Assembly (NCBI GenBank): GCA_012511885.1
Contig: JAAZFE010000124.1
Coordinates: 1-63,451 of the forward strand
Length of the DNA stretch: 63,451 nucleotides
DNA from: Lentisphaerota bacterium
GTDB lineage: Bacteria; Verrucomicrobiota; Kiritimatiellia; CAIQIC01; Lenti-01
Reading direction: 5' to 3'
The position numbers and the translations under genes are program-made. Position 1 is the first letter of the stretch. Each line of letters starts with the position of its first letter. The notes below the pieces were generated by a model. That model saw only the letters and a program-made list of their open reading frames with translations. It had not been told where the DNA came from and ran no database searches. Shown here in pieces: positions 1-63,451 of the stretch.

Positions 1-388
1 AAAACCAACAAGGAATAATCTTCCCTCACAACGGACGCCTCGGCGTGTACACCCCCCCCTCCTCAAAAAAAACAACAGCAGCCACCCATGCTACCTTGCG
101 GCACAAGGTACCATGTTCACCCACCCCCAATCCCTTCCCCCCGCCCCTGCCACCTACAACATTGCCCATTCACCGCGCCGCAGGCGCCTTCGCGGTTCAA
201 AACTCACCAAAACAATCGCCCCATCACGCATTCCCGCAACCCCGCAATTCTCCCCCTCCCGCGCATCCTTCGCTTGCGTTTCTTTCGCGCCCCTCGCGCC
301 GTTTGCGTTGAAAATCAGGCTTGCGCGATAGCGCACTCCCCGATTTATGTAACTTCGCGGAACGGAGCGGCAACCTTTTTTGAACTTT

Positions 389-457
389 TTCCACGCCATG
401 GAAACTTTTTTCGCGATGTTTCCACGCCATGGAAACTTTCTTTCCACGCCGTGGAAA
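389..457. repeat. Repeat triplet A: three copies of the 16-17 bp imperfect palindrome TTCCACGCCATGGAAA (389-404, 420-435, 442-457)
   Basis: Read directly. Arms TTTCCA/TGGAAA flank a 5-nt core. Copy-to-copy offsets are 31 and 22 nt. The context is non-coding. Confidence 0.9.
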
Positions 458-554
458 AAAGCTCCCTAAAAAACGTCCCCAAAACCGCCATTCCGCCCCA
501 CCCCAAAAAATCCTCCCCAAACACCCAAAATCCGTCAAAAATACCGTTTTTTCA

Positions 555-587
555 CCGTTTTCAGCCCATTTTCAGCCCATTTTCACT
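555..587 (+). repeat. 3 x 11-bp tandem repeat CC(G/A)TTTTCA(G/C)(C/T)
   Basis: The sequence reads ccgttttcagc ccattttcagc ccattttcact, lying between the two palindrome triplets. Confidence 0.85.
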
Positions 588-617
588 CCGAATCCGCCCT
601 GTTTTGCCCCAAAAGTT

Positions 618-686
618 TTCCACGCCATGGAAACTTTTTTCGCGATTTTTCCACGCTATGGAAAATACTTTTCCACGCCATGGAAA
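618..686. repeat. Repeat triplet B: three more copies of the same palindrome (618-633, 649-664, 671-686); the 69-bp unit is a diverged duplicate of 389-457
   Basis: It has the same 31/22-nt offsets and the same inter-copy spacer CTTTTTTCGCGAT as triplet A. A few substitutions are present (CGCT for CGCC, ATACTT for CTTTCT). Confidence 0.9.
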
Positions 687-916
687 GCCGAGTGCCAAGC
701 CAAAGTCCAACGTGTTGGACGCATGGCGAACGCGAGGTCTATAGCGCACGGCGAATGTCGGGCGAGCGAGCGAGACTTGGCGAGCGCAGCGGCAGCCCTT
801 TGAAATTTTCCAAGGCTTCCATCAACCCCCATTCCGCGCGGTTGGCTCCGCCTCAGGCCGCCGATCGCGTCAACTAAGGATTGCCTTCGGGGATTCCCTT
901 GTGGTAAAAAGGTTGC

Positions 917-1735
917 ATGAATCAAGAATTTGCTGGCTACTCGATTTCCCGCTCCATTGCCGGGGGCGGAATGACCAAGCTCTATGTGGCTCTCGACGCC
1001 CAGAAGAACCGCTATGTCATTCGCGTTCTGGACCCCGTCGCCTCCCGCAACCGACGCTCCCGCAAACAGTTTTTCCATGGCGGCGAGGTCATCACCCGGA
1101 TGCACCACCCCCAGCCCCACCCCAACATCGTGCCGTTCGTCAAGGCCGGCTATGAAGGCAAAACGCCCTATATGGTGCTCGAATACATCGAGTCGCGCAC
1201 CCTCCGCGACCTGATCCTCTATCGCGAGCCGCTCCTGACCGAAAACGTCATGATTTTTATCCGCCAACTGGCCAACGTCATTCAATATGTCCACTCCCGC
1301 GGATACCTGCACCTTGATATCAAACCCGAAAACCTCCTGATCCGGCCGGATGGACGCCTGGTGCTGATTGATTTCGACTTGGCGCTGCCGCGCAAGCGCT
1401 TCTTCAAGAAGCTGCGCAATGTTGCCGGCACCACTGCCTATGTGCCACCGGAAACCCTCGTGGATCACGTGGCCGACGACCGGGCCGACATCTATGCCTT
1501 CGGCGTCTGCTGCTACGAAATGCTTTCCTTCCGCAAACCCTACGAAGGCGAGAAAATCGAGCAGGTCCGCGCCGCGCAAATTGACCCCAAAACCCCGCCG
1601 GTGCCCCTGCGCCAGCACAGTCCCAATGTGCCCGCCGCGCTCGCCAACGTGGTCATGAAATGCATCGCCAAAAACCCGGCCGATCGTTATCCCGACATGG
1701 TCCTCGTGCTGCGCGACCTCAACCGCCTGACCTGA
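917..1735 (+). CDS. Hanks-type Ser/Thr protein kinase
   Basis: 272-aa ORF with ATG start. It carries the catalytic loop HLDIKPENLL, LIDFDLA (a DFG-like motif), GTTAYVPPE and DIYAFGVCCYEM. Confidence 0.9.
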   Translation: MNQEFAGYSISRSIAGGGMTKLYVALDAQKNRYVIRVLDPVASRNRRSRKQFFHGGEVITRMHHPQPHPNIVPFVKAGYEGKTPYMVLEYIESRTLRDLILYREPLLTENVMIFIRQLANVIQYVHSRGYLHLDIKPENLLIRPDGRLVLIDFDLALPRKRFFKKLRNVAGTTAYVPPETLVDHVADDRADIYAFGVCCYEMLSFRKPYEGEKIEQVRAAQIDPKTPPVPLRQHSPNVPAALANVVMKCIAKNPADRYPDMVLVLRDLNRLT

Positions 1736-1762
1736 CCGCCACCTTCAACCCGCCCCGCGCGC

Positions 1763-2854
1763 ATGTCCACCGATCCCATCTCCGATATTTATTTGATGAA
1801 GCGCCGCAAGTCGCGGGCCGGCTGTCTCACCATGCTGTTCGCCACCATCGGCGTGCTGATTCTTATTGGCGTCGTTCTGCTCTTCCATCGGGCCGCCCGG
1901 CCCAAGGACAAGCCCGCCCCCGAGCCCGTGGCCAAAACCAAGACCGGCACCGGCAGCGCCGCCAAGAAACAGAAGGCCACCGAAGAGCGTAAAGCCAAAC
2001 CCGGCAAGAAAGAAGCCACTGCGGCTCCTGCCAAGAAAACGACGGGCAAGAAAACCGGCACCGCCGCCACGGCTCCATCCAAGACCAAAGCCAAGACGGA
2101 ACCAGCGGTTGAAGAAGCCGGCGAAGTCCCCGCGGACACCGCCGACGACGGCGTCGCCGACAGCGCCCTCAAGCGCGCCCGTTCGCGCCTCAAGAAAGGC
2201 GATCACCAGGCCGCGCGCGAAGCCGCTCTCGAAGCCCTGAACGCCCGCCCCGATGACCCCAAAATTGAAGGTTTCCTCAACGATCTCGCCATGCCGCTGC
2301 TGGCCTCGCAACGTCCCATGCCCGAGAAAATCGAGTATGTGGTCCAATCCGGCGACTACCTCGGCAAACTGGCCGCTACCTATAACACTCCGGTCGCCCT
2401 CATTGCCAAAGCCAACAATATCCAGGGGGCCATCATCCGTGTTGGCGAAACCCTCCGCCTGTTCGACGGCACCCGGCACGCCTTTGCCCTGAACATCAGC
2501 AAGTCGCGCAACGATCTCGTGGTAGCAATTGACGGCAAGTTTTTCAAGCGCTACCGCGTGGCCACCGGCCGCGACAACAAAACCCCCGTGGGCACGTTCA
2601 AAATCACCGATAAAATCATGCATCCCACCTGGCATCGTTCCGGTGGCGCCCCCGTCCTCTACGGCGATCCCGCCAACCCCCTTGGCACGCATTGGCTGGC
2701 CATTGATTTGCCCGGCTACGGCCTTCACGGCACCTGGGAGCCGGATCAACTCGGCGCTCAAACCAGCGATGGCTGCGTCCGCTTGCTCAACGACCATATC
2801 GAGGAGCTCTATACCATCCTCCCCAAAGGCACGCTCGTCACCATCACCGATTGA
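1763..2854 (+). CDS. LysM + YkuD L,D-transpeptidase domain protein (N-terminal TM segment, K/A/P/T-rich linker)
   Basis: LysM-like YVVQSGDYLGKLAATYNTPVALIAKANNI. YkuD signature HGT...SDGCVRLLN near the C-terminus. Confidence 0.85.
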   Translation: MSTDPISDIYLMKRRKSRAGCLTMLFATIGVLILIGVVLLFHRAARPKDKPAPEPVAKTKTGTGSAAKKQKATEERKAKPGKKEATAAPAKKTTGKKTGTAATAPSKTKAKTEPAVEEAGEVPADTADDGVADSALKRARSRLKKGDHQAAREAALEALNARPDDPKIEGFLNDLAMPLLASQRPMPEKIEYVVQSGDYLGKLAATYNTPVALIAKANNIQGAIIRVGETLRLFDGTRHAFALNISKSRNDLVVAIDGKFFKRYRVATGRDNKTPVGTFKITDKIMHPTWHRSGGAPVLYGDPANPLGTHWLAIDLPGYGLHGTWEPDQLGAQTSDGCVRLLNDHIEELYTILPKGTLVTITD

Positions 2855-2866
2855 AGGAGTCCACCG

Positions 2867-3874
2867 GTGGCCGCCTATCTCCTGCCCTTCGAAAAACCCC
2901 TGCTCGAACTGAGAAACCGGATCGAGGAGCTCCGCCGCTTTTCCGCCGAACAAGGCGTGGACTCCCCCCAGGATGTGCTCCGCCTGGAAGAGGAGTTCGC
3001 CCAAACCCGCCGCAAACTCTATGCCAACCTCACCCCCTGGCAGAAGGTCATGGTGGCCCGGCACCCCCGACGACCCTACACCCGCGACTATTTCGACGCC
3101 ATCGTGGAAAACTTCAATGAACTCCACGGCGACCGCCTGCTCTCCGACGACCAATCCATCGTCGGTGGCCTCGGCTGGATGGACGGCCAACGCCTCATGC
3201 TCATCGGCACGCAAAAGGGACGCGACACCAAAAGCAATCTGGCCTGCAATTTTGGCTGCCCTTTCCCCGAAGGCTACCGCAAGGCCCTGCGCCTCATGCG
3301 CCTCGCCGCCAAGTTCTCGATCCCCATCGTCACCTTCATTGACACCCCCGGCGCGTTTCCCGGCATCGAGGGTGAAGAGCGCCACGTGGCCGAAGCCATC
3401 GCCGTCAACCTGCGCGAAATGTTCCGCCTGCCCGTCCCCATCATCTCCATCGTCATCGGCGAAGGCGGTTCCGGCGGCGCTCTCGGCATCGGCATTGCCA
3501 ACCGCATCCTGGTTCTCGAACACGCCTATTATTCCGTCATCTCCCCCGAAGGTTGCGCCGCCATCCTCTGGAAGGATCGCGCCCACGCCGATCAGGCCGC
3601 CGCCGCCCTCAAACTGACCGCCCCCGACCTCATCGAACTGGGCATCGCCGACGACGTGGTCCCCGAGCCCCCCGGTGGAGCCCATTCCGATCCGGAAGCC
3701 GCCGCCCAACTTGTCCGCGAGTCCCTGCGCCGGCATCTGGCCGACCTCATTGACCTCTCACCCGCGCAGTTGCTCACCCAGCGCTATCGCAAGTTTCGCC
3801 AAATTGGCGTGTTCAAAGAGGGCCCCGTTCCTTCCTTGACACCTCCCCCCATTCCCGCCGATACTGCCCGCTGA
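2867..3874 (+). CDS. accA: Acetyl-CoA carboxylase carboxyltransferase alpha subunit
   Basis: GTG start preceded by GAAGGAG. Motifs: LPFEKPLLELRNRIEEL, LTPWQKVMVARHPRRPYTRDY, FIDTPGAFPGIEGEERH, GEGGSGGALG. Confidence 0.9.
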   Translation: MAAYLLPFEKPLLELRNRIEELRRFSAEQGVDSPQDVLRLEEEFAQTRRKLYANLTPWQKVMVARHPRRPYTRDYFDAIVENFNELHGDRLLSDDQSIVGGLGWMDGQRLMLIGTQKGRDTKSNLACNFGCPFPEGYRKALRLMRLAAKFSIPIVTFIDTPGAFPGIEGEERHVAEAIAVNLREMFRLPVPIISIVIGEGGSGGALGIGIANRILVLEHAYYSVISPEGCAAILWKDRAHADQAAAALKLTAPDLIELGIADDVVPEPPGGAHSDPEAAAQLVRESLRRHLADLIDLSPAQLLTQRYRKFRQIGVFKEGPVPSLTPPPIPADTAR

Positions 3875-3923
3875 TTATGTCAAGACCCTTGGGTCGTTTA
3901 ACCCCACCACAGGAGTACACCCC

Positions 3924-4499
3924 ATGCCGAATATCAAAGGATCCAAAACCGAGAAAAACCTGCTGAAGTCGTTTGCCGGCGAGTCCCAGGCCCGCATGCG
4001 CTACAACTATTGGGCGTCCGCCGCCAAAAAGGAAGGCCTCGTCCAGATTTCCCAGATTTTTGAGGAAACCGCCAATCAGGAAAAGGAACACGCCAAGCGG
4101 TTCTTCAAGTTCTTGCAGGGCGGCATGGTCGAAATCACCGCGGCCTATCCCGCCGGCGTGATCGGCTCCACCCTTGACAACCTTCAACTGGCCGCCGCTG
4201 GCGAGCACGAAGAATGGAGCATCCTCTATCCTGAATTTGCGAGCGTCGCCCGCGAGGAAGGCTTTAACGAGATCGCCACTCTCTGGGACAACGTCTCCAT
4301 CGCCGAGAAGTACCACGAAAAGCGCTACCTCGACCTCTGGAAGAACCTGTCCGAAGGCCGGGTCTTCAAGCGCGACAACACGGTGGTCTGGCGCTGCCTC
4401 AACTGCGGCTATCTCCACGAAGGCCTCGAGGCCCCCGAACTGTGCCCCGCGTGCCTCCACGCCCAGGCCTACTTCGAACTCCTCGGCGAAAACTGGTAA
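3924..4499 (+). CDS. rbr: Rubrerythrin
   Basis: AGGAG Shine-Dalgarno sequence. N-terminal diiron four-helix motifs (KTEKNLLKSFAGESQARMRY, EEKEHAKRF) and a C-terminal rubredoxin-like CLNCG...CPAC. Confidence 0.9.
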   Translation: MPNIKGSKTEKNLLKSFAGESQARMRYNYWASAAKKEGLVQISQIFEETANQEKEHAKRFFKFLQGGMVEITAAYPAGVIGSTLDNLQLAAAGEHEEWSILYPEFASVAREEGFNEIATLWDNVSIAEKYHEKRYLDLWKNLSEGRVFKRDNTVVWRCLNCGYLHEGLEAPELCPACLHAQAYFELLGENW

Positions 4500-4535
4500 G
4501 CCACCAATCTAAAAACAACCACGAAAGGAACTGCA

Positions 4536-4724
4536 ATGAAAGCATCCGTAGACGCTTCTCTTTGCACGGGATGCACCCTGTGCTGCGATATCGCCCCTGA
4601 CGTTTTCCAGATGGGCGATGACGGCCTGGCGCACGTCATCGTCGATGTCGTCCCCGCGGAGTCTGAAGCGGCCGCTCAAGAAGCCGCCGACAGCTGCCCC
4701 GTCTCTTGCATCACGTTAGGCTGA
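4536..4724 (+). CDS. Small ferredoxin (single Fe-S cluster type)
   Basis: 62 aa with CTGCTLCCDIAP...DSCPVSCI, the pattern of small 3Fe-4S/4Fe-4S ferredoxins. Confidence 0.8.
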   Translation: MKASVDASLCTGCTLCCDIAPDVFQMGDDGLAHVIVDVVPAESEAAAQEAADSCPVSCITLG

Positions 4725-4747
4725 GACACCAGCTCCCGTTCAACCAA

Positions 4748-4780
4748 CGGCCGCCGACTCATCCTCGGCGGCCGTTTTTT
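4748..4780 (+). terminator. Rho-independent terminator after the ferredoxin gene
   Basis: Perfect 10-bp GC-rich stem CGGCCGCCGA/TCGGCGGCCG, 7-nt loop, followed by TTTTTT. Confidence 0.8.
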
Positions 4781-4794
4781 CTAGAGCATTCCCC

Positions 4795-5217
4795 GTGAAC
4801 CTCCTCTTCGGCATCGGCAACCCACGCCATGGCGATGACGCCCTCGGGCCGGTGTTCGCCCGTGCTTTCCGCCATCCCCGGTGGCGCTGCGTCAATGTCA
4901 GCACCGTGCCGGAAAATTATACCGGTCTCGTTCGCGATCTCCGCCCCCCCCTGCTGGTTTTGCTGGATGCCGCGGATCTCGACGCCCCCCCCGGCACCAT
5001 CCGGCGTTTGGATCCCCGCTCGATCGTGGCCGGCGACTTCGGCACTCATGCCGGTTCCCTCGGGCTGTTGGCCGGCTACCTCTCCGACTATGCCGGACAG
5101 GTGGTCATCCTCGGCATCCAGCCCGCCCACACCACCCCCGGCACCCGCCTCTCCCTCCCCGTACGCGGAGCGCTCAAGACGCTCGGTCGCGCCCTCGCCG
5201 AAAACCAAATTCCCTGA
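4795..5217 (+). CDS. Hydrogenase maturation endopeptidase-like protein (HyaD/HybD/FrhD family)
   Basis: 140 aa with GTG start. Motifs: LLFGIGNPRHGDDALG, LLDAAD and GTHAGSLGLL. No hydrogenase structural genes are in the window. Confidence 0.65.
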   Translation: MNLLFGIGNPRHGDDALGPVFARAFRHPRWRCVNVSTVPENYTGLVRDLRPPLLVLLDAADLDAPPGTIRRLDPRSIVAGDFGTHAGSLGLLAGYLSDYAGQVVILGIQPAHTTPGTRLSLPVRGALKTLGRALAENQIP

Positions 5218-5477
5218 CCCTGAATGCTTCAGGCCCCCCCCCTCCGCGCGCCCCGCGTCTTGACGAGAGACAATGCCGCTTTTTTGGAGCATTTGAAGAA
5301 ATAATGTTGCCGGGAGGTCGTAGCGAATTGGGCTGGGCCAAGGAAGGCGAAGCAGAAATAGCATCGCTATTTCGATGCAGCCTGACGACGGCCAAGCCCA
5401 ATGCAGTAGACAAAACGGCTACAGAATTGATGAAAATGCTCTATGTTTCCTGTGTTCTGCGTGATTCAATAATTGTC

Positions 5478-5507
5478 AGTATTACGATTGTGCACAATCG
5501 TAATACT
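5478..5507. repeat. 30-bp perfect palindrome AGTATTACGATTGTGCACAATCGTAATACT (possible bidirectional terminator or operator)
   Basis: Read directly. It lies in the convergent gap between the protease gene and the MscS gene, 24 nt past the MscS stop. Confidence 0.9.
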
Positions 5508-5530
5508 CCCCCCCCGCCCTCTCTCCCGGC

Positions 5531-6595
5531 CTATTCCTTGACCATCCGCACCGTTTGCGTCGGATAAGCCAGCTCGATCCCCGCCGCCTGCAAGCGACTC
5601 AGCAACTCGAGGTTCAGCTTCTCGGCAAATACCATGTGCTGCCAATAGTCACCCGGGTGATACCAATAGATGATCACCAAATTCAGCGAGTCCTCCTTGA
5701 ACTCATTGAAGAAAACGCGCGGCGGATAATTCGGCCTCATCCCCTCGTGATTCGCCAACAGCTCCCGGGCAATCTCCACCGCTTTCCCGACGGCTTCGGC
5801 CGTCATGTCCCGCCGCAAAGGCAGGTTCGCCGTCCGCCGGATAAACGGCCGCTTGCCGATGTTCTCGATGGTCTGATTGGCCAGCTCCCCGTTGGGATAA
5901 GTGATCAAATGGCCGTCCCGGGTGCGGATCCTTGTGGAGCGAAAACCCAGCGCCTCCACCGTGCCTTCCACCGCGCCTATCTTGACGCGCTCTCCCAGCT
6001 CAAAAGGCTTGTCGGCCAGAATCACCAGCGATCCAAAAAAGTTGGCCACCGTGTCCTTGGCCGCCAACGCCACCGCCAAACTGCCAATCCCCAGCCCCGC
6101 CAAAATGGACGACACCGGCTTGTCGCTCAAGGCCTGGGCAACTTGCGCCAGCACCAGCACCACCAGAGTCACCCGTAGGCTCTTGCTCACCATCGGCACC
6201 AGCATGTCATTGAGCTTGCTGTCCGATCGTCCTGCCCAGCCCAGCAGCGCCGCATCCACCACATCAATCAGCGCATAGAGAATGTACCCCACCGCAAGAA
6301 TGCCCAAGACATCCAGCCCCGATGCCACCCAGGCGGCAAATCGCTCCGCCAGCACCAGCGTGTTCAACCCCAGAATCAGACCCCAGATAAACAGCACCGG
6401 AACCGCCGCTTTGCCCAAGGCATGCAGCATCGCTCCCCGCACATGTTTCTCCCGCCCCGCCTGAAACGCGCTCGCCCGCTCAAAGAAATAGCGGGCCGCC
6501 CGCCCAATCATCAAGCCCCCGAGAACGCCCGCCAGCAAAACCAGCACGCGCCAAAGTTCGTTGCCCATGATTTCTCTTGTCAGCCAGGTTTTCAT
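5531..6595 (-). CDS. Small-conductance mechanosensitive channel (MscS family)
   Basis: N-terminal TM helices followed by LADKPFELGERVKIGAVEGTVEALGFRSTRIRTRDGHLITYPNGELA, the typical MscS beta domain. Confidence 0.85.
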   Translation of the reverse strand: MKTWLTREIMGNELWRVLVLLAGVLGGLMIGRAARYFFERASAFQAGREKHVRGAMLHALGKAAVPVLFIWGLILGLNTLVLAERFAAWVASGLDVLGILAVGYILYALIDVVDAALLGWAGRSDSKLNDMLVPMVSKSLRVTLVVLVLAQVAQALSDKPVSSILAGLGIGSLAVALAAKDTVANFFGSLVILADKPFELGERVKIGAVEGTVEALGFRSTRIRTRDGHLITYPNGELANQTIENIGKRPFIRRTANLPLRRDMTAEAVGKAVEIARELLANHEGMRPNYPPRVFFNEFKEDSLNLVIIYWYHPGDYWQHMVFAEKLNLELLSRLQAAGIELAYPTQTVRMVKE

Positions 6596-6653
6596 CTCGT
6601 TTGCTCCCGGATTGTTTCACACCGCATGTCGGCAGTCCTGCCCGGAGATCGCA

Positions 6654-7646
6654 TCAGTCAAATGGCGCGACCACCTCCACTGCGGGGAATCGCTCTCTCA
6701 CCGCCGCCTCGCTCGATGCCTCAAACAACAGCTTCACGTTGGGCCCCGCGTCCATCGTCAACCAGACCCCCACTCCCTCCTCGCGCGCCTGCCAAACCGA
6801 GCGCATGGCGGCCACCGTTTCCGGCAACGCGTAAACCACCGGCGGACGTGTCGCCGCCATCAGACCGTGCATCGCCAACGCGTTGCCCTCGGCTACCGCA
6901 CCCAATGCCGCCATGTTCTTCTGTTCAATGGCTTCCTTCAAATCTGCCAAATCTGCAGCGACCCGCGCCGGCCATTCCCGATACAGCTCGCAGCTTTCAA
7001 CCGTCCGCTTCATGGCCTCGCGCGAACCAATCGGCTTGGTTTCGGCGCTCAACACTAGAGCGCCCACCTTCAGCTCCGGCCAGACGGCCGCCAAACGCCG
7101 GCCGTAGGAGTCCATGCCATCTTCGGCGTCGCCCGCGAGCCATTCCACAAACCCGTCCTCCAGGCTGCGCGCTGCGCTGCCGCTGCCCAACCGCGCCAAA
7201 ATGGACAACTCTCGCGTTCCCAGTTCCCATCCATAAAAATCGTTCAGCGCCCGCGCCAAGGCCGCAAACCCTGACGCCGACGATGCAAATCCAGCGGCCG
7301 TCGGCACGGTATTGCGCGCCTGCACCTCAAAACAGACTCCCGGCGCGGGCCGGAACAAATCCAGATAGGCGCTGGTGCGCCGCACGAAGGGACTCTGCAA
7401 CGATAGCGGTGCGCTATTGAGCCAAACCGCGTCATTCATCCCGTCCGCGAAACCAATCTCTACTTCCGATCCCAGCCGCCCCAGCGAAATGGACAAACTG
7501 CTCGTCACCGGCAGATTCAACTCCTCGTCGCGCTTGCCCCAATATTTCACCAGCGCGATGTTGGCGGACGCGCGCCCATGACCCCGCTCGGCCGCCATGC
7601 CCCGGCCCGCGGTCAAACTCTCGACAATTTTTCGCGCCCGGTTCAT
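6654..7646 (-). CDS. mvaD: Diphosphomevalonate decarboxylase
   Basis: ASANIALVKYWGKRDEELNLPVTSSLSISL and GSGSAARS (GHMP fold). Has an ATGA overlap with the upstream GHMP kinase gene. Confidence 0.85.
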   Translation of the reverse strand: MNRARKIVESLTAGRGMAAERGHGRASANIALVKYWGKRDEELNLPVTSSLSISLGRLGSEVEIGFADGMNDAVWLNSAPLSLQSPFVRRTSAYLDLFRPAPGVCFEVQARNTVPTAAGFASSASGFAALARALNDFYGWELGTRELSILARLGSGSAARSLEDGFVEWLAGDAEDGMDSYGRRLAAVWPELKVGALVLSAETKPIGSREAMKRTVESCELYREWPARVAADLADLKEAIEQKNMAALGAVAEGNALAMHGLMAATRPPVVYALPETVAAMRSVWQAREEGVGVWLTMDAGPNVKLLFEASSEAAVRERFPAVEVVAPFD

Positions 7647-8581
7647 TCAACAGCCTCCACCGCGACACCCCGGGCGTCCACCTGAACCGCCAATGACGGC
7701 ACCCCCCACTCCCCGCGCATCGCCTTGCCCAACCCGATCACGCAATCACCCAAACCCGAACCCGAAATTTTGCTGCCCAGAATATTGGGATCCTCCCGCA
7801 GCGCGTAGATCAGCTCCGACAGCTTGGCCTCATTGACCCCCAGCGCATCCATCAGCCCCTGATGAACATTCATCAGCTCCCCGACCGCGTCCCAATCCTC
7901 GCTGGCCGCAGCGACAAACGCTCGTTGCACCACCTCGCCAATCAATTCCTCCAAACGGTCATAAACCCCGGGCAGCCGCTTGCGGCTTTCCTCCACCAGC
8001 GCCACCACCTCCGTGGTGGGCCGCTTGTATCCGGAATAGAGCACCGTCAATTGCGGCAGAACAGGAAGCGCCACCACCTCCATCGGGTCCGCGGTATAAC
8101 GCAAAAATCCGCCATGAACGCTGGCGGCCACGTCCGCGCCCGAACCCACCCCCCCCTGCACCTTGCGGATAACCTTGATGCTCTGCTCGATCACCCGCTC
8201 CCGCGCCGGCTCGACATCCCGCGCACCCTCGAGTGCGGCCATCGTGGCCACAGTCACCGCCGCGCTGGTCCCCAGTCCCATCACCGACGACATTCCCGAG
8301 CGAATATCCAGCTCGAAACCCTGCGCCAGCTCATCACGCATTGCCCGGATCGTCCCCAGCACAAAACGGAAACTCTCATTCGGCGCCAAATCCCCCAGCG
8401 TGGTTTCGTGCTCCCCCAGCGTCGAATGCAACAGCACAGCATCGTCAGTCCGCGGCGTCAATTTCACCTTCATCCGCTTGCTGATGGCGCAAACCAGCGC
8501 GGGTTGGCCGCGCAAAACGGCATGCTCACCCATAAACATCAGGCTGCCCGGCGCGGAGGCTTGGACGGCGCGCAAACTCAT
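7643..8581 (-). CDS. GHMP kinase, probably phosphomevalonate kinase
   Basis: APGSLMFMGEHAVL, GLGTSAAV and GSGADVAASVHGG (PMK-like rather than MK-like), KISGSGLGDC. Sits between the MK and MVD genes. Confidence 0.6.
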   Translation of the reverse strand: MSLRAVQASAPGSLMFMGEHAVLRGQPALVCAISKRMKVKLTPRTDDAVLLHSTLGEHETTLGDLAPNESFRFVLGTIRAMRDELAQGFELDIRSGMSSVMGLGTSAAVTVATMAALEGARDVEPARERVIEQSIKVIRKVQGGVGSGADVAASVHGGFLRYTADPMEVVALPVLPQLTVLYSGYKRPTTEVVALVEESRKRLPGVYDRLEELIGEVVQRAFVAAASEDWDAVGELMNVHQGLMDALGVNEAKLSELIYALREDPNILGSKISGSGLGDCVIGLGKAMRGEWGVPSLAVQVDARGVAVEAVE

Positions 8582-8591
8582 GGAGCAGCAA

Positions 8592-9605
8592 TCACACCAC
8601 GCGCACGCCCAGCGGATCCGGGCGCACGGTCATCAGTTCATAGCCGTATTTCGCGCATAGCTCGGCAGGCGCCTCGCGGGTTGCCACCATCACCATCCCG
8701 GCCGCGTCCCCGCCCGCAGCGCCCGCGCCGCAAATTTTCGCCGCGGCGCCAGTGTTTTCCACTTCGGCCACAAAATCGGCCACCCGCCCCGGAACCACCC
8801 CGATCTCGTTCAACAGGCGATGGTTATCCCGCACCGACCGCTGAAAATCCTGCAAATCATCCTGTTCCATGGCCAGCCGCATCCGGCCGGTCACTGCCTC
8901 AAATTCGTCCCAAAGCCCGCTGCGGGGACCCACCCGCCGCGCCACCGCAGATACTGTGTCGCCCGTCGAGCTCGCCGGCTGCCCGGTATTCACAATATAT
9001 AAGGGCATCTGCGGCAGCGGCATCTGCTGCGCCTCCCCCCTCTGGAACCACACACACCCCCCGTGCATCGAAACATAGGTGTCCAACCCGCTCGATTTTC
9101 CATGCTGCAAGTTTTCCACCTCAAGACTGTAGCGCGCGAACCATTCCGGACGGAACTCGACCCGGTAAAAGTGGCCCACGCCCCGCAATACACTCAAAAT
9201 CATGGCCGCCGATGACCCCATCCCGCAGCCAATCGGAATATTCGAGGTCATCCGCACATTCACCCCGCCCCCCATCTTCAGGTGCAGGCCGTCCAGAACC
9301 GTCACAAACGCGAAACGGAACAAATCCACCGGCTTGTGCAACACCTCGCGAATGGACAGTTTCCCCGCCAAAAACTCCTCATAATTTCGAGATACCCGCC
9401 CGTGAAACTCCCGCAACGCGCGCAACGTAAATGAACTGGGCTCAGTTTTGAGGTTGGGCAAATCAAACGACACCGTCCCCGCCACCCCCTCTTCCGTAAT
9501 GAAGGCTTGGGCGTTGCGGTTCACCGCCATGGCAATGGCCGGACGACCATAAACCACCGCGTGTTCACCGCTCAGGATCAATTTACCTGGTGCAACGGTT
9601 TTCAT
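8592..9605 (-). CDS. mvk: Mevalonate kinase
   Basis: APGKLILSGEHAVVYG, GCGMGSSAA, SSGLDTYVSMHGG, KICGAGAAGGD. The ATG is at 9605; the ORF track begins at a TTG at 9611. Confidence 0.8.
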   Translation of the reverse strand: MKTVAPGKLILSGEHAVVYGRPAIAMAVNRNAQAFITEEGVAGTVSFDLPNLKTEPSSFTLRALREFHGRVSRNYEEFLAGKLSIREVLHKPVDLFRFAFVTVLDGLHLKMGGGVNVRMTSNIPIGCGMGSSAAMILSVLRGVGHFYRVEFRPEWFARYSLEVENLQHGKSSGLDTYVSMHGGCVWFQRGEAQQMPLPQMPLYIVNTGQPASSTGDTVSAVARRVGPRSGLWDEFEAVTGRMRLAMEQDDLQDFQRSVRDNHRLLNEIGVVPGRVADFVAEVENTGAAAKICGAGAAGGDAAGMVMVATREAPAELCAKYGYELMTVRPDPLGVRVV

Positions 9606-9809
9606 AGGCAATTCCTGCGTAACCTACCCCCTATCCGCCCCTTTGTAAAGCACCAGCAACCCCCATTTCAGCGCATGGCAGAACTCATTTGCTTCCGATT
9701 CACATCCCATCCCTACAACATTCGCGACCCATGCCTCCATGCAACCCAATCTTGCCGGTTGATCCTATGGCCAGAGTTAGTAGATAGTAGGACTAAACAA
9801 AGCCAGCCC

Positions 9810-10862
9810 ATGACCCCGCGTTGTTCACCGCCAGCCCATGCCCTGCAAACCGGGTTTGGCCTGTTGCTGACCATCCTGCTTCTGGCCAGCTGCGTGCGCA
9901 TGCCTCCAACGCCACCAACTTCCCCATCGCCCCCCGCGCCCCCGGCCCCCCGACCCATGCCCCCGCACCCATCTCCGCCCCCCGTGACACCTGCGCCATC
10001 GGCCCGCCTCTCCACCGACACTTGGATGGCCATTCAGACCCGGCTCGACCGCGACAACTGTTCACCCGGCGGCATTGATGGCCGCTGGGGGTCCAAGAGC
10101 CGCAATGCCCTCATCGCCTGGCAGCTCAAACACGATCGACCGCCAACCGGCGAAATCAGTGCCGACATCCTCCAGCGCCTTGGCGCAACCAACGACCTCA
10201 TGACCACCTGTATGGTCACTGCCGCCGATCATGCGGCTCTGACTCCCACCCCAACCTCCTGGCTTGAACGCTCGCGCATGGAGCGCCTCGGTTTTGCCAC
10301 CATCGAAGAAAAAATGGCTGAAACCTACCACCTGTATCGTGCCGCCCTGCGCAAGTTGAACCCCCGCGCGCCTTGGCCCAATCCTCCGCCCGGCATTCAC
10401 CTTGTCGTTCCCAATGTCCGCGCCCGCCCCCTCCCGGCCCTCTCGCGGATAGATATCCACGTCAGCAAAAAATATCTGCGCGCCTACGACTCCGAAGGCC
10501 GGCTTGCCGCGCACTTTCCATGCTCCATCGCCGCGGATCCCCGCAAACGCCCCATCGGCGACACCCTCCATGTCACGGTCTGGGCCGAAAATCCCGACTA
10601 CACCTTTGATCCCGAACTATTCGCGAATGATCCCGAGTCCGCCACCATCGGCAAACGACTGCGCATCCCCCCGGGCCCCAACAATCCCGTGGGTGTGGCC
10701 TGGATTGGTCTCGATCGTCCCGGCTTTGGCATCCATGGCTCTCCCTCGCCGGAAGAAATCAGCCGGACCGAATCTCTCGGTTGTTTTCGCCTGACCAATT
10801 GGGACGCCGCCAAACTGGTGCGCGCCGTCCATGCCGGCCTCCCCGTCCGCGTACTCCCCTGA
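9810..10862 (+). CDS. Lipoprotein with a peptidoglycan-binding domain and a YkuD L,D-transpeptidase domain
   Basis: Start chosen at the internal ATG that yields the lipobox LLLASC. PG_binding-like DGRWGSKSRNALIAWQ and YkuD motif GIHGSP...SLGCFRL. The longer 9507 ORF is antisense to mvk. Confidence 0.8.
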   Translation: MTPRCSPPAHALQTGFGLLLTILLLASCVRMPPTPPTSPSPPAPPAPRPMPPHPSPPPVTPAPSARLSTDTWMAIQTRLDRDNCSPGGIDGRWGSKSRNALIAWQLKHDRPPTGEISADILQRLGATNDLMTTCMVTAADHAALTPTPTSWLERSRMERLGFATIEEKMAETYHLYRAALRKLNPRAPWPNPPPGIHLVVPNVRARPLPALSRIDIHVSKKYLRAYDSEGRLAAHFPCSIAADPRKRPIGDTLHVTVWAENPDYTFDPELFANDPESATIGKRLRIPPGPNNPVGVAWIGLDRPGFGIHGSPSPEEISRTESLGCFRLTNWDAAKLVRAVHAGLPVRVLP

Positions 10863-10883
10863 ACGCCCGTCAGTATTGATGAA

Positions 10884-11987
10884 TCATTCAGGCTGGTCTT
10901 TGGAAGACCCATCCCGCCCATACAAGAAGCGCAGCCAATGCGGAGTCATCCGCGCCCAGGCCGCTTCATTGTGCTCGGCCTGAGCCTCGATGCGAACCAT
11001 CAGCCGCCCGCCGGGAAAGCCCGTCTTTTTCAACAAATCCGCCATTTTCAAGGTGCCATCCAGCAAACGCGCCTCCAAATCCCCCGCTCCGCCGCAGGAT
11101 AGAAAGAGCCGGATGCCGGGCAATTTATCCCCGCTGTCCTTGACCATCTGAAAGCTCGCCTCGCCAAACTCCCGGATAAAGGCGGGCGACAAACAAGCCG
11201 CCCCCTCAAACACGTCCGGATGCTTCCATCCCGCGTAAAATGAAATCAGCCCACCCATGCTCGATCCGGCAATGCTTGTTCGTTCCGGCTCCGTTCGCCA
11301 TCCCTCATCCACCAGAGGCTTAAGCTCCTCGAGCAGAAAGCGCAAATAGTCCTTGCCTTGACGCGCCGGCGCGTATTCCTCGTGGCGGGCATCCGTGCAA
11401 TCCACCGCCACCACAATAAACGGCTCCAACTCCCCGTTGGCAATCATCTCCTCCGCCCACTCATCCACTTGCCAATCCTGACCCCATGTCGAAGTGGTCG
11501 GATCAAACACCTGCCGGCCATCGTGCATATAAAGCACGGGAAACCGCTGTTCCGGCAGCTCCTCATAGCCCGGTGGCAGCCACACAATCACATCCCGCTC
11601 ACGCTTGAGAAATCTCGAAGCCACCCGGGGCAACACGACGTAATTGCCGGTGATCCGCGGCCCGGTCATCTCCTGAACGCTATCCTTCCATGCCGTCACA
11701 TTCACCACAATCTGACCTCCCTCCTGCGGTTCCAGCAACCGGTTGCCCGGCACGCGTCCATTGGCATCTACGGCTTCCGTGGACCAGGTTCCCCGCGTTA
11801 TCTTGAACTCAACCGGCTGGTCCGACCGCAGGCGCAATGGCGCTTCCCAACGATTCTCATCCATCCGCGTCATCGGTATGGCATCCGGACTCCACGCACC
11901 CAACTCCGCGGTCGAACCCGTCAAAAACACCTGCTCCCCCACCCCCAGGCTCACCGCCGTCTGCACCACCACCAGCATGCGAATCAT
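10884..11987 (-). CDS. CBM20-like carbohydrate-binding module fused to an esterase (putative-esterase/esterase D fold)
   Basis: N-terminal VFLTGSTAELGAWSPDAIPMTRMDENRWEAPL...EFKITRG. Esterase part has PVLYMHDGRQVF and the nucleophile elbow GSSMGG. GAGGAG lies upstream of the ATG at 11987. Confidence 0.65.
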   Translation of the reverse strand: MIRMLVVVQTAVSLGVGEQVFLTGSTAELGAWSPDAIPMTRMDENRWEAPLRLRSDQPVEFKITRGTWSTEAVDANGRVPGNRLLEPQEGGQIVVNVTAWKDSVQEMTGPRITGNYVVLPRVASRFLKRERDVIVWLPPGYEELPEQRFPVLYMHDGRQVFDPTTSTWGQDWQVDEWAEEMIANGELEPFIVVAVDCTDARHEEYAPARQGKDYLRFLLEELKPLVDEGWRTEPERTSIAGSSMGGLISFYAGWKHPDVFEGAACLSPAFIREFGEASFQMVKDSGDKLPGIRLFLSCGGAGDLEARLLDGTLKMADLLKKTGFPGGRLMVRIEAQAEHNEAAWARMTPHWLRFLYGRDGSSKDQPE

Positions 11988-12185
11988 TTTGGTCTCCTCA
12001 CGCGCAACATCCCGAGCGCGCAACATTCTTATGTCCTTCTCCGCGCCAATACAATCGCCAAATCCTCCCCGGCCGGAAAAACCGACCCCATCCAATTTCT
12101 GTTCCGCAGTTTTGAACGTCCTTCCCGCCTTGCCGCGGAACCCTCCCTTGGGCTATGCTCCGGCAAACCTTCAGAGGAGCTTTTT

Positions 12186-12983
12186 ATGATCCATCCAACG
12201 GCCATTGTCGAGTCGGGCGCCCGGCTGGGCGCGAATGTGCAAATCGGTCCCGGGGCCTACATCGCGCCCACCGCGGTGATTGGCGAAGGCTGCATCCTTG
12301 GTCCCCATGCCGTTGTGCTGGACCATGTCACTCTCGGCAACCACTGCAAGCTGCATGCCGGCGCCGTCATTGGCGACCTGCCCCAAGACCTGTCCTTTAG
12401 CGGCGAACCATCCTATGTGGTCACCGGCGACCACTGCACCTTCCGTGAAGGCGTCACCGTCCATCGCGGAACCAAACCCGGCAGCACCACCCAACTGGGC
12501 AGCCACGTCTTCATGATGGCCAATTCCCATGTCGCCCACAATTGCGCCGTGGGCGACCACGTCATCATGGCCAATGGCGTCCTTTTGGCCGGACACGTCG
12601 CCATTGGCGACCGGGTGTTCATGGGCGGAAGCTCCGCGGTCCATCAGTTCTGCAATATTGGCCGTCTCGCCATGATTGGTGCCATGGGGGCCATCATCAA
12701 GGACGTCCCCCCGTTCTGTATCACCGCCACCTTGGAAGCCAGCACTGTATATGGACTCAACCTCATCGGCCTGCGGCGCGCGGGCCTCGAACCCGCCGAA
12801 CGTGACCAAATCAAACAAGCTTTTGACATCCTCTACCGCTCCGGACTCAATGTCACCCAGGCCAAGGCCGCCCTTCGTACCGACACAGCCAACCTCTTCT
12901 CGGCGGAATACGCGGACTTCCTCGAAAAGACCACCCGTGGAATCTGCCGCTATCGTTTCGCCGACCACGCCTCGAATGACTGA
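12186..12983 (+). CDS. lpxA: Acyl-ACP--UDP-N-acetylglucosamine O-acyltransferase
   Basis: MIHPTAIVESGARLG followed by a hexapeptide-repeat left-handed beta-helix, then the C-terminal helical part YGLNLIGLRRAG...AFDILYRSG. GAGGAG lies upstream of the ATG. Confidence 0.9.
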   Translation: MIHPTAIVESGARLGANVQIGPGAYIAPTAVIGEGCILGPHAVVLDHVTLGNHCKLHAGAVIGDLPQDLSFSGEPSYVVTGDHCTFREGVTVHRGTKPGSTTQLGSHVFMMANSHVAHNCAVGDHVIMANGVLLAGHVAIGDRVFMGGSSAVHQFCNIGRLAMIGAMGAIIKDVPPFCITATLEASTVYGLNLIGLRRAGLEPAERDQIKQAFDILYRSGLNVTQAKAALRTDTANLFSAEYADFLEKTTRGICRYRFADHASND

Positions 12984-13848
12984 AGCTCCTGCCATTCAAG
13001 TTGCTCTAGGTGGAATCCCGGCGTACGAACTCCTCGACTCCGGCAACCGGCGCAAACTTGAACGCTTCGGCTCGGTCACTCTGATCCGCGGCGAACCCAA
13101 GGCGTGGTGGCAGCCCGCACTGTCCAAACGCGACTGGAACCGGGCCCGGGCCGTCCATCACGAAGATACCGGCTGGCAACTGCAGCCCGGCTGCCCTCGC
13201 TCTTGGGATCTGAACGAAGGCAACCTCACGTTCCGCGCCCGCATTTCCGACACAAGCAAGCACCTGGGCCTGTTCCCCGAACAAGCGCCCCACTGGCAGG
13301 CTATTCGCAAGATGGCAACTCCCGGCGCGCGCCTGCTCAATCTCTTTGGCTATACCGGAGCCGCCACCCTTGTGGCCGCCGAAGCCGGATGGCAGCCCAC
13401 CCACGTGGATGCTTCCAAACCCGCCGTCGCTTGGGCCCGCCAAAACCAATCCGCCTCCAACCTTGATCAGAAACCCATTCGCTGGATTGTCGAAGATGCC
13501 ATGAAATATGTTCGCCGCGAAATCAAGCGCGGCTCCCGCTATGACGGCATTCTCCTTGACCCGCCCGCCTTCGGCCGCGGCCCCGACGGCAACATCTGGA
13601 AGGTTGAACGTCAGTTGTCGGAACTTCTCGATCTTTGCCGCCAGGTCCTCACCCCCCGTCCCCGCCTGCTCATCCTCACCACCTACAACATCGAGGCCTC
13701 TTCCCTCATGCTCCACAACCTTCTCGGCGACGTAATGAAGCCCTATGGCGGCCACCTTGAAGCCGGCGAGCTGGCCCTGTCACACTTCGCCAAACCGGAC
13801 CGCCTCCTGCCCCTTTCCATCTATGCCCGCTGGACAGTCAAACCCTGA
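12976..13848 (+). CDS. Class I SAM-dependent methyltransferase (RlmI/YwbD-like)
   Basis: LNLFGYTGAATLVAA (motif I) and LLDPPAFGRG (motif IV). 8-nt overlap (ATGACTGA) with the lpxA stop. Confidence 0.7.
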   Translation: MTEAPAIQVALGGIPAYELLDSGNRRKLERFGSVTLIRGEPKAWWQPALSKRDWNRARAVHHEDTGWQLQPGCPRSWDLNEGNLTFRARISDTSKHLGLFPEQAPHWQAIRKMATPGARLLNLFGYTGAATLVAAEAGWQPTHVDASKPAVAWARQNQSASNLDQKPIRWIVEDAMKYVRREIKRGSRYDGILLDPPAFGRGPDGNIWKVERQLSELLDLCRQVLTPRPRLLILTTYNIEASSLMLHNLLGDVMKPYGGHLEAGELALSHFAKPDRLLPLSIYARWTVKP

Positions 13849-13893
13849 ATCTTTGCCCGCATCAACGTCCGAGTTGTTGCGTTTGGCCAATCA

Positions 13894-14847
13894 ATGAAAA
13901 CTCTCCGCGATATCGGCGAAAACGAGCTCCTCCGCCAACTGCTCCCGCGCCTGCCCCAACAATCCGGAACCGTGACCGGTCCCGGCGATGATTGCGCTGT
14001 CCTACGACTCCCCGGCACATCCCAAGACCTTCTGCTCACCACCGACCCGGTCATTGAACATCAACATTTCACTCCCGACACCCCCCCCCGCCTCATCGGG
14101 CGCAAGGCCATTGCCCGCGCCATCTCCGACATCGCCGCCATGGGCGGCGTCCCCAAATGGCTCCTTGTCAATTTGGTGGCTCCCGCAGACTCTCCTCTCT
14201 CGCGCGTCCGCCAAATCCAGAATGGTCTGATCCAAGCCGCCAAAACATGGCGCTTGGGCATTCTCGGCGGCGACACCGCCGAAGGCAACTCTCTCGAGCT
14301 CCATACCACCGCCATCGGCCTGATTCCCCGGGGAACCGCCATCTTGCGCTCCGGCGCCCGCCCCCGCGACATCATCTATGTCACCGGCTCTCTTGGCGCA
14401 TCATGGCATCAGGGCAATCGCCATCATCTAACCTTTCAACCACGTCTTAAAGCCGGCCAATTTCTCGCGAAACACCGCTATGCCACCTCCATGATTGATC
14501 TCTCCGACGGCCTCGCCACCGATCTCACCCGCCTCCTCGATGCCTCAACCTGCGGCGCTCATGTTCACGCTGATGCCATCCCCATCTCCCCCGCCGCCCG
14601 GAAAACCGATGCCCCCCTTGAACACGCTCTCAGCGATGGCGAAGATTTCGAGCTGCTCTTCACGGTTTCCCTCCGGAAAGTCCGTCGTTTTGAAGCCGCT
14701 TGGCATCAATGTTTCCCCCGTCTTCCCGCAACCCGCATCGGTGAAATCCTCTCTGATCCCCGCCGACGCCAGCTCCTTCACCCCAACGCCCCCCCCGCCC
14801 CTCTTCACCCTACCGGGTTTCAGCATTTCTCCCCGCCCGCACCATAA
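13894..14847 (+). CDS. thiL: Thiamine-monophosphate kinase
   Basis: GENELLRQL, GPGDDCAVL, LLTTDPVIEHQHF, AISDIAAMGG and DLSDGLATDL. Confidence 0.85.
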   Translation: MKTLRDIGENELLRQLLPRLPQQSGTVTGPGDDCAVLRLPGTSQDLLLTTDPVIEHQHFTPDTPPRLIGRKAIARAISDIAAMGGVPKWLLVNLVAPADSPLSRVRQIQNGLIQAAKTWRLGILGGDTAEGNSLELHTTAIGLIPRGTAILRSGARPRDIIYVTGSLGASWHQGNRHHLTFQPRLKAGQFLAKHRYATSMIDLSDGLATDLTRLLDASTCGAHVHADAIPISPAARKTDAPLEHALSDGEDFELLFTVSLRKVRRFEAAWHQCFPRLPATRIGEILSDPRRRQLLHPNAPPAPLHPTGFQHFSPPAP

Positions 14848-14885
14848 TCCCCCTCCAGTACCCGCCCGATCCGTTCCCGTTGACC

Positions 14886-16040
14886 TTACTTCCCCATCAC
14901 ATCTCGATATAGCTCCGCAAACTGCTTCAAAACTTGAGCTGAATCATGGTTTCTCTCGACATATTCGCGTCCCCGCCCCCCCAGGGCTTTGGCCTGGTCA
15001 GCATGGACCAATAGGTCAACCCACGCCATGGCAACATCGTCAGGAGACGCATCGACGGGCAAAAGCCGACCGGTAACTTCATCCTGTACAAGTTCACGAT
15101 TGCCGCCACAATCCGTAGCCAAAACCGGCAAACCTGCCGCCATATATTCCAAAATCGTATTAGAAAGGCCTTCGTTCCGGCTCGGCACCAGCGCACCAAC
15201 CTCGCCAAGCTTCAAAAGCGGGGGCACTTCATGTACTTCCCCAAGAAAACATACCGCATCGACCACCCCCAAGGCCATAGCCCGCTCACGAAGCTTGCTC
15301 ATCTCCGGCCCAACGCCTGACACAATCAAAACTGCGTCCGGTATTTCTTGCCGCACCAAGGGAAGTGCATCAATCAATAAACCTGTGTTTTTCTCCGGAT
15401 CCAACCGGTTCACCACCATCAACCGTTGACCCTCAGGCAATTCATCGCTGCGTGGAAACGCCTGTCGGGCCTGAGCATCAAACCCCTCCAAATCCAATAT
15501 GTTGGGTACAACACGGGTCTTGGCTTCGGACAATCCTCGGGCAATAAAGTGGGCTTTCACCGCTCGAGCGTTGACCACCACACGAATGGCCCCTCGATCC
15601 GCCCATCGCATCATAACCAGTTTCCAACGAGGATAGATCTCGCCAAGATCGCGTCGACTCGTCGTGTGTTTGATCCCCGCCCAGCGGGCGGCAATCTGTC
15701 CAAAAATAGCCGCATCCGCGTCCCAGGCGTGAAGAATATCGATCTTTTCCCGCCGCAACCACTTGGAAAAACGCCAAAGCTCAACCAATGTGCTCCACCG
15801 GGCCAAATGCCGGATTTTCAACTCATACACCGGGCCGCATACCTCCTCAACAGCCTCCAAATAAAATCCCCGCCGATGAAATGCCGCCACCCGGTGATCC
15901 TGCCCCAATCCGGCCAGACCCAGCACCACCTGCGCGCACTGCCCCTCCGTCCCCCCCCGGATAAGGTCGTATACAAGATGAGCCACCCGCGACTCGCTCA
16001 CGGCAGAACGGTCTCCATCAGGCAACTGACTTCTTGACAT
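14886..16040 (-). CDS. GT4-family glycosyltransferase
   Basis: C-terminal LVPSRNEGLSNTILEYMAAGLPVLATDCGGNRELV (EX7E-type motif). ATG at 16040; the longer ORF would overlap the upstream gene. Confidence 0.85.
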   Translation of the reverse strand: MSRSQLPDGDRSAVSESRVAHLVYDLIRGGTEGQCAQVVLGLAGLGQDHRVAAFHRRGFYLEAVEEVCGPVYELKIRHLARWSTLVELWRFSKWLRREKIDILHAWDADAAIFGQIAARWAGIKHTTSRRDLGEIYPRWKLVMMRWADRGAIRVVVNARAVKAHFIARGLSEAKTRVVPNILDLEGFDAQARQAFPRSDELPEGQRLMVVNRLDPEKNTGLLIDALPLVRQEIPDAVLIVSGVGPEMSKLRERAMALGVVDAVCFLGEVHEVPPLLKLGEVGALVPSRNEGLSNTILEYMAAGLPVLATDCGGNRELVQDEVTGRLLPVDASPDDVAMAWVDLLVHADQAKALGGRGREYVERNHDSAQVLKQFAELYRDVMGK

Positions 16041-16098
16041 ATAAAACAAACGGCGATGGTTACATTCCTGCTGCTGACAACACTCAACCGACCCAACA

Positions 16099-17397
16099 TC
16101 ATGCCGATTCTTCCCGTACGACACGAACGGCACGAATCCGCTTGCGATCCTCTTCCACGCGCAACAACCCAATCAACGCCGATGTGCAACCCGCCAGCAG
16201 CATCATGGGCGGAAACCATACCGATGGACAAAAATAACCCCCAACGGCGGTGGCAATCCCCTGCATTTGCAGGGTCCAGCCCAAAGCTGATATGGCGGGC
16301 CACGCTTTTGCTTTCCATTGAATCCAGCGTCCGCCAAATATCGTAAGTCCAACCAACCCCGCGTACAGTCCCATCCCAATAAAACCCATCTGGCGACCAG
16401 CCATCAGAATCTCGCAATGCACTTGGCCGCGCGCCATCGGGAAATCTCCGATATATTGCGATGGATCCGGATACACCCCGACGCCGAATACCGGATAGGC
16501 TTTAATCAGAGCCCAAGTGTCTCGATTTTTGGCTTTTCGCTCTTGCGCAGACTGCTGATCCTGAGTGAGAGGTCCACCCGCATCCTCTTCATTTTTTCCG
16601 AACATGAAGGAGAATACCGACTCCGGTATGGTTCGGAACCGCTGCTTGTTGCCCTCGCTGGTCAGCGGATAGATCAGTGCAATGGCGACGATGCCCACAA
16701 GAAGGGTCTTCCATCGCCGCCCAATGTAATGCGGAACCAAAAAAAACGCCATGGCAATCAGCGTCACCATCCCGGTTCGGCTACCGGTTTCAAAAATAAT
16801 CATGACCGCGGCAAACGCACAAAGCAGAAAGCCGTACTTTTGCCATTTTTTTGTGCCTTGCTGGTAGGCGTACAGGTACAATGGCAGGAATACGCACATC
16901 ATGTAGGCAAAGCTGTTCGGGTTTTCAATCAGTGAAACCGCCGCACCCATCAGGCGGTCGCCCGCATAGGTTGCACCAGAACGAATCAACTGCACCCCGG
17001 CTTTGATCCACCACAAAGTAGACACCAGTGCCACCATCTGTACCGTCCACACCCGTTCGAAGGTGACGGCTGTCGCCTCCACCATAATCAGGAGCAGCGA
17101 ATTTTTAACAATGGTATCCAAGTACGGATTCCATGCCGAAGACCTTTGAAACACCCCGATATGCTGGGAGAGAAAAGCAAAAAACAACAAAAGCAACGCC
17201 AGTATCGTTCCGGGCCCCAAGCGAATAATCGGCCGGTTTTCCTCCAAACACGCAAGAATATGCAATACCGCACCGATAGCAACCGACACATACGCAATGC
17301 GTAGCGGCCACAAAAACATGAACCGATTCTGCGGCTGCACCAGCAAAATCACCACATACCACAGTAAAAACCGAAACGCCCAGAGATTCATGATCAA
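16099..17397 (-). CDS. O-antigen ligase/Wzy_C-family polytopic membrane protein
   Basis: About 10-12 hydrophobic segments, ETGSRTGMVTLIAM, and a large loop. The ORF begins at TTG 17397; the first ATG is at 17391. Confidence 0.7.
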   Translation of the reverse strand: MIMNLWAFRFLLWYVVILLVQPQNRFMFLWPLRIAYVSVAIGAVLHILACLEENRPIIRLGPGTILALLLLFFAFLSQHIGVFQRSSAWNPYLDTIVKNSLLLIMVEATAVTFERVWTVQMVALVSTLWWIKAGVQLIRSGATYAGDRLMGAAVSLIENPNSFAYMMCVFLPLYLYAYQQGTKKWQKYGFLLCAFAAVMIIFETGSRTGMVTLIAMAFFLVPHYIGRRWKTLLVGIVAIALIYPLTSEGNKQRFRTIPESVFSFMFGKNEEDAGGPLTQDQQSAQERKAKNRDTWALIKAYPVFGVGVYPDPSQYIGDFPMARGQVHCEILMAGRQMGFIGMGLYAGLVGLTIFGGRWIQWKAKAWPAISALGWTLQMQGIATAVGGYFCPSVWFPPMMLLAGCTSALIGLLRVEEDRKRIRAVRVVREESA

Positions 17398-17487
17398 CGA
17401 TCGCTCTTAGTCCACTAATCTCATTCAGCATTCATATCTTGAACAGTCATTGAGTCGGCATCATAGACTACCCCAACCAGTCTCGCA

Positions 17488-17514
17488 ATCAGCAACTAAA
17501 CATCAGCAACTAAA
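17488..17514 (+). repeat. Two tandem 13-mers ATCAGCAACTAAA (14-bp period) in an AT-richer divergent intergenic region
   Basis: Read directly at 17488-17500 and 17502-17514, between the divergent Wzy-like and mdcA-like genes. Confidence 0.85.
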
Positions 17515-17643
17515 TATGGCCATAAATGCCTGCGAAACAGCGCATGATTCGTGAGATAATGTGGCGCATGTCCGCCGTAGAATAACATAGCTGTATTGGA
17601 AGAGAATATTACACTATAATGCGCGCATACAGAAAGGGTTGAT

Positions 17644-19272
17644 GTGAAATTTGATCGTCTTGTTGAGAGTTATCGTGAGCGGATGCGGGCGGCTGCCGGG
17701 TTGGCCGAGGGTAGATTTGTGGCGAAGGAGGACGCTCTGACACTGCTGCGGGCGGTTCTCCGTAGTGGGGATCGGGTTTGCATTGAGGGGAACAACCAAA
17801 AGCAAGCGGATTTTTTTGCGCGGGAAATGGTCAAAATAGATCCGGCCGAGATTAATGGACTGCACATGATCCAATCCACGCTGGTGTTGGATGAGCATTT
17901 GGAGGTGTTTCGTCGGGGATTGGCAGATCGTCTGGATTTTGCCTATTCGGGTCCCCAATCGAAGGCGCTCTATCAGTTGGCGACTGAGAAAAAGGTGCAG
18001 ATTGGGGCTATTCACACCTATTTGGAGCTATATGGCCGCTATTTTGTGGATTTGTACCCGCAGGTGGCCATTTTAGCGGCGGAGGCCTGCGATGCGGCCG
18101 GCAATATTTATACAGGCGGTAACACGGAGGATTCGCCCACAATTGCTGAAGCCACACGCTTCAAGATGGGGGTGGTGCTTGTTCAGGCGCGCCAGCAAAT
18201 GGAGCAACTGCCCAGGGTGGATATTCCGGCCTCATGGGTGGATTTTATCGTGGTGACAGGTGAGAACTATCACTTGCAGCCGCTCTTTACGAGGAATCCG
18301 GGTAAAATTACGTCGCAACAGATTTTGATGGCGATGATGACATTAAAGGGGATTTATCAGCCCTATGGCGTGCAGGCACTCAACCATGGCCTGGGTTATG
18401 CCACGGCGGCCATTGAATTGCTGTTGCCGACCTATGGAGCTCAACTCGGCCTCAAAGGCAACATTGCCACTCGTTGGGTGCTCAACCCCCACCCCACCCT
18501 GATCCCGGCGATCGAGGCTGGGTTTGTCGAACATATTTATGCCTTTGGAGGGGAACCGGGTATGGAGGAGTATATTCGAGCTCGGCCCGATATTTTTGCG
18601 GTCGGCCCGGATGGCTCGATGCGCTCGAATCGTTGCTATGCCCATATTGCCGGATTGTACGCGATTGACCTGTTTATTGGAGCGACTCTGCAAATTGACC
18701 GTTTTGGCAATTCGTCAACGGCCATTCGCGGCATGATTGCCGGATTTGGCGGGGCACCCAACTTGGGCGGCACCCCTCCCGGCCGTCGGCATAATTCAGT
18801 GGCCACCACGTCGGCGGGCGGCCTGCGAGAAGACGTATTCCGTGGACGCAAGCTGGTGGTTCAGATTACGCCCACCCGGACTGAGAAAAGAGATATCCCG
18901 GTCTTTGTGGACGAACTTGATGCCCAGCAACTCCATCGGGATGGCGTGTTTTCCGAGCCACCGATCATGATTGCGGGCGATCAGGTGACCCATATTGTCA
19001 CTGAACAGGGAATTGCCTATCTGGACAGGTGCATGGACTGCGATACACGTCAGAAGGCGGTGGCTGCCGTGGCCGGCGAAACGCCTGTTGGGGCCAAGGC
19101 CAATGCGGCAGACCGCGATAAGTTACGGGCGGCGGGCATTCTGAAAACAGTCGAGGATTTAGGCATAGACCCGGCCATGGCCACACCCGAGCTTTTGCCC
19201 GCGCATTCACTTGAAGATCTGGTGGCGGCTTCCGGTGGTCTCTACCGTATTCCTCCCGGCTGCAAGGGATAA
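17644..19272 (+). CDS. mdcA: Malonate decarboxylase alpha-subunit homologue (acyl-carrier/CoA transferase family), orphan
   Basis: 542 aa with GDRVCIEGNNQKQADF and IGAIHTYLELYGRYFVDLYP. These match my recollection of MdcA. GTG start. Confidence 0.7.
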   Translation: MKFDRLVESYRERMRAAAGLAEGRFVAKEDALTLLRAVLRSGDRVCIEGNNQKQADFFAREMVKIDPAEINGLHMIQSTLVLDEHLEVFRRGLADRLDFAYSGPQSKALYQLATEKKVQIGAIHTYLELYGRYFVDLYPQVAILAAEACDAAGNIYTGGNTEDSPTIAEATRFKMGVVLVQARQQMEQLPRVDIPASWVDFIVVTGENYHLQPLFTRNPGKITSQQILMAMMTLKGIYQPYGVQALNHGLGYATAAIELLLPTYGAQLGLKGNIATRWVLNPHPTLIPAIEAGFVEHIYAFGGEPGMEEYIRARPDIFAVGPDGSMRSNRCYAHIAGLYAIDLFIGATLQIDRFGNSSTAIRGMIAGFGGAPNLGGTPPGRRHNSVATTSAGGLREDVFRGRKLVVQITPTRTEKRDIPVFVDELDAQQLHRDGVFSEPPIMIAGDQVTHIVTEQGIAYLDRCMDCDTRQKAVAAVAGETPVGAKANAADRDKLRAAGILKTVEDLGIDPAMATPELLPAHSLEDLVAASGGLYRIPPGCKG

Positions 19273-19349
19273 CCCGAATTGGCCTTGCCTTGCAGCCGCA
19301 AGGTGTTCATGCTGATTGCACGCCACCGAAAATGACAGGGAGAAGCACC

Positions 19350-19685
19350 ATGAATCCATTATTGAAGACCTTATGTCTGGTCATCTGCCTTGGTTGGGTC
19401 TTGGCGCCGCCCCCTGCCCGTGCCGAAGACCTCACCACCCTGTCTGGGAGCGACTATATGAATGTGGTGGTGCGCAAGATCGAACCCGACCGCCTTACGT
19501 TTGATCATGCCGAAGGTAGCGCCTGCGTGCCGATGACCGATTTGCCCGAAGCTTGGCGCAAAGGTTACGGTTATGATCCGCAGATGGCCGCAAGATTCGG
19601 GCGTTCGCGGATTGCCGCGCAGAAGCGAGCGGAAAAGAAACGCAGGGCGGCCGAAGCTGCTTCAATGGCCGTTGAGACTGAATGA
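19350..19685 (+). CDS. Small secreted protein of unknown function
   Basis: GGGAGAA lies upstream of the ATG. Signal peptide MNPLLKTLCLVICLGWVLAPPPARA, a conserved-looking TFDHAEGSACVPMTDLPEAWRKGYGYDP, and a basic tail. Confidence 0.5.
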   Translation: MNPLLKTLCLVICLGWVLAPPPARAEDLTTLSGSDYMNVVVRKIEPDRLTFDHAEGSACVPMTDLPEAWRKGYGYDPQMAARFGRSRIAAQKRAEKKRRAAEAASMAVETE

Positions 19686-19697
19686 GCGCACCCGGCT

Positions 19698-20843
19698 TCA
19701 GGATCCAACAATTTGCTGCCACACAAATCGTACAGGTCGAAGCAGCCAATAAACTCCATGCATAGCCGGCGGCAGAGCCCACCAGCGGAAATCCCCATCG
19801 CCCGGGGTTAGGATTCTTCGGATTTGATATCGCTGCTTTTCACGGGGATTCATCCAAAGCTCATGATATCGGCGAAGGTCTTGCCCCCGTACTGAGGATT
19901 CACTGCTGAACAGCAGATGCTCTGATTGGGCCAAGAGTAGGGAGGAGACAAATGGTTGCGCCAGACATGCAAAATCCATTCCCAAGAAATTGTTGGCCAT
20001 CTTACAACCGCCCGCCAATGCGAGTGTTGCCATATGAGAGTTGCCGGCCAGTTCCCGAGCTTCTTCAAGAGCATCGGGATGCCTGACCAGCAGTCCGGCA
20101 ATATCCAGTAGCCAGGCCAGCCGTTCCCACCCATGCCAAATGCCATGCAGACAACCGTAGAGCAGATGCAGCGCAGGAGTCGGCGCGCGCGCCTCGACCT
20201 CATCCAGTTTCTGCCAGGTAAACTGGTCCCTCCAGCTCGAGTTATTGCGCATAGGCCAAGGATAGTGAGGCGGGAACAAGCGATGCTTGAGCTCTACGAT
20301 AAAACCGTCAGGATGGTGAAAAGAAATTCCCCAGCCGAAATGCCACAAATGAAACCGTCTGAGCGAGTCTTCCACTTCCGGCGCGTAACCCTCCCCCATC
20401 AGAACCTTGCCCAGTTTCAGACCATCCTGCGGATCACACAGGAAATCCAGGTCATCATAACTCCGCAAGCCCGGCTCAGGCCACGCCTGTCGAGCCAACG
20501 CGGGACCTTTGAGCAGTGCAAGCGAACGAGCTTGAGGCGCCATGAGGGTATAGAGGCGTTCGGCTTCCCGGGTGAAGCGCGCCGCGTGGCGAACATAGGC
20601 GTATGCCATGGCGGTTGCCTGTTTGTCCGCGGTTGCCAGTTCCGTCTGGAGCAGATTAAATACGCCGTGACGACGGGTCAGAGCAAAGAGTTGCCCGGCA
20701 ATTTGCGCGTCGAGAGGTTCCACCTCATCTTGGATGGGCAGGCCATGAAGACGTCGAAATGCCTGCCGGCAAATTGACCTGAATTTCCCTGCAACGCGAA
20801 TGTCTGTCGTTGGCTCCTGAACGATTCCGACCGATTGCTGCAT
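19698..20843 (-). CDS. Uncharacterised nucleotidyltransferase family protein (NTP_transf_5-like)
   Basis: LLKGPALARQAWPEPGLRSYDDLDFLCDPQD resembles the family core. Start taken at ATG 20843, 1 nt after the upstream stop. Confidence 0.6.
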   Translation of the reverse strand: MQQSVGIVQEPTTDIRVAGKFRSICRQAFRRLHGLPIQDEVEPLDAQIAGQLFALTRRHGVFNLLQTELATADKQATAMAYAYVRHAARFTREAERLYTLMAPQARSLALLKGPALARQAWPEPGLRSYDDLDFLCDPQDGLKLGKVLMGEGYAPEVEDSLRRFHLWHFGWGISFHHPDGFIVELKHRLFPPHYPWPMRNNSSWRDQFTWQKLDEVEARAPTPALHLLYGCLHGIWHGWERLAWLLDIAGLLVRHPDALEEARELAGNSHMATLALAGGCKMANNFLGMDFACLAQPFVSSLLLAQSEHLLFSSESSVRGQDLRRYHELWMNPREKQRYQIRRILTPGDGDFRWWALPPAMHGVYWLLRPVRFVWQQIVGS

Positions 20844-20844
20844 G

Positions 20845-22287
20845 TCAACGCGAAGCCTTTGTTGACCGGCAAGCGGGAGTTTCCAACGAGGGGCAGAGTC
20901 TGGCCAGACCATACAGCGCCAGGGCAAGGACAAAGGGCCAGGCAACCAAGGCGTATCTGTGTTCGGCCGTGTTGAAGGCGAAACCCAACATCGTCGTTCG
21001 CAAAAGCACAAAGATGGCTCCGGCCAAAACAACCCGGCCATGCCAACTTTGTGTCAACCTGCGCCAACCCCTGCAAGCCGCCATCCCGCCACCCGCCGCG
21101 AACAAAAGAAGAACCAGCTTAAATAACAACAATGACGCGGTGAGGCATCGGCTGACGACTCGCGGGCAACGGGCCAGCCCGTGCAATACATGAGTGGCAT
21201 TGCTCAGGTTCACCCATAAATGACACGAATTGAATAAACGCCCCCACACATAATAACTCCACGGGGATGCGGCGATTCGGGCTAGGGCCATCTCCTCGAA
21301 TCTGCGGTCGTCCTCTATCGTCATATAGCCCCGCACCTGAACATTTCGCGCGATGTCGGTGAAGGTGTCCAGCTCCGCGGGATTGGTGAACACTCGGTTG
21401 GAGAGCCGTTTTGCATAAAGTTCGTTTATTGTTTCATTCGTCATCCGGCTAAACAGCAATTCTTCTTTCCAATGCTGCGGCCCTATCCACGTGCCAACCC
21501 ACTGCCTAAAGCCCGGGGTGGCGTGACGGAGGTCTCCGACCATTCGAACGCGATGTTCTGTCTGCCAGTGGTAAGCCACATTCAAGCTGACCGCAAACAA
21601 GAAAGACGCACCCGCCAAAGCGGCATAGAGGAGCCATGCTCGCCACGAGAATGCGCCAAGAGCGAGGACGCCAACCACACCCAACATGATGCAGGCCAGG
21701 GCAATCATTTCGGGACGAACCAATAAAGACAAACTGAGCAGCAGGCTGCCAAATAGAATGATCGCACTGCGAACACCTGTCTTGCGGCAGCTCCCCGAAA
21801 GCGTGAGGAACAATAGCCCGGTCACGGCAAGGAACATCGTGAGCGTATCAGGATATATCGACACGATATAAGCCGATGTCCACGGTTGCGCACCCAACAC
21901 CAAAGCCGCCACGGTTCGGAAACTGTTTACAGAAGAGAATCTGAATGTTGCGAACAGCACACAGGTAGTGACCAGTAGATCCAAAATATACTGAACGATG
22001 CTTACCCTCTGCCGAAGCTCCTGAGTGGTCTCGCCACGAGAAATCAGTACCGCAACAAAGGCAGAGTATCCCGGAGGACGAAAATCCGAATACCTTATTT
22101 CTCCCTCTTCAACAGCTTGTACTGGCGGAAACCGGCCGTACTTACATAGGTAACGAGCCTTTGACACATAGTTGGCCTCATCTCCTGAGAGGTCGGCCGA
22201 GAGCGGAGTCAACAGCAACAAGATCAGCTTCACTATCATGAGCGCAAAAAAGATTATCCATGGGATAGATTGCCCCAGCCTTCTCAT
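20845..22287 (-). CDS. GT-C fold membrane glycosyltransferase (ArnT/PMT_2-like)
   Basis: About 11 TM segments. First periplasmic loop has GDEANYVSKARYL and DFRPPGYSAFVAV. Confidence 0.55.
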   Translation of the reverse strand: MRRLGQSIPWIIFFALMIVKLILLLLTPLSADLSGDEANYVSKARYLCKYGRFPPVQAVEEGEIRYSDFRPPGYSAFVAVLISRGETTQELRQRVSIVQYILDLLVTTCVLFATFRFSSVNSFRTVAALVLGAQPWTSAYIVSIYPDTLTMFLAVTGLLFLTLSGSCRKTGVRSAIILFGSLLLSLSLLVRPEMIALACIMLGVVGVLALGAFSWRAWLLYAALAGASFLFAVSLNVAYHWQTEHRVRMVGDLRHATPGFRQWVGTWIGPQHWKEELLFSRMTNETINELYAKRLSNRVFTNPAELDTFTDIARNVQVRGYMTIEDDRRFEEMALARIAASPWSYYVWGRLFNSCHLWVNLSNATHVLHGLARCPRVVSRCLTASLLLFKLVLLLFAAGGGMAACRGWRRLTQSWHGRVVLAGAIFVLLRTTMLGFAFNTAEHRYALVAWPFVLALALYGLARLCPSLETPACRSTKASR

Positions 22288-22290
22288 CCT

Positions 22291-23466
22291 TTAATCCCCT
22301 GTTGCTGAATATGCTGTCGGAAGCGATGTGACGCAAAATGAGCGGACAAGTGCGACTAATGGTGCTGAACAATGCTCCCAAACATATTGTCTTGCGTTAG
22401 TGCGGGCGGCGGCGGAGAGCCGTTGCCATTCGGCCTCATCGGTCAACAGCCGTTGCAAGGCGTCCGCGACGCCAGACACATCGTCAGGATCGTAAAAGAC
22501 ACCTCCCGAACCACAGATTTCCGGAATGGCGCAGACGGTGGAGCTGACCACGGGCGTCCCGAAGAGCTGGGCTTCGATGGCGGGAATGCCAAATGATTCG
22601 CACCGGCTCATCAGGCAGAAAACGCGAGATTCGGCATAGAGCTGATCGAGACGATCACGGGAAACAAAGCCTGGGATTTCAACAGCATTGTCCAGACCGA
22701 GGTCCGAGATCAGACGGCGGATCTTCCTCTCATAAGTTTTGTCGGGCCAGTTGCCGGCCAGCACCAGACGGGCGGACGGGAGTTCTTCGCGAACCAGCCG
22801 AAAAGCCCGCACAAGTGTTTCAATATTTTTATGCGGAGCCATGGCTGACACACATAGGATTTGATGCACCTGGCGGGGGGCGCTCAGCTCGGCTCGCTCG
22901 TGTGTGGAGTCATTGGCGGCTTGATGAACCACGAGGCCTCTTTGCTCGTGAAAACCCGCATTGGCCCGGTAGGCTTCCTGCATATAGCGAGAATTAAAAA
23001 CCATGGCAGCAGCCACGCGCATGGATCGCCGATAGGCACGACGCTGAAGCCAAGCTTTTAAGGCATCACGCCGCCGCCGGGCGGCAGGAACCAGTGCCCA
23101 CGGATTCTGACAGAAGACAATTTGCGGAATGATCAGACCCTGGGCTGCAATGCCACTGGGCGTAAAATAGGCTCGAGCAGCATGGCGTTGGACCAAACGC
23201 GGCAGGTGAACACGTTCCCAAATCGCGCGAAACAGCCAGTGACGGGTGGCCAGGGGAGCAATTACCCAGTCAGTATGCTCATCCAAAGCATCACGCAACT
23301 CGCGCATGTCGTCCCGTGCAACAATCACCAGACGGATGTCGTTGTTCAAACCTTCGACAACCTGTCTCAAGTGCCCGAGCAGCACATGAAGACCGCTGGT
23401 GTGAGTAACCGACAGAGCGTTGACCAGCAATTTAGGCAAGCTCGTCAAGAGAGGTCTCCGCTTCAA
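22291..23466 (-). CDS. GT4-family glycosyltransferase
   Basis: FCLMSRCESFGIPAIEAQLFGTPVVSSTVCAIPEICG. The annotated start is a TTG that overlaps the upstream gene by 35 nt; an alternative TTG is at 23430. Confidence 0.8.
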   Translation of the reverse strand: MKRRPLLTSLPKLLVNALSVTHTSGLHVLLGHLRQVVEGLNNDIRLVIVARDDMRELRDALDEHTDWVIAPLATRHWLFRAIWERVHLPRLVQRHAARAYFTPSGIAAQGLIIPQIVFCQNPWALVPAARRRRDALKAWLQRRAYRRSMRVAAAMVFNSRYMQEAYRANAGFHEQRGLVVHQAANDSTHERAELSAPRQVHQILCVSAMAPHKNIETLVRAFRLVREELPSARLVLAGNWPDKTYERKIRRLISDLGLDNAVEIPGFVSRDRLDQLYAESRVFCLMSRCESFGIPAIEAQLFGTPVVSSTVCAIPEICGSGGVFYDPDDVSGVADALQRLLTDEAEWQRLSAAARTNARQYVWEHCSAPLVALVRSFCVTSLPTAYSATGD

Positions 23467-25330
23467 CGATATTCCATCGGATCAGGCGCACGGGACTTCC
23501 GCGAAGCACCTGCCGGAGGCTGTGCAACTCTTCATCTGAGATGGCTTCAGTCAGATACAGACGGTCAATTCGATGCTGAACTATCAACGTGGACAGATCA
23601 TGGATTCCGCCCACCACACGAATGCCGTGGACCGCATGCCCGATGGTTGCCGTATCGTTGCTGACAAGCCCCGCGATATCCAAGGGCTCCAGCGGCGGCT
23701 CACGGAACACCGCCTGGCGCAGAAACAAAGAGGTGCGATATCCCGTGCCATAAATCAATGCACGAGAGCTGCGGCCAAACCGTCCGGGGACTCGCATGCG
23801 CCGCTGCATCAGATCCTGGACCACCCGCAACGCGGCTCGCGTAAACATTACTGCGGGAGCCGCCAAACCACCCAAAAGAAGATAGCGGTGCAAAAGAATC
23901 AGCCCGCCAGCCTTATCCAAGCCGCCCAAAAGATGCAGTCCATAGGCAACGGCATAGCCGAGAACCACGGCAAATCCGGTAGCGGCATATTCGGACACTC
24001 TAGCCAAATACCATATTCGCGTGTAGGAGCGGAACAAAAGCAACATCAAAAAAGGAACGACCACATCGGTGGCCACATGGCGCAACCAAACGGCTTTGAG
24101 CGCCGTGAAGGTTGTTCCTTCTGGAACTGTCATCAGACAGTGGACAGCCAGCAATGCCGCATTCAGAATCAACAGATCGCCGATAATATAAAGAATCAAG
24201 GTTTGATTGCGCCGTACAGGTCGGGCAAGGCCCTGCAAGACCGCGTGCCCACTCTCGCGAAGCTCAATATCGGCCAGATGACGGACCACGGTATAGGCGG
24301 CCAGCATGAATGCCAGAATAAGGATGCCCAGGGCACGGTCATTGAAAATGGTCACCAAGAGGCCAACGGCTGCCAACGCCATGGTGGCGAGATACAGCAA
24401 ACGCGCCACTTGCCCTTGGTCGCGCCCTTCGCGCAGGAGACGATGGTGCAGATGATCCTGATCGGCCGTGTCCAGCCGGGGCGCGGCATCGTCTCCAGCC
24501 AACTGGCTTAGAAATCGTCGGACGGTACGTCGCCAAACGGCCAGCACGGCATCAAAAAGAGGCACGCCCACCGCCAGCATGGGAACCCCGATACCGGCCA
24601 TAAAAGAGGCTTTGGCATTGGCCGAAATAGAGAGCACCGCCAAAGTAAATCCCAGAAACAGGCTGCCGGCATCGCCCAGAAAGACCGTGGCCGGATAAAA
24701 ATTGTAGCGCAAAAAGCCCAAACAAGCTCCGATCAAGCCCAAAAACAGAAGGATATCGCCCGGGGATTTACGAAAGATAAGCGAAAGCCCAATGCCTGTG
24801 GCGGCAATCGCCGCAATGCCCGTGGCCAACCCATCCACTCCATCAATCAGGTTGAAGGCGTTCATCAAGGCGACAAACCAAATTATGGTCGCCACAGCAT
24901 CCACCCACTCCGGGAAAGAGATCCCGAAGATATTTTGCAAATGAAACCCGGCGGCATAGGCGGCCATGGCCAAAAGCACCTGACCTCCCAATTTGGTCAT
25001 TGGCTTGAGGTTGAAACGGTCGTCCAGCAGCCCCAGCAACATGACTCCCGTGCTCAAGGGCAGAAAACATAACCACCAGTCACTGGACAATTGGCCTGCA
25101 AATGGCTTCCAAGGGGCGAAGAACAACACTATGCATGCCACGTGAAAACCAACATATATGGCAAGGCCCCCCCCGCCCGGCACCGGTTTTTGATGAATTT
25201 TTCGCTGGCCCGGTTTATCCATGAAGCCCCAGCGCGGCGCCATCAGCCGCCAGAGCGGGGTCACGCTAAATGACACCACCAGGCCCGTTAGAAATACCAC
25301 GGGATATTTGAGGATAACTTCCAGGTTCAT
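23432..25330 (-). CDS. WecA/MraY-family polyprenyl-phosphate N-acetylhexosamine-1-P transferase fused to extra TM helices and a C-terminal Rossmann-like (CoA_binding_3/CapD-N-like) domain
   Basis: GLLDDRFNLKPMTKL and NLIDGVDGLATG (PNPT motifs). The C-terminus ALIYGTGYRTSLFL...IAGLVSNDTATIGHAVHGIRVVGG...RIDRLYL resembles the N-terminal module of WbaP/PglF-type proteins. Confidence 0.75.
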   Translation of the reverse strand: MNLEVILKYPVVFLTGLVVSFSVTPLWRLMAPRWGFMDKPGQRKIHQKPVPGGGGLAIYVGFHVACIVLFFAPWKPFAGQLSSDWWLCFLPLSTGVMLLGLLDDRFNLKPMTKLGGQVLLAMAAYAAGFHLQNIFGISFPEWVDAVATIIWFVALMNAFNLIDGVDGLATGIAAIAATGIGLSLIFRKSPGDILLFLGLIGACLGFLRYNFYPATVFLGDAGSLFLGFTLAVLSISANAKASFMAGIGVPMLAVGVPLFDAVLAVWRRTVRRFLSQLAGDDAAPRLDTADQDHLHHRLLREGRDQGQVARLLYLATMALAAVGLLVTIFNDRALGILILAFMLAAYTVVRHLADIELRESGHAVLQGLARPVRRNQTLILYIIGDLLILNAALLAVHCLMTVPEGTTFTALKAVWLRHVATDVVVPFLMLLLFRSYTRIWYLARVSEYAATGFAVVLGYAVAYGLHLLGGLDKAGGLILLHRYLLLGGLAAPAVMFTRAALRVVQDLMQRRMRVPGRFGRSSRALIYGTGYRTSLFLRQAVFREPPLEPLDIAGLVSNDTATIGHAVHGIRVVGGIHDLSTLIVQHRIDRLYLTEAISDEELHSLRQVLRGSPVRLIRWNIVEAETSLDELA

Positions 25331-26523
25331 GGCCAGCCTTGCCCTGCTTTTTCCACGATGTCGGCCAGTCTAGCACAATTGTCCTCGGCGGAGAAGTCGT
25401 CGCGATGCAATCGCAAGGCCCGGGCGCCTTTTACGTCGCGCAACCGGGCATCCATCAATTCCAAGGCGATGCTCTGGTATTCATTTGTAGCCGACGGCAG
25501 CAACCAGCCGGCATCGGCAGCAGCCAGCCACCGGCCCACCGCGCTGTGTGGAGAACCCGCAAAAGCCACAGGACGCCCGAGCGCACAGGCCGCCTGAAAC
25601 TTGCTGGGCACAACCACGCCCGTCCACTCTGGCCGCTGGGAAACCAAATGCACATCTGCCGCGCGAAGATGCGCGGCGGCCTGTTCGGCACTCACCGGCG
25701 GCATAAACTCAAACAGATCTCCCCAGCGCCGCTCCCATTCCTTGCGAGCCGACCCATCGCCCGCAAACACAAATCTGCATCGCGGCAAGATTGCCTGCAT
25801 GTGCCGGGCCAGCACCGCAAATTCTTCGGCGGAATGGGCACGCCCCATATTGCCACTGTAAAGCAATATGGTATCACCATCCGCCCACCCGCGCTCCCGG
25901 CGGCACTGCCGGGCCGCAATATCCAAAGAGTCATCCGGACGCAAGTTGCTCCAAACAGGGATCATCTCCACATTGACTGCGCCTCTGTTGCGGAGGTGTT
26001 CCGCCATATCAGGCCCGAGAGCGATAACTGAAGCGGCTCTTCGGCGTTCTTTTTGAGCCAAACGCTTCAGCAATGACAACAGCGGATTCCATGGATGCAG
26101 CCAACCATGGGCAAGGAGAGCTTCCGGATACAGATCCATGCACCACAAAACATAAGGCATCCCCAGCTCGGCCCAGGCCTGAGCTCCCAGCAAGCCAATG
26201 AATGGTGGTGTGGTCAAGCAAACCACGGCGTCCGCAGCCAGCTGGCGAAACAGATGTCGTCTGGCCGCATAATAGAATCGCATATATTCAGCCAGTTTGC
26301 CCGCGAAGCGATTGCCGTGGTGTCCCCTGCTCCCCAGCCGCACCACCCGCACACCCTCGGGGTCCGCGGCAGCACCGTTAGCGCCTGCGCCATAACCTGC
26401 CGCGGAGGCAAGCACCGTGACAGCGTGGCCGCGCTGCGCAAGCATGACGGCCAAATCGTATAGCAGAATGCCCGTTGGAGCCTGTGCCGGCGGGAAGAAC
26501 TGATTGATCAGAGTCAGCTTCAC
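25327..26523 (-). CDS. GT4-family glycosyltransferase (WbuB-like)
   Basis: N-terminus MKLTLINQFFPPAQAPTGILLYDLA. GTGA overlap upstream and ATGA overlap downstream. Confidence 0.8.
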   Translation of the reverse strand: MKLTLINQFFPPAQAPTGILLYDLAVMLAQRGHAVTVLASAAGYGAGANGAAADPEGVRVVRLGSRGHHGNRFAGKLAEYMRFYYAARRHLFRQLAADAVVCLTTPPFIGLLGAQAWAELGMPYVLWCMDLYPEALLAHGWLHPWNPLLSLLKRLAQKERRRAASVIALGPDMAEHLRNRGAVNVEMIPVWSNLRPDDSLDIAARQCRRERGWADGDTILLYSGNMGRAHSAEEFAVLARHMQAILPRCRFVFAGDGSARKEWERRWGDLFEFMPPVSAEQAAAHLRAADVHLVSQRPEWTGVVVPSKFQAACALGRPVAFAGSPHSAVGRWLAAADAGWLLPSATNEYQSIALELMDARLRDVKGARALRLHRDDFSAEDNCARLADIVEKAGQGWP

Positions 26524-27398
26524 ACAGGTCTTTTACGATTGGCCTGCCGTTTTTCCAATATTTTAGCACGCACCTGTTCGATATAGGCACGTCGGATTTG
26601 TGCGGCAATCAGGCCTCGCCGCCCTTCAAGGAATCCTCCGCATAGAACATAATGATAGAGGAACCATGCCCAACCTTCGCCGGGCAAGCGCATGGCAACA
26701 AGTTTCAAGAAACGTCGGCGTTCCTGCGCGTTGCCGAACAGCCGTGGCCGAATGGCCCTCACACCATAACGGCCGGCAGAGAGCGCCTGGAAGCGGACTG
26801 CCGCTTCCCAGGTGGAATAAGCGTTGTGTCGATCCAGATAGGCCGAAAGCCCCTTGACGTCGCGGTGTATCAAAGAATGTCCGAAACGACCCATGGAGCC
26901 CTCGACAATCAAGCGTTCATGCACCTCCATGTCGAGCTCTTCCCCAACATCGGGCAGTAGATTTTCAAAGCGTGCCCGGCCGCGCCGGAACAGGAACACG
27001 GCAGTGTGGCTAAATCCCCCGAAACGAAAACATCGCCCCATAAAGTGAAACTGCTTTCGCACAAGATAAGCATCATGAGTCTTGGCTGACGACAGCGCCG
27101 TTCTGACCTCTGTCCATAGTTCCGGTGGAATTGACTCATCGGCATCCAGCAACATGATCCACTCCGTGTTGAAGGATAAAAAGTCTAACGCCCACTGGCG
27201 TTTGCGGGGATATTGGCCGTTCCAGTGAAACTGCACCACCTCCGCGCCGAGCGACTCTGCGATGGTGGCGGTATCGTCCTGGCTTTGAGAGTCCACCACC
27301 ACCACGCGTTGGGCGGGACCAAGGGTGGCAAGGCAGGCCTCGAGATTAGCCGCCTCATTTCGCGCCGCAATGACAACGGTTATGTCCAATTTATCCAT
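26520..27398 (-). CDS. GT2-family glycosyltransferase
   Basis: ITVVIAARNEAANLEACL...VVVVDSQSQDDT...LLDADE. Confidence 0.85.
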   Translation of the reverse strand: MDKLDITVVIAARNEAANLEACLATLGPAQRVVVVDSQSQDDTATIAESLGAEVVQFHWNGQYPRKRQWALDFLSFNTEWIMLLDADESIPPELWTEVRTALSSAKTHDAYLVRKQFHFMGRCFRFGGFSHTAVFLFRRGRARFENLLPDVGEELDMEVHERLIVEGSMGRFGHSLIHRDVKGLSAYLDRHNAYSTWEAAVRFQALSAGRYGVRAIRPRLFGNAQERRRFLKLVAMRLPGEGWAWFLYHYVLCGGFLEGRRGLIAAQIRRAYIEQVRAKILEKRQANRKRPV

Positions 27399-27960
27399 CG
27401 TGGCTGACTTTACGATCACGAATACAGCGCGCGGGATTGCCGCCGACAATCTGCCCGGAAGGCACATCGTGCAAAGCGACCGCGCGCACCCCCACCACGG
27501 CATCCACACCAACGGTTATTCCAAGATGGATATAGGCCTCGGCACAAATCCAGGCCCCATCGTCAATCCGGATTGGTGCGATTTTAAGCGGCATATTGGG
27601 ATGATCCACCTCATGCGTTGCGGCACACAAGAAAGCACGCTGGCTGACTGTGGCATGGGCGCCGATCTCAATTCTTGCCACATTATACAAGTCCACACCG
27701 TGGCTGATGGTGGCATAATCACCCAGGGATAGATTCCAAGGCGCCCAGATGCGTACGGAGGGCATGAGTTGGACTCCACGCCCCACTTGAGCGCCAAACA
27801 GTCGCAAGAGACAACGGCGAGGGGCATGCCAAAACCAGGGCGACGGCCGAAAGAACAGCGCCCAAACCACTTGCCAGAGCAAACGCCCCATCTTGTTGGC
27901 TGCCGAGTGAGGACTCGGGCATGCCAGGCGATCAGTCCTAATCTGAGAGGGCTTGGTCAT
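27391..27960 (-). CDS. Hexapeptide-repeat O-acetyltransferase (WcaF-like)
   Basis: VRIWAPWNLSLGDYATISHGVDLYN...IDDGAWICAEAYIHLGITVG...VGGNPARCI. Confidence 0.85.
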   Translation of the reverse strand: MTKPSQIRTDRLACPSPHSAANKMGRLLWQVVWALFFRPSPWFWHAPRRCLLRLFGAQVGRGVQLMPSVRIWAPWNLSLGDYATISHGVDLYNVARIEIGAHATVSQRAFLCAATHEVDHPNMPLKIAPIRIDDGAWICAEAYIHLGITVGVDAVVGVRAVALHDVPSGQIVGGNPARCIRDRKVSHDG

Positions 27961-29390
27961 GATGATGTTGAATGAACCTCCGCTATAATGTTCGCTTCTA
28001 GCATATTGTTATTCTCGTCACAAGTCGCCCCATTTTCGGGTTGGTTTGAGCTCGAATCTCGATTGTTTCTCGCGTGTGACAGTAATAAACCCATGGTTAA
28101 TGCAAGGAGAAATACAACCAGAGGATCACCGTAAATTTGGGCGGACACCAATGCGGATGCTACATTGGCCACCAAAACAGAAAAGAGACCGGCAATCAAC
28201 GCGATGGCGCCATGCCCTTGCTTGAGCTTCACGACACGGTAGGCAGTAACAAACAACATGGCCCCGAACATCAAAAACAACAAGGTGCCGGGTACTCCCA
28301 GTTCGGCCATCATCTTGCTTGGACCGCTTTCCTGCCAGGCCCGCGGTATTTCCGCATTGGCAATATTGTGCACCCCCTGCTGTGTCACCCCCAAGCCATA
28401 TCCCCAAAATCCGGCCTGTTTCACCGTGCTCAAAACCGAGCCGATCCCATGTCGGTGAAGTTGTACGTCCACCTCTGTAAAGGCTGTCAGATAAAACCTC
28501 TCAACGGCTTCGTCATAAAAGATCGAAGAGATTAAATACCATCCCGAACTTAATACCATGACGATGGCGCCCAGCGTGGAAATGATTCTTTGGACGCGCG
28601 AAAAGCGAAACACCAAAAAGGTATAGCAACCCAAGAAAACCAGACTCATGGAAAACATTTTTCGCCGGCCACAGAGCCAGATATTCACCAGCGCCCAAAT
28701 GGCCAAGCCGACCCAAAGCCAGCGCGCGGCTCTCCGCCGACGAAAGGCAAGAATGATGGCGACCATGAAAGCAAAAGCGGCATGCCAGCCCATCACATCG
28801 GGGCTGCGAAAGAAACCCGCCCTCATGAAGACCGGCGCCCCCATGCGGTGGTGCACCCACACATGATCCAGAGCCTTGGTCCCGATGGCTGCCCAGGAAT
28901 CCCCTGCCCCCCAAACTTCCAGTGGCCCTCCCAACAGCATAATAGCCGCGGCAATGCCATACCAGGCCAACAGCCGTTCAATGGGAAAGCCCGGCAGAGG
29001 ATACTGCCAGCCGGCAACCATCACCAAAAACATGGTTACATACATGAACGCGCCCAGGATGGTGATCAACCAACTGTTGCGGCCATATGTGGCGGAAAGA
29101 GCGGCAGGAATCAGCAGGTAAGCCGCAAAGAGAAGCAGCCAGATATTTAGACGCGGAAAAGTGCGGCCAAATCGTTGAATGTTCAGCTGTTGGGTCAAGT
29201 GCGCCGAAGTGATGACCGCGAGCCAAATGGGCACGCTCGCGAGAACAATATAAGCCGGGGCGCCGGGAATCAGTTTCCGCAAGGGGTCCTGCAGCAAACC
29301 CATCAAAATGGCCGCGCTGATCCCCCAGCGCCAATTGAACAGGGCGAGCAGACAGGCAAGCCCGACCAGCAACAGGAGCAGATTCAGCAT
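27957..29390 (-). CDS. Polytopic membrane protein, putative polysaccharide polymerase (Wzy-like)
   Basis: At least 10 hydrophobic segments and no soluble domain. The ATG at 29390 gives a 7-nt overlap (ATGCTGA) with the upstream gene. The call rests on context and topology. Confidence 0.5.
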   Translation of the reverse strand: MLNLLLLLVGLACLLALFNWRWGISAAILMGLLQDPLRKLIPGAPAYIVLASVPIWLAVITSAHLTQQLNIQRFGRTFPRLNIWLLLFAAYLLIPAALSATYGRNSWLITILGAFMYVTMFLVMVAGWQYPLPGFPIERLLAWYGIAAAIMLLGGPLEVWGAGDSWAAIGTKALDHVWVHHRMGAPVFMRAGFFRSPDVMGWHAAFAFMVAIILAFRRRRAARWLWVGLAIWALVNIWLCGRRKMFSMSLVFLGCYTFLVFRFSRVQRIISTLGAIVMVLSSGWYLISSIFYDEAVERFYLTAFTEVDVQLHRHGIGSVLSTVKQAGFWGYGLGVTQQGVHNIANAEIPRAWQESGPSKMMAELGVPGTLLFLMFGAMLFVTAYRVVKLKQGHGAIALIAGLFSVLVANVASALVSAQIYGDPLVVFLLALTMGLLLSHARNNRDSSSNQPENGATCDENNNMLEANIIAEVHSTSS

Positions 29391-30568
29391 GATTCCCTCC
29401 CCGCGCAAACTCGCGCGGCTGACAAGATGCCTTGGATGGCTTCTTGATAGCTGAATGCCTGGATATGACGGCCGGCAGCTTCCCCCTGCTGAGCTGCCCG
29501 CTCAGGGGCATGCACATATTGCTCCAGAATCCTGGACAAGTCCCGGATATCGCCCAAGTCGAACGCGTGTCCCGTTTCTCCTTCAACAATCAAATCCGGG
29601 CAACACCCGACTGCGCGTGATACTACCGCGGGGCGACCTGAAGCCATGGCTTCGTTCACCACCAAACCCCATGTTTCACCGGCATCCGAGGGCAACACCA
29701 GCACATCCGCCGTCGCATAGACATCCGGCAGGCGCGACTGATTGACAAAACCGGTCAACACAGCGGTCACGCTCAGATCCTTCGCCATATGTTCACATTC
29801 TGCTCGCAGTTCACCATCGCCGGCAACCAGCATTTGAACCTGTGCGCGGGTTTCGGGAGGCAACCGGCCAATCGCCTTGAGCAAATCCAGCGGCCGTTTT
29901 TTTGGCATGAGCTTGCCACAAAATAAAAACACGGTGGCTTGGGGAGCCAAACCCAATCCGGCACGAATCTCAGAGCGACGCTCTGTGCGTGCGACAGCTT
30001 GGCTGGCAAAAAAAGCATTATCCACCACATAGGGCGCCCAAAAGATGCGCTCTTCCGGGCAGCGATGGAAACGATAAAAATCACGGTTAGCCGAGCCAAT
30101 GGCCAAATAACCCGCATACTGGCGGAGCAAAATGCGATGTAAAAGGTGCTTCCAAAGTGCGCGTGGCCGCAACAAATTGGCCTCGCCACGCACCAGACAA
30201 GGAACTCCCAGACGCCTGCAAGCCTGAAGCGCCTGCAGGCAGGTTTTGACTACCCACCCATTAACCAGCACCGCGTCAGGTTGAAAGGCCCGAAGCTGTT
30301 TCAAAATATCCGGGGTGTCGCAACCGTTGAAGCGCGAAACGGACGGTTGCTTGGCGCGGTTGGTCAACACGGTGTAGGGATAGCCATCCAGCAGAGGCAC
30401 ATCCCAGGCAAAAGAAACGCCAAAGTCGCCCCCCTGCTTGGCCGCGTCAGGCAGCATGGCATAAAACACATGCATATTGAGTTCAGGCTGCGCGGCCAGC
30501 CGCCGGAACAGCGGTGCTTTATATTGAATGGGGTGCGTCTCAACAATGGCCAGACGGATCGGTTTCAT
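29384..30568 (-). CDS. GT4-family glycosyltransferase
   Basis: VLVLPSDAGETWGLVVNEAMASGRPAVVSRAVGCCPDLIVEGETG. Confidence 0.85.
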   Translation of the reverse strand: MKPIRLAIVETHPIQYKAPLFRRLAAQPELNMHVFYAMLPDAAKQGGDFGVSFAWDVPLLDGYPYTVLTNRAKQPSVSRFNGCDTPDILKQLRAFQPDAVLVNGWVVKTCLQALQACRRLGVPCLVRGEANLLRPRALWKHLLHRILLRQYAGYLAIGSANRDFYRFHRCPEERIFWAPYVVDNAFFASQAVARTERRSEIRAGLGLAPQATVFLFCGKLMPKKRPLDLLKAIGRLPPETRAQVQMLVAGDGELRAECEHMAKDLSVTAVLTGFVNQSRLPDVYATADVLVLPSDAGETWGLVVNEAMASGRPAVVSRAVGCCPDLIVEGETGHAFDLGDIRDLSRILEQYVHAPERAAQQGEAAGRHIQAFSYQEAIQGILSAARVCAGRESC

Positions 30569-32874
30569 GGCCAGACCTCCCGGAGCCGTTGAGCAGCCAA
30601 GTTTTCACGCGCAACCAGAAAGTCCAAAACAGCCGAACAATCTACGTCCCCCCACCCTTGCATATATTCATGCAGTTCACGGACCGCCTGCTCAGGCTGT
30701 CGCAAAACTTCGCGCTGCCGTTGTGACAACCATAAGCCGGCAGCATCCGTTCCCTGTGGCGCGTCAGCCGAGGCGTTTTCCCAGTCAAATAGAAACAGCT
30801 TCCCCTGAGCATCCAAGAGCATATTGCCGGGTCCCAGATCACCGTGCGCGAAATCTGGAATCGACAAAGATTCCAAATGACGCAAAACGATGTGTCCCCA
30901 TTGCTCGATTTCTGCCTTGCTCAGGAAGGCCCCGGGGTTTGGAAAATTACTTAAAGCAAGGATGGTGCGTCCATTGGACCATAGTTTGGCAAAGAGCACC
31001 GCCGGTATTCCAAAAGGGTGTTCGTGACCGGTCAGTTGCCGCAACATCTCGGCCTCGTTGAACAGTTGTTTCAGGTTGAATTCGCCCGCGCCAATCTTGA
31101 TCACCCCTGCGCCACCACCCGGCACTTGGAATTGCACATAGATTCGGCGGCGCTCGACCCGTGCGGGCCAAGTCAACAGCCACTCCAGCGATTCCACGCT
31201 GAACAGAGCGCGCAACTCAGCCAACAAGGTCTCCAATTCGCCGGCGGACAGCAACTCGGCCACTTCGCAACGTTCTGGAGCCAGCCAGCGATCCAAACCG
31301 CAACGGGCAGCCCACTGAATCGCGCGAATCAACCAAACGCGCTTGGGTGTGGAGCGCGAATACAACGTCAACGCCCGCCAATGGGAATTGGCTGCTCCGG
31401 CCTCATAGGCCAATATCGGCCGGGATCCCACCGACCATTGCCGCCAACTCAGACGCTGCCCCAAACCCAAAGTTGCCCATATTTCATGTTGTCCGGCTGT
31501 CACTATGGACTCGATCCCAGCCCGGCCATCCAAGCAACGGGCAAATGGATACCGCTCGACCAATGTGGCCAGGATCTCCTGCTCGCAAATAATTTCGGCC
31601 ACGGTCAGCTCGGGTTTGCGGGCATAAATGTGTTCCGGGTCATCGGCAAGGCAAAGCAGCAAATCCGGTTTGGGTATCATAAAGAGCAGCGCCCGCAAGA
31701 CCCATTGGGGGCACCGGCGATGACCGAGTTGATAAAAGTAATCGAAAAACGAACGGTCCATGATGACCAGCGCCCACTGACTGCGCCAACGGCGTATCAG
31801 CAATCGGGCCAGACACAGGTCCAGCGCGTAATAACCCGCGAGGGCAACGGATTTCCATGCCGGCAGCGGCTCCATCATACCTTTGAGCATGTCCGGCTCG
31901 GCGGTTGGCGGGTGCGCGGGCAAGCCGAACAGCCGACGCAAAGCCGCGCGCATGTCGCGAAACCGTGGCAGAACACCAACATGGCCATGGACATATCGGC
32001 AGGCCTTGAATGGGCGTTTATAGGTTGAACGAAACAGACCCTCAGCCAACGTTGTTTTTCCGGAACCATCGGCTCCCGCCAAACTCACAACACGCCCGAG
32101 CGCCGGGCGGAACAAGTGTCGGATATTTTGCAGCAGCATGTCGGCGACAGCGAGCCATCTGGTTGGTGTGCGATCGTGGATTGCGCGCCGAAGATCACGG
32201 AGCTGCTCTGGCGTCAGAACCCAGATACCCTGTTGGACCAGTTCCACAATGATGGCCCCCAGCTCTTTGCCAGCGGCCACCGAAAGCGTGTCACGGAACG
32301 AATCGGGGTCTCTCGCGGTATCTTGCCGGAGAGATTCGCGTGAGTTCTCCTTCAATTTCCCGTGAGGCACCCACTCTTTCAACAAGGTAATCGCCGCCTC
32401 CATCCCCGTCGGCAACATCCAAATGCCCTGCCCGTTCCGTAGGCGCTGGCTCAGCACATGTCCGGCATCCAAAAGACGCAAGCCCCGGTACTCGAGTGCC
32501 GTAAAAACATCCAGCGGCAGAAAAAAATAGTCGCCTTCCGGCATATTGAGATAAAGCATGATGCATTGATAGTGGCGCTTCGTTATCCGCCCCAGCACTT
32601 GCCAGCCTGTTTCCGCCAGGCAGGTTTTTAAAATATTCTCAAAAACCGGCAACTGCTCTGCCGCGAGAAGCAGATCAAGGTCATAACGGGTGTACGCAGG
32701 CAACCCGTCGGCATTGCGCAGCACGCACCATGCAATATCAGCCTCATCCAGTTTGGCGGCCAGAAGGCGAATCAAAGGCTCAATGGGCTGAGACCGACCG
32801 GGCGGATTTTCGCCCAAGTTCGGGGGCAGACTCAGCCAACCGGGTTGCATCTGGATCTTGGCCTTCGCGTCCAT
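30565..32874 (-). CDS. Three-domain fusion: N-terminal nucleotidyltransferase-like region + P-loop (Walker A) kinase-like domain + C-terminal APH/choline-kinase-type phosphotransferase domain
   Basis: N-terminal YDLDLLLAAEQL. Middle LAGADGSGKTTLAEGL (about aa 265). C-terminal HGDLGPGNMLLDAQGKLFLFDWENA (about aa 676). Confidence 0.6.
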   Translation of the reverse strand: MDAKAKIQMQPGWLSLPPNLGENPPGRSQPIEPLIRLLAAKLDEADIAWCVLRNADGLPAYTRYDLDLLLAAEQLPVFENILKTCLAETGWQVLGRITKRHYQCIMLYLNMPEGDYFFLPLDVFTALEYRGLRLLDAGHVLSQRLRNGQGIWMLPTGMEAAITLLKEWVPHGKLKENSRESLRQDTARDPDSFRDTLSVAAGKELGAIIVELVQQGIWVLTPEQLRDLRRAIHDRTPTRWLAVADMLLQNIRHLFRPALGRVVSLAGADGSGKTTLAEGLFRSTYKRPFKACRYVHGHVGVLPRFRDMRAALRRLFGLPAHPPTAEPDMLKGMMEPLPAWKSVALAGYYALDLCLARLLIRRWRSQWALVIMDRSFFDYFYQLGHRRCPQWVLRALLFMIPKPDLLLCLADDPEHIYARKPELTVAEIICEQEILATLVERYPFARCLDGRAGIESIVTAGQHEIWATLGLGQRLSWRQWSVGSRPILAYEAGAANSHWRALTLYSRSTPKRVWLIRAIQWAARCGLDRWLAPERCEVAELLSAGELETLLAELRALFSVESLEWLLTWPARVERRRIYVQFQVPGGGAGVIKIGAGEFNLKQLFNEAEMLRQLTGHEHPFGIPAVLFAKLWSNGRTILALSNFPNPGAFLSKAEIEQWGHIVLRHLESLSIPDFAHGDLGPGNMLLDAQGKLFLFDWENASADAPQGTDAAGLWLSQRQREVLRQPEQAVRELHEYMQGWGDVDCSAVLDFLVARENLAAQRLREVWP

Positions 32875-32877
32875 GCT

Positions 32878-34017
32878 TCAGTTCTTATGGTATGAAATGA
32901 AATGAGTTTCCGCCCGCTCATATACCTTTAGCAAGCCCTCGGCCAAACGCTCGTGTGTAAAGCGAGCAGCCTGAGCACGGCCGGCCGCCGTCAGACGCGC
33001 GCGCAATATGGGATCGTGCAGAAGGCTGCCGCAATGCGCGGCAAGTCCGGCCACATCAGTCGGCGGGGCCAACAAGGCGGCATCACCCACTATTTCGGGC
33101 AGTGAAGCCACATCGGAACAGACCACTGGACAACCGCAACTCATGGCTTCGAGGGGTGGCCAGCCAAAGCCCTCATACAGACTCGGAAATAAAAACAAGG
33201 CGGCGCCGCGATACAAGGCGGCCAGCTCGGACTCGGTCACATCCGGCAGAAACTCGACACCCTCCGGCCTGTTTGAACTCTGCAATACTTCCCGCATCGC
33301 CGCATCAGGCGGCGGCCCGATCAGTTTGAGGTCAACTGAAAAACTTCGCCTTACTTCATTGAACACGCGAACAACCCCCGGGCGGTTTTTATAAAAATTA
33401 TTATTCCCCGCGACATGCAGAAGATAGGGTTTCGCGTTGGGCTCACAATCTGCCGTATTGGCCGAAGCCGTCAATTCCGGCACTGCGGAGTGGACCACTG
33501 AGACTTGTTCGGGGGGTATCCGGGACAGGCGCAGGACGTCGGCGCGTGAGTTCTCGCTGACGGTCATGAGATGGTCGGCACGAGCGAGACTCCGAATGGC
33601 CCGTTGTGTGATCCAGGCCGCGCCACGCCCCGGGCGCGGCCCCGAAATATGGCCGCGAAGACACAGTGCCGGGATCAAGTCGTGTACGGCAATCACCAGA
33701 GGAACCCGCAGCGCACCCGTGGCAGCAAGCAGATAGGCATGGCTGCCATCCAAAAGGTGCAAGAGCCCGTCGCGGACCTGGGGCAGCAGACGGCGAGCAT
33801 TGAGGACGATGGCCGCATAGCGCACAGGTTCGCGCAAGCGCGCCGGGAACCGCCGAAGCCAAGCCAGAGGCGGCGACAGTTGCAGCTCTTCAACGGTGCA
33901 GGTGGCGCTGGCGTGGCATTCCAGTGCGGTGCGAATCATCGCCCCATAACGCACCATGCTGCCGTGTACCCGATCGGAGGGAACCGTGCTGACTAAAATG
34001 ACGCGGAGGGGGTTCAT
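32878..34017 (-). CDS. GT4-family glycosyltransferase
   Basis: LFLFPSLYEGFGWPPLEAMSCGCPVVCSDVASLPEIVGDAALL. Confidence 0.85.
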   Translation of the reverse strand: MNPLRVILVSTVPSDRVHGSMVRYGAMIRTALECHASATCTVEELQLSPPLAWLRRFPARLREPVRYAAIVLNARRLLPQVRDGLLHLLDGSHAYLLAATGALRVPLVIAVHDLIPALCLRGHISGPRPGRGAAWITQRAIRSLARADHLMTVSENSRADVLRLSRIPPEQVSVVHSAVPELTASANTADCEPNAKPYLLHVAGNNNFYKNRPGVVRVFNEVRRSFSVDLKLIGPPPDAAMREVLQSSNRPEGVEFLPDVTESELAALYRGAALFLFPSLYEGFGWPPLEAMSCGCPVVCSDVASLPEIVGDAALLAPPTDVAGLAAHCGSLLHDPILRARLTAAGRAQAARFTHERLAEGLLKVYERAETHFISYHKN

Positions 34018-34946
34018 CTGGCTGTGTCAATCAACCGAGGTCCGGCCCGATAAAGGCGGCGCGCCAGCAACATGGCGCGCAGTTCGCCAATCAGTTTTAC
34101 AGGAATCCACCAAGGGTGGGTCAGGTGGAACTTGGTGCGTACTTCCCGAAAAGGGCGGCGCACAAATTGCCAGAGCCGGTCTGCGCCTTGCCCCTGCTGC
34201 AACATATAGTAATAGGCGCCCACGCTGTGGAGTGGCGAAACGCTGGCCAAGTGCTGACCGCGGGAGCGAGTGCCCCCACTACCCGCACGCAGGTGTCGGA
34301 TTGAGGCGGACGGCTCATACCAAATTCGGCCTCCGGCAGCGCAAAGGCGCTTCGCAAATTCTGTTTCAAAGCGATAGGATACCGGGGGGATAAAGTTTTC
34401 GTCAAAGCCGCCGAGTTCTAAAAAGCGGGTTCGCTTCACGGAGCAATTTCCCGCCATGAGATTCGTCACCCAGGCCGGGGCATCTTGAGAAAAGTTGAAA
34501 TCCAAGTCCCGAGTTAACGGGGAACGGTATTTCCTCCGTCGATTTTCAGGTGGCCCTTCCGGTTGGTTGATCTGCCCCACCACGGCCCAGGCATCCGGAT
34601 GCTCCGCATGAGCAGTGCTGTGAGCGACAATCAGATCAATGCCCGGCACAAGGTCGTCATCGAGAAACAACACCACCTCATGTTGTGCCGCGAGCGCACC
34701 GGTATTCATGGCCCGTGGAATGGAAGGCGGTGAAACACGCAGCCAGTGGATCCGCTCTGCCGTCACCCAAGACTGCAATTGCTCTTCGATTTCCGGTGAA
34801 TGTTGTTCCGTTTGATCCACTAGGATGATTTCTGCGGGCGGCGATGTCAGCTGCAACAGATGCTGCACCGTATCCAGCAGGATATCCCCACGTCGGTAGG
34901 TGGGAATCACCACGGAAACAAGACGAGTTGTCAGCACAGGTTGCAT
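34014..34946 (-). CDS. GT2-family glycosyltransferase
   Basis: VSVVIPTYRRGDILLDTVQHLL...IILVDQ...FLDDD. Start at the internal ATG, 5 nt after the upstream stop. Confidence 0.8.
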   Translation of the reverse strand: MQPVLTTRLVSVVIPTYRRGDILLDTVQHLLQLTSPPAEIILVDQTEQHSPEIEEQLQSWVTAERIHWLRVSPPSIPRAMNTGALAAQHEVVLFLDDDLVPGIDLIVAHSTAHAEHPDAWAVVGQINQPEGPPENRRRKYRSPLTRDLDFNFSQDAPAWVTNLMAGNCSVKRTRFLELGGFDENFIPPVSYRFETEFAKRLCAAGGRIWYEPSASIRHLRAGSGGTRSRGQHLASVSPLHSVGAYYYMLQQGQGADRLWQFVRRPFREVRTKFHLTHPWWIPVKLIGELRAMLLARRLYRAGPRLIDTAR

Positions 34947-34951
34947 AACGG

Positions 34952-35911
34952 TTAGATTGGCATGAAATGGCGACGACGCCAAACAGCCTGTGACAATCGC
35001 AGAAGAGCGCGCAGAGACCAGGGGCGACAAGCCAGGGCTTGGCGAAGATAAGGCACAGCTTGCCGGGGATTGTTCCGCAAGAGACAAGCTCCAATAAAAT
35101 AATTTCCCGCAAAATATTGTTGGGGAAGGTCTTTGTCTGCATGAATCGCCTGACTGAGTTGTTCCGCTTGGGCAAGATAGGTCTCATCGGCTTTCCCCCG
35201 ACTGCGCGCAGCCGACGCGGCCTGAATCAGACGCCGAAACTCAACCTGCCGCTTGATGGCATGAGCCGAAATGGAATCCGGCGAGAAGGTGTAGGCATAC
35301 AGCACCTCCGGGATGGAAACCACGCGACCATGGGCGGCCAAACGCATGCGCAAATCCAAATCTTGGGCATAGTAAAATTGCGGGCGGTACCCCCCAACCG
35401 CCTCATAGGCGTGGCGCGAACAAAACAGGCTGCCATGAGGCCCTATGTTTTGTCCATCACACAATATTCTTTTTCGAAATTCGTCCGGCCCGGTTGGAGG
35501 CAGGACGGAAAACATAAATTCCTGTCCGGGGGCACGACATTCCGCGCCGCAGCCGACCATAATCGGCTTGTCAGCTTGCAAGGCGCGGTTCAGTTGGGCT
35601 TTAAGGCGTCCAAGCAAGGAAATGTCATCGGCATCCTGCCGTGCGATCCAGGGCGCGGTGGCCAAAGCGCAACCGGTGATCAAGGCACGGGTCAGCCCCG
35701 TGTTTTCCTGGTGAACAATTCGCAAACGCGAGTCTTGGCGAGCGGCCTCGTCCAAGATGGCGGCAGACCCATCTGTAGAACCATCATTCATCACAATGAA
35801 TTCGAGCGTGACCCCCTCTTGAGTCAGAATACTGTTCAACGCTGCTGGCAGGGTCTCCGCGTTATTGTACACGCTCATGACCACGGAGATATCTGGGGGT
35901 TGCCGGATCAT
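34952..35911 (-). CDS. GT2-family glycosyltransferase
   Basis: ISVVMSVYNNAETLPAALNSILTQ...FIVMNDGSTDGS...RQDADD. The ATG at 35911 forms an ATGA overlap. Confidence 0.85.
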   Translation of the reverse strand: MIRQPPDISVVMSVYNNAETLPAALNSILTQEGVTLEFIVMNDGSTDGSAAILDEAARQDSRLRIVHQENTGLTRALITGCALATAPWIARQDADDISLLGRLKAQLNRALQADKPIMVGCGAECRAPGQEFMFSVLPPTGPDEFRKRILCDGQNIGPHGSLFCSRHAYEAVGGYRPQFYYAQDLDLRMRLAAHGRVVSIPEVLYAYTFSPDSISAHAIKRQVEFRRLIQAASAARSRGKADETYLAQAEQLSQAIHADKDLPQQYFAGNYFIGACLLRNNPRQAVPYLRQALACRPWSLRALLRLSQAVWRRRHFMPI

Positions 35912-36930
35912 GGTTGGTGGTGAGAGTGATTTGCCCATGATTGCCGCAATGTGTCCGGCCCGACACCGCGAGACACGGTTCGCTTATACCATTCGCTAAC
36001 GATTGCGGTCATCCGCCAGCCCACTACGCGGCTGAGCCGGCGATAGATTTGCAGTTCGCGCGAAGAATGATCTGTGCATTCCTCCGCCAAGGCCAACAGC
36101 GTCTTGGCCGCGGCAATGTCACCGCGGCGGGCAACCTGGCGGGCTGCCGCAAAAACCCACCGGCCAAAATGCTTCATTTCCGGAGCATCCGCGGTCACAC
36201 CCGACGCTTGGGCGGCTCGAAACAAAGCTGTGAAAAAACGGACTTGGTCAGATGGCACCAACCATTTTCCATGTTGTGTCTGACGGACACCGCTGTGATA
36301 CCGGTGATGACTGACCGGCTGATCGACAAAAGCCAGTTGTACATTGAGCGCGCCGGCCCGGGCGTCATATTCCCAGTCCTGCGAATAGCGCAAATCACTC
36401 CACGGACCGATCTGATCGCACAGGGTCCGGCGATACAGCGGGGTATGCGTGCACCACCAGCGGTCAACCAGCAGCCCCGGGAAAAGCTGTGGAAGTTCCC
36501 GGCCGGTCCACTTGAACGGCGAAACCAAAATGTTGTTTTGTTCATCCACCAGGCGCGTCATGCCGTAGGCAATCGCGCACTCGGGATGCTGGCGCAACGC
36601 CGCAATCTGCAGGCTGAATTTGTCTGGCAGCAGCAGGTCATCGCTATCGAGATACTGAATGAATTCGCCGCGAGCCGCCTGCCGGCCGGCTTCGCGCGCT
36701 GGACCTGGACCACGCGGAGGCAGATGAAGGGCACAGATTTGTTCGGGCCAACGGGCAGCAAGGTCAGCAACCAACTTTTCAGTGCCATCGGTCGAGCCGT
36801 CATCGCAAAGCAGTATTTCCACCGGAGAGTGGCTTTGATTCAGGGCGCTTTGCACCGCATCAGGCAACCACCGGGACCGATTGCGCACAGGAATGACCAC
36901 GCTGACGAGATTAGGCACAACTTCGCTCAT
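35908..36930 (-). CDS. GT2-family glycosyltransferase
   Basis: VSVVIPVRNRSRWLPDAVQSALNQ...LLCDDGSTDGT...YLDSDD. ATGA overlap at 36927-36930. Confidence 0.85.
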   Translation of the reverse strand: MSEVVPNLVSVVIPVRNRSRWLPDAVQSALNQSHSPVEILLCDDGSTDGTEKLVADLAARWPEQICALHLPPRGPGPAREAGRQAARGEFIQYLDSDDLLLPDKFSLQIAALRQHPECAIAYGMTRLVDEQNNILVSPFKWTGRELPQLFPGLLVDRWWCTHTPLYRRTLCDQIGPWSDLRYSQDWEYDARAGALNVQLAFVDQPVSHHRYHSGVRQTQHGKWLVPSDQVRFFTALFRAAQASGVTADAPEMKHFGRWVFAAARQVARRGDIAAAKTLLALAEECTDHSSRELQIYRRLSRVVGWRMTAIVSEWYKRTVSRGVGPDTLRQSWANHSHHQP

Positions 36931-37787
36931 GGCAACCTTCCCATTCGGCGTCCCATTCGATTGCCCAGAAAAAAGAACCAGCGTTCCAGCCACATCACCA
37001 TCCAAACGCGCGGCCATGACGCCCGCACGCCGACAGGCAGCCGGCCTTGCATTTCCCGGGCGGGACGCACTCCCGGCCTCCAGGGCCACGGCACGGCGGG
37101 CGCGCCGGTTTGCGCCTGGCCCCTGGCGATCCGAAAGGCGCGCCGCAAATAGCCCCATGTGCTGATATCGCACCGATGCACCACCACGGCCCGCCCGGCA
37201 TAGGGCACGGGCCGGCGTTCGGGATTGGCCCGCAACGAGAACTCTCCATCCGCGCCGGATTGAATGGGCAGGAACAGGCCAAACCGATCGAACGCTTCGC
37301 GCGTGACCAGCATATTGCCTCCGGAAAGACGGCCGGTTTGTTCCATGGATGCGTGCCGAAACTCGGCCGGCCGGGCCAAAGCCAACAAGGCACTGCCAAG
37401 CGTGGGACGGGTCACTTCATTTTCGATGCGCCCCCCCACCAGCCAGAAGTCGGCCGCTTGGGCCGTATGAACCATTTCGGCGATCCATTCCGGGACCGGC
37501 ACGGTGTCCGCGTCCAAAAACAGCAAATATTTTCCAGAGGAGGCGGCAATGCCCCGATTCCTAGCTCGATAGGCAGACGCCACTGGTTCACGAAGACGCT
37601 CGACGGAGGCCTGTTCAAGGATCGCCCAACTGCCATCGGTCGAGCCATTGTCCACCACAATGATTTGGGTTTTCTCGCGAGGATAGGTCTGGCGCTCCAA
37701 ACCGGCAAGAACATGCGGCAAACTAGCGGCTTCGTTGCGGCAAGGAATGATGACCGATACCGGGGGATGGTCAGACGCGCCGGTCAT
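36927..37787 (-). CDS. GT2-family glycosyltransferase
   Basis: VSVIIPCRNEAASLPHVLAGLERQ...IVVDNGSTDGS...FLDADT. ATGA overlap at 37784-37787. Confidence 0.85.
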   Translation of the reverse strand: MTGASDHPPVSVIIPCRNEAASLPHVLAGLERQTYPREKTQIIVVDNGSTDGSWAILEQASVERLREPVASAYRARNRGIAASSGKYLLFLDADTVPVPEWIAEMVHTAQAADFWLVGGRIENEVTRPTLGSALLALARPAEFRHASMEQTGRLSGGNMLVTREAFDRFGLFLPIQSGADGEFSLRANPERRPVPYAGRAVVVHRCDISTWGYLRRAFRIARGQAQTGAPAVPWPWRPGVRPAREMQGRLPVGVRASWPRVWMVMWLERWFFFLGNRMGRRMGRLP

Positions 37788-38749
37788 GCCTCGTCTCCGG
37801 CCGATGTAGATGGAGGTTTGAAAAGGCGTCGGCGCAAACGCCGCCATCCCGGAATCAGCTGACCGGCCAGGTCCATTGGACGCCATATGGCCGGCCATGC
37901 CAAAGCCGCCTGCAGCAACAGCCATTTTTTGCGTCGCAATGACATGGCAGGCGAATACCGGATGGTGTGCAGAAGCACTCCGCAACGCGAAGCTCGTCGC
38001 CAGCGAACCGGCCCGCGGCGGATATCTGGATTCTCTCGCATCATTCGCGCGAAACTCTCAATGATCCGTTGGTTCTGCTGATCCCGCTGGCCTTCATGCA
38101 TTCGGCGGGATGCCCAGACAGCATCCACTTTGAGTGCGGGGCGGCGCATAATCATGCGCAGCCAGCACTCGGTGTCGGCATTGAAATAGTCGGGCGACCA
38201 CCCCCCCGCTTCCCAAAAGGCCTCGCGGCGAAAAAAGGCGGCCGGTTGAAGAATGACTGTCTGTTTTGTCAAAAAGTTTTCGATGGAAAATGGATCGGAG
38301 ACCCAACGGGAAAGCTCTTTGCCCTGCGCATCCACTTTGATGGTGTCCGCATAGATGAGCGCCATGTCCGGATGCCGAGCAAAGGTGGCGGCGGCATGGG
38401 AGAATGCGCCAGGCAGGTAAAAATCATCCGAGCTTTGGATGGCGCAAATATCGCCACGGGCTTGGCGCATGCCTTTGTTCACGGCGTCCACCACCCCGTC
38501 ATCCGGTTCGGAGGTCCATTGCAACTCGGGAAGGTTTCCCAAAGATGTGAGAACTTCCACGGTGTTGTCGGGAGATGCTCCATCCATCACGATGACTTCA
38601 ATGGGGTGATAATCCTGGGTCAGACAGGACTCGATGGTTTGGCGAATGAACGCGCCCTGATTATAGCTGGGCACCACCACGGAAATCAGCGGACGGGCAG
38701 GCAGAGAGGATAATGGGGTCGCAGGCGGCATGGCAGCAGACCTCCTCAT
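37784..38749 (-). CDS. GT2-family glycosyltransferase
   Basis: ISVVVPSYNQGAFIRQTIESCLTQ...VIVMDGASPDNT...QSSDD. The ATG at 38749 forms an ATGA overlap. Confidence 0.85.
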   Translation of the reverse strand: MRRSAAMPPATPLSSLPARPLISVVVPSYNQGAFIRQTIESCLTQDYHPIEVIVMDGASPDNTVEVLTSLGNLPELQWTSEPDDGVVDAVNKGMRQARGDICAIQSSDDFYLPGAFSHAAATFARHPDMALIYADTIKVDAQGKELSRWVSDPFSIENFLTKQTVILQPAAFFRREAFWEAGGWSPDYFNADTECWLRMIMRRPALKVDAVWASRRMHEGQRDQQNQRIIESFARMMRENPDIRRGPVRWRRASRCGVLLHTIRYSPAMSLRRKKWLLLQAALAWPAIWRPMDLAGQLIPGWRRLRRRLFKPPSTSAGDEA

Positions 38750-39759
38750 GAGATGGCAGCGCAATCCTCGATCCAGGCCTGCACCAGCGGACGCTCTTCA
38801 ACCGGGAAAATTTCTTCTCGGATCAATGCTTCATAACAGGCCAGCAGATTGCCGGCTACGGCTTCTTCTCCGGCTGCCAGGGCAACATTCGACAGGATGT
38901 CGGCGATGCGCGAGTTGTGCAGATAGCCGGGCACTTCATCCTGGAAGTCGCGCAAGTAGTCATGGGGATTTCGGTCTTGAAACACTTCCGGCGCGTGATA
39001 AACCACGCCCGTCCCCAAGGCCCAAAGGCAGCGTTGGGCCACAAAGCTTTTCCAGATATCGCACATGCGGAAAGAGCAATAGCTGGGCACATACAGCAGC
39101 GGATAAGCCACGGGCCACCACCATGTGCTTTGCGTGTTGAACGGGCACCACTGGCCAGCGGCCAGCGCGACTGGCGCGCGCGGCTCAAAATCGAACGGAC
39201 GGTCTTGAGTGAGCCGCCACACGGCATCCACGTCGGGAGAACCATTCACCAGGCCCTGCTGTACTGGCGCCCGAAATATGCCATCGGCAGATTGACTTTC
39301 GGTCAGCTCGTCTGCCAAGCGTTCCAGCGGAAAACCTCGCGGCCAGATTTGGGGGTTATCCGTAAAATATCGAAACACATTGATCCAGTTCCGGCCCGAC
39401 ACCATGCGTGGCGAGGCCACCATTTCAGACCGCGGGGCCCAGGATTCAAGCGGAGCGTTGTCATCATCGGTTTCATAAATACACGCCGCACCGGCACGTA
39501 TGGCGTACAAATAGGCGATATTTTTGCGCGCGTAATGGCCCACGGGCAGGATATTGGCCAAAGCCAGACCGCTGTTCTGCTGGTCGGTCAGAGAAAGGAA
39601 ATCACAGCCGGGCAAATCAAAATCGGGAGGGCCCTTGCGATCCCCGGCAACAATCAGGCGACCGCCCAGTTGAGTTAAACGCCGATGCAATTCGCGAACC
39701 GCAGGAGTTGGGCGCTGGATGCTGGTGATGACGGCAAATAATGATGGAGATGTATTCAT
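38746..39759 (-). CDS. DUF288/STELLO-like putative glycosyltransferase
   Basis: FAVITSIQRPTPAV...IVAGDRKGP...HYARKNIAYLYAIRAGAACIYETDDDNAP resembles my recollection of the DUF288 core. Not verified. Confidence 0.45.
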   Translation of the reverse strand: MNTSPSLFAVITSIQRPTPAVRELHRRLTQLGGRLIVAGDRKGPPDFDLPGCDFLSLTDQQNSGLALANILPVGHYARKNIAYLYAIRAGAACIYETDDDNAPLESWAPRSEMVASPRMVSGRNWINVFRYFTDNPQIWPRGFPLERLADELTESQSADGIFRAPVQQGLVNGSPDVDAVWRLTQDRPFDFEPRAPVALAAGQWCPFNTQSTWWWPVAYPLLYVPSYCSFRMCDIWKSFVAQRCLWALGTGVVYHAPEVFQDRNPHDYLRDFQDEVPGYLHNSRIADILSNVALAAGEEAVAGNLLACYEALIREEIFPVEERPLVQAWIEDCAAIS

Positions 39760-41015
39760 GGTGTCCCTTCATCCGGCCACAAGGCGCAGGTTCCGCGAAC
39801 GGCGATGAATCCTTCTCGCGCTTCTCCGCGGTATCCCCCGCCATAGAGGTCGGTTTCTACAACATCAAAACTCAACGCCCCGTCCACCCGGTCGATCAAA
39901 CGCACTCCCGGCTCAAACGCGAGCAGATCCAACGAATAGGCGCCGGCCATCAGGGGTAAGTCTTGAACTTCGAGCCGCACATGTTCGCGTGAATAGCGGC
40001 GCGCAGAGCCAAAGCCGCCGGCCATGGCGGTGTTGAAGTGGAAGATTTTTTGATCAAATACGGATCGGACCGTCAAGCCGACCACTGCGGAAGGGAATTG
40101 GTTCAGTCCCTCGACAACTACTTCCACCCGCAAGGACTCGCCGGTGCGCGCGGCCGTCACGGGATACCCCTGGTCGTCCACCAGGCGCGCGGCACGCACC
40201 AACAGCGGTGAGTGCGCGAAAAGCGGTTTGCGCTCGTGAAAGGCGACAAAGCCCTGATTGTCAGCAGTATGCGGGTCATCAATGGAATGGATATAGGTTT
40301 CGATGACTTGATCGGTCGGCCCCAAGGCCGCCACCCTGCCCTGCCGGAGCAAGAGTGTTCTATGGCACAGGCTGCCCACCGCGGCCATATTGTGGCTGAC
40401 AAAAAGGACGGTGCGTCCGCCGCCGGCCACCTCCTTCATGGCCCCAAGACACTTGCGTTGAAAGGCCATGTCACCCACAGCCAGCACTTCATCAATCAGC
40501 AAAATTTCCGGGCGCAAATGAGCGGCCACCGCAAAAGCCAGGCGCACCTGCATACCGGAACTGTAGCGTTTGACGGGGGTGTCCATGAAGGCCTCCAGCC
40601 CGGCAAAATCCACGATGCGATCATATTCATCCAGAATTTCACGGCGACGCAGCCCCAGAATGGTGCCATTGAGAAAGATATTCTCCTTGCCGGTCAGATC
40701 GGGATGAAAACCGGTGCCCACCTCAAGCAGGGAGCCGATTCGACCGTGCAGGACGGCGTTGCCACTGGAGGGATCGGTGATGCCCGCGAGAATCTTGAGC
40801 AGGGTGCTTTTGCCGGCGCCATTGGGGCCAATGACACCGAAAACCTCCCCCTCCTCGACCACAAAGTTGATATCCGCGAGCGCGTGCAGCACTTCGGCTG
40901 AAGCCGCGCGGCGGCCGCGCAATCTCTCCACCAGGCGCGCGGACCACTCCCGGTGGATTTCGCCAAGTTGGAACACCTTGCCAAGGCTTTCAACTTCAAT
41001 GACCGGCGCGCTCAT
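39756..41015 (-). CDS. wzt: Polysaccharide/O-antigen ABC exporter ATP-binding protein with a C-terminal extension
   Basis: Walker A GPNGAGKST, signature YSSGMQVRL, Walker B LLIDEVLAVGD. A tail of about 170 aa follows the NBD, as in Wzt carbohydrate-binding domains. Confidence 0.9.
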   Translation of the reverse strand: MSAPVIEVESLGKVFQLGEIHREWSARLVERLRGRRAASAEVLHALADINFVVEEGEVFGVIGPNGAGKSTLLKILAGITDPSSGNAVLHGRIGSLLEVGTGFHPDLTGKENIFLNGTILGLRRREILDEYDRIVDFAGLEAFMDTPVKRYSSGMQVRLAFAVAAHLRPEILLIDEVLAVGDMAFQRKCLGAMKEVAGGGRTVLFVSHNMAAVGSLCHRTLLLRQGRVAALGPTDQVIETYIHSIDDPHTADNQGFVAFHERKPLFAHSPLLVRAARLVDDQGYPVTAARTGESLRVEVVVEGLNQFPSAVVGLTVRSVFDQKIFHFNTAMAGGFGSARRYSREHVRLEVQDLPLMAGAYSLDLLAFEPGVRLIDRVDGALSFDVVETDLYGGGYRGEAREGFIAVRGTCALWPDEGTP

Positions 41016-41851
41016 ATCACATCCGCCACCGTACGCTCGACCCGCCGGAAAAATATCATGCCAGTCAACAGGACCAGCAGGGCGATGCCAAAACCAAGAC
41101 TCATCCACCCCCACCCGGTTACATGCTTGCCCAGCAAAGACCAGCGGAATCCCTCCACCACCCCGGTCATGGGATTGAGCTGTAGGATCCACTGATAGTT
41201 ATCCGGCAGCAGAGTGACCGCATAGACTACCGGAGTGACGAACAGTCCCAGTTGCAACAGATAAGGCACCAGATGATGGATATCGCGGTAGCGCACGGCC
41301 ATCGCGCTCAACCACAAACCGCATCCGCCGGCAAAGACAATCGCCGGCAGCAGAAATACTGGGAACAACAGGATTGGCAGCCCAAAGACCATGTCCGCGC
41401 GATACCACACCATCATGCCGAACAGCACCGCCATGGAGAGCGCCAAGTCAATCAATCCGGTCAAAAGATAGGAGAAAGGCAGGATCATGCGCGGGAAATA
41501 GACTTTGCTGATCATGGTGCTGCCCGCCAGCAGACTTCCCGTGGCGCTGGTGACCGTGGTTGTGAAATAGGTCCAAGGCAGCAGCCCGGCAAAAAGAAAG
41601 ATGGGATAAGGAACGCCGTCGGAAGGCAGGTTGGCCAGCCGGCCAAAGACCACGCTGAACACCAGCATCTGGATCACGGGCTTGAGCACGGCCCAGGCAA
41701 TGCCGATCACACTTTGTTTGTAACGGACGGTCAGGTTGCGCCACATCAGGGTGAACAGCAAATCCCGATAGGCCCACAGCTCATCAAGCGCCAAATCCAG
41801 CCAACCGCTGCGTGGGCGGCGGACATAGGTAGTCCGCGGTGTCTCCATCAT
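41012..41851 (-). CDS. wzm: ABC-2 type polysaccharide exporter permease
   Basis: LWAYRDLLFTLMWRNLTVRYKQSVIGIAWAVLKP plus 6 TM segments. ATGA overlaps on both sides. Confidence 0.8.
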   Translation of the reverse strand: MMETPRTTYVRRPRSGWLDLALDELWAYRDLLFTLMWRNLTVRYKQSVIGIAWAVLKPVIQMLVFSVVFGRLANLPSDGVPYPIFLFAGLLPWTYFTTTVTSATGSLLAGSTMISKVYFPRMILPFSYLLTGLIDLALSMAVLFGMMVWYRADMVFGLPILLFPVFLLPAIVFAGGCGLWLSAMAVRYRDIHHLVPYLLQLGLFVTPVVYAVTLLPDNYQWILQLNPMTGVVEGFRWSLLGKHVTGWGWMSLGFGIALLVLLTGMIFFRRVERTVADVI

Positions 41852-43164
41852 GCTTGGGTCGCCGGTCGTTTGCGCTTGGATCGCGGCGGACGGGCTCCGA
41901 GCCAGATGCCGATCCATGTGGCAGTAAGCAAAGTCAGCAAAGGAATCCGCAGAGGAAAATCAACCAAGCTGTGCAGTGCAAAAGCGACGATGGCCAAGCC
42001 AAAGGCGTGCCGCTCGAAATCGCCATAGGCCGGGATCTCGCCCTCTTCAATGGAGGTTTTCCGGCGGGCAGAAAAAACCATGAAAGCCAACACCAAGAGG
42101 ATCGCCAAGCCCGCCCATCCATATTCCACCAGAAATTGGACCGGCTCGTTATGAGCATGCAAAATGGTGTGCCGGGCATATTCGGCAGACTGGTAATAGG
42201 GGAACACAACGGGAAAGGCGCCCGGGCCTATGCCCCAGATCGGCCGTGCCCGCCAGGCCTCCAAGGCATGTTTGAGAATGCCCGAACGGAAGGCCCATTC
42301 CCGCACGATGACTTCGAGTTCTCGCCATTCCAGCCTAAACGCACGCACAGCAAACCCCAGAGACACCATAACCAGCAGCGTTCCTACGATTTTAAAGGCG
42401 GTCGAGGCCGGAACCGTTGCAAAGGGATAATTGGCTGTCGTCCGCCAACGCACCAAGAAAAGCGCGGCAATCGAGAATGTCATAATGGCCATCCCGGCAC
42501 GGGACTGACACATCACCATGCTGATGGCAATCAAGACCCCAACCAAGTAGAACAATCCAGCCGGACTGGACGGAAAGCCAACCTGGACCGCCCGGAACCG
42601 CGCGCGACAAGCTGTGAATAGCGCAATCGGCAGAAGAAGATTGGCAAAAACAGCGTAATGGTTTTCATTGACGAAAATTCCGGTAAACTCACGGAAGCGC
42701 GGCGCGCTGGGTTCCAACCGCTGGGCAATAACCACCAGCGCCATGACACCGGCCGCCACCGCCAGAACGCCACCCAGCCAGCCGACCTGCCGGCGCGGCA
42801 AAGCAAAGCCGGCAGCCACTGCGGCGCAAATGGCCACACCCAAACGAACTACGATCCAAGTGCCCGTGGGATAGGCTGACGCCGGCCAGTGCAGCCAATG
42901 CTCGCGAGGCAGCAAACCGAGCCCGGGAGTCCATTCATGGGAAGCATTCCAGGCGTAGAAACTCATGAAAACCAGCCAGCCCAAAGCTGCCAGCCAAACC
43001 CGCAATGGTGGCAAGCGGAATGGCAGGCAAGCCAATAAGATCAGCACACCCAATCCGGGCAACAAGACCATATTCCACGGCTCGGGCAATTGAGCAGGCC
43101 ATCCGGCCGCAACCAACAGCAACACGAGCAAGGCTAATAAAATAGAGGCGCGCAGGGTGTTCAT
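41848..43164 (-). CDS. O-antigen ligase/Wzy_C-family membrane protein
   Basis: CQSRAGMAIMTF and HAHNEPVQFLVEYGWAGL (typical of the family). Polytopic. Confidence 0.7.
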   Translation of the reverse strand: MNTLRASILLALLVLLLVAAGWPAQLPEPWNMVLLPGLGVLILLACLPFRLPPLRVWLAALGWLVFMSFYAWNASHEWTPGLGLLPREHWLHWPASAYPTGTWIVVRLGVAICAAVAAGFALPRRQVGWLGGVLAVAAGVMALVVIAQRLEPSAPRFREFTGIFVNENHYAVFANLLLPIALFTACRARFRAVQVGFPSSPAGLFYLVGVLIAISMVMCQSRAGMAIMTFSIAALFLVRWRTTANYPFATVPASTAFKIVGTLLVMVSLGFAVRAFRLEWRELEVIVREWAFRSGILKHALEAWRARPIWGIGPGAFPVVFPYYQSAEYARHTILHAHNEPVQFLVEYGWAGLAILLVLAFMVFSARRKTSIEEGEIPAYGDFERHAFGLAIVAFALHSLVDFPLRIPLLTLLTATWIGIWLGARPPRSKRKRPATQA

Positions 43165-45314
43165 GCCTCCTCCGGGACGGACATGACCGTTGGCCTGGCC
43201 TGATAGGCCTGGTAACCATAGCCGCCATAACGTCGATAATAATAATAGTTGGCAAAAGAGCTCAAGTTGACCCCATTGAGCACAATGCCGAGACAAGGCG
43301 TGCCGCTATCGCGCAACTTGACCATGGCGTGGCTTGCTCCCAGGCTGTGGGTGACCCCGTAGCGCACAACAAAGAGGACCCCGTCCACGTCCGGCAGCAA
43401 AACCAGGCTGTCGCTGACCCCAAGAATGGGCGGCGCGTCCACAATAACATGTTTGTAGATTTCTTTGGCCCCATTAAAAATATCCGCCAAAATTTTCCGT
43501 CCGAGCAATTCCGATGGGTGGGAAGGCAGGCGGCCCGCTGGCAGCGCATCAAGATGGGGAGTGGCGGTTGCCTGCACCGTATCACGCCAGTACATATGTC
43601 CTTTGAGCGCCTCAGCCAAACCGGGAGCCTGTGAAGGTATTCCAAATATCTTGGACAGGGATGGGCGGCGCAGGTCTCCACCGATCAGCAAGGTCCGGCG
43701 GCCATCGCGGGCCAGACTAATCGCCAGATTGCTGGCAATCAGAGATTTGCCTTCGCTGGGCCCGGCGCTGGTCACCATCACAACAGGCGCCTGCAAGATT
43801 TCACCTTTCAGCAACAGGCTGGCCCGCAACGTGCGGAAGGCCTCGGCGATCTCTCCAGACGACTTGAGCTCGGCAACTTGTCCGCGTTCACTATCGGTCT
43901 TGTCGAGGATCAACGGCACGGTCGCCAGAACCGGCAGCCCCAAAATGCGCTCGATTTCTTCACTGCGGCGGAAACGGTGGTCGGCATAATAAAAGAGAAA
44001 GATGGCGCCCAGGCCCAAAATGCCTCCGAATAGCGCGCCCCTGGCCAAAGCCTGTCCCATGCGCGGACGAAAGGGAATTTTGGCCGGTCGCGCCTCTTCG
44101 ACCAAACGGATGATGTCCGTAGGCAACGATTCCGAGATACTGGCCTCCTTCATTCGCGCCAAAACCGCGCGGTGAATTTCCTGATCGGTATCGATATTAC
44201 GCTTCAGTTCATTATAGCGAACCAGTTTGCGATCCAGCTCAAAGGCTTCTTGTTCCTGTTCGGCCAGCGCCTCTTGCAGGTGGCGCTCATGTTCCACAAG
44301 CACTTTATATTGCCGTTCAAGCGCATAGACCGCATTCGAGCAGGCCTGCTCGAGCTGATTCGCCAGTTTTTGCTCGGATTCAAGCGCCTGCTGAAGATCC
44401 GGATGCTGTTCACGATAACGCTGGCGCAGGTTCGCGATTTCACGGTTTTTCTCCTGAAGGCGCTGACGAGCTTGTTCCACCTCTCCCACACTCAACAAAG
44501 AAGCAATTTGAACCGCCGGCACACCGCTCTGCAGTTGCTGCTGAACATTTTTCCAGTTGGTTTCCGCCCGGATGCGTTCGGTCTGGGCAACCGTCAGTGC
44601 GGAATTCAGCGCCTTGAGCTTTTCGATCACAATATTCTGGTCATCTTCGAGCGATACCGATCCCGTCTGCTCGCGATATTCCTGGAGTTCGTGGAACCCT
44701 TTTTCAAGTTTTTGGCGATACTCCTCCGAGCGTTCATGCAACCAATCAATGGCCTGCATGGAGGCGCCCATGCGATTATCGAGGTCCTGCTGAATATAGG
44801 CTCCCGCCAACGCATTGGCCAAATCGCTGGCGATTTGGGGGTCGGAATGCTCGACCGTGATATTGATCATGCGGCTTTTTTCGATGGCGGTGATCGTGAC
44901 CCAGCCGCGAATACGATCCATCTTGGCTTCCACGCTGAGCCCGGGAAGAAAGCTGTCGCGATCGGCCAGACCGCTTTGCCGAAGGGCCTCGGCCAACATG
45001 CTGCGACTGTGCAACGCGTTGAGGTGCGTGTTAAAATACTCCAAATTCCGAATGTTGTACGCCATGAGATCCTGATAATTCAGGATTTTGGGGATCTGCG
45101 CTTCCACCATCAGCGTGGCCGTACTTCGGTAATAGGGAATTTGCCGTCGGGCCTGAAAGAAAAACAGCAGGAACACAATCACCGCCACGAACAGCCCGAG
45201 CCAAAACCGTTCGATCAAAATGGCCACACCTTCGCGCCAATCGAAGCGCCGCGTGGAGTCCAGATCGGCCTCGGCGCCTCCGGCAATATAGGGATTGGGT
45301 TTCATCGGGGGCAT
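43161..45314 (-). CDS. wzc: Polysaccharide co-polymerase / tyrosine autokinase (PCP-2a)
   Basis: Wzz-like N-terminus, long coiled-coil periplasmic region, Walker A TSAGPSEGKS, VIVDAPPILGVSD, and C-terminal Tyr cluster NYYYYRRYGGYGYQAY. Confidence 0.9.
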   Translation of the reverse strand: MPPMKPNPYIAGGAEADLDSTRRFDWREGVAILIERFWLGLFVAVIVFLLFFFQARRQIPYYRSTATLMVEAQIPKILNYQDLMAYNIRNLEYFNTHLNALHSRSMLAEALRQSGLADRDSFLPGLSVEAKMDRIRGWVTITAIEKSRMINITVEHSDPQIASDLANALAGAYIQQDLDNRMGASMQAIDWLHERSEEYRQKLEKGFHELQEYREQTGSVSLEDDQNIVIEKLKALNSALTVAQTERIRAETNWKNVQQQLQSGVPAVQIASLLSVGEVEQARQRLQEKNREIANLRQRYREQHPDLQQALESEQKLANQLEQACSNAVYALERQYKVLVEHERHLQEALAEQEQEAFELDRKLVRYNELKRNIDTDQEIHRAVLARMKEASISESLPTDIIRLVEEARPAKIPFRPRMGQALARGALFGGILGLGAIFLFYYADHRFRRSEEIERILGLPVLATVPLILDKTDSERGQVAELKSSGEIAEAFRTLRASLLLKGEILQAPVVMVTSAGPSEGKSLIASNLAISLARDGRRTLLIGGDLRRPSLSKIFGIPSQAPGLAEALKGHMYWRDTVQATATPHLDALPAGRLPSHPSELLGRKILADIFNGAKEIYKHVIVDAPPILGVSDSLVLLPDVDGVLFVVRYGVTHSLGASHAMVKLRDSGTPCLGIVLNGVNLSSFANYYYYRRYGGYGYQAYQARPTVMSVPEEA

Positions 45315-45326
45315 GTGCGCTGGCGG

Positions 45327-46403
45327 CTAAAAGAAAACTTGGGGAACCATAATGACATCGTTGGGCTCAAGAGGAAGGTCCGGCTGCTTGCGACGCTTGC
45401 TGAGCAGATCTGACACGCGGATTTTCATGGTGGTCTGGCCGCCATCCGGCAGACGGCGCACCAGGCTGATGCGATCCGGGCTGGCCAGATCAGTAAAGCC
45501 CCCCGCTCCGGCAATCGCTTGGAGCAAGGTCATGGTTTCGCCCACTTCCAGAGGATATACCCCCGGCTTTTTGACTTCGCCCAGCACCACGATTTGCGAA
45601 CTTTGCGTCGAGGCCAGCCGGAAGATCACCCGCGGATTCACCAGATAATCTTTGTTGAGCCGGCGTGTAAAATCCCGCTCAGCCGCTTCCAGGGTTTTGC
45701 CCGCCATGGGAACCGCCCCCAGCAAGGGGTGCCGGATCTCCCCGTTCAACCCAAGTTTGAATAGCCCGGACAGGTCCGGTTCACGATAAATCTGGATGTC
45801 TATTTCATCGTTGGGTTGCAAAATATGGATGGTGGTCTCGGCAGAAACAGGACTGTCCGGCGCATCTTTCTTGGCGGCTTTGGCGGTCGCCGCGGCCTTG
45901 GCTTCAGCGGCGGCCTGCCGTGCTTCCTGACGACGGGTCGCCTCCTCTTGCTTGGCAGCGGCAGCGGCTTCCTTCTTGGCCAACGCCGCTTGCTTGGCCT
46001 CTTCGCGCTGGCGCGCCTTTTCATCGGCCGCAGCTTGCTTTGCGGCCGCCGCCTCCTGTTTAGCCTCAAGAGCCGCTGCGCGTTGCTCCGCTTTGGTCAG
46101 GCGGGCCACGGTGACGGCCGCCTTGCCGGTCAGCGCCGATTCACTCTTGGCGGAGAGTGCTTTCTTTGGAGAGGGCGGCTTGGGGTCTGTTTTCTTTTGA
46201 ACCGATTTTTTTGCGGTAGTTTTCCGGGCCGCCGGCTCTTGAGATTTGGCCGGTTTCGCTGTTTTTACCTCGGTAGAACCCGCAGCCTGGGGATCAAGAA
46301 TACCGCTGGGCGGCAACGGCAACGGCCGGGGAGCAGTGCAGCCCGAAAAACCAGATATTACCGCCAGCAGCAGTAAACCATATCCGCCACGACGCCATAA
46401 CAT
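45327..46403 (-). CDS. wza: Outer-membrane polysaccharide export lipoprotein (Poly_export + SLBB) with a long K/A/E/Q-rich linker
   Basis: Lipobox LLLLAVISGFSGC and a low-complexity linker of about 150 aa. Then ILQPNDEIDIQIY...GEIRHPLLGAVPMAGKT...DYLVNPRV and VVLGEVKKPGVYPL. Confidence 0.85.
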   Translation of the reverse strand: MLWRRGGYGLLLLAVISGFSGCTAPRPLPLPPSGILDPQAAGSTEVKTAKPAKSQEPAARKTTAKKSVQKKTDPKPPSPKKALSAKSESALTGKAAVTVARLTKAEQRAAALEAKQEAAAAKQAAADEKARQREEAKQAALAKKEAAAAAKQEEATRRQEARQAAAEAKAAATAKAAKKDAPDSPVSAETTIHILQPNDEIDIQIYREPDLSGLFKLGLNGEIRHPLLGAVPMAGKTLEAAERDFTRRLNKDYLVNPRVIFRLASTQSSQIVVLGEVKKPGVYPLEVGETMTLLQAIAGAGGFTDLASPDRISLVRRLPDGGQTTMKIRVSDLLSKRRKQPDLPLEPNDVIMVPQVFF

Positions 46404-46483
46404 GGACCAACTCTCCACCACCAAACCTTTATATCATATTTATGGAGGATGGAAACAAGCAAATCGCTCCGCCGTCAAACGGA

Positions 46484-47773
46484 TCAATAGTTCCAACTGG
46501 CCCGCAACACCCAGCGGCCGTACTCATAAGAGGTTCTTTCCCGGGTATCTTCGCGGGCTTCACGACTGCCCCTCCGTTCCTGATAGGAATAGGCCAGACC
46601 CAACGAGAAATTCTGTTTGGTCCACCAGTCCAGACTCACGTTGAATCCCCAATAATTGTCGGTGCGTCCGTCGTACACACGGTCATCTTCCAGCACATGC
46701 CGCCCATGATACTCCACCCGGCCGAAATTGACAGAGGCCCCCCCGCGCAACCGCTCGATAAACAAACGCCGGGAAACACTGCCCGTAAGGCCTTGGTCAA
46801 CCGCATCCAGCCCGGTTTGATCCACGGCCGGACGGATATCCGCATACAACTCCAACCCGAAGGTGCTCAAACCCATGGGCGAACTCTCCGCACTGACCGA
46901 GGCAACCCAATTTTCATAATCCGCGCGCCCCGCGTCATCATACGTGCGCCACATGTAGCCGACGCGCCCCGACGAAGAAAACTTGGGCGATTGTTTGCCC
47001 CGCACCCCGATGGAAAGATCATAGTAATCGGCCGCGCTGACGTTGTCCCGCTGGCGCCGGGGCTCATCCCGCCCTACTCCACCCTGGAAAAAACCTTCGC
47101 TTTTAGCCGTCACCCGGTGATACAGACGGCCAGCGCCATAGTAACGGTCATAGGTCACATAGCGGTCGTCATCAAAGTCATGCCGTTCCACGCGCCCGAC
47201 GGCGCCGAGGCTGGATTTGCCGGAAACGCGATGTTCCAGGTTCACATCCGCAAAATAGTCCTGCCGCGCAATGCGCGCCCCCACGAGCAAATCCACCTGC
47301 TCGACATAACGCAGTCCAAGCTGGCTGTTGATCTGTGTTTTGGGCCCGCGATATACCATCCCCAGCCGCAACAGATGGCTGGGCTTCTCATCCACCACAT
47401 CGTGCTCGCTGTGATAGATGGGCACGTTGATGCCGTAATCCGCGAAGAGATGATTGTTGGCCGGGCGGCCCCAGATGGCCAGCATCCCCGCCGCCAAATC
47501 CACCGTGGTGAGCGGCGTTTTCTTATCGGGATCGAGGAAGATATTATCCTCCTGCACCACCGCCAGCGTCACCCGCGGCAAAACGGCGCCGGTGGTCTTG
47601 GCGGGGATATAGAACGGATCAAACACAGCCCCGCCCTGATCCAGATAATAGGCCGCCTCGACGCCACGGGTATAAAACCCCGCGGAGAAGGAATCACTTG
47701 CCGCCCAGCTCCCGGCGGGAACCGCCAGGAACAGGATGAAGAACGCGCCAAGTTCTGAAAGTCGGCGCCTCAC
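46484..47773 (-). CDS. Putative outer-membrane beta-barrel protein of the export locus
   Basis: Signal peptide MRRRLSELGAFFILFLAVPAGSWA, alternating beta-strand-like pattern with frequent Y/G/R/D, and a C-terminus LRASWNY ending in an aromatic residue. GTGA overlap with the upstream gene. Confidence 0.55.
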   Translation of the reverse strand: MRRRLSELGAFFILFLAVPAGSWAASDSFSAGFYTRGVEAAYYLDQGGAVFDPFYIPAKTTGAVLPRVTLAVVQEDNIFLDPDKKTPLTTVDLAAGMLAIWGRPANNHLFADYGINVPIYHSEHDVVDEKPSHLLRLGMVYRGPKTQINSQLGLRYVEQVDLLVGARIARQDYFADVNLEHRVSGKSSLGAVGRVERHDFDDDRYVTYDRYYGAGRLYHRVTAKSEGFFQGGVGRDEPRRQRDNVSAADYYDLSIGVRGKQSPKFSSSGRVGYMWRTYDDAGRADYENWVASVSAESSPMGLSTFGLELYADIRPAVDQTGLDAVDQGLTGSVSRRLFIERLRGGASVNFGRVEYHGRHVLEDDRVYDGRTDNYWGFNVSLDWWTKQNFSLGLAYSYQERRGSREAREDTRERTSYEYGRWVLRASWNY

Positions 47774-49665
47774 CGATTCCCCTCCAGGAATCGGAAGCCT
47801 TGAATCAGCTCTACCTCCCGCTCATTGTAAGGCTCGCCATCGGCCTTGAGCACATTCTGTTGCCATAGATCGGGCTCTTGGTCCGACCGGTATTGGGGCT
47901 GTTGAATTTCCAACTGGGTTTTGCCAGCCACCAAACCGCGGTTGAACCACCCCACGCGATACACCGAAAAAAGCGGCAGCATAGTGTCAAAATCATTGCC
48001 GGTCTGGCGCATCAGCCAATCCGAACAGATGATGGGCCGCTGATGGCGTTGCAGAAGTTTCAGCCGGGCCTCCACGCTCTCGACATGGTCGAAGCCTTGG
48101 AAGGCAATCAAATCGGACCGCTCCAGTTTGCGGGCGGTCATCGCACCGCCGAAATCGTGCCAGGCCGATACCGCCAGCGGCTGGGACGCCTCAATTGACC
48201 GCGCCCAATTGAACGTTTGATCCATCAGGGGCAGACTTTCTTCGCCCAGTCCGCTGTTGCCCGCGGTGTTGTACAGGTCCCAATAGAGCACCCGCCCGTC
48301 CCGCCGGAACTTGCGCATGACCTCTTTGACATATTTTTCCAGCTCAGGCCATTGTTCGCGATCGGCAACCGCCGAAGGCGCCGGGCTGGGCACCCACCGG
48401 CTGTTGTGCTCTCCGGGCACCGGCTCGGGCTGCGGCCCCACCACGGGGGCCTGTCCGGCCATGTCCAAATCGTCGAACAGCACGGGCACCACCCGCTGGC
48501 CATGCTTGTTCGCCAGGGAAAGCAGCTTGTCCACCCGATCCAGAAAACCATCCGAATCGTTTTGCCAGACCTCAAACGACAACTGCACGCGGATCGCGGT
48601 ATAGCCCGCCTTGCCCGCCCAACCGAGTTCCTCATCCATAGTGTCGGCATCGAATGTGTCCTTGCACCACATTTCAATCGCATTGACCGCGGTGCGCGGC
48701 ACGTAGTTGACGCCTTTGATCGGGCCCAGCTGGTTGTACCAGTTCCAGAGGCGTTCCTGCCCCCAGCGCCCCCCGGGCTGGCCTTCGGCCGGGCGCGGCA
48801 AAGCCGCGGGCAGTTCAACCGACACCGTGGGGCGGACAATCGGACTGGCATCGGTCACCAGTGCGCCGCCATCCATCTGATAAAACGGCGTGGCCAATCC
48901 CAGGTAGCGTCCAAGGCCGGCCCGGTCCAAACCCTGTATATGGTCCAGGAAAGGTTCCAAATCAGCGAAATACACATTGCACAACTCGAACGTGTGCAAC
49001 TCGGGATGAATGGCCACCTGCTCGGTTTGCAATTCAGCACGTTGCTGCTCCGCCGAGAAAAACAGCGACGCCGCGCCCCCGGCTTCAATTTCGGCCCGCT
49101 CGCCGTTCCGGGAAACCACCGACAACTCAAAGTCGTCGCAATAGACGTCCCAGTTCTCCTTGCCTCGCTGGGCCACCACAAACGCCGCCCCCTGCGCTTC
49201 AACGGTGCCGGCCGCGGTTTCCACCTGAATATCCAGCATGGGCGACGGCGCCCCCGCCTGCACGCGCACCCGCCCCCGATGCAATTGGATGTGAATGCGC
49301 CGAATCAGATCTTCGTTGCTCTTGGGCAGGCCATCGGCCGTATGCCGCAGTTGCCTGAAGGTCAACTCTGTTTGCGGCGCCACGCAAATGATGGCGCCGG
49401 GCGAACACACCATGCAAAGCTGGCCGTCGCGTCCGGTCATCACCCGGGAATGTTCGCCAACCGCCGCGCCTTCGAACAGGTCGCGCACGGTTGTGGCCCC
49501 TTCGTGCACCGGCCCCGTAAAGACACGCACCGTGGCTTTGCCGGTCATGGAGGCCACCACCGCCTCTCCCGTCGGCAGGGCCCCGGCTGCGGGACCGGCC
49601 CAGGCCAACATCATCGCCACCGCACTCCAACGCGCCAGCCATAAAACAGGATTTGTTTTGTTCAT
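47770..49665 (-). CDS. Secreted FecR-like domain fused to a TIM-barrel glycoside-hydrolase-like domain (clan GH-A-like)
   Basis: The ATG at 49665 gives signal peptide MNKTNPVLWLARWSAVAMMLAWAGPAAGA. FecR-like GKATVRVF...MTGRDGQLCMVCSPGAIICVAPQTELTF. C-terminal GVNYVPRTAVNAIEMW...GYTAIRVQLSF...VLYWDLYN. Confidence 0.6.
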   Translation of the reverse strand: MNKTNPVLWLARWSAVAMMLAWAGPAAGALPTGEAVVASMTGKATVRVFTGPVHEGATTVRDLFEGAAVGEHSRVMTGRDGQLCMVCSPGAIICVAPQTELTFRQLRHTADGLPKSNEDLIRRIHIQLHRGRVRVQAGAPSPMLDIQVETAAGTVEAQGAAFVVAQRGKENWDVYCDDFELSVVSRNGERAEIEAGGAASLFFSAEQQRAELQTEQVAIHPELHTFELCNVYFADLEPFLDHIQGLDRAGLGRYLGLATPFYQMDGGALVTDASPIVRPTVSVELPAALPRPAEGQPGGRWGQERLWNWYNQLGPIKGVNYVPRTAVNAIEMWCKDTFDADTMDEELGWAGKAGYTAIRVQLSFEVWQNDSDGFLDRVDKLLSLANKHGQRVVPVLFDDLDMAGQAPVVGPQPEPVPGEHNSRWVPSPAPSAVADREQWPELEKYVKEVMRKFRRDGRVLYWDLYNTAGNSGLGEESLPLMDQTFNWARSIEASQPLAVSAWHDFGGAMTARKLERSDLIAFQGFDHVESVEARLKLLQRHQRPIICSDWLMRQTGNDFDTMLPLFSVYRVGWFNRGLVAGKTQLEIQQPQYRSDQEPDLWQQNVLKADGEPYNEREVELIQGFRFLEGNR

Positions 49666-49692
49666 GGGTTGTACTACCTTCTTCTTTTGGAA

Positions 49693-50157
49693 ATGGCCTG
49701 TCTCATGCTGACCCCTCCCGTTATCGTCACGTTGCTTCTCGAACAACACACGCCAGTCACCTTTCGCGCCAGCGGCCCCAGCATGAATCCCACCCTGCGC
49801 GATGGCGATGTGGTTCAAGTTGTGCCCCCGCCATCCGGGCCCCTCAAGCTGGGCAGCCTCGTGCTCTATCGTCTGTACGGCCGCCTGGCCCTGCATCGGG
49901 TCGTGCGCCGGGATTGCCGAAGCCAACGTTGGTTCATTGTCGGCGACGCGGCCGTCGCAGGCGGCGACTGGATAGCAACCGCCGACATCCTCGGTCTGGC
50001 CACACGCGCTCACCGTCAAGACCGGGTCATTTTGCTGGCCACCCGTCGCGTGCGCTATGCGGGTCGGCTCCGCTTCGCCCTGCGCCCATTGCGGCGCGCG
50101 CTGAATCTGGTGCGACAAGCGCTTCATGCCAGCACCTCTTCCCGCAAGAAAGGGTGA
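49693..50157 (+). CDS. Small S26-family (signal-peptidase-like) serine peptidase, apparently Ser/His (ER/archaeal/SipW) type
   Basis: N-terminal hydrophobic segment, GPSMNPTLRDGDVV (Ser box) and LALHRVV (His where bacterial SPase I has Lys). ATG at 49693; the ORF track starts at TTG 49669. Confidence 0.6.
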   Translation: MACLMLTPPVIVTLLLEQHTPVTFRASGPSMNPTLRDGDVVQVVPPPSGPLKLGSLVLYRLYGRLALHRVVRRDCRSQRWFIVGDAAVAGGDWIATADILGLATRAHRQDRVILLATRRVRYAGRLRFALRPLRRALNLVRQALHASTSSRKKG

Positions 50158-51029
50158 CCGCCCTCCAATAAAGCGACCACATCCGGGGTCCGCCTGAAAA
50201 ACAGCTTGTGGCACGGAACATCCTGCGCGAGCTGATTCAGGCCATCGAGAATCCCCTGACTCCAGGAATCTTCGAACCAGGGCACCGCCGCCACATCCAG
50301 CAAAGCCATACGAATCTGGCTCTCGGGCATCGGCTCCAAACGATCCGTCAATGCCTGGTGCAAAAAGTGAATGTTCCCCAGCGGCACCTCGTCGGGTTCA
50401 GCGTAGCGTTCGGAACCATGCCACGGCGTACCGGCCACGCGCCACTGCCCCTCGCGACGAAATACCACCACGCGGTCATCGTTCAAAATCCGCCACCCAT
50501 TCGCCTCGAACAGCCGGGCGATCGTGGATTTGCCTGCCCCGCTGCGCCCCGTAAACACCTGCCCCACTCCATCGCGCACGGCCACCGACGCATGCAGCAG
50601 CACCCCCCCAACCTTGGCCAGCAATCCCCAGGCCAGAATCTGGTCCAGCGGATACCGCAGGGGCTTGATGCAATCTCCACTCGCCCAGGCGGCGGGATGC
50701 AACCACAACTCCGCTGCGGTAAAGTCGCGCGTGACCCGACAAGACAACCGTTGTTCCTCGGGCGCTTGCAGCCCCACGTGGATGATCCAATCCGAGGCAT
50801 CCTCCCAAATCGCCCAGTGGTTCGGCGCCAACCATAGTGGCGCGCGCGTGGGGCACGGCTCGAAACCGCACACCACCTCCACGGGCAGACGCGCCAGCGC
50901 ATTCCCGGTATCCGTCGAGTGCGCAAAGAACCCGGCATAGGCCGGATCGTCATAGCACAACGCGCCCGGCGCGGTGCTGCGCAAATCAAAGCACAGCGGA
51001 CCGATTTCCAGATGTCCGGTTCTGCTCAC
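50124..51029 (-). CDS. HPr-kinase C-terminal-domain-like P-loop protein (HprK-related kinase)
   Basis: LLHASVAVRDGVGQVFTGRSGAGKSTIARL...NDDRVVV...GTPWHG. GTG start in a GTGA overlap with the peptide ORF stop. Confidence 0.7.
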   Translation of the reverse strand: MSRTGHLEIGPLCFDLRSTAPGALCYDDPAYAGFFAHSTDTGNALARLPVEVVCGFEPCPTRAPLWLAPNHWAIWEDASDWIIHVGLQAPEEQRLSCRVTRDFTAAELWLHPAAWASGDCIKPLRYPLDQILAWGLLAKVGGVLLHASVAVRDGVGQVFTGRSGAGKSTIARLFEANGWRILNDDRVVVFRREGQWRVAGTPWHGSERYAEPDEVPLGNIHFLHQALTDRLEPMPESQIRMALLDVAAVPWFEDSWSQGILDGLNQLAQDVPCHKLFFRRTPDVVALLEGGHPFLREEVLA

Positions 51030-51211
51030 GAGCCCCCCATAAAGATTCGAAACGGAGGCCCCACGCAGGTCGTATCACTGTCCATCTTGCACGAAATGGA
51101 CAGTGTTTCCGTCAAAGCCAAATCCACCCGTTTGATGTCGGGCTTTTCATAGGGCCGTCGGATCACCAACGGCGGGTGTTCCCGCGCCGGGAATGGTTTA
51201 TTCGCTTTCAT
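51026..51211 (-). CDS. Candidate RiPP precursor peptide (61 aa): MKANKPFPAREHPPLVIRRPYEKPDIKRVDLALTETLSISCKMDSDTTCVGPPFRIFMGGS
   Basis: ATGA overlap with the rSAM stop and GTGA overlap with the kinase start. GGAGAG lies 6 nt upstream of the ATG. Leader-like YxxPxI...T motif, 2 Cys in the C-terminal half, C-terminal Ser. Confidence 0.55.
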   Translation of the reverse strand: MKANKPFPAREHPPLVIRRPYEKPDIKRVDLALTETLSISCKMDSDTTCVGPPFRIFMGGS

Positions 51212-52269
51212 ACATTGCTCTCCATTGCCGCGCGATAGCGAAGCTGCGCCGTGCGCCGCATATAATCCGATTCTTCTTCCTCCCGGCCGGTTTCCATCCG
51301 GTTGACCGCAGGACAATGCGCGCAGGCGCCGCGCTCGTCGCCGGTCAGGCAGGTGTCCGTCCGCGTCCAGCGCCGCTCTTGAATGGCGCCGAGTTCCTGC
51401 TCCCAGATTTCGGAGAAAGAACGCCCCGCCGACGCCCGGGCATAGGGTTCCGCCAGGATGCAGGGAGAAAGGTTTCCAAAGGGGTCGGCGTGAAAAGCCG
51501 TCCGCCCCGCGGAGCAGGGGTATAGGCGCTCGTCCGGCGGAACCGCCAGAACTGCTTCAATGCGCTCGCGCCATTGCTTCTTTTGATACGGCGCAGCCAA
51601 GTCCGCCAGCACCGCTTCCTCCGGCGAAATCCGCAGATCCAGCGGCGCCCGCGATCCCCCCTCCAGACAGGGAAACAGCGCCGAATCGTGCCGGAAGGGA
51701 ACTCCGCACCCGGCCGCCTGGCGCTCAAGCTCTTCGAGCTCGGCCAAGTTGGACTTCATCAGCACGGTTTTCAGCTCCACGCGCACGCCCGCCGCCAGCA
51801 GGCGGCGAATCCCCTCCCAGGCGCGACGATGCGATCCGGGATGGCCGGTAATGCCGTCATGCGTGGCGGCCGTCGCGCCATACAGGCTGATTTCCACCTT
51901 GCGCGGCGGATACTCCCGGAACAGCGCCGTGATCTGCTCCGTCACCAGCGTGCCGTTGGTGAACACCGTCACCACCAGGCCCAGCTCGCGGGCATGGCGG
52001 TAAATCTCCGCAAAGTCCGGCCGTAGCAGCGGCTCGCCGCCCGTCAGGGTCAGATAGAGGCATCCGGCTTCGGCCCACTCGGTAAGCGCCTGTTTGACGG
52101 CACCAGTATCCAGCTCGCTCGGCTGCCGGCGGTGCTGTTCGACCTGATCGCCCAGATAGCAGTGAATGCAGTTCAAATTGCAGCGCCGGGTCAGTTCGAG
52201 CGTGGCGGCAATGGGAATGCGCGTTTCCGTGGCACGGGCGCGGAAGGCCTGGTTCCACTCGCGGGTCAT
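51208..52269 (-). CDS. Radical SAM enzyme with a C-terminal SPASM/twitch-like Cys-rich domain (peptide maturase type)
   Basis: ELTRRCNLNCIHCY (CX3CX2C). C-terminal CSAGRTAFHADPFGNLSPC and CLTGDERGACAHC. ATG at 52269. Confidence 0.85.
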   Translation of the reverse strand: MTREWNQAFRARATETRIPIAATLELTRRCNLNCIHCYLGDQVEQHRRQPSELDTGAVKQALTEWAEAGCLYLTLTGGEPLLRPDFAEIYRHARELGLVVTVFTNGTLVTEQITALFREYPPRKVEISLYGATAATHDGITGHPGSHRRAWEGIRRLLAAGVRVELKTVLMKSNLAELEELERQAAGCGVPFRHDSALFPCLEGGSRAPLDLRISPEEAVLADLAAPYQKKQWRERIEAVLAVPPDERLYPCSAGRTAFHADPFGNLSPCILAEPYARASAGRSFSEIWEQELGAIQERRWTRTDTCLTGDERGACAHCPAVNRMETGREEEESDYMRRTAQLRYRAAMESNV

Positions 52270-52286
52270 CGTCTGGAGATCGCAAC

Positions 52287-52568
52287 TCACGTCATCACCT
52301 CCAACATGCCCCGCCGCACAAGCTCTTCGGCAAACTCCACGCAATCGTTGCGGGCCTCCGCCAGCTCCACGTCAAATTCACTTGAGAGCGCCCCGGCCGT
52401 GACCTCGACAGATACCCCCCGGGCCAGACGCGACCAGATGAACTCGCCCGTTTCATTTAGCGGAAACACACAGCTTTCGCGGGCCAGATCGCCGGAAACA
52501 GGAACCAGCAGGCGGTCCGCGCCAATTCGGCGCAAAACAATTTTCCCTTTTGGACGGTATGTCGCCAC
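52287..52568 (-). CDS. PqqD-family protein (RiPP recognition element-like)
   Basis: IVLRRIGADRLLVPVSG...VFPLNETGEFIWSRL...LSSEFDVELAEARNDCVEFAEELVRRGML. The GTG at 52568 lies 17 nt after the giant gene stop; an ATG at 52637 would overlap that gene by 52 nt. Confidence 0.7.
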   Translation of the reverse strand: MATYRPKGKIVLRRIGADRLLVPVSGDLARESCVFPLNETGEFIWSRLARGVSVEVTAGALSSEFDVELAEARNDCVEFAEELVRRGMLEVMT

Positions 52569-52585
52569 AGTCAGTCCGCCTCGAT

Positions 52586-55500
52586 TTAATGTTGAATGGC
52601 CTCGAGGCCGACAAACACACGTCCGTTGGCCGAGCACGGCACACGCGCCCGAATGGTCTCCATCACCTCATCGGGGTCCACCTCCACGTCAAGGATGACG
52701 ATCTCTTCATCGGCAGGCCTCCACGTCACCAGGTCATCCGATATCAACAAGCGGTAGTCCACATCGAGGCTTCGGGCGCGCTGACGCCACTGCACGACAA
52801 GCTCCTCATCATCGCAGGTTGGACATGTACTGCCGCCCTGGGGCTTGACGTCCACTCCCCCCTCCACCGGCTCGACCATGCCATCGTTGTCAAACGCGTA
52901 GACATAGAATCGCTCAGGCGTAGCCGCACTGACTTCCGGATCGGCCAGCTCATCAGGGCTGAACCGTTCCCAGCGCCACTCGGCAAAGTTCTCGGCGATG
53001 CCGCCATCGCCCCGGTTGTTGGCAATGCGCAGCGCCGGATCGCCCAGCAGGTTGTACATGGCATAGGTGGTGAAACTGAACTGGTTGTGCTCCACGCTGC
53101 GCAACGCCTCCAGAACGGCCGGCCCCAGCGTGCCAACCTTCTTCTGCAGCACGACATCGTAGAACGCCAGTCCCAGTTCCTGCGCCAGCTGGTTGTCGGA
53201 GAGACCGGAAGGCCCCCACGCTGCCACCGCGCCGCTGCCGGGTGCGCGCAACAGCGCCTCGCCAAGGCTTTCAATGTTCGGCAAAGGATCCTCGTGATGC
53301 CCGACCAGGCAGCTCAACGCCACCACCAGCATCGGGTACTCGGCATTTTGCAATCCGGGAGCATCCGACGACGCGAGCACATGCTCATTCCAAGCCTGCG
53401 CCGAGCCATGGCCGGTATAGTGCACCATGCCAGCGCCAGTCCGGATGGCGCTGGTCAGGGTGGTTTTCGCCGTCTTGGCATTCATCGCCCTCCGGTCAAT
53501 CCGGATCACCTCGCGTTCCGGTCCGGCCAGCCCTTCGAGAGCGTCATTGACGTCCCCAAAATCGCCCGCAAGCGCATCGGCCTTATCCGAAACCAGCACC
53601 CACCGGCCCAGCCAGTCGCTGCCAAAGCTTTGCTCATATACCTTGATTTTGGCAATCATGGCCGCCAGGTCGCCCGCATCGCGCGCGGGCAGTCGGCCAA
53701 CCGACGCATTCGGAAGCCCGTCGCCATGGTAATCCGTCAATAGGTTGTCGCTCGAGAAAAACCCGTTGTCGGTCTGCACCAGCAGCGGCGGGATATGGTT
53801 GCCGCCAAAATTCTGCGTATCCAGGAAATCATAGTGCCCGCTGCCCGCCAGCAACACCATCCAGGGCGCCTGCGCCCAGGTGGCGTTGGCATACGCCAGC
53901 AGCTCGGAAATGGCCTCCGGCGTGCGCAGGCCACCTGCCATCCAGTCGCACAGGTCCTCGAAGGTCGCCACCCCCACGCGCAGTCCCTGGCTGGCGCGAT
54001 AGTCGGCCAATTCCTGCACCGCCGCCTCCAGTGCGCGCGAAACCACAATCAGATAATCCACGCGGTTGTCGGGGGTCATGAACCACGGATCCTCCGCCAC
54101 CACCTCCAGCGGCAACTGCGGAAGTTCCGCCCATTCCTCCAGAGCATAACGCCGGTCGCTCGACGACGACGCCCAGGCCTTGTTCGGCAGGCCACCATCC
54201 TCGTCCGCAATCCACACGGGCCGGTCATACCGATCCAGCGCCACCACCAGCGGCTGCGTGAAGGCGGGCGCCGCATAGGCGGACATCTTGCCCGGTTCAT
54301 GGAACACCGGATTCCCCTCGGGGGTCAGCTCGCGCGCAAAGGTGGCCTCGATCCAGTTGACCACAAAAAAGCTGTACGAGTGCCCCTCTTGGAGCACACC
54401 CTTCACCTCGAACGTGTTGAGCCCGTTGCTCGCCAGAGTAATCGGCGCCAGCAACTCAACCGTGCACACTTCCTGATCGTCGAAAGTCGCCGATCCGATC
54501 CATTCGCCATTGAAGCGGAACTCGGCCAGGTGGTCCGGCCCGCCTGGCGTGCTCGACCAGCCCTGCAAGCTAACCTTGATCGCCACATCGCTGCCGGCAA
54601 AGCCCCGCAAATCAAGCGGGAACGACTTCACCGAGGCGGCATTCTCCGTAGGAGCGCTGATCACATAATCCCAGTAATAGAAATCGTCCGGCAGGTTGTT
54701 CACTGTGTTGAGATAATAGTTGTCCTCCTCGAAGCGCACCCGCGCAGGCAACACATCGTCGCCGTGCGTCGCGCCCGGCTCGCGCCGCGTCATGCTCTGC
54801 CCGTCGCCAACGGAAATCATTACGACATTGCCGCGCGCGTACCAGTTGTCGGTGGCCCGACCGTGGAAAATCAGGCGACCGTTGACCGCGTCATGGATGG
54901 ATGGCACCACGTCGCCCTCCACCGACAAGGCCAGGCGTTGCGCGTGAGCCAGCGCCTCCACGGCTTCCAGTTCCTGCCCCATGCCCTCGGCAAGTTCCGC
55001 CAGACTCAGGGCATAGAGCCCCGCCTTGGGATAGGACGCCTTCAAGACGCTCGAAGGCCCTGCCAACCCGACAGGCGCGGCCGGTTTGGCCAGAACGGCG
55101 CGCTTCCGCGACGAATCGGCCGCCGCCGCGCGAGCCGCCAAAGCCGCGGGCGGTGGCGCGCCAAACGTGAGCTCGTACGTGCCGAGATCATTGACCATGC
55201 CTGACATCTCGACCTCCTCGAGACGGTACCAGCCGGTGCCGCCTGCTTCCGCTTGCGGGTCCTCCCACTCGTACAGGCCACCGGCAGAACTCAGCACCGA
55301 CGTCACCAGCCGCGGCGTCACCAGCTCCCCGGCATCGTCCTCGCCGGCAAGGCGATAAATCCGGAAGCCGGCCGTATGCCACTCCGAATCCGTTTGCCAT
55401 GCGACAACCCCGGCGTCCCCGCGCGCCTCGCCCCACACATCCACCAGGGTCACCCGCGTCGGTTTCAATGGTATCAGCCCCAAATCAATCGTCAGGTTGG

Positions 55501-58500
55501 TTTCCCAGGCCCGCAAGCTAAACGGGTCGGTCACGGCCAGGCGTTCGGTGCTCCTGGTTTCTTGGAGCTCGGGATTGCTGTCCAGCGCGGGATCGTCGCC
55601 CTGATATCGCGGCGACACCCCCACCCAGGTGGAACGCCCGGTGAGGTCAAAATGAATCGTGTAAACGCCGGGCACGACATCCGTGAACAGATAGTTCCCG
55701 CCGGCATCGGTCAGCATCTCGTCCACCACCTCGTTCTTCGCGTTGACCAAATACACCGGCAGCCCCTCAATCCGCAGCTCTTCTTCCGGGTCCTGGATGC
55801 CGTTGCGGTTGGCGTCAAACCACACCAGATCGCCCACCACGGCTCCGCCCTTGGGAATCACCACCACGCTGCTCGTGTCGTTGTTGGGGTTGGGGTCGAA
55901 CAAGTCCCGGCTGGTGATCGTCGCGGTGTTGGTAATGCGCAATCCGGCATATTCGCGGGCGGTCACGCTGATATACAGCGTGGTCGAAGCCCCCACCCCC
56001 AGCGTGCCAATATCCCAAATGCCGGTCGCCCGGGTATAGTTGCCGTTCGAGTGGCTGTTGTATTGCAGACCGCCCGAGGGCAGCACGTCGGTGATCTTGA
56101 CGCCTGTGGCCACATTCGGCCCATTGTTTGTAGCGGTCAAGATGTACTCAATCATCTCCGCCTGGTCGGGATCCTCCTTGGTCACGGTTTTGAGCACGCC
56201 CACATCCGCCGACACCACGCAATTGGTCGCCACGGCGGACAGCGCCGGATGCATGGCGCTATAGACACTGGCACGGTTCGTCAGGGCGTTGCTCACCGGC
56301 GGCGAATCCGCCGTAACCTCGAACGTGAAGGTGGCCGTTTCGCCCACGCCCAACGTGCCCCCGCTCCACAATGCGGGCGGAGCGCCCACCGTGCCCTCGG
56401 GCGCGGTAGCATACCACACCACCACGCGGCCCGCCGCACCGGCGCCGCCCGCATAGGTGGTGCTGGAAAACGTGGATGTCTTGACAGCGCCGCCCCCGCC
56501 CCCACCGGGTACGCTCCCGGGGCTGCCGCCACCCTGCGAGGTGGCGCCGCCCCCGCCATTCCCGCCGCCCGGAGGCGCGGCCGCGCCCGCCGAACCCGAC
56601 GCGTTGTTGCCCGCCGCGCCCGGTCCCGCCGAAGATCCGCCGCCGCCGCCATAGCTCGTGCCCGAGCCGTTAGCCCCGCTGCCGCCGCCGTAACGCACAT
56701 CGCCCACGCCAGCGTTCGCCGCCCCGCCCGACGCCCCGGCATCGCTGTTGTTGGAGGTTCCGTTCCCGCCCTTTGCCAAGACCAGATCGGTGGTTCCCAG
56801 CCTAAACCGGGAATCCCCTCCGGCGGCATTGGCGCCGCCGCCCCCGCCCACCTGCACCGAATAGCTGGCGCCGGGACTTACGCTGAAATCACGCCGGCTG
56901 TAGGCGCCGCCGCCGCCCCCCCCGCCCGCGCCCGTATTGAATATTCCTGAGCGCGAAGCTCCACCGCCACCACCGCCCCAGGCCTCCACCCTCACCTGTC
57001 CGACTCCCGCCGGAACGGTGAACGTGCCGTTCGCGTTGAAGGTGACCGACGTCGTGAACTCCGGCGAATAAAACTGAACCGCCACACTGCCGGGCACATA
57101 CGTCACCCCGGCGGGAAGCATGTCCTCGACCATAATGCCGGCCTGCTCCACATTGCCGGTGTTCGCCACCACAACCGTATAGCTGATGGTGTCGCCCGGC
57201 GACAAACAGGCACCCGTCTGGCTCGAATTCTTCGTGATCGTCAGGCCGCGAACCTCCGGAACGAAGCCCGCGTCCCAGCTCAGGTCATTCACCCCCACCG
57301 GCAGATAAAACACCTCCGTGCGGCCCGTCAGCGGCGAGGCATCGCTGTCCAGCTCGCTGTCCGCCCCCTGGTTCTGCAAGGTATGGGCATAGCCTTCCGG
57401 CGCCTCGAACTGCAGATAGTAATACCCCGCCGCCAGATTGGTGAAACTATAGTACCCGTTGTCGGTAACCGTCGTCGCCACCTCGTTGTCGTCGGCGTCG
57501 TAAAGCGTCACCACCACCGGCGGGAGTCTGGACTGGAATAAATCATCCTGAATCCCGTTGCCATTCACATCGTGCCAAATATAATTGCCCAGCGACGCCG
57601 GCGGCTGGTAGAGCCCCGCATCGCGCGTGGTGTCATTCGTGCCGCCGCTCAGCGTGAACACCGCCGTGCGCCCGGTCGCCGGCGAAATATCGCTATCCAG
57701 CGCGGAATCGCCGCCCTGTCCCTGCGGCGACACGGCATACGCCGACGGCACCTCGAACTCCAGGAAATACGATCCCGAAGGCAGGTTGGTGAAAGCATAA
57801 GCGCCCTGCGCGTCGCTGGTCGTCGTGTCCAGCAGCACGCCCGATGCGGCATACAGCAGCACCTCCACGCCGCCCAGACCCGGTTCGCCCTCCTCCTGAA
57901 TGCCATCGCCGTTCAGGTCGAACCACACCCGGTCCCCCACCGAGTTGGCGACGGAATAGTTGGTGGCCGTAGCCTCGAGAGGTGGTCGCTGATCCATCGT
58001 CAGCGTGGCGGTATTGACAAATTGCGTGCTCACCAGCGGATACCCCAGGGTCGCCGCCAGCCCCACCGTGATCGTCTCGCCGGGGTGGATGGTGATGTCC
58101 GTCAGCAGATTCGGCGGATCCTCAACCGTCAGCAATTCCTTGTCCGTATAGCGGATCATCACCATGCCCGCCGCGCCCGCGCCGCCGGTGCGTGTGCCGC
58201 TCGTGCGATAAGCGCCGCCGCCCCCGCCGCCCGGCGTACTCCCCGCCGTGCCGTTGCCTTGCGAACCGCTGCGCCCGTCTCCGCCATTGCCGCCGCCGGC
58301 GGGCGCAATCGCCCCGGCAGAACCGCTGGCGTTGTTGCCCGCCACCTGGGTGCCGGCCGAGGACCCCCCGCCGCCGCCGTAAGAACGGTCAACCCCGTTG
58401 GCGCCATTGCCGCCGTCATAACCAACATCGCCAATACCGCCGGAAGCCCGCCCGCCCGCCGCGCCATTCCGCGCGTTTTGCGCCGCGCCGCTTCCCCCGC

Positions 58501-61500
58501 GAGCCAAGACATTGGTCATCCATTCGTTGCGCACCCAGGAATCACTCCCGGCGGAGTTTGCCGCGCCCCCCGCGCCAACCGTCACCGTCAGCACCTCCCC
58601 GGGCGTCACGGGAAATTCCGCCCAGCTCGAGGCCCCGCCGCCGCCTCCTCCGCCCCCGCCGCCCTGATTCCCGGCTTGCGTGGCACCGCCCCCGCCGCCG
58701 CCAATGGCGAACACCTCCAGCGAATAGACACCATCCGGCACAACAAAGGTGCGGGTCCCCGCCGTGGTGTACAGCTGGGTCTGCACGGACGGCGGCGGCA
58801 CCTGCGCGACCGTCGCGCTGCCCGGCACATACTCCGTCCCCGGCGGCAGCACATCCGCCAAATCCACCCCCACCAGCGTCACCGTCCCCGTGTTTTCAAT
58901 GACAATCTCATACACATTCGTCGCGCCCAAATCCCAGTTGCCCTCGAGCAGCGAACTCTTGTCCAACGTCACCCCCACCGTGCCCGCCGCATAATTTGTC
59001 GCCTGCGACTCCAGCCAGTCCGGCTGCTGGTCGCTTTGCAGGCGCGCCACGTTGACAAATTGCGTGCAGACCAGCGGATCATCAATCTTCGCCGTCAGCC
59101 GCACCGTCATGCTGGTGCCCGGCGGCAGGCTCATGCCCTCCAGCAGGGTCGGCGGATTCGGCAGCGCGTTGGTCGAAGCCGGCATCGTCGCGTCAATCCG
59201 GATGTTGTCCAGCCAGATCGTCCGCGCACTCGTCAGGTTCTGGCCCGTAAAGCGGATAATCGTGTTCTCGCCAATATAACTCGACAAATTAAAGGTCCGC
59301 GGAAAATACGAACCGTCATTCGTCGCCCCCTCAATCCGCCCCAGCTCCGTGAACGAAGTCCCGTTGCGCGAAGCATACACGATAATACGGCTCGTCGAGA
59401 TCAACCCCCAGCGGCGGTAATCCAGCGACAGCGTCGCCGCCGACGCGCCGGCCAGGTTCACCGGCCGTTGGATGGTGTGATTGCCCGTCATGCGCAGCGC
59501 ATAGGTCTGCCCCGGCACCGAACCGCTGTCCACCTGAATGCTCACATTGCCGCTCAGCGGACTACCATCGTCACCGGTCTCGGTCCACGGCCCCGCCCAC
59601 GCCATATTGCCGTCATCATTCTCATAGGTCCGGAAGTGGAACGCATCCAGATAGGTGTGGGTGTGGGTGAACCGCCGGATCAGCTCCGCCGATCCGTCCA
59701 CATAGCTCATCCCCCACGGCACCAAATCCTCCAGCCGGATGTTCGTCTGCCAAATCGTGCCCGTGTTGATGATCTCGATGTTGTACGCCACATTCGAACC
59801 CGCGCCCAGCATCCCGTTCGGGCTGGATGTCTTGACCAGCGCCACATGTTCCGTGGCGTGGATGTCGTTCGTCACCGCATTCGACCCCGTCCATGACTGG
59901 TCCTGGTCCGCGCGCACCCGGGCCTGGTTGACCACCTGCGTGGCCAGCGGCGGATTGTCCACCTGCACCTGGAAGGTCACCGTCGCGCCGCCGCCCGGCG
60001 GCAGAGTCAAATTCTGCGCCGGCATCGGCGGCGGCATGCCCGCAAACGTGGCGTCGTTCCCCACCAGCGTAAACGTCACATTGTCGAACGCCACCAGATT
60101 GGTGTCCAGGTTTCCGCGCGTCAAAAACCGGATGCTCGTATTCGTCGAAATATAGGCGCTCACGTTGTAGCTCGCCGTCGTGCGGGTGAGCATATGGCCC
60201 GTCCCCGACTGAAACAGCCGGTTCGAGCTCGCCCAGCCGTTGGTTGAAATCCACAAATCCACGCCCGTGCTCGAAGGCACCGTTTGGCGGCGATAAACGA
60301 ACGACAGCGTCGCGCTCGTATGCCCCGACAGGTCCGCCGTGCGCGATGCCCCGCGCCCGCTGCCGCCCACCAGCAGCGTAAACGCTTCCATGGGCACGTT
60401 GGTCGCGCCGTCCGCCCGCACCTGCACCCCGCCCGCGTTCGGCCCGTCGGCCTCGCCCAATTCCTCCCAGGCCGTAATCCAGGGAATCGTCCCGTTGCTG
60501 TTCGTGAACGAGCGGGAGTTGAACCGGTCGCTCACCGTGTTGGTCATGGCGCCGCTCACCTGAATCTGCGCCGTGTTGGGCACATAGCTCACCCCCACCG
60601 GCAGCACGTCGTCCAGTGTCACCCCCGTGTACGTCACCGTGCCGGTGTTCGCCAGCGTCACCGTGTACCAATACGTGTCGCCCGGCTCCAACAGCTCCGT
60701 CGTACTCGTCTCCTTCGCAATCGTCAGCCCCCTCGCGCGAGCCGGAATCGTCACGCCGCCGCTCCACGTCTCGTTGCTGCTCCCCACCGTCGCGTTGTTG
60801 TGGATGTAGCCGTCAAAATCCGGCGGCAAATCATCCAGCACCTGCGTCACATAGCGCACCGTCGTCGTCTCCCCCACCATGACCGTGCCGAGATCATACC
60901 CCCCCTCGTCAAACGGAAAACGCGTCAGCATCGGCGGCAGATTGTCGTCAATCGCATTGGTCACGCCCCCCTTCGCCACCATCGAGCTGTTGCTCACATA
61001 CGCCGTCACATCCGTCGGCAAATCATCCACCAGCATCACATTGTGCGCCGTCGCAAACCCCACATTCACCACATCAATAAAATACTCGATCGTATCCCCC
61101 TCGTCCGCGTACCCGTTGCCGTTCAAGTCGTGGAGCAGCGCCGCCGCCTTGGTCGAAAGCACCGCCGGAAACGGCTGAATCGGATAGCCCATGTCCAAAA
61201 ACGGATTGCCCGTCTCCGACCGCGCCGAATCCTGCCCCCACGCCGCCATCAGCGGCGTGCCGTCCAGCGTGTAAAACCGCATCCCCGTCTGGTCGTTGTC
61301 GTTGGTATCCACCAAAAATGCCACATCCAGCGGCGCGATGTTCGTCGTGAAATCATAGCGGTTCCCCAGGGGGTCCACCAGCGGACCCGTGTTCGGGTCG
61401 CCATCCAGGTCCACATAAATCGTCGTGTTCGTCAGCGCCGTCACCCAGATCGGGTTGCCGTTCGCATTCAACGCCACTGTCGTCCCCACGCCCGGCCCCC

Positions 61501-62722
61501 ATCCCACCAGCCCCGCCGTACTCATCATGTTCACCGGCGTCAGCCCCAGCCCCCAGTCATAGGTCTGGCAGTGCTGGAGGTATCCTTCGTAGTTGGCTCC
61601 ACCCCATGTCGTGTCAAAAATGCTCGCCCCGATAAACTTCGACCCGTCCATCGTGTAAAAGCGCGTCGCGCTGTTCGCCGGCAGCATAAAGGTGTCATAC
61701 ACGCTGTTCGGCTCCACCCAGAACGACCCCGAAGAAGTCTTCGTCTCATAATACACCCGGATCCGCTCCTCGTTCGGATTGAACAAATACGCCACCGCCG
61801 GCACCGTTGCGTTCCCCCCCATAACCGTCCGCGAGCACATCGGCGTCACATAGTCCGTCCCCCACTGGTTCTCCGGCCACAACTCGATCCAGCGCATTTC
61901 GTAGGACGAGCCGATGTCGCCCGTCACCAGAATGCACTGGAACGGCTGGCTGCCCTTCGCCGTCGCCCCCGCCACCACCCCGCCGTTCACAAAATACGGT
62001 TCGCCCGCGTTCAGATACACCGTCTCCTCGAAAACACCGTCATTGTCCAAGTCCAGATCAATGCGCGTAAAATCGTGGTCTGCCATAATGTACAGCCCCG
62101 AATAGCTGAACATCATGTTCGTGCCATTCCCCGTCCCCGTCCCCACCCCCACCGGCGTGCGGTACAGCGTGCCGTGCGTGCTGATGTCATACACCCCCGT
62201 CGCCTCCGCCAGCACCTCCCCCGGATCCTTCGCATACAACCCCCGCGTCATCACCACCGGCAGCGTCGTCGCCACCTTGTCGCGAGCATCATACTCCAGC
62301 GTCAGGTGGTTCCGCGTCACATCAATCTCCGACTCCAGCAAAATCACATCCCCCGCATTCAAAATATCATTCGGATACCCCGGCGGAAACCCGTTGCTCG
62401 GGTCCCCGTCCCCCCAAATCTGGCTCGTCGGCTGCTGCGGATCCGTAATCTCCTCCTCGTAGCCGTCCTCCCAGTGGTCATAGTAGATAATCGTCCCGTC
62501 CGTCCCCACCAAAATCGAAATCGCCGACACCATCACATCGCCGATCAACCCCCGGAACGCATCAATCGTATTCAACGAAATCTGCATCTGGTCCTCCGGC
62601 AGCGGAACATAATACGTCTGCAAAACATTCGCCCCCCAACTCAGCGAACCACCGGCAAACAACGCCAGCCACAACACCAGCGTGATCGCCAAATGCCGAC
62701 TCTCATCTCGAAGCGTTTTCAT
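52586..62722 (-). CDS. Giant (3378 aa) secreted repeat protein: unknown N-terminal region, multiple DUF11-like repeats, three SdrD-B/Cna-B-like repeats, two glycine-rich modules, C-terminal C25 (gingipain-like) peptidase domain
   Basis: Signal peptide MKTLRDESRHLAITLVLWLALFAGGSLSWGA. DUF11-like: LTIAKETS...GDTYWYTVTLANTGTVTYTGVTLDDVLPVGVSYVP and several more. SdrD-B-like: GDRVWFDLNGDGIQEEGEPGLGGVEVLLY...GSYFLEF. C25-like: see the separate entry. Confidence 0.85.
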   Translation of the reverse strand: MKTLRDESRHLAITLVLWLALFAGGSLSWGANVLQTYYVPLPEDQMQISLNTIDAFRGLIGDVMVSAISILVGTDGTIIYYDHWEDGYEEEITDPQQPTSQIWGDGDPSNGFPPGYPNDILNAGDVILLESEIDVTRNHLTLEYDARDKVATTLPVVMTRGLYAKDPGEVLAEATGVYDISTHGTLYRTPVGVGTGTGNGTNMMFSYSGLYIMADHDFTRIDLDLDNDGVFEETVYLNAGEPYFVNGGVVAGATAKGSQPFQCILVTGDIGSSYEMRWIELWPENQWGTDYVTPMCSRTVMGGNATVPAVAYLFNPNEERIRVYYETKTSSGSFWVEPNSVYDTFMLPANSATRFYTMDGSKFIGASIFDTTWGGANYEGYLQHCQTYDWGLGLTPVNMMSTAGLVGWGPGVGTTVALNANGNPIWVTALTNTTIYVDLDGDPNTGPLVDPLGNRYDFTTNIAPLDVAFLVDTNDNDQTGMRFYTLDGTPLMAAWGQDSARSETGNPFLDMGYPIQPFPAVLSTKAAALLHDLNGNGYADEGDTIEYFIDVVNVGFATAHNVMLVDDLPTDVTAYVSNSSMVAKGGVTNAIDDNLPPMLTRFPFDEGGYDLGTVMVGETTTVRYVTQVLDDLPPDFDGYIHNNATVGSSNETWSGGVTIPARARGLTIAKETSTTELLEPGDTYWYTVTLANTGTVTYTGVTLDDVLPVGVSYVPNTAQIQVSGAMTNTVSDRFNSRSFTNSNGTIPWITAWEELGEADGPNAGGVQVRADGATNVPMEAFTLLVGGSGRGASRTADLSGHTSATLSFVYRRQTVPSSTGVDLWISTNGWASSNRLFQSGTGHMLTRTTASYNVSAYISTNTSIRFLTRGNLDTNLVAFDNVTFTLVGNDATFAGMPPPMPAQNLTLPPGGGATVTFQVQVDNPPLATQVVNQARVRADQDQSWTGSNAVTNDIHATEHVALVKTSSPNGMLGAGSNVAYNIEIINTGTIWQTNIRLEDLVPWGMSYVDGSAELIRRFTHTHTYLDAFHFRTYENDDGNMAWAGPWTETGDDGSPLSGNVSIQVDSGSVPGQTYALRMTGNHTIQRPVNLAGASAATLSLDYRRWGLISTSRIIVYASRNGTSFTELGRIEGATNDGSYFPRTFNLSSYIGENTIIRFTGQNLTSARTIWLDNIRIDATMPASTNALPNPPTLLEGMSLPPGTSMTVRLTAKIDDPLVCTQFVNVARLQSDQQPDWLESQATNYAAGTVGVTLDKSSLLEGNWDLGATNVYEIVIENTGTVTLVGVDLADVLPPGTEYVPGSATVAQVPPPSVQTQLYTTAGTRTFVVPDGVYSLEVFAIGGGGGGATQAGNQGGGGGGGGGGASSWAEFPVTPGEVLTVTVGAGGAANSAGSDSWVRNEWMTNVLARGGSGAAQNARNGAAGGRASGGIGDVGYDGGNGANGVDRSYGGGGGSSAGTQVAGNNASGSAGAIAPAGGGNGGDGRSGSQGNGTAGSTPGGGGGGAYRTSGTRTGGAGAAGMVMIRYTDKELLTVEDPPNLLTDITIHPGETITVGLAATLGYPLVSTQFVNTATLTMDQRPPLEATATNYSVANSVGDRVWFDLNGDGIQEEGEPGLGGVEVLLYAASGVLLDTTTSDAQGAYAFTNLPSGSYFLEFEVPSAYAVSPQGQGGDSALDSDISPATGRTAVFTLSGGTNDTTRDAGLYQPPASLGNYIWHDVNGNGIQDDLFQSRLPPVVVTLYDADDNEVATTVTDNGYYSFTNLAAGYYYLQFEAPEGYAHTLQNQGADSELDSDASPLTGRTEVFYLPVGVNDLSWDAGFVPEVRGLTITKNSSQTGACLSPGDTISYTVVVANTGNVEQAGIMVEDMLPAGVTYVPGSVAVQFYSPEFTTSVTFNANGTFTVPAGVGQVRVEAWGGGGGGASRSGIFNTGAGGGGGGGAYSRRDFSVSPGASYSVQVGGGGGANAAGGDSRFRLGTTDLVLAKGGNGTSNNSDAGASGGAANAGVGDVRYGGGSGANGSGTSYGGGGGSSAGPGAAGNNASGSAGAAAPPGGGNGGGGATSQGGGSPGSVPGGGGGGAVKTSTFSSTTYAGGAGAAGRVVVWYATAPEGTVGAPPALWSGGTLGVGETATFTFEVTADSPPVSNALTNRASVYSAMHPALSAVATNCVVSADVGVLKTVTKEDPDQAEMIEYILTATNNGPNVATGVKITDVLPSGGLQYNSHSNGNYTRATGIWDIGTLGVGASTTLYISVTAREYAGLRITNTATITSRDLFDPNPNNDTSSVVVIPKGGAVVGDLVWFDANRNGIQDPEEELRIEGLPVYLVNAKNEVVDEMLTDAGGNYLFTDVVPGVYTIHFDLTGRSTWVGVSPRYQGDDPALDSNPELQETRSTERLAVTDPFSLRAWETNLTIDLGLIPLKPTRVTLVDVWGEARGDAGVVAWQTDSEWHTAGFRIYRLAGEDDAGELVTPRLVTSVLSSAGGLYEWEDPQAEAGGTGWYRLEEVEMSGMVNDLGTYELTFGAPPPAALAARAAAADSSRKRAVLAKPAAPVGLAGPSSVLKASYPKAGLYALSLAELAEGMGQELEAVEALAHAQRLALSVEGDVVPSIHDAVNGRLIFHGRATDNWYARGNVVMISVGDGQSMTRREPGATHGDDVLPARVRFEEDNYYLNTVNNLPDDFYYWDYVISAPTENAASVKSFPLDLRGFAGSDVAIKVSLQGWSSTPGGPDHLAEFRFNGEWIGSATFDDQEVCTVELLAPITLASNGLNTFEVKGVLQEGHSYSFFVVNWIEATFARELTPEGNPVFHEPGKMSAYAAPAFTQPLVVALDRYDRPVWIADEDGGLPNKAWASSSSDRRYALEEWAELPQLPLEVVAEDPWFMTPDNRVDYLIVVSRALEAAVQELADYRASQGLRVGVATFEDLCDWMAGGLRTPEAISELLAYANATWAQAPWMVLLAGSGHYDFLDTQNFGGNHIPPLLVQTDNGFFSSDNLLTDYHGDGLPNASVGRLPARDAGDLAAMIAKIKVYEQSFGSDWLGRWVLVSDKADALAGDFGDVNDALEGLAGPEREVIRIDRRAMNAKTAKTTLTSAIRTGAGMVHYTGHGSAQAWNEHVLASSDAPGLQNAEYPMLVVALSCLVGHHEDPLPNIESLGEALLRAPGSGAVAAWGPSGLSDNQLAQELGLAFYDVVLQKKVGTLGPAVLEALRSVEHNQFSFTTYAMYNLLGDPALRIANNRGDGGIAENFAEWRWERFSPDELADPEVSAATPERFYVYAFDNDGMVEPVEGGVDVKPQGGSTCPTCDDEELVVQWRQRARSLDVDYRLLISDDLVTWRPADEEIVILDVEVDPDEVMETIRARVPCSANGRVFVGLEAIQH
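53050..54070 (-). other. C25 gingipain-like cysteine peptidase domain region of the giant protein (approximate bounds)
   Basis: VDYLIVVSRALEAAVQELADYRASQGLRV. HYTGHGSAQAW has its His codon at 53408-53410. MLVVALSCLVGH has its Cys codon at 53309-53311. Together these form a His/Cys dyad context like peptidase family C25. Confidence 0.6.
56411..57022 (-). repeat. Glycine-rich module 2 inside the giant protein (about aa 1901-2104), paralogous to module 1
   Basis: FTVPAGVGQVRVEAWGGGGGGASRSG...GGGGSSAGPGAAGNNASGSAGAAAPPGGGNGG...GAGAAGRVVVWY. It is collinear with module 1. Confidence 0.85.
58148..58747 (-). repeat. Glycine-rich module 1 inside the giant protein (about aa 1326-1525)
   Basis: FVVPDGVYSLEVFAIGGGGGGATQAGNQGGGGGGGGGG...GGGGSSAGTQVAGNNASGSAGAIAPAGGGNGG...GAGAAGMVMIRY. 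Confidence 0.85.
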
Positions 62723-63230
62723 AATATGTCACCAACTCTCAACAACAGCGGGACAACCTTCCCGCAACTAATTGATGACCCAATATATACATATATTAAA
62801 AAAAATGTGATGAACCGTTTTCCTAAACCCTAAATAAATCTTCCGAAACCGCCGTTTTCCTTTCCGAAAATCCATCTTTTTTCGCACATAAACCGTTTGA
62901 CCTCCCTGCAGGCACCAAGTCACACCCCACCCCAACACTCACCAGAGCACGCCAACTCACTCCCCAAAACGACACACAATATCCATCCCGATCAACCCCA
63001 GCGCGACATCACTCCACCTCCCCTCTCCCCCCACACAAGCCAAAAATCCTGCCCCATTTGCTGCCGCGCCATCCATCCTGCACCCCCACCACGCCAACCC
63101 AAATTACATAAGCAACCCGCCCAAACCAAACAACGCAACGCGAGCGGCAAAATGCTCAAAGCCCGCCATCCATACGGCCATTTTTTTACAGAATTGGCGA
63201 CATCCCAGATTCAAAGATCAAAAAAAACGA

Positions 63231-63257
63231 GTGTCGCGAGTCGTGTGTCGTGAGTCG
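63231..63257 (+). repeat. Two tandem 13-mers GTGTCG(C/T)GAGTCG (14-bp period)
   Basis: Read directly at 63231-63243 and 63245-63257, in the non-coding region upstream of the giant gene. Confidence 0.8.
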
Positions 63258-63451
63258 AAAAAACACCATTTTTCGCCAATTTTTGCCAGCTTCCGTCCAT
63301 TTTCAACAATTTCTGCTCATTTTCACACCTTGTTAGCCAGTAGCTATTGCAACACCAGGGTTTTGTTCTAGCGTTTCCTCGCCTTGGGTTGCTACTCGGG
63401 GTCAAAGTGGCAGGATTTGGGCTGTCTGGCAAGCCTAAGCGGTGGTTTTAG

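What the first reader, a model, noticed from the sequence alone, without database searches (positions are those of the whole stretch)
19698..20843. An NTP_transf_5-type nucleotidyltransferase, the usual partner of HprK-like RiPP kinases, sits 30 kb away as the last gene of the same minus-strand gene array
From memory, kinase-containing lasso clusters often include an uncharacterised nucleotidyltransferase of this family. In pseudomycoidin it further decorates the phospho-Ser with a sugar. Here the kinase/PqqD/rSAM/peptide set lies at 50.1-52.6 kb. The only NTP_transf_5-like gene (DDLDFLCDPQD core) is the terminal gene of the glycan locus at 19.7-20.8 kb. Almost everything between them is on the same strand with minimal gaps. 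The RiPP-like genes therefore bracket the polysaccharide locus. One testable speculation is that the peptide's phosphorylated C-terminal Ser is glycosylated, or even serves as a primer or anchor for a glycan made by the intervening enzymes, giving a peptide-phospho-glycan conjugate.
Basis: inference. Interest (0 to 1): 0.65.

Follow-up and report, generated by a model that had tools for sequence, protein, structure and literature searches.

The report
PsmN-type nucleotidyltransferase ending a glycan locus
The gene is a real, intact enzyme of the family that puts sugars on phosphorylated peptides, and across a whole bacterial class it closes a 43-kb polysaccharide locus that opens with a peptide-and-kinase set, which hints, without proving, that peptide and sugar chemistry are linked there.

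Summary
Window 19698-20843(-) encodes a 381-aa PF14907 (NTP_transf_5) protein with an invariant DxD and a confidently predicted nucleotidyltransferase fold. It is the only such gene in the window and is translationally coupled to the gene before it.

- For it: six distant relatives in other phyla sit directly beside an HprK-like kinase. At least three of those loci are lasso clusters; in the other three I identified only the kinase and the PF14907 gene. Homologous kinase-PqqD-rSAM-peptide cassettes on metagenome contigs carry a PF14907 gene directly upstream of the kinase in 4 of 8 informative cases.
- For it: the layout seen here recurs in five measured Kiritimatiellia lineages. The peptide cassette is at the head, an EPS locus is in the middle, and this gene is at the tail, 28-31 kb from the kinase. 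Every peptide ends in Ser.
- Against it: within Kiritimatiellia the gene is never near the kinase. It tracks the WecA-like initiating transferase, which lies within 5 kb in 24 of 31 loci and directly adjacent in 11. It is usually convergent, so it is its own transcript, and it stays with the WecA-like gene where no contiguous kinase cassette is visible.

A peptide-phospho-glycan product remains untested.

The parts
19698..20843 (-). NTP_transf_5 (PF14907) nucleotidyltransferase, 381 aa. This is the finding itself. Catalytic D131-L-D133.
   Evidence: Pfam. Invariant columns in the 26-sequence alignment. AF2 model with pLDDT 88.5, with NTase-fold matches. dN/dS 0.25.
20845..22287 (-). 480-aa multi-pass membrane protein with no Pfam hit (GT-C-like by eye only). 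It occupies a variable slot between GT4 and NTP5. Its stop lies 1 nt before the NTP5 ATG.
   Evidence: In relatives the slot holds Acyl_transf_3 (L005) or a sulfatase-family gene plus another (L010).
22291..23466 (-). GT4 glycosyltransferase (Glycos_transf_1).
   Evidence: Conserved next to the WecA-like gene in relatives.
23432..25330 (-). 632-aa WecA/MraY-type polyprenyl-phosphate HexNAc-1-P transferase (PF00953). Its C-terminal region resembles the N-terminal part of WbaP/WcaJ-type transferases. It is the gene that NTP5 tracks across Kiritimatiellia.
25327..41917 (-). Glycan body: GT4, GT2, hexapeptide acyltransferase, 483-aa membrane protein, GT1, a 769-aa kinase-like protein, further GT1 and GT2 genes, a STELLO-like GT, and the Wzt/Wzm ABC exporter.
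41848..50214 (-). Wzy_C protein, Wzc-like tyrosine autokinase/co-polymerase, Wza-like exporter, EpsL/BBP2_2-like outer-membrane protein, and an 814-aa FecR-domain protein.
   Evidence: The same order is seen in L007, L009, L065-L069 and L071.
50124..51029 (-). ScmC/HprK-like P-loop kinase, 301 aa.
   Evidence: PF07475 at 3e-4. TIGR04249 at 4e-10 and TIGR04352 at 3e-8, both below cut-off. The identical protein carries a precomputed PF27840 'ScmC' hit.
51026..51211 (-). 61-aa precursor-like peptide with a YEKPDI...TETL leader-like motif, two Cys and a C-terminal Ser.
   Evidence: Homologous peptides in 10 other loci (7 from the cassettes outside the PVC loci) all end in Ser.
51208..52344 (-). 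Radical SAM/SPASM-type maturase.
52287..52637 (-). PqqD-family (RRE) protein. The true start is probably near 52580.
   Evidence: Orthologues are 96-99 aa.
52586..62722 (-). 3378-aa surface protein heading the array. Orthologues carry SdrD_B, CLIPPER, GEVED and Peptidase_C25 domains.
   Evidence: Precomputed Pfam hits on orthologues.

Best explanation
Shown: the gene encodes a catalytically intact PF14907 nucleotidyltransferase with a predicted nucleotidyltransferase fold. PsmN of pseudomycoidin appears to belong to the same family. The gene is a fixed tail component of a roughly 43-kb supercluster conserved across Kiritimatiellia. The order is: giant C25/SdrD_B surface protein, PqqD, rSAM, a peptide with a C-terminal Ser, ScmC-type kinase, FecR-like protein, outer-membrane protein, Wza, Wzc, Wzy_C, Wzm/Wzt, glycosyltransferases, a WecA-like initiating transferase, a variable slot, then NTP5.

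Inferred: the kinase phosphorylates the invariant C-terminal Ser of the rSAM-modified peptide, as lasso-peptide HprK-type kinases do. NTP5 then uses a nucleotide-activated donor to decorate that phosphate, as PsmN does when it adds hexose to phospho-Ser. Because the gene has moved from its usual place beside the kinase to a place beside the initiating sugar-phosphate transferase, the group it attaches is probably drawn from, or handed on to, the glycan pathway. The donor, the product, and whether a full glycan is attached are unknown.
For: Family and chemistry:
- PF14907 at 108.8 bits.
- K112-G113-P114, D131 and D133 are invariant in 26 orthologues down to 35% identity. PsmN D134A/D136A is inactive (PMC6993621).
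- The AF2 model has pLDDT 88.5. Its best fold matches are MenT1, LnuA, TM1012 and ANT(2'')-Ia. The ANT(2'')-Ia entries 5cfs and 4xje are the ones reported as PsmN's structural relatives.

Partnership with the kinase elsewhere:
- In 6 of 6 distant GTDB loci an HprK-like kinase ORF lies directly upstream of the PF14907 gene. L041 was confirmed as a lasso BGC by NCBIfam and Pfam. L042 shows the same gene layout. L044 has a lasso-cyclase hit. L040, L043 and L045 were characterised only for the kinase and the NTP5 gene.
- Cassettes homologous to this window's (rSAM 32-33% identical over its full length, kinase 32-39%, peptide ending in Ser) carry PF14907 directly upstream of the kinase in L047, L052 and L059. 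A fourth locus, L063, has PF14907, PqqD and a weak kinase match but no rSAM hit.

Co-occurrence within Kiritimatiellia:
- Both genes were measured on the same contig at 28.4, 30.2, 30.5 and 30.9 kb, against 29.3 kb here.
- All homologous peptides found (10 loci besides the window) end in Ser.
Against: - In Kiritimatiellia the gene is never within 10 kb of the kinase, PqqD or rSAM genes (0 of 31 loci).
- It tracks the WecA-like gene instead: within 5 kb in 24 of 31 loci, in 21 of 22 loci with usable flanks, and less than 150 nt away in 11.
- In 19 of 24 loci it is convergent to the array, so it is transcribed separately.
- It stays with the WecA-like gene in L031, a compact locus flanked by unrelated genes, and in L025, where the two genes form a unit on their own. 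No kinase cassette is contiguous in either.
- Its codon composition (GC3 0.565) matches the glycan body (0.57-0.65), not the kinase block (0.66-0.80).
- Co-occurrence with the kinase cannot be separated from co-occurrence with the whole supercluster using the data I could reach.
- No biochemical data exist for any member except the in vivo genetics on PsmN.
Confidence: 0.45

Rival explanations
1. NTP5 is a glycan-pathway enzyme. In Kiritimatiellia it has been recruited to work with the WecA-like initiating transferase and has no role on the peptide. For example, it might nucleotidylate or transfer a phospho-group onto the lipid-linked first sugar, or install a phosphodiester-linked decoration in the manner of LicD/FKRP. 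Its presence in the same supercluster as the kinase is then only shared neighbourhood.
For: - Tight and orientation-independent linkage to the WecA-like gene.
- The two genes overlap or nearly abut in L025 (3-nt gap) and L072 (8-nt overlap).
- The pair persists in L031 and L025 without a contiguous kinase cassette.
- GC3 is like the glycan body.
- PF14907 also occurs outside RiPP contexts, for example beside PEP mutase and a thymidylate kinase in a phosphonate gene-cluster family (PMC8942020).
- FKRP, which transfers ribitol phosphate from CDP-ribitol, appears among the fold matches (rank 8, probability 0.90).
Against: - Every relative found outside the PVC loci sits next to an HprK-like kinase in a peptide cassette.
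- No PF14907 member has a demonstrated glycan or lipid substrate.
- Both genes are retained together in all five lineages where both ends could be measured.
Confidence: 0.33
2. NTP5 nucleotidylates a protein or small molecule as a regulator, or is a toxin-like enzyme. It might, for example, AMPylate Wzc or the C-terminal Rossmann-like domain of the WecA-like protein, or act in the manner of MenT. In that case it is not a biosynthetic tailoring enzyme at all.
For: The best fold match is the MenT1 toxin (E 7e-4). In most lineages the gene is a monocistronic unit convergent to the array.
Against: - At 381 aa, with a conserved helical C-terminal domain, it is twice the size of MenT.
- I saw no antitoxin-like partner.
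- Its position is stable over deep divergence, and its relatives lie inside peptide biosynthetic cassettes.
- It is under purifying selection, like its neighbours.
Confidence: 0.07

Closest known systems
PsmN/PsmK of the pseudomycoidin lasso cluster (Bacillus pseudomycoides; PMC6993621)
   Same: Both have an 'uncharacterised nucleotidyltransferase' with a catalytic DxD at almost the same position (D134/D136 against D131/D133). Both show ANT(2'')-like structural similarity. Both have an HprK-type kinase in the same gene array and a precursor ending in Ser.
   Different: PsmN lies inside a compact lasso cluster close to the kinase. Here there is no lasso cyclase or B2 protease, and the maturase is a radical SAM/SPASM enzyme. 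The two genes are 29 kb apart with an EPS locus between them. I did not compare the PsmN sequence directly.
Paeninodin-type HprK-like lasso kinases (reviewed in PMC8498205)
   Same: The kinase is specific for the C-terminal Ser of a precursor peptide. All peptides of this family end in Ser.
   Different: The kinase here belongs to the ScmC branch: TIGR04249 is the best hit at 39.5 bits, below its cut-off of 125. It works in an rSAM cassette.
SynChlorMet (SCM) cassette: ScmC, ScmD (PqqD) and ScmE/F rSAM (NCBIfam TIGR04248-04251)
   Same: It combines an HprK-like protein, a PqqD protein and an rSAM/SPASM enzyme. Homologues of the kinase carry the precomputed Pfam PF27840 'ScmC' hit.
   Different: All NCBIfam scores are far below the equivalog cut-offs. 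There is one rSAM gene, not two. The cassette is embedded at the head of an EPS locus, with a PF14907 gene at the far end.
NTP5-kinase-PqqD-rSAM-peptide cassettes on JGI metagenome contigs
   Same: All four proteins and the peptide (Y.KP...ETL..C...C...S-end) are homologous.
   Different: PF14907 is immediately upstream of the kinase there. No WecA, Wza or Wzc genes are present. The genes that follow encode a CBM96/beta-propeller protein, a lipoprotein and an S24-like peptidase.
LicD/FKRP-type phosphotransferases that use CDP-activated donors
   Same: A fold match (6kak, probability 0.90) offers a precedent for this kind of enzyme making phosphodiester links to glycans.
   Different: The match is weak (E 0.39, TM 0.2). 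There is no sequence relationship. It is a mechanistic analogy only.

Membership tests
Pfam PF14907 NTP_transf_5 | Score above the family's gathering threshold over most of the model. | tested here: met
   108.8 bits against 31.2; profile positions 7-228 of 249.
Nucleotidyltransferase fold (ANT/Lnu/MenT-like) | A G-[GSP] loop followed by an acidic DxD pair, plus a third acidic residue on the neighbouring strand; the alpha/beta NTase fold. | tested here: met
   K112-G113-P114, D131, D133 and E184 are invariant. The AF2 model has pLDDT 88.5 and pTM 0.89. Foldseek top hits are MenT1, LnuA, TM1012 and ANT(2'')-Ia, with probability 0.84-1.00 and target TM 0.5-0.65.
PsmN-type RiPP tailoring enzyme (phospho-Ser decoration) | Encoded beside an HprK-type kinase inside the peptide cluster. 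| tested here: not met
   It lies 29.3 kb from the kinase here. 0 of 31 Kiritimatiellia-type loci have a kinase within 10 kb. The feature is met only in distant relatives (L040-L045, L047, L052, L059, L063).
PsmN-type RiPP tailoring enzyme (phospho-Ser decoration) | A precursor peptide with a C-terminal Ser and a kinase in the same gene array. | tested here: met
   The peptide is at 51026-51211 and ends ...FMGGS. The kinase is at 50124-51029, on the same strand and in the same array. The C-terminal Ser is invariant in homologues.
PsmN-type RiPP tailoring enzyme (phospho-Ser decoration) | NTP5-dependent addition of hexose to the phosphorylated peptide. | not testable with these tools
   This needs expression and mass spectrometry.
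Lasso peptide biosynthetic cluster | An Asn-synthetase-like lasso cyclase and a B2 (transglutaminase-like) protease. | tested here: not met
   Neither is among the 27 genes of the array (Pfam on 27 of them and NCBIfam on 10). Both are present in the distant locus L041.
SynChlorMet cassette (NCBIfam equivalogs) | ScmC, ScmD and ScmE/F scores above the equivalog cut-offs. | tested here: not met
   ScmC scores 39.5 against 125. ScmF scores 90.9 and ScmE 73.8 against 400. These are relatives, not members.

The most novel reading that the evidence does not exclude
The Kiritimatiellia supercluster makes a covalent peptide-phosphodiester-glycan. The rSAM-crosslinked ribosomal peptide is phosphorylated on its C-terminal Ser. 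NTP5, sitting beside the initiating WecA-like transferase, then joins that phosphate to the first sugar or to the finished chain. A ribosomal peptide would thus act as primer, anchor or cap of an exported polysaccharide.
Probability: 0.2. Interest if true: 0.9.

Novelty: new variant of a known kind. Interest (0 to 1): 0.6.

Why it matters
Only one PF14907 enzyme (PsmN) has any functional data, and that is in vivo genetics only.

This work shows three things:
- The kinase/nucleotidyltransferase pair is not confined to lasso peptides. It also serves a radical-SAM peptide family with an invariant C-terminal Ser.
- In a whole bacterial class the pair has been pulled apart and placed at the two ends of a conserved exopolysaccharide locus.
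- The nucleotidyltransferase sits beside the enzyme that starts the glycan.

That arrangement gives a concrete, testable reason to look for crosstalk between ribosomal-peptide and polysaccharide biosynthesis. It also points to a practical system, because the organisms are common in anaerobic digesters and wastewater. If the link is not real, the result still gives PF14907 a second, non-RiPP context that needs explaining.

Tried and rejected
- RNA evidence for transcription units: no RNA run holds the stretch. Only DNA metagenomes do.
- Sequence search of the PDB with the 26-sequence profile found nothing meaningful. Fold search was needed instead.
- A literature search for SynChlorMet/ScmC/HprK-related kinase returned only unrelated 'SCMC' papers. 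A search for 'Kiritimatiell' with exopolysaccharide and radical SAM returned none. PF14907 appears in only one work.
It returned only distant kinases, but these turned out to be informative.
- My GC3-based gene caller works on the high-GC loci but mis-calls the NTP5 region of the window. For the window I relied on ORFs supported by Pfam or by homologues.
- The radical SAM gene near NTP5 in L031 looked like a possible nearby RiPP cassette. It is unrelated to the window's rSAM (E 0.017 over 135 aa) and looks HydE/BioB-like by eye. I rejected it.
- HMM bit scores do not show whether the Kiritimatiellia NTP5 is nearer to the rSAM-cassette type (107-119 bits) or to the type beside HprK-like kinases in the distant GTDB loci (80-112 bits). 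I therefore make no claim about its origin.
- Genome-level presence/absence of the kinase against NTP5 could not be done, because only one scan of the genome collection was allowed. Co-occurrence therefore rests on shared contigs.
- PDB sequence searches for the 769-aa kinase-like protein and the 480-aa membrane protein were uninformative.
Full report
**1. The observation**

Window 19698-20843 (minus strand) is an ORF of 381 aa containing 'YDDLDFLCDPQD'. It matches Pfam PF14907 (NTP_transf_5, 'uncharacterised nucleotidyltransferase') at E 4.2e-31 and 108.8 bits, against a gathering score of 31.2. I built HMMs from 120 homologues of this protein and 120 homologues of the kinase. These find exactly one NTP5 ORF and exactly one ScmC/HprK-like kinase ORF in the 63-kb window.

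From 62722 down to 19698 every supported gene is on the minus strand. In order they are:
- a 3378-aa surface protein;
- PqqD, rSAM, peptide and kinase;
- an 814-aa FecR-domain protein and an EpsL/BBP2_2-like outer-membrane protein;
- Wza, Wzc, Wzy_C and Wzm/Wzt;
- a run of GT2, GT4 and STELLO-like transferases, and a 769-aa kinase-like protein;
- a 632-aa WecA-like initiating transferase, a GT4 and a 480-aa membrane protein;
- NTP5.

The stop codon of the 480-aa gene is followed by a single base and then the NTP5 ATG. No promoter-like site occurs in 19.0-23.6 kb.

**2. What the protein is**

A search of about 5.8 billion proteins gave 163 homologues. All of the 120 best that are listed carry PF14907, and the few that are named are from Kiritimatiellia. 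In an alignment of 26 orthologues reaching down to 35% identity, these residues are invariant: K112-G113-P114, R127, D131, D133, E184, H226, H233, W236-H237-G238, and P347-G348..D351-F352.

AlphaFold2 on that alignment gives a confident model (pLDDT 88.5, pTM 0.89). Its best matches among solved structures are nucleotidyltransferases: MenT1, a fungal NTase-like protein, LnuA, TM1012 and ANT(2'')-Ia. FKRP appears further down the list. The ANT(2'')-Ia entries 5cfs and 4xje are the same ones reported as structural relatives of PsmN, whose D134A/D136A mutant is dead (PMC6993621).

Against its 86%-identical orthologue the gene shows dN/dS 0.25. It is an intact enzyme under selection.

**3. Is it 'the usual partner of HprK-like RiPP kinases'?**

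PsmN is an 'uncharacterised NTP transferase'. It is required for one or two hexoses on the phosphate that the HprK-type kinase PsmK places on the C-terminal Ser of pseudomycoidin. Such genes recur in lasso clusters.

My own data agree.
- The six most distant relatives recovered from GTDB genomes are from Binataceae, a delta-proteobacterial MAG and Gemmatimonadaceae, at 25-29% identity. All six have an HprK-like kinase ORF immediately upstream of the PF14907 gene.
- L041 is a textbook lasso cluster, with a lasso cyclase (NF033535), B2 (NF033537), a lasso PqqD, an HprK_rel_A-like kinase, PF14907 and an ABC transporter.
- L042 shows the same gene layout, and L044 has a lasso-cyclase hit. For L040, L043 and L045 I identified only the kinase and the NTP5 gene.

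**4. A homologous radical-SAM cassette with the gene beside the kinase**

This is the more telling result. Scanning JGI metagenome contigs with a kinase profile returned cassettes that are homologous to this window's, not to lasso clusters. They comprise a kinase (32-39% identical), PqqD, an rSAM gene (32-33% identical over its full length) and a 53-63-aa peptide.

In L047, L052 and L059 a PF14907 gene lies directly upstream of the kinase. L047 scores E 1e-61 against PF14907. A fourth, more divergent locus, L063, also has a PF14907-like gene, followed by PqqD and a weak kinase match, but no rSAM hit. In L048, L049, L050 and L061 none is present in the available upstream sequence.

The peptides share Y.KP...ETL..C...C... 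with the window's peptide. Every one found (10 loci besides the window, 7 of them from these cassettes) ends in Ser. So the kinase/NTP5 pair is an optional module of this rSAM peptide family too.

**5. What happens in Kiritimatiellia**

I examined 31 orthologous loci: 29 GTDB species representatives and 2 metagenome contigs, each with up to 10 kb on either side. None has a kinase, PqqD or RiPP-type rSAM near NTP5. Instead the gene tracks the 632-aa WecA-like gene.
- The WecA-like gene lies within 5 kb in 24 of 31 loci.
- It does so in 21 of 22 loci that have at least 2.8 kb on both sides. The exception is L021.
- The gap is below 150 nt in 11 loci.
- The orientation is convergent in 19 of the 24. 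It is co-directional in 5 of the 24, and also in this window and in L072.
- In L072 NTP5 overlaps the WecA-like stop by 8 nt.
- The slot between GT4 and NTP5 is variable. It holds the 480-aa membrane protein here, an acyltransferase in L005, and a sulfatase-family gene plus another in L010.

**6. The supercluster**

Every kinase locus I looked at in this class has the same head and export block as the window (L007, L009, L065-L069, L071). In four lineages I could place both genes on one contig.

| Contig | Gap between the two genes (kb) | NTP5 orientation |
|---|---|---|
| NODE_3 (216,647 bp) | 28.4 | convergent |
| NODE_64 (101,528 bp) | 30.2 | convergent |
| contig_35302 (474,415 bp) | 30.5 | convergent |
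| JBMXUA010000033.1 | 30.9 | same strand, terminal gene |
| this window | 29.3 | same strand, terminal gene |

These are 348,789, 151,779, 42,111, 35,444 and 96,633 bp, and 80,892 bp for L012 and P0188. It is not a coincidence of this genome.

**7.

Locally it does co-vary with the glycosyltransferases.
- In L031 the compact unit Wzm-Wzt-acyltransferase-GT2-GT4-WecA-like, followed by a convergent NTP5, is flanked by a T2SS-L-like gene and an rSAM gene unrelated to the window's. No kinase cassette is contiguous.
- In L025 (Tichowtungia) the WecA-like gene and NTP5 form a two-gene unit between an aminotransferase and a QueC-like gene.
- In this window NTP5 has the lowest GC3 of the array (0.565). 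It groups with the glycan body (0.57-0.65), not with the kinase block (0.66-0.80).
- NTP5 and the 480-aa gene are more diverged from the close relative (dS 0.19-0.29) than the neighbouring GT genes (0.08-0.14), which suggests a separate history for the locus end.

I found no Kiritimatiellia locus where NTP5 goes with the kinase and without the WecA-like gene. But I could not scan whole genomes for the kinase, so I cannot say whether the L025 and L031 genomes lack it.

**8. Mechanism**

Shown: family membership, an intact active site, a conserved position, the adjacent pairing with the kinase in other phyla, and the invariant C-terminal Ser.

Inferred (confidence 0.45): the kinase phosphorylates the C-terminal Ser of the rSAM-modified peptide, and NTP5 decorates that phosphate from a nucleotide-activated donor, as PsmN does. 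Its relocation next to the initiating sugar-phosphate transferase suggests that the group comes from, or feeds into, the glycan pathway.

The main rival (0.33) is that the enzyme has been recruited to the glycan pathway itself, acting with the WecA-like enzyme on a lipid-linked or phospho-sugar substrate. This would resemble LicD/FKRP-type enzymes. PF14907 is also seen next to PEP mutase and a thymidylate kinase in phosphonate clusters.

A regulatory or toxin-like nucleotidyltransferase is a minor rival (0.07).

The boldest reading that the evidence does not exclude is a covalent peptide-phosphodiester-glycan. I put it at about 0.2.

**9. Comparison with known systems and novelty**

The gene is a member of PF14907 and has a nucleotidyltransferase fold; both were tested and met. 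It works like PsmN only by inference. One defining feature of that class, adjacency to the kinase inside the cluster, is not met here. The array is not a lasso cluster, because it has no cyclase and no B2 protein. The cassette is related to the SynChlorMet cassette but scores far below its equivalog cut-offs.

I found no paper describing the Kiritimatiellia supercluster, though the searches were limited. I rate it a new variant of a known kind, with interest 0.6.

Noticed in passing
window 51026-51211(-); L007 9813-10001; L009 9774-10001; L048-L050, L054, L058: The 53-63-aa peptide family shares a leader-like motif Y.KP.(I/V)...(E)TL that resembles the lasso YxxPxL...T recognition motif. It also has two Cys and an invariant C-terminal Ser. 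The position of the peptide gene varies: it precedes PqqD in L067, and L065 has two small ORFs.
   Followed up: partly
window 23432-25330(-): The WecA-like protein is a fusion. It has a PF00953 PNPT domain (residues 87-237). Its C-terminal 230 aa match the N-terminal, non-catalytic part of WbaP/WcaJ-type transferases (TIGR03025 positions 2-216), with a weak CoA_binding_3 hit.
   Followed up: no
window 30565-32874(-): A 769-aa protein in the glycan body has weak P-loop/dTMP-kinase-like and APH/choline-kinase-like matches, and it is conserved in relatives. A phosphonate-cluster paper notes PF14907 next to a thymidylate kinase. This protein could therefore be an alternative kinase partner for NTP5.
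   Followed up: partly
window 47770-50214(-): The 814-aa protein after the kinase has a FecR domain and a C-terminal region weakly like GH5 (E 0.004). The usual 'NEP' acid/base motif appears to read 'NTA' ('WDLYNTAGN'); I did not verify this by alignment. In the metagenome cassettes a secreted CBM96/beta-propeller protein and an S24-like peptidase follow the peptide gene.
   Followed up: partly
window 19698-62722: The array is split by composition. The head block (giant protein to outer-membrane protein, about 46.5-62.7 kb) has GC3 0.66-0.80. The export, GT and NTP5 part has GC3 0.565-0.65, with Wzm the one outlier at 0.73.
   Followed up: partly
window 15988-17611 vs L001 13233-17380: Against a relative with about 95% nucleotide identity, the segment just beyond MdcA does not align. 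It carries Wzy_C and MBOAT genes in the relative. The 480-aa gene and NTP5 are markedly more diverged than the adjacent GT genes, so the locus end looks recombinogenic.
   Followed up: partly
window 17644-19272(+) and 19290-19685(+): A lone malonate decarboxylase alpha-subunit gene (PF16957, E 2e-227) and a small gene for an apparently secreted protein converge on NTP5. Only 12 nt separate the two stop codons.
   Followed up: no
L016, L017, L070 (positions about 1200-8300): In several lineages a second EPS export set lies on the other side of NTP5. It comprises a Wzy_C-TPR protein, Poly_export, a Wzc-like protein and a BBP2_2 protein. In L070 it is followed by FHA and prepilin-type genes. NTP5 therefore marks the boundary between two polysaccharide loci.
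   Followed up: no
L021 (JBFXHR010000006.1, 106 kb): This is the one orthologue (51% identity) with no WecA-like or GT gene within 10 kb on either side. Nearby ORFs with low GC3 suggest an insertion or rearrangement.
   Followed up: partly

Follow-up and report, generated by a model that had tools for sequence, protein, structure and literature searches.

The 63,451-nucleotide stretch of contig JAAZFE010000124.1 of a Lentisphaerota bacterium (GCA_012511885.1), analysed here over its whole length and referred to as the window, carries on its minus strand a compact cassette in which genes for a PqqD protein, a radical SAM (rSAM) enzyme, a 61-aa peptide and an HPr-kinase-like protein are translationally coupled. 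An S26-type peptidase gene converges on the kinase gene, and a giant gene lies immediately before the cassette. The features considered in this work are the following.

52586..62722 (-), giant secreted surface protein (3378 aa) with a C-terminal Peptidase_C25 domain, a conserved neighbour and likely functional partner
52287..52568 (-), PqqD-family protein (93 aa), the predicted leader-binding RRE chaperone
51208..52290 (-), radical SAM enzyme (360 aa) with CxxxCxxC and a truncated SPASM or twitch-like C-terminal region
51026..51211 (-), precursor peptide (61 aa) with a variable N-terminus, an RRPYEKPDI leader motif, an ETL-SIS-CK junction and the core CKMDSDTTCVGPPFRIFMGGS, ending in Ser
50124..51029 (-), HPr-kinase-like P-loop protein (301 aa), Pfam 'ScmC' family, the predicted peptide Ser kinase
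49693..50157 (+), S26B (SEC11/archaeal-type) signal-peptidase-like protein of about 150 aa, the predicted leader peptidase; its start is uncertain (49669, 49693 or 49705)
41848..49665 (-), conserved downstream neighbours: FecR-like protein (47770-49665), porin-like protein (46484-47773), Wza (45327-46424), Wzc-like protein (43161-45314) and Wzy_C (41848-43296)
19698..21041 (-), NTP_transf_5 nucleotidyltransferase (447 aa) at the far end of the co-directional polysaccharide array, a candidate distal component

Gene boundaries and coding evidence

All five cassette ORFs described in an earlier note were confirmed, at essentially the coordinates given there. The giant gene stops at 52588-52586, and the PqqD ORF starts 17 nt later at GTG 52568. 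The 61-aa ORF overlaps the rSAM stop as ATGA and is preceded by GGAG, whereas the kinase-like ORF overlaps the 61-aa ORF as GTGA. The note had placed the rSAM start at 52269, after a 17-nt gap; however, the enzyme most likely starts at GTG 52290, which has a GGAGG Shine-Dalgarno sequence and a GTGA overlap with the PqqD stop. Independent gene calls also give 360 aa, so there is no such gap.

The S26-like ORF overlaps the kinase gene by 34 nt, and orthologues favour a length of about 150 aa. Although gene callers sometimes replace it with a long antisense ORF, substitutions against three orthologues peak at its third codon position (89/79/78, versus 60/57/60 at position 1 and 46/47/52 at position 2), and the ScmC gene, used as a control, shows the same pattern. 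In L003 (related loci are numbered L001 onwards), the alternative frame carries stops. The S26 gene is thus real. We note that it lies on the opposite strand in subtype I, so that co-regulation is not obvious, and that no promoter or terminator signal exceeds chance; in L021, L026 and L028, however, it is co-directional with ScmC.

Conservation and genomic context

The arrangement is far beyond chance, since the whole block is syntenic in many independent loci, and all five genes recur together in Lentisphaerota/Kiritimatiellia, Verrucomicrobia, Nitrospira and an Acidobacteria-like genome. The 61-aa ORF, present as a single copy in the window, is strongly conserved, with 378 homologues in a word-indexed search and 664 representatives at 50% clustering in an exhaustive search, and belongs to an unnamed precursor family. 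It matches no NCBIfam or Pfam model and has no hydrophobic segment. Y21, P24, E35, C41, C49 and S61 are invariant, and codon-position mismatches of 64/49/125 indicate purifying selection. Of 143 short members of the family, 141 carry [YFW]xxPx[LIVMF] and 139 end in Ser, with 2 or 3 Cys after the motif; the core is hypervariable in length and sequence across the superfamily, but highly conserved within the Lentisphaerota/Kiritimatiellia-type relatives. The weak candidate precursor of L012 ends in Gly.

Two genomic links, which the earlier note did not report, became apparent. Firstly, the cassette almost always abuts a C25-peptidase protein. In the window, Peptidase_C25 was detected at 6.8e-64 at residues 2890-3233 of the giant protein, together with SdrD_B, DUF11 and Gly_rich_2, and the YTGHGS and ALSC motifs are present. 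A C25 protein abuts the cassette or precursor in the window, L001-L004/L028, L010, L026, L027, L029/L030 and L032, and one ORF (P0391) is a C25 ORF that reads through into a precursor. The link is not universal, being absent within 10 kb in L021/L022 and not found in L006 or L009. Secondly, the cassette usually sits with polysaccharide genes and an NTP_transf_5 nucleotidyltransferase. The order of the downstream neighbours, identified by Pfam, is the same in L001-L003, L023, L027 and L030. The NTP_transf_5 protein (PF14907, 6.5e-31) lies 29 kb away from the cassette in the window, but homologues lie next to the kinase gene in L006, L008, L010, L021, L032 and in the Firmicutes/Sphingomonas kinase loci L017-L020.

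This context could suggest that the kinase-like and nucleotidyltransferase proteins act on the polysaccharide or on the C25 surface protein, with only PqqD and the rSAM being peptide-directed. Indeed, the association with Wza, Wzc, Wzy_C and Bac_transf loci is found across phyla, and includes an rSAM-less PqqD, NTP_transf_5 and kinase trio in a Bacteroidales capsule locus. We consider this unlikely, since the overlap between the precursor stop and the kinase start (GTGA) is a conserved coupling, the characterised relatives of this kinase type act on peptides, helped by the RRE (PMC8498205, PMC10368454), and L026 and L028 carry the cassette without polysaccharide genes.

Family assignments of the cassette proteins

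The PqqD protein scores 1.3e-12 against Pfam PqqD, above the gathering cutoff, and is called as 93 aa in independent assemblies; NCBI names it 'PqqD family protein'. Its best NCBIfam hits are lasso PqqD chaperones, ScmD and GeoRSP PqqD, all far below cutoff. The rSAM carries CNLNCIHC and hits Pfam Radical_SAM at 2e-24. The note had described its C-terminal Cys-rich part as SPASM/twitch-like; this part is a truncated SPASM or twitch-like region, with four conserved Cys (C259, C277, C323, C326) and no Pfam SPASM hit at E<=0.01. C37/C41/C44 are invariant, C259 and C277 (CX12GX4C) and C326 are conserved, and C323 is conserved in subtype I; the auxiliary-cluster region is degenerate, with 4 conserved Cys in subtype I and 3 in subtype II. 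By sequence, the enzyme is nearest to peptide maturases among solved structures, namely SkfB (1.5e-17) and PqqE (3e-17).

The resemblance to PqqE raises the possibility of a cofactor-type pathway like PQQ or mycofactocin, in which the peptide would be a sacrificial scaffold and a small molecule derived from its C-terminal residues would be cut out. PqqD plus an rSAM is the grammar of those pathways, the top NCBIfam hit of the rSAM is the mycofactocin maturase, there is no exporter, the C-terminal residue is invariant, and the core is highly conserved among the close homologues. However, all those scores are far below cutoff (121 bits against 265), and the hypervariability of the core across the superfamily is unlike cofactor precursors. 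In addition, there are no accessory redox or tailoring genes such as MftD/E/F or PqqB/C, and the kinase and the SEC11-like peptidase have no counterpart in cofactor pathways. This alternative thus appears improbable.

The kinase-like protein has at least 493 homologues and carries PF27840, which a newer Pfam names ScmC after the SynChlorMet cassette, a computationally defined system. H146, G161, G164, G166, K167, S168, D184 and D185 are invariant and match the catalytic set of lasso peptide kinases, including that of BsfK, in identity and spacing (PMC10368454). The AF2 model has a pLDDT of 91.5, and its Foldseek hits at E<=0.001 are only HprK/P and PEPCK.

The ScmC assignment, together with ScmD, ScmE and ScmF in the hit lists and a PqqD, NTP_transf_5 and kinase trio of the HPr-rel-A type in L008, could indicate simple membership of the SynChlorMet (Scm) or HPr-rel-A systems. 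Nevertheless, no curated NCBIfam model is passed by any of the five proteins or by distant relatives, and every equivalog cutoff is missed by a wide margin (ScmC 39.5 of 125, ScmD 20 of 100, ScmF 91 of 400, ScmE 74 of 400, HprK_rel_A 33 of 200). There is one rSAM here, not two, and the Scm cassette appears to have neither an identified precursor nor an S26 peptidase. NCBI annotates the kinase-like and S26-like proteins as hypothetical, and does not appear to annotate the precursor in this MAG, and no paper in the literature searched mentions ScmC together with radical SAM. We therefore regard it as doubtful that the cassette is merely a member of an already defined system.

The S26-like family profile hits SEC11A/C at 4.5e-10 over the nucleophile, His and Asp motifs. 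H64, R65, G80 and D81 are invariant, and the nucleophile is Ser or Cys; the Ser-to-Cys swap with His kept in L021 and L026 argues for real catalysis. Position -3 relative to the first Cys of the core is S, A or G in 120 of 120 close homologues, and position -1 is G, S, A or T in 110 of 120, although in subtype II the residue before this Cys is V or I, which does not fit a signal-peptidase -1 rule.

A proposed peptide-maturation pathway

The earlier note had proposed a hybrid system, in which radical crosslinking and Ser phosphorylation would act on a lasso-like precursor in the absence of a lasso cyclase. None of the tests that it set out refuted this reading, and the lasso-like character of the precursor is better supported than could be known from the sequence alone. 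YxxPx(L/I) lies 17 residues before a plausible cleavage site, with Thr at the lasso -2 position (Y+15) in 108 of 120 close homologues; in lasso systems YxxPxL lies at -17 to -12, and discrete RREs bind a YxxP sequence (PMC10368454, PMC10664482).

We also considered an ordinary phosphorylated lasso-peptide cluster with its cyclase and B2 protease encoded elsewhere in the genome, the rSAM being only a tailoring enzyme. The leader, a core starting with Ser and carrying Asp at positions 7 and 9 in the window peptide, the discrete PqqD, the kinase catalytic set and NTP_transf_5 are all lasso-like. However, Pfam scans revealed no Asn_synthase (PF00733) and no Transglut_core3 (PF13471) in the window, and nine Pfam-annotated related loci across several phyla (+/-10 kb) have no PF00733. 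PF13471 appears only in L032, which carries rSAM, precursor, PqqD, ScmC, NTP_transf_5 and Transglut_core3 (the lasso B2 family), the latter taking the place of the S26-like protein, with no cyclase. This shows that the two peptidase types are interchangeable and that the lasso accessory set occurs with an rSAM. An acidic residue at core positions 7-9 is not conserved across the family (L003, Nitrospira and subtype II lack it), and the rSAM is translationally coupled between PqqD and the precursor and is present in every locus with a detected precursor. As these are MAGs and metagenome contigs, a distant cyclase gene cannot be excluded, but this explanation seems very unlikely.

We favour, with moderate confidence, an RRE-dependent peptide-maturation (RiPP-type) pathway acting on the 61-aa ORF, in which every chemical step, as well as the biological role, is inferred. 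The PqqD protein would bind the conserved leader (RRPYxKPx(I/L)...E-T-L) in the way lasso B1 proteins bind YxxPxL leaders, and present the peptide to the rSAM, which most likely cross-links the core through one or both invariant Cys, giving a thioether as in SkfB and the sacti/ranthipeptide maturases; given its degenerate auxiliary-cluster region, its chemistry could differ from thioether formation. PqqD would also present the peptide to the HPr-kinase-like protein, which most likely phosphorylates the invariant C-terminal Ser, as the paeninodin and pseudomycoidin kinases do. Lasso kinases phosphorylate the C-terminal Ser of the precursor before folding, and a nucleotidyltransferase then glycosylates the phosphate (PMC8498205); the phosphorylation site proposed here is nevertheless a guess, since BsfK phosphorylates Ser3 and not the C-terminus (PMC10368454). 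The SEC11-like Ser(Cys)-His-Asp peptidase would remove the leader, in place of the lasso B2 protease, the likely site being at or near the small-x-small junction (S-x-G) just before the first Cys. The NTP_transf_5 nucleotidyltransferase may then decorate the phosphate. The product is not a typical exported antibiotic, as there is no RiPP-type exporter and the core is highly conserved within the Lentisphaerota/Kiritimatiellia-type relatives; the ties to a giant C25-peptidase surface protein and to polysaccharide export genes suggest that it probably works with the cell envelope.

When compared to known systems, the HPr-rel-A system (TIGR04352, TIGR04353, TIGR04355, plus a nucleotidyltransferase) likewise combines an HprK-related kinase, a PqqD-family chaperone and a nucleotidyltransferase, often within polysaccharide loci among those examined here (L008), but has no rSAM and apparently no described precursor. 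The Scm cassette, defined only by models TIGR04248-04251 and for which we found no experimental work, combines a PqqD-like protein (ScmD), rSAM/SPASM protein(s) (ScmE/F) and an HprK-like protein (ScmC); the window differs in its single rSAM with a truncated SPASM, its identifiable precursor family and its dedicated peptidase. Mycofactocin and PQQ pathways share a discrete PqqD chaperone working with an rSAM on a short peptide, the lack of an exporter and an invariant C-terminal residue, but differ by the features described above.

In sactipeptide/ranthipeptide maturation (SkfB, AlbA, PapB and similar), an RRE-guided rSAM also acts on a Cys-containing core, and SkfB, the nearest solved structure by sequence, has a twitch-type single auxiliary-cluster domain. 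The window enzyme, however, has no full seven-Cys SPASM motif, its RRE is a separate protein rather than fused to the enzyme, a kinase and a signal-peptidase-like protease are present, and the genes lie in a cell-envelope rather than a bacteriocin context. Lastly, phosphorylated lasso peptides (paeninodin, pseudomycoidin, Bsf type) differ in that no lasso cyclase occurs in the window or in any related locus examined, a SEC11-type peptidase occupies the role of the B2 protease in the window, the rSAM is a core member, the core carries invariant Cys residues, and there is no ABC exporter of the lasso D type. What is shared with them is the discrete PqqD-type RRE, the YxxPx(L/I) leader with Thr (or Val) two residues before the expected cleavage site, the H-G-G-G-K-S-D-D catalytic set of the HPr-kinase homologue, the C-terminal Ser of the precursor, an NTP_transf_5-type nucleotidyltransferase in the neighbourhood and, in L032, a B2-type peptidase.

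Gene calls and coding frames

The ORFs were found where the earlier note had placed them, with three corrections, and the order of features is as follows.

52586-62722 (-), giant 3378-aa secreted protein with SdrD_B, DUF11 (called 'CLIPPER' in newer Pfam), two Gly_rich_2 regions and a C-terminal Peptidase_C25 domain; stop codon at 52588-52586
52568-52287 (-), PqqD ORF, starting at GTG 52568, 17 nt after the stop of the giant gene
GTG 52290 (-), probable start of the radical SAM (rSAM) ORF, which carries CNLNCIHC
51211-51026 (-), 61-aa ORF, the predicted precursor, overlapping the rSAM stop as ATGA and with GGAG upstream
51029-50124 (-), kinase-like ORF, overlapping the 61-aa ORF as GTGA
49669, 49693 or 49705 (+), possible starts of the S26-like ORF, which overlaps the 3' end of the kinase gene by 34 nt

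Pfam supported PqqD (1.3e-12) and Radical_SAM (2e-24), and gave sub-threshold hits to Hpr_kinase_C and Peptidase_S24. The first correction concerns the rSAM start, which the earlier note had placed at 52269; GTG 52290 is more probable, since it has a GGAGG Shine-Dalgarno and a GTGA overlap with the PqqD stop, and independent gene calls give 360 aa. Secondly, the C-terminal region described in the note as SPASM/twitch-like is truncated, with only C259, C277, C323 and C326 conserved and no hit to Pfam SPASM. Thirdly, the start of the S26-like gene is uncertain.

Gene callers disagree on the S26-like gene, one assembly having a 150-aa reverse gene and two others a 785-aa fused forward ORF. GC content by codon position could not separate the S26 frame from its mirrored antisense ORF, and we thus employed a codon-position substitution test. 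Substitutions against three orthologues peak at the third codon position of the S26 frame, as they do in a control gene, and in L003, a related locus with the same gene order, the alternative frame has stops. The S26 gene is therefore real, and on this evidence we rejected the possibility that a long 814-aa ORF is the real gene in its place. A promoter and terminator scan found nothing above chance.

In a Lentisphaerota (Lentisphaerae) MAG whose contigs carry the five proteins with identical sequence, NCBI names them 'PqqD family protein', 'radical SAM protein', 'hypothetical protein' (kinase-like) and 'hypothetical protein' (S26-like). The protein accessions run consecutively from NLB66343 to NLB66344, so the 61-aa ORF appears not to be annotated in that record.

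Precursor family and genomic context

A profile of eight precursors found 378 database proteins of 45-69 aa, none with a descriptive name or a Pfam domain, and an exhaustive HMMER search of 1.84 billion representatives found 664 (clusters at 50% identity) at E<=1e-3, nearly all of 41-80 aa. Among the 143 short members listed, 141 carry [YFW]xxPx[LIVMF], 139 end in Ser, and 87 have two Cys and 53 three Cys after the motif. The general layout is a variable N-terminus, then (R/K)(R/K)PYxxPx(L/I)..(I/V)xL...E(T/V)L(S/A)xGCK, then a core that is hypervariable in length and sequence, and G-S at the C-terminus. Within the Lentisphaerota/Kiritimatiellia-type relatives of the window the core itself is conserved (CKLESDxxCVGPPITAYEGGS), whereas subtype II (Acidobacteriota, Thiolapillus) reads KKPYxxPRILSREPLEAxAxxCS...C..GPISS. 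Six positions are invariant in both alignments (Y21, P24, E35, C41, C49 and S61), and codon-position mismatches of 64/49/125 show purifying selection. The peptide has no hydrophobic segment, and so it has no signal peptide. We note that three long repeat proteins (P0260, P0327 and P0376; 854-1823 aa) with many copies of an RPYKSPEIEGISL-like motif match the leader part of the profile, but this is probably chance resemblance. The context of protein P0323 was only a 697-bp contig.

The kinase-like protein has at least 493 homologues. The order giant C25 protein, PqqD, rSAM, small ORF, ScmC (the kinase-like protein), reverse-strand S26, FecR-like, porin, Wza, Wzc, Wzy_C, Wzm, Wzt recurs in the related loci L001, L002 (Verrucomicrobia UBA1418), L003, L023, L027 and L030, and a similar arrangement is seen in L033. 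Other arrangements also keep the set. The Nitrospira loci (L004/L028) have C25, PqqD/rSAM, peptide, ScmC and a peptidase on one strand, and Acidobacteria-type loci (L021/L022, L026) have peptidase, ScmC, PqqD and rSAM as one operon, with the precursor convergent. L010 and L011 show ScmC, rSAM and a convergent precursor (plus PqqD in L011), but no clear peptidase hit. L006 and the Thiolapillus locus L009 have ScmC and rSAM followed by the precursor, with PqqD detected between them only in L006. A pattern search for precursors missed L006 and L012; an HMM found the former, and the latter weakly.

Some links to neighbouring genes had not been reported in the earlier note. A Peptidase_C25 protein abuts the cassette or the precursor in the window, L001-L004/L028, L010, L026, L027, L029/L030 and L032, with L021/L022, L006 and L009 as exceptions, and homologous giants precede the cassette in most related loci. 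Notably, L026 has no polysaccharide genes at all. The giant protein of the window keeps the YTGHGS and ALSC motifs. On one 474-kb contig there are two precursor copies: one (L029 10001-10156) lies between two giant C25 genes (3300 and 3353 aa), and the other (L030 9819-10004) lies inside the cassette that follows the second giant gene. In P0391, a 714-aa metagenome protein, a C25-type ORF runs without a stop into a subtype-II precursor sequence (...KKPYEPPRIVSREPLEAVAAVCSPPGKANPGACPTGPISS), which could be a true fusion or a read-through gene call.

The second link is to polysaccharide genes. The minus-strand array of the window, from 47 kb down to 19.7 kb, encodes Wza, Wzc, Wzy_C, Wzm/Wzt, eleven glycosyltransferase-family genes and an initiating GT4. 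The array ends with an NTP_transf_5 gene, which has no NCBIfam hit and whose homologues lie next to the kinase gene in L006, L008, L010, L021 and L032, as well as in the Firmicutes and Sphingomonas kinase loci L017-L020. In a Bacteroidales capsule locus (L008 8125-10600, Candidatus Cryptobacteroides), a trio of PqqD, NTP_transf_5 and a ScmC-like kinase sits between Bac_transf and Wza/Wzc, without any rSAM and with no precursor detected by our profile. Across the glycosyltransferase part of the array (16000-46000) GC content drops to 0.51-0.59, against 0.60-0.66 in the flanks, the cassette and the giant gene, and this may reflect horizontal acquisition of the sugar genes. Features within and around the array are the following.

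41848-43296 (-) and 16099-17397 (-), two Wzy_C (O-antigen ligase/polymerase-like) genes, one with DUF5935
30565-32874, 27957-29408 and 20845-22287 (-), three ORFs (769, 483 and 480 aa) inside the array with no Pfam hit at 1e-4
19698-21041 (-), NTP_transf_5 (PF14907) gene
17644-19272 (+), malonate decarboxylase alpha-subunit gene (2e-227), alone between the two polysaccharide gene blocks and on the opposite strand
6654-9611 (-), three adjacent mevalonate-pathway-type genes, a diphosphomevalonate decarboxylase-like gene and two GHMP kinases

Lasso-like features and the predicted enzymes

Published work places YxxPxL at -17 to -12 of lasso leaders, with Thr (sometimes Ile or Val) at -2, shows that the RRE accelerates the kinase BsfK, and lists the kinase catalytic set as H148, G163, G166, G168, K169, S170, D186 and D187 (PMC10368454). 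Discrete RREs (PF05402) bind a YxxP-containing sequence, the lasso cyclase is PF00733 and the leader peptidase is PF13471 (PMC10664482). The paeninodin and pseudomycoidin kinases phosphorylate the C-terminal Ser of the precursor before folding, after which a nucleotidyltransferase glycosylates that phosphate (PMC8498205). The window matches these reports in its discrete PqqD and in its leader, where YEKPDI is present and the residue 15 positions after the Tyr is Thr in 108 of 120 close precursors. The kinase-like protein has H146, G161, G164, G166, K167, S168, D184 and D185 with spacing identical to that of BsfK, all invariant in 20 sequences, and its AlphaFold model (pLDDT 91.5) matches only HPr kinase/phosphatase and PEPCK structures at E<=0.001. 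A kinase acting on non-peptide substrates fits less well, although it is not excluded.

No lasso cyclase was found in the window. All plausible ORFs of the window were scanned with Pfam, and none hits PF00733 or PF13471; nine Pfam-annotated related loci also lack PF00733. A cyclase encoded at a distance fits the data less well, but is not excluded by these scans. The most informative relative is L032, with the order giant C25, rSAM, precursor, PqqD, ScmC, NTP_transf_5 and Transglut_core3 (PF13471), the only locus in which the latter was present. This is the lasso accessory set (B1, B2, K, N) with an rSAM and no cyclase. It also shows that the S26-type peptidase and a B2-type peptidase occupy the same role in different relatives, and this is our main argument that the S26-like protein is the leader peptidase.

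Although the single S26-like sequence falls below the Pfam and NCBIfam cutoffs, a profile of nine orthologues hits the human ER signal-peptidase subunits SEC11A and SEC11C at about 5e-10 (4.5e-10), with a match that covers GxSMxP, HR(V/I) and (K)GD. A single-sequence AlphaFold model of this protein was unusable (pLDDT 37.8). H64, R65, G80 and D81 are invariant. In the subtype-II versions from L021 (12634-13071, -) and L026 (12409-12771, -) the nucleophile Ser is replaced by Cys (GDCMAP, GGCMTP) while the His and the GD motif are retained, a swap expected of a working catalytic centre. A membrane anchor is doubtful, since a hydrophobic stretch (KD 2.08) appears only if the window gene starts at TTG 49669, and the N-termini of the orthologues are not hydrophobic by inspection. 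Just before the first invariant Cys of the precursor, position -3 is S, A or G in 120 of 120 close homologues and position -1 is G, S, A or T in 110 of 120, which fits the small-x-small rule of signal peptidases; subtype II, however, has V or I at -1 and an AxA two residues upstream. Cleavage could thus occur either at the lasso-like ETL|S or at SxG|C.

The solved structures nearest to the rSAM by sequence are SkfB (thioether-forming, twitch domain) and PqqE. With two or three conserved Cys in the substrate, thioether cross-linking is the most economical guess, but it remains a guess, and the degenerate auxiliary-cluster region leaves other chemistry possible. We also considered Cys oxidation of the anaerobic sulfatase-maturase type, but no such model appears among the best 25 NCBIfam hits of the rSAM, and no sulfatase is nearby.

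Interpretation and comparison with known systems

The best reading is an RRE-dependent peptide-maturation pathway derived from, or sharing parts with, lasso systems, which would produce a Cys-cross-linked peptide phosphorylated on its C-terminal Ser and possibly phosphoglycosylated; these steps are inferred from homology and context. There is no dedicated exporter, the core is conserved among close relatives of the window, and the neighbourhood recurs, which suggests that the role of the product probably concerns the giant C25 surface protein and/or the exopolysaccharide. A more far-reaching reading, which we regard as tentative, is that the cassette defines a new RiPP class derived from lasso machinery, which keeps the RRE, kinase, nucleotidyltransferase and YxxPxL leader but replaces the cyclase with a radical SAM cross-linker and the B2 protease with a SEC11-type peptidase. 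In this reading the phosphorylated (possibly phosphoglycosylated) peptide is a dedicated cell-envelope component rather than an antibiotic, and could be a cognate inhibitor of the adjacent giant C25 surface peptidase, its substrate, or a covalent linker between it and the polysaccharide made by the downstream genes.

If the inferred chemistry holds, this would be a RiPP family combining radical cross-linking with Ser phosphorylation and, to our knowledge, the first to use a eukaryote/archaeal-type signal-peptidase homologue as its leader peptidase. It would also show that the lasso recognition, kinase and nucleotidyltransferase parts can be separated from the cyclase and reused. The family spans Lentisphaerota/Kiritimatiellia, Verrucomicrobia, Nitrospira, Acidobacteriota and a gammaproteobacterium, and is almost entirely unannotated. 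Its usual placement next to giant C25-peptidase surface proteins and polysaccharide export genes points to a structural or regulatory role in the cell envelope, which is unusual for RiPPs, and would give a testable handle on the function of these giant proteins and of the HPr-rel-A/Scm-type modules, which have stayed unexplained since they were defined computationally.

No curated NCBIfam model is passed by any of the five proteins, and distant cassette members and ten diverse precursors also pass nothing; the 61-aa ORF hits nothing. The best hits for PqqD are lasso PqqD chaperones, followed by ScmD and GeoRSP PqqD. The top hits for the rSAM are the mycofactocin maturase MftC (121 bits, cutoff 265), haem and NirJ enzymes, and ScmF, while PqqE scores 86.5 of 381. 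The mycofactocin and PQQ precursors have characteristic C-termini (Val-Tyr, or Glu/Tyr), whereas the precursor here ends in Gly-Gly-Ser, and a cofactor-type pathway fits less well, without being excluded. When compared to the sactipeptide/ranthipeptide rSAM-SPASM maturases, the rSAM carries CxxxCxxC but not the full seven-Cys SPASM motif (two auxiliary clusters), the full CX2CX5CX2C part occurring only in L006 and L012. For the HPr-rel-A system (TIGR04352/04353/04355), HprK-related kinase A scores 33.1 of 200 and kinase B 23.7 of 200, and the PqqD of the window gives no PqqD_rel_X hit.

The nearest named entity is the computationally defined SynChlorMet cassette (TIGR04248-04251). A Pfam release newer than the one we scanned tags the kinase-like protein and all 120 listed homologues, in precomputed annotation, as PF27840, named 'ScmC'. 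No publication describing this precursor family or gene set was found in the literature that we could search. Plain membership of the Scm or HPr-rel-A systems is not excluded, but fits less well: the scores are 39.5 of 125 for ScmC, 20.1 of 100 for ScmD, 74 of 400 for ScmE and 91.2 of 400 for ScmF, and a single rSAM gene is found in the window and in the related loci, against two paralogous rSAM/SPASM genes in the SynChlorMet cassette. We place the gene set with the RRE-dependent rSAM RiPP systems, from which it differs in its unusual parts and its unusual biological setting.

Follow-up and report, generated by a model that had tools for sequence, protein, structure and literature searches.

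Gene organization of the locus

The window (the whole 63,451-nt stretch of Lentisphaerota DNA that was analyzed) contained a cassette of four genes on the minus strand: (i) a discrete PqqD-type RiPP recognition element of 93 aa with a GTG start (52287..52568; Pfam PqqD, E=2e-12), (ii) a radical-SAM peptide maturase with a C-terminal twitch/partial SPASM domain (51208..52290; Pfam Radical_SAM, E=2e-24), starting at either GTG 52290, which overlapped the PqqD stop, or ATG 52269, (iii) a gene for a 61-aa precursor peptide (51026..51211), identified by its translation, homologues, purifying selection, and conservation profile, and (iv) an HprK-like peptide kinase of 301 aa (50124..51029), placed in the Pfam ScmC family by a precomputed PF27840 assignment. 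A 154-aa archaeal/SipW-type signal-peptidase-I-like protease, the predicted leader peptidase, was encoded on the plus strand (49693..50157), its gene being convergent with that of the kinase and overlapping the kinase 3' end. The earlier note had missed this gene. An 814-aa minus-strand ORF called at 47770-50214 was rejected in that form because its first ~183 codons ran antisense to the conserved peptidase gene; the true start was at 49665 (MNKTNPVLW), leaving a FecR-domain/glycosidase-like protein at 47770-49665 (minus strand). For annotation, the lesson is that a leader peptidase gene was concealed antisense beneath a mis-called long ORF.

The cassette lay inside a polysaccharide locus. Immediately 5' of PqqD was a minus-strand gene for a giant 3378-aa surface protein with a terminal Peptidase_C25 domain (52586..62722; E=9.5e-65), and a C25 protein gene was likewise directly 5' of PqqD in loci L005, L006, L023, and L025-L027, with one gene between in L024. 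On the other side, genes for the FecR-like protein, an outer-membrane barrel, a Wza-like exporter, and Wzz/tyrosine-kinase proteins occupied 43161..49665 on the minus strand, in a gene order common to L001 and L023-L027. Past the Wzz gene, glycosyltransferases and an ABC transporter extended down to ~19.7 kb; the last gene of this co-oriented polysaccharide supercluster encoded an NTP_transf_5 nucleotidyltransferase (19698..21041, minus strand; Pfam PF14907, E=6.5e-31), a possible LppN/PsmN counterpart ~29 kb from the cassette. The ORF scan of the window found no MsbA-like exporter, just a Wzm/Wzt-type ABC transporter.

PqqD, radical-SAM, peptide, and kinase genes occurred together in L001-L006 and L023-L027, and the short contig L029 carried the radical-SAM, peptide, and kinase genes. 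The signal-peptidase-like gene was present in all of these loci (L001-L006, L023-L027, and L029); in the 10 related loci L001-L005 and L023-L027, its product was 40-96% identical to the window protein and its gene was always on the opposite strand. Another short contig, L007, contained just the kinase gene and a signal-peptidase-like ORF.

The precursor peptide and its family

The minus-strand translation of positions 51026-51211 was MKANKPFPAREHPPLVIRRPYEKPDIKRVDLALTETLSISCKMDSDTTCVGPPFRIFMGGS followed by a stop codon, the same 61-aa peptide as in the earlier note. Its ATG shared 4 nt (ATGA) with the stop codon of the radical-SAM gene before it, its stop shared 4 nt (GTGA) with the GTG start of the downstream kinase gene, and GGAG stood ~8 nt 5' of the ATG; no second precursor copy was found within the window. 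Seventeen contigs carried the identical peptide, one 85%-identical peptide had the same synteny, and ten more loci had a homologue of 41-57% identity in the corresponding place. Across a 25-codon block from nine loci, differences fell mostly at third codon positions (for codon positions 1/2/3, numbers such as 7/3/15), dN was 0.1-0.35, and dS was >1 or saturated. The reality of the ORF had been argued from its tight coupling on both sides, with homologous small ORFs in related genomes and frame-respecting substitutions named as the things to look for; the 4-nt overlaps with both neighbors, the homologues in the same cassette, and the third-position bias all bore this out. Judged by these sequence comparisons, the 61-codon ORF is a real gene under purifying selection, far beyond chance.

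A profile search delimited a precursor family of 413 clusters at 90% identity, none of them annotated, or 140 representatives at 50% identity, and no family model in Pfam or NCBIfam matched the precursor peptide. Homologues of ~60 aa in the same cassette came from Lentisphaerae, Kiritimatiellia, Verrucomicrobia, and Nitrospira contigs. The family invariants were YxxPx(I/L/V), Gly-Cys-Lys, one or two more Cys, and a C-terminal Gly-Ser, and Glu35 was also counted among them. The window peptide had YxxPxI, Thr34, Thr36, Cys41-x7-Cys49, Asp44, Asp46, and a terminal Ser, and the conservation of these features was as follows: (i) Y21 and P24 were invariant and position 26 was always I, L, or V; (ii) the Tyr-to-Cys spacing was 20 residues in 129/134 representatives, Cys41 being invariant and Cys49 nearly so; (iii) the C-terminal Ser was the most conserved core feature, with a GGS end in 111/120 close homologues and a terminal Ser in 125/134 (Thr in 7/134) of the 50%-identity representatives; (iv) position 36 was Val in 68/134 and Thr in 59/134 representatives; (v) Thr34 was specific to the window, being Ala in 96/120 close homologues; and (vi) ring positions 7-9 included an acidic residue in 111/113 close homologues and in 59/134 representatives of the wider family, where some cores had no Asp/Glu at all. 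The earlier note had proposed a search for precursor homologues beside relatives of the radical-SAM enzyme and the kinase; they were found there with Y, P, Cys, and the terminal Ser conserved, so that the lasso-type recognition motif and the Cys pair of the core, both singled out in that note, proved to be family features. These data support a RiPP precursor whose recognition motif is of the lasso type.

The wider family was conserved up to Gly-Cys-Lys and hypervariable directly past it; inside the PVC clade, the core was unusually well conserved. Three reordered kinase-PqqD-radical-SAM loci (L011-L013) had related two-Cys precursors ending in Ser, and the candidate two-Cys precursor of a further such locus (L014) ended in Gly-Gly. 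The precursor gene of L026 was relocated 5' of PqqD, yet conserved. An orphan precursor copy in L030 adjoined a FecR-like gene. Two database matches were set aside: P0262, a repeat protein of 1823 aa whose match to the leader profile was put down to chance or low complexity, and P0279 as a frameshifted assembly fusion. For P0301, the contig was too short to reveal the surroundings. A lipoprotein lipobox (L-S-x-G-C) was also rejected, given the lack of a signal-peptide h-region, a spacing that was one off, and a highly charged preceding sequence.

The well-conserved core of the PVC clade and the orphan copy in L030 might suggest that this small protein is no RiPP precursor and has a structural or regulatory role in the polysaccharide locus. 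This is scarcely credible, because the exactly spaced recognition motif with a cognate recognition protein present, the translational coupling to two modifying enzymes, and the hypervariable segment past Gly-Cys-Lys across the wider family are together typical of RiPP precursors.

Cassette enzymes and the lasso question

Linear polyphosphorylated peptides (LPPs; lppA-K-B-S-D-N) were described from Bacillota (Popov et al., Nat Commun 2026; PMC13381572), and the products of the cassette were compared with the LPP part of the Bacillota locus L020. The top NCBIfam matches of the PqqD protein were lasso PqqD chaperones, under the cut-off, and its top PDB sequence matches were TfuB1, TbiB1, PbaB1 (9x90), and LppB (9x8z). 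In the alignments, its Asp75 and Phe79 matched the Tyr-binding Asp and pocket Phe of LppB (Asp70/Phe74) and of lasso B1 proteins, and its identity to the LppB-like L020 protein was 28% (E=7e-6); the alignments point to a discrete recognition protein for a Tyr-type YxxP leader, as in LPP.

The kinase gave weak matches to ScmC, HprK_rel_A/B, and HPr kinase, and its AlphaFold2 model (pLDDT 91) had PEP carboxykinase and HprK/P as best folds. His146, Lys167, Asp184, and Asp185 were invariant in 25 homologues; His-Lys-Asp-Asp are the catalytic residues of lasso-tailoring kinases (PMC9266682), and the earlier pairing of a terminal Ser with an HprK-like kinase accordingly held on both the peptide and the enzyme side. 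Alignment to the LppK-like kinase of L020 covered 161 aa at 26% identity (E=2e-16), and alignment to a lasso-type kinase covered just 45 aa; the enzyme would correspond to the HprK-like kinase of LPP clusters. For the protease, the top NCBIfam match was TIGR02228 sigpep_I_arch, whose cut-off was passed by the homologues in L006 and L029; the window protein scored 22.9 bits, below that cut-off, and 20.9 bits, also under the cut-off, in Pfam. SEC11A was its top PDB sequence match, with SM.P and HRV motifs aligned, and the LppS-position protein of L020 was 28% identical (E=3e-7), with Ser, His, and Asp motifs aligned. The predicted peptidase fits the archaeal/SipW-type signal-peptidase-I-like leader peptidase of LPP clusters.

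All NCBIfam matches of the radical-SAM enzyme were sub-cut-off: the best were MftC, AhbD, and NirJ, and the sactipeptide maturases StsB and AlbA were also matched; SkfB and PqqE were the top PDB sequence matches. Its CxxxCxxC motif, C252, C270, and C319 were kept in 13/13 aligned homologues and C316 in 10/13. The combination expected of sactipeptides and ranthipeptides was present, namely, a maturase with CxxxCxxC plus auxiliary Fe-S Cys and a core with Cys, and the auxiliary-cluster enzyme, the PqqD element, and the short Cys-containing precursor were also traits of the known PqqD-dependent radical-SAM/SPASM RiPPs (SkfB and AlbA products, ranthipeptides, PQQ, and mycofactocin). The cassette differed from these in missing the curated cut-offs widely (AlbA 67.9 vs 850, PapB 65.4 vs 340, and SkfB family 63.7 vs 300 bits), in its discrete, lasso-like recognition element, in its fixed kinase and signal-peptidase-like partners, and in its lasso/LPP leader motif. 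To our knowledge, no characterized radical-SAM RiPP unites a kinase, a signal-peptidase-like protease, and a lasso/LPP leader.

It might be held that the peptide is a sactipeptide- or ranthipeptide-like RiPP made by the radical-SAM enzyme only, the kinase, peptidase, and NTP-transferase serving other substrates in the polysaccharide locus. The peptide gene indeed directly follows that of the radical-SAM enzyme, its product has conserved Cys, the best solved matches are SkfB-like, and ScmC-like kinases without a radical-SAM gene also occur in polysaccharide loci, e.g., L010. The peptide stop, however, overlapped the kinase start in all examined PVC loci with the peptide gene between the radical-SAM and kinase genes (L026 excepted), the terminal Ser was conserved as well as the Cys, and the kinase, recognition protein, and peptidase were homologous to an LPP trio that is experimentally linked and acts on the same leader spacing (PMC13381572). 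We regard such a division of labor as unlikely.

The earlier note had read the peptide as resembling a lasso-type precursor. A genuine lasso peptide could arise by cleavage after Leu37 and joining of Ser38 to Asp44 or Asp46, with a cyclase elsewhere in the genome and the radical-SAM enzyme and kinase as tailoring enzymes. A cut after Leu37 gives the numbering Y-17, P-14, I-12, and T-2, which is the classic lasso spacing, with Ser, Ala, or Gly at +1; nearly all close homologues are acidic at a position from +7 to +9, and the recognition protein has lasso chaperones as its best family matches. Set against this, neither an Asn_synthase-type cyclase nor a Transglut_core3 (B2 protease) match was present among the ORFs scanned in the 63-kb window. 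In addition, tblastn with the L020 cyclase and B2 protease, run against L001-L006, L008, L011-L014, L023-L027, L029, and L030 alongside Bacillota controls, gave nothing at E<1 in the window or the peptide/radical-SAM loci; the cyclase query had strong matches in the controls L015 and L019-L022, and the B2 query matched L019 and L020 only. The proposed acidic acceptor at core positions 7-9 held in the close clade but in fewer than half of the wider family, the Thr two residues before the cleavage site was present as Thr36 but was Val as often as Thr family-wide, and the cassette conserved another type of leader peptidase. A genuine lasso precursor is therefore very improbable.

A paeninodin-type cut after Thr34-Glu35 was rejected in view of the Ala found at position 34 in most close homologues. 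Paeninodin-type lasso systems (PadeK, ThcoK, PsmK, and PsmN), real examples of which were present in L016 and L019-L021, shared with the cassette a (Y/W)xxPx(L/I/V) leader, a discrete B1/PqqD protein (PMC9266682, PMC13381572), an invariant C-terminal Ser beside an HprK-like kinase with His-Lys-Asp-Asp, a nearby NTP-transferase, and polysaccharide-locus surroundings. The cassette differed in having a radical-SAM enzyme and no macrolactam cyclase or B2 protease, in a motif with Tyr rather than Trp, in an acidic ring acceptor not conserved family-wide, and in the short kinase alignment noted above. The YxxPx motif is also used by the LPP and PQQ families (PMC13381572).

A predicted LPP-like pathway in a polysaccharide setting

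The LPP consensus is YxxPxVLxHQxIxFET followed, after the cut, by xxS, of which Ser+3 is phosphorylated; LppS cleaves the precursor after T-1 and requires the recognition protein, and the LPP kinase polyphosphorylates (PMC13381572). The L020 precursor fitted this consensus (YTRPMVLSTQPIRFET before the cut and AQS after it). In the window precursor, Y, P, the hydrophobic residue at -11, and E-2/T-1 agreed with identical spacing, whereas the HQ, I, and F positions differed and Ser stood at +2, not +3; this +2 Ser was confined to the close clade, Ala or Gly being found in most of the wider family. Cleavage after Thr36 is predicted because the resulting numbering (Y-16, P-13, E-2, and T-1) has the same spacing as LPP leaders, and the signal-peptidase-like gene, the kinase, and the recognition protein together point to LPP-type processing. 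The predicted leader would then be residues 1-36 (nt 51104-51211, minus strand) and the predicted core LSISCKMDSDTTCVGPPFRIFMGGS (nt 51026-51103, stop included, minus strand); the unmodified precursor would have a monoisotopic mass of 6855.53 Da and the predicted core a mass of 2648.21 Da. Several observations count against an LPP-like reading: the window peptidase scores under the curated cut-offs and its gene is on the strand opposite the operon, the cassette lacks an MsbA-like exporter, the NTP-transferase gene is distant, Ser stands at +2 and not at +3, and at the predicted P1 position the wider family has Val about as frequently as Thr.

Since conservation runs through Gly-Cys-Lys, cleavage could actually occur farther along, e.g., after Lys42. 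The same pathway would then treat the whole region to Gly-Cys-Lys as leader and release the variable part, for example, through the C25 (gingipain-family) domain. Gingipains cut after Lys or Arg, and the PVC loci, L005, and the Nitrospira locus L006 have a C25 peptidase gene directly 5' of the cassette (one gene between in L024). Yet an invariant Cys beside the cut looks more like a residue to be modified than like part of a leader, and the C25 domain, which belongs to a giant secreted protein, is missing from the loci of acidobacteria and gammaproteobacteria; LPP conservation, too, reaches into the core (PMC13381572). We give the Lys42 cut only a small chance.

The best explanation is probably an LPP-like core (recognition protein, HprK-type kinase, and SipW/archaeal-type leader peptidase) joined to a radical-SAM maturase, which would constitute an uncharacterized RiPP family. 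The PqqD protein would bind the leader via Tyr21-x-x-Pro24-x-Ile26, as its conserved Tyr-binding Asp and pocket Phe suggest, and hand the precursor to the radical-SAM enzyme, which, at a guess, would most likely form a Cys-based cross-link involving the invariant Gly-Cys41-Lys42 and Cys49, namely, a sactionine- or ranthionine-type thioether. The kinase would phosphorylate, perhaps polyphosphorylate, Ser61, as in paeninodin-type peptides and in line with the conservation of this residue, an alternative site being Ser38, near the Ser+3 site of LPPs. The signal-peptidase-like protease would cut past Glu35-Thr36, leaving a 25-residue core, whose phosphate may in turn be decorated by the NTP_transf_5 enzyme encoded at the cluster's far end.

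Compared to LPP systems, the cassette had the following in common: (i) a discrete PqqD-type protein with Tyr-binding Asp, an HprK-like kinase, and an archaeal/SipW-type peptidase, each with a homologue in the LPP part of L020; (ii) a YxxPx(V/I)...E-T leader with the same Tyr-to-Thr spacing and the absence of a lasso cyclase; and (iii) a polysaccharide-locus setting with an NTP-transferase in the cluster. It differed in (i) its radical-SAM maturase, a type of enzyme unmentioned in the LPP paper (PMC13381572), (ii) its conserved core with Gly-Cys-Lys, more Cys, and a terminal Gly-Ser, (iii) a Ser at +2 that was not conserved family-wide, (iv) the missing MsbA-like exporter, (v) a convergent peptidase gene and a distant NTP-transferase gene, and (vi) its hosts, which were Lentisphaerae, Kiritimatiellia, Verrucomicrobia, Nitrospira, Acidobacteriota, and Proteobacteria, LPPs being reported from Bacillota only (PMC13381572). 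It is likely, then, that an LPP-like pathway with a radical-SAM enzyme lies outside Bacillota and has this precursor as its substrate.

The SynChlorMet (SCM) cassette was another relative: the kinase was in Pfam ScmC (PF27840) with ScmC as its best NCBIfam match, PqqD weakly matched ScmD, and the radical-SAM enzyme weakly matched ScmE/F, all with cut-offs unreached (ScmC 39.5 vs 125, ScmD 19.2 vs 100, and ScmE/F 74-91 vs 400 bits). The cassette studied here differed in having a single radical-SAM gene, not two, and in that its precursor family was identified. We know of no precursor identified for SCM or for the HprK-related kinase A/B systems of TIGRFAMs/NCBIfam. A literature search on RiPPs with an HprK-type kinase, radical SAM, and PqqD, on SynChlorMet, and on ScmC returned nothing relevant, and a 2025 recognition-element paper left kinases and signal peptidases unmentioned.

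The peptide product probably acts in the cell-surface polysaccharide/adhesin system surrounding the cassette. More specifically, the phosphopeptide, cross-linked by the radical-SAM enzyme, might be no secreted antibiotic but a working part of the surface-glycan/adhesin machinery, such as a primer, anchor, or linker for polysaccharide or for the C25 giant protein, its phosphorylated terminal Ser being extended by the NTP_transf_5 enzyme and the glycosyltransferases of the locus. This speculative proposal, to which we attach a low probability, draws on the fixed position of the cassette between the C25 giant protein and the Wza/Wzz export genes, on the recurrence of RRE, kinase, and NTP-transferase cassettes inside polysaccharide loci of at least five phyla, and on the ability of C25-family enzymes such as PorU to act as sortase-like transpeptidases. 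The NTP_transf_5 gene is tentatively assigned to the peptide pathway: this family directly adjoined ScmC-like kinases in L008 and L010, and LPP and pseudomycoidin clusters include an NTP-transferase (PMC13381572, PMC9266682). LPP clusters likewise sit in capsule loci (PMC13381572).

A precursor family is now known for the widespread, unannotated PqqD/radical-SAM/HprK-like ("ScmC") cassettes. The LPP logic, which was published in 2026 and believed exclusive to Bacillota, would be extended to several Gram-negative phyla and joined to radical-SAM chemistry. The cassettes thereby offer a testable system in which one lasso-type leader and recognition pair would be reused by three enzyme machineries, and a test ground for why such peptides repeatedly sit in capsule/exopolysaccharide loci.

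A conserved cassette around a 61-aa peptide gene

The 61-aa ORF (51026-51211, minus strand), of which the peptide sequence in the earlier note was the exact translation, belonged to a five-member cassette: PqqD recognition protein (52287-52568, minus strand; Pfam PqqD E=2e-12), radical-SAM enzyme (51208-52290, minus strand; Radical_SAM E=2e-24), peptide, HprK-like kinase (50124-51029, same strand as the peptide), and a 154-aa signal-peptidase-I-like protein (49693-50157, plus strand; motifs GPSMNPT, LHRV, and GDAA). The identical kinase protein is listed under a Lentisphaerae MAG, to which the contig was accordingly attributed. The tight translational coupling claimed in that note was found on both sides: the peptide ATG, with GGAG ~8 nt 5' of it, shared ATGA with the stop of the upstream radical-SAM gene, and the peptide TGA shared GTGA with the GTG of the downstream kinase gene.

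Direct search recovered the peptide unchanged on 17 contigs and, in the same synteny, a relative of 85% identity, with residues 1-17 divergent and one difference in residues 18-61; further loci were reached via a kinase search (493 homologues), a genome scan, and contig look-ups. The homologous small ORF that the earlier note had proposed to seek at the same position in relatives was present; it measured 55-63 aa, its end fell on the start of the kinase gene, and it occurred in Verrucomicrobia UBA1418 (L004), an unclassified MAG (L005), Nitrospira (L006), and another four PVC contigs. Substitutions, a second check proposed there, respected the reading frame: in a 25-codon block from nine loci, third codon positions carried most differences (e.g., 7/3/15), and dN was 0.1-0.35 with dS >1 or saturated. 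The peptide ORF is a real gene, and the cassette and its gene order were conserved. In L026, a Kiritimatiellia-like contig, the precursor gene (6264-6446) lay upstream of PqqD, not between the radical-SAM and kinase genes, and its sequence was still conserved.

In L001-L005 and L023-L027, the peptidase gene was kept at 40-96% identity and without exception ran convergently to the kinase gene; homologues were co-stranded with the kinase in Nitrospira L006, in L007, and in L029, and one lay immediately upstream of it in L011. Its top NCBIfam family was archaeal-type signal peptidase I (TIGR02228), the curated cut-off of which was exceeded by the L006 and L029 proteins (SipW second), the window protein reaching only 22.9 bits; SEC11A was the best solved sequence relative, with Ser and His motifs aligned. 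An 814-aa ORF at 47770-50214 (minus strand) was rejected as an artefact, its first ~183 codons being antisense to this conserved gene; the true downstream gene on that strand started with MNKTNPVLW (49665) and matched 611-652-aa proteins called in L024-L027. Gene callers on L001 and L023 reported a fused 781-785-aa product and missed the peptidase.

The precursor family and its invariants

A profile of ten peptides retrieved 413 clusters at 90% identity; among the matches listed, all were ~60 aa (one 84 aa), unnamed or 'hypothetical', and without a Pfam domain. Profile search of 1.84 billion representatives gave 140 clusters at 50% identity (E<=1e-3), nearly all of 41-81 aa. One protein from that search, P0262 (1823 aa; repeats of RPYKSPEIEGISLATD, ten matching the leader part of the profile), was judged a chance or low-complexity likeness.

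The close-clade consensus was RRPYEKPEIKRVDLALAETLSxGCKLESDSGCVGPPITAYEGGS, preceded by a variable 17-residue N-terminus. The wider family displayed invariant YxxP, a spacing of exactly 20 from Tyr to Cys (129/134), Gly-Cys-Lys (121/134) followed by a hypervariable stretch, one or two further Cys, and a C-terminal Ser (125/134, with Thr in 7 more), usually as x-Gly-Ser. More distant kinase-PqqD-radical-SAM loci in a Thiolapillus MAG and two Acidobacteriota MAGs harbored related precursors of the form KKPYxxPxI...EPLEAxAxxCS...C..GP..S. An orphan 58-aa precursor copy on the 6.6-kb contig L030 (5295-5471), on which no radical-SAM or kinase gene was found, stood directly ahead of a gene for a protein homologous to the FecR-domain/glycosidase-like protein of the window, hinting at a link between peptide and that protein.

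Relation to lasso peptides and linear polyphosphorylated peptides

The earlier reading of the ORF as a lasso-type precursor stood for leader motif, Cys pair, and terminal Ser, but not for membership in a lasso pathway: an ORF-by-ORF Pfam scan found no Asn_synthase or Transglut_core3 in the window. In the positive control L020 (Bacillus rhizoplanae), lasso cyclase, paeninodin-type precursor, kinase, B1, and B2 were all Pfam-detected; its cyclase and B2 as tblastn queries gave strong matches in L015 and L019-L022 and none at E<1 in the window or the loci with the peptide or radical-SAM enzyme. An acidic residue in the place of the proposed macrolactam acceptor Asp was conserved in the close clade (111/113) but not in the wider family (59/134), where Val was as frequent as Thr at the 'Thr-2' position. 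With the lasso enzymes absent from the window and these loci and neither ring acceptor nor Thr kept family-wide, the peptide is therefore a lasso-like precursor outside any lasso pathway.

The closest known counterparts were linear polyphosphorylated peptides (LPPs), described by Popov et al. (2026; PMC13381572) from clusters within capsular-polysaccharide loci of Bacillota, to which they were stated to be restricted (PMC13381572). Their leader consensus is YxxPxVLxHQxIxFET/xxS (Y-16, P-13, V-11, E-2, T-1), and the peptidase LppS cleaves after T-1, with the recognition protein LppB required (PMC13381572); cut after Thr36, the window peptide had identical numbering (Y-16, P-13, I-11, E-2, T-1). 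L020 also encoded an LPP-type precursor (…SYTRPMVLSTQPIRFETAQSWNK…) and, after it, a kinase, a recognition protein, and a protein of 156 aa. Compared to these, the window proteins matched as follows: (i) kinase, 26% identity/161 aa (E=2e-16), with only 45 aa aligning to the lasso-type kinase; (ii) peptidase, 28% identity/94 aa (E=3e-7) with the 156-aa protein, catalytic motifs aligned; and (iii) recognition protein, 28% identity/57 aa (E=7e-6). By these alignments, the cassette proteins were homologous to LppB, LppK (kinase), and LppS. The LPP-type unit of L020, its 156-aa protein being peptidase-like, directly abutted the paeninodin-type lasso cluster (2035-8597 in all), in agreement with Popov et al., who reported such co-localisation.

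Judged from sequence, catalytic residues were likewise present in the cassette enzymes. PqqD Asp75 and Phe79 aligned with two residues of LppB, TfuB1, and TbiB1, namely the Asp H-bonded to the Tyr of the leader and the Phe dividing the two pockets (PMC13381572); Trp-specific PbaB1 has Gln in place of this Asp. Kinase His146, Lys167 (GAGKST), Asp184, and Asp185, invariant in 25 homologues, matched the essential His-Lys-Asp-Asp of lasso-tailoring kinases, which phosphorylate the precursor at its conserved C-terminal Ser (PMC9266682); the AlphaFold2 model (pLDDT 91) matched PEP carboxykinase and HprK/P folds. The radical-SAM enzyme contained CxxxCxxC plus conserved C252, C270 (Cx13Gx4C), C316, and C319, predictive of one auxiliary cluster, not a full seven-Cys SPASM domain; its best solved relatives were SkfB, which forms thioethers, and PqqE, and all curated families missed it. 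The LPP paper made no mention of radical-SAM enzymes (PMC13381572).

Polysaccharide setting and proposed pathway

PVC loci shared a fixed order: giant surface protein bearing Peptidase_C25, cassette, FecR-domain/glycosidase-like protein, outer-membrane barrel protein, Wza, Wzz/tyrosine kinase, Wzy, and ABC transporter. The giant protein (3378 aa; 52586-62722, minus strand) had a C-terminal C25 domain (gingipain/PorU family), and a C25 protein lay directly upstream of PqqD in most PVC loci, L005, and Nitrospira L006, with one additional gene between them in L024; the domain may cut the peptide after invariant Lys42 or act by transpeptidation. An NTP_transf_5 gene (PF14907; 19698-21041, minus strand), the family of which adjoined a ScmC-like kinase in L008 and L010, was the last in a 43-kb co-oriented polysaccharide supercluster; NTP-transferase is likewise a core gene of LPP and pseudomycoidin clusters. 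Polysaccharide genes also flanked the more distant L010 and L012. In L010, a Bacteroidales MAG, PqqD, NTP_transf_5, and ScmC-like kinase (4125-6600) were flanked by a sugar transferase on one side and a Wza-like exporter on the other; no radical-SAM gene was found on this 12.5-kb locus and no precursor by motif search, and the cassette is possibly a simpler relative of the window system. LPPs and paeninodins have a parallel capsule-locus setting, which suggests a putative cell-surface role for the peptide system.

Outside the main supercluster, the window carried a second glycosyltransferase plus Wzy_C/O-antigen-ligase-like pair (14886-17397, minus strand). Unrelated to the peptide, it also held mevalonate-pathway genes (diphosphomevalonate-decarboxylase-like protein and two GHMP kinases) plus malonate decarboxylase alpha subunit (6654-9611, minus strand; 17644-19272, plus strand).

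In the proposed pathway, the recognition protein would bind YxxPxI, the peptidase would cut after Thr36, and the kinase would phosphorylate Ser61, preferred over Ser38 because of conservation, Ser38 being Ala/Gly in most of the wider family; more speculatively, the radical-SAM enzyme might introduce a Cys-based thioether, whether in the invariant Gly-Cys-Lys, at the later Cys, or at both, and the NTP_transf_5 enzyme might decorate the phosphate. The system is best described as a new radical-SAM-containing variant of the LPP-type RiPP pathway that is widespread among Gram-negative phyla and so far lacks annotation.
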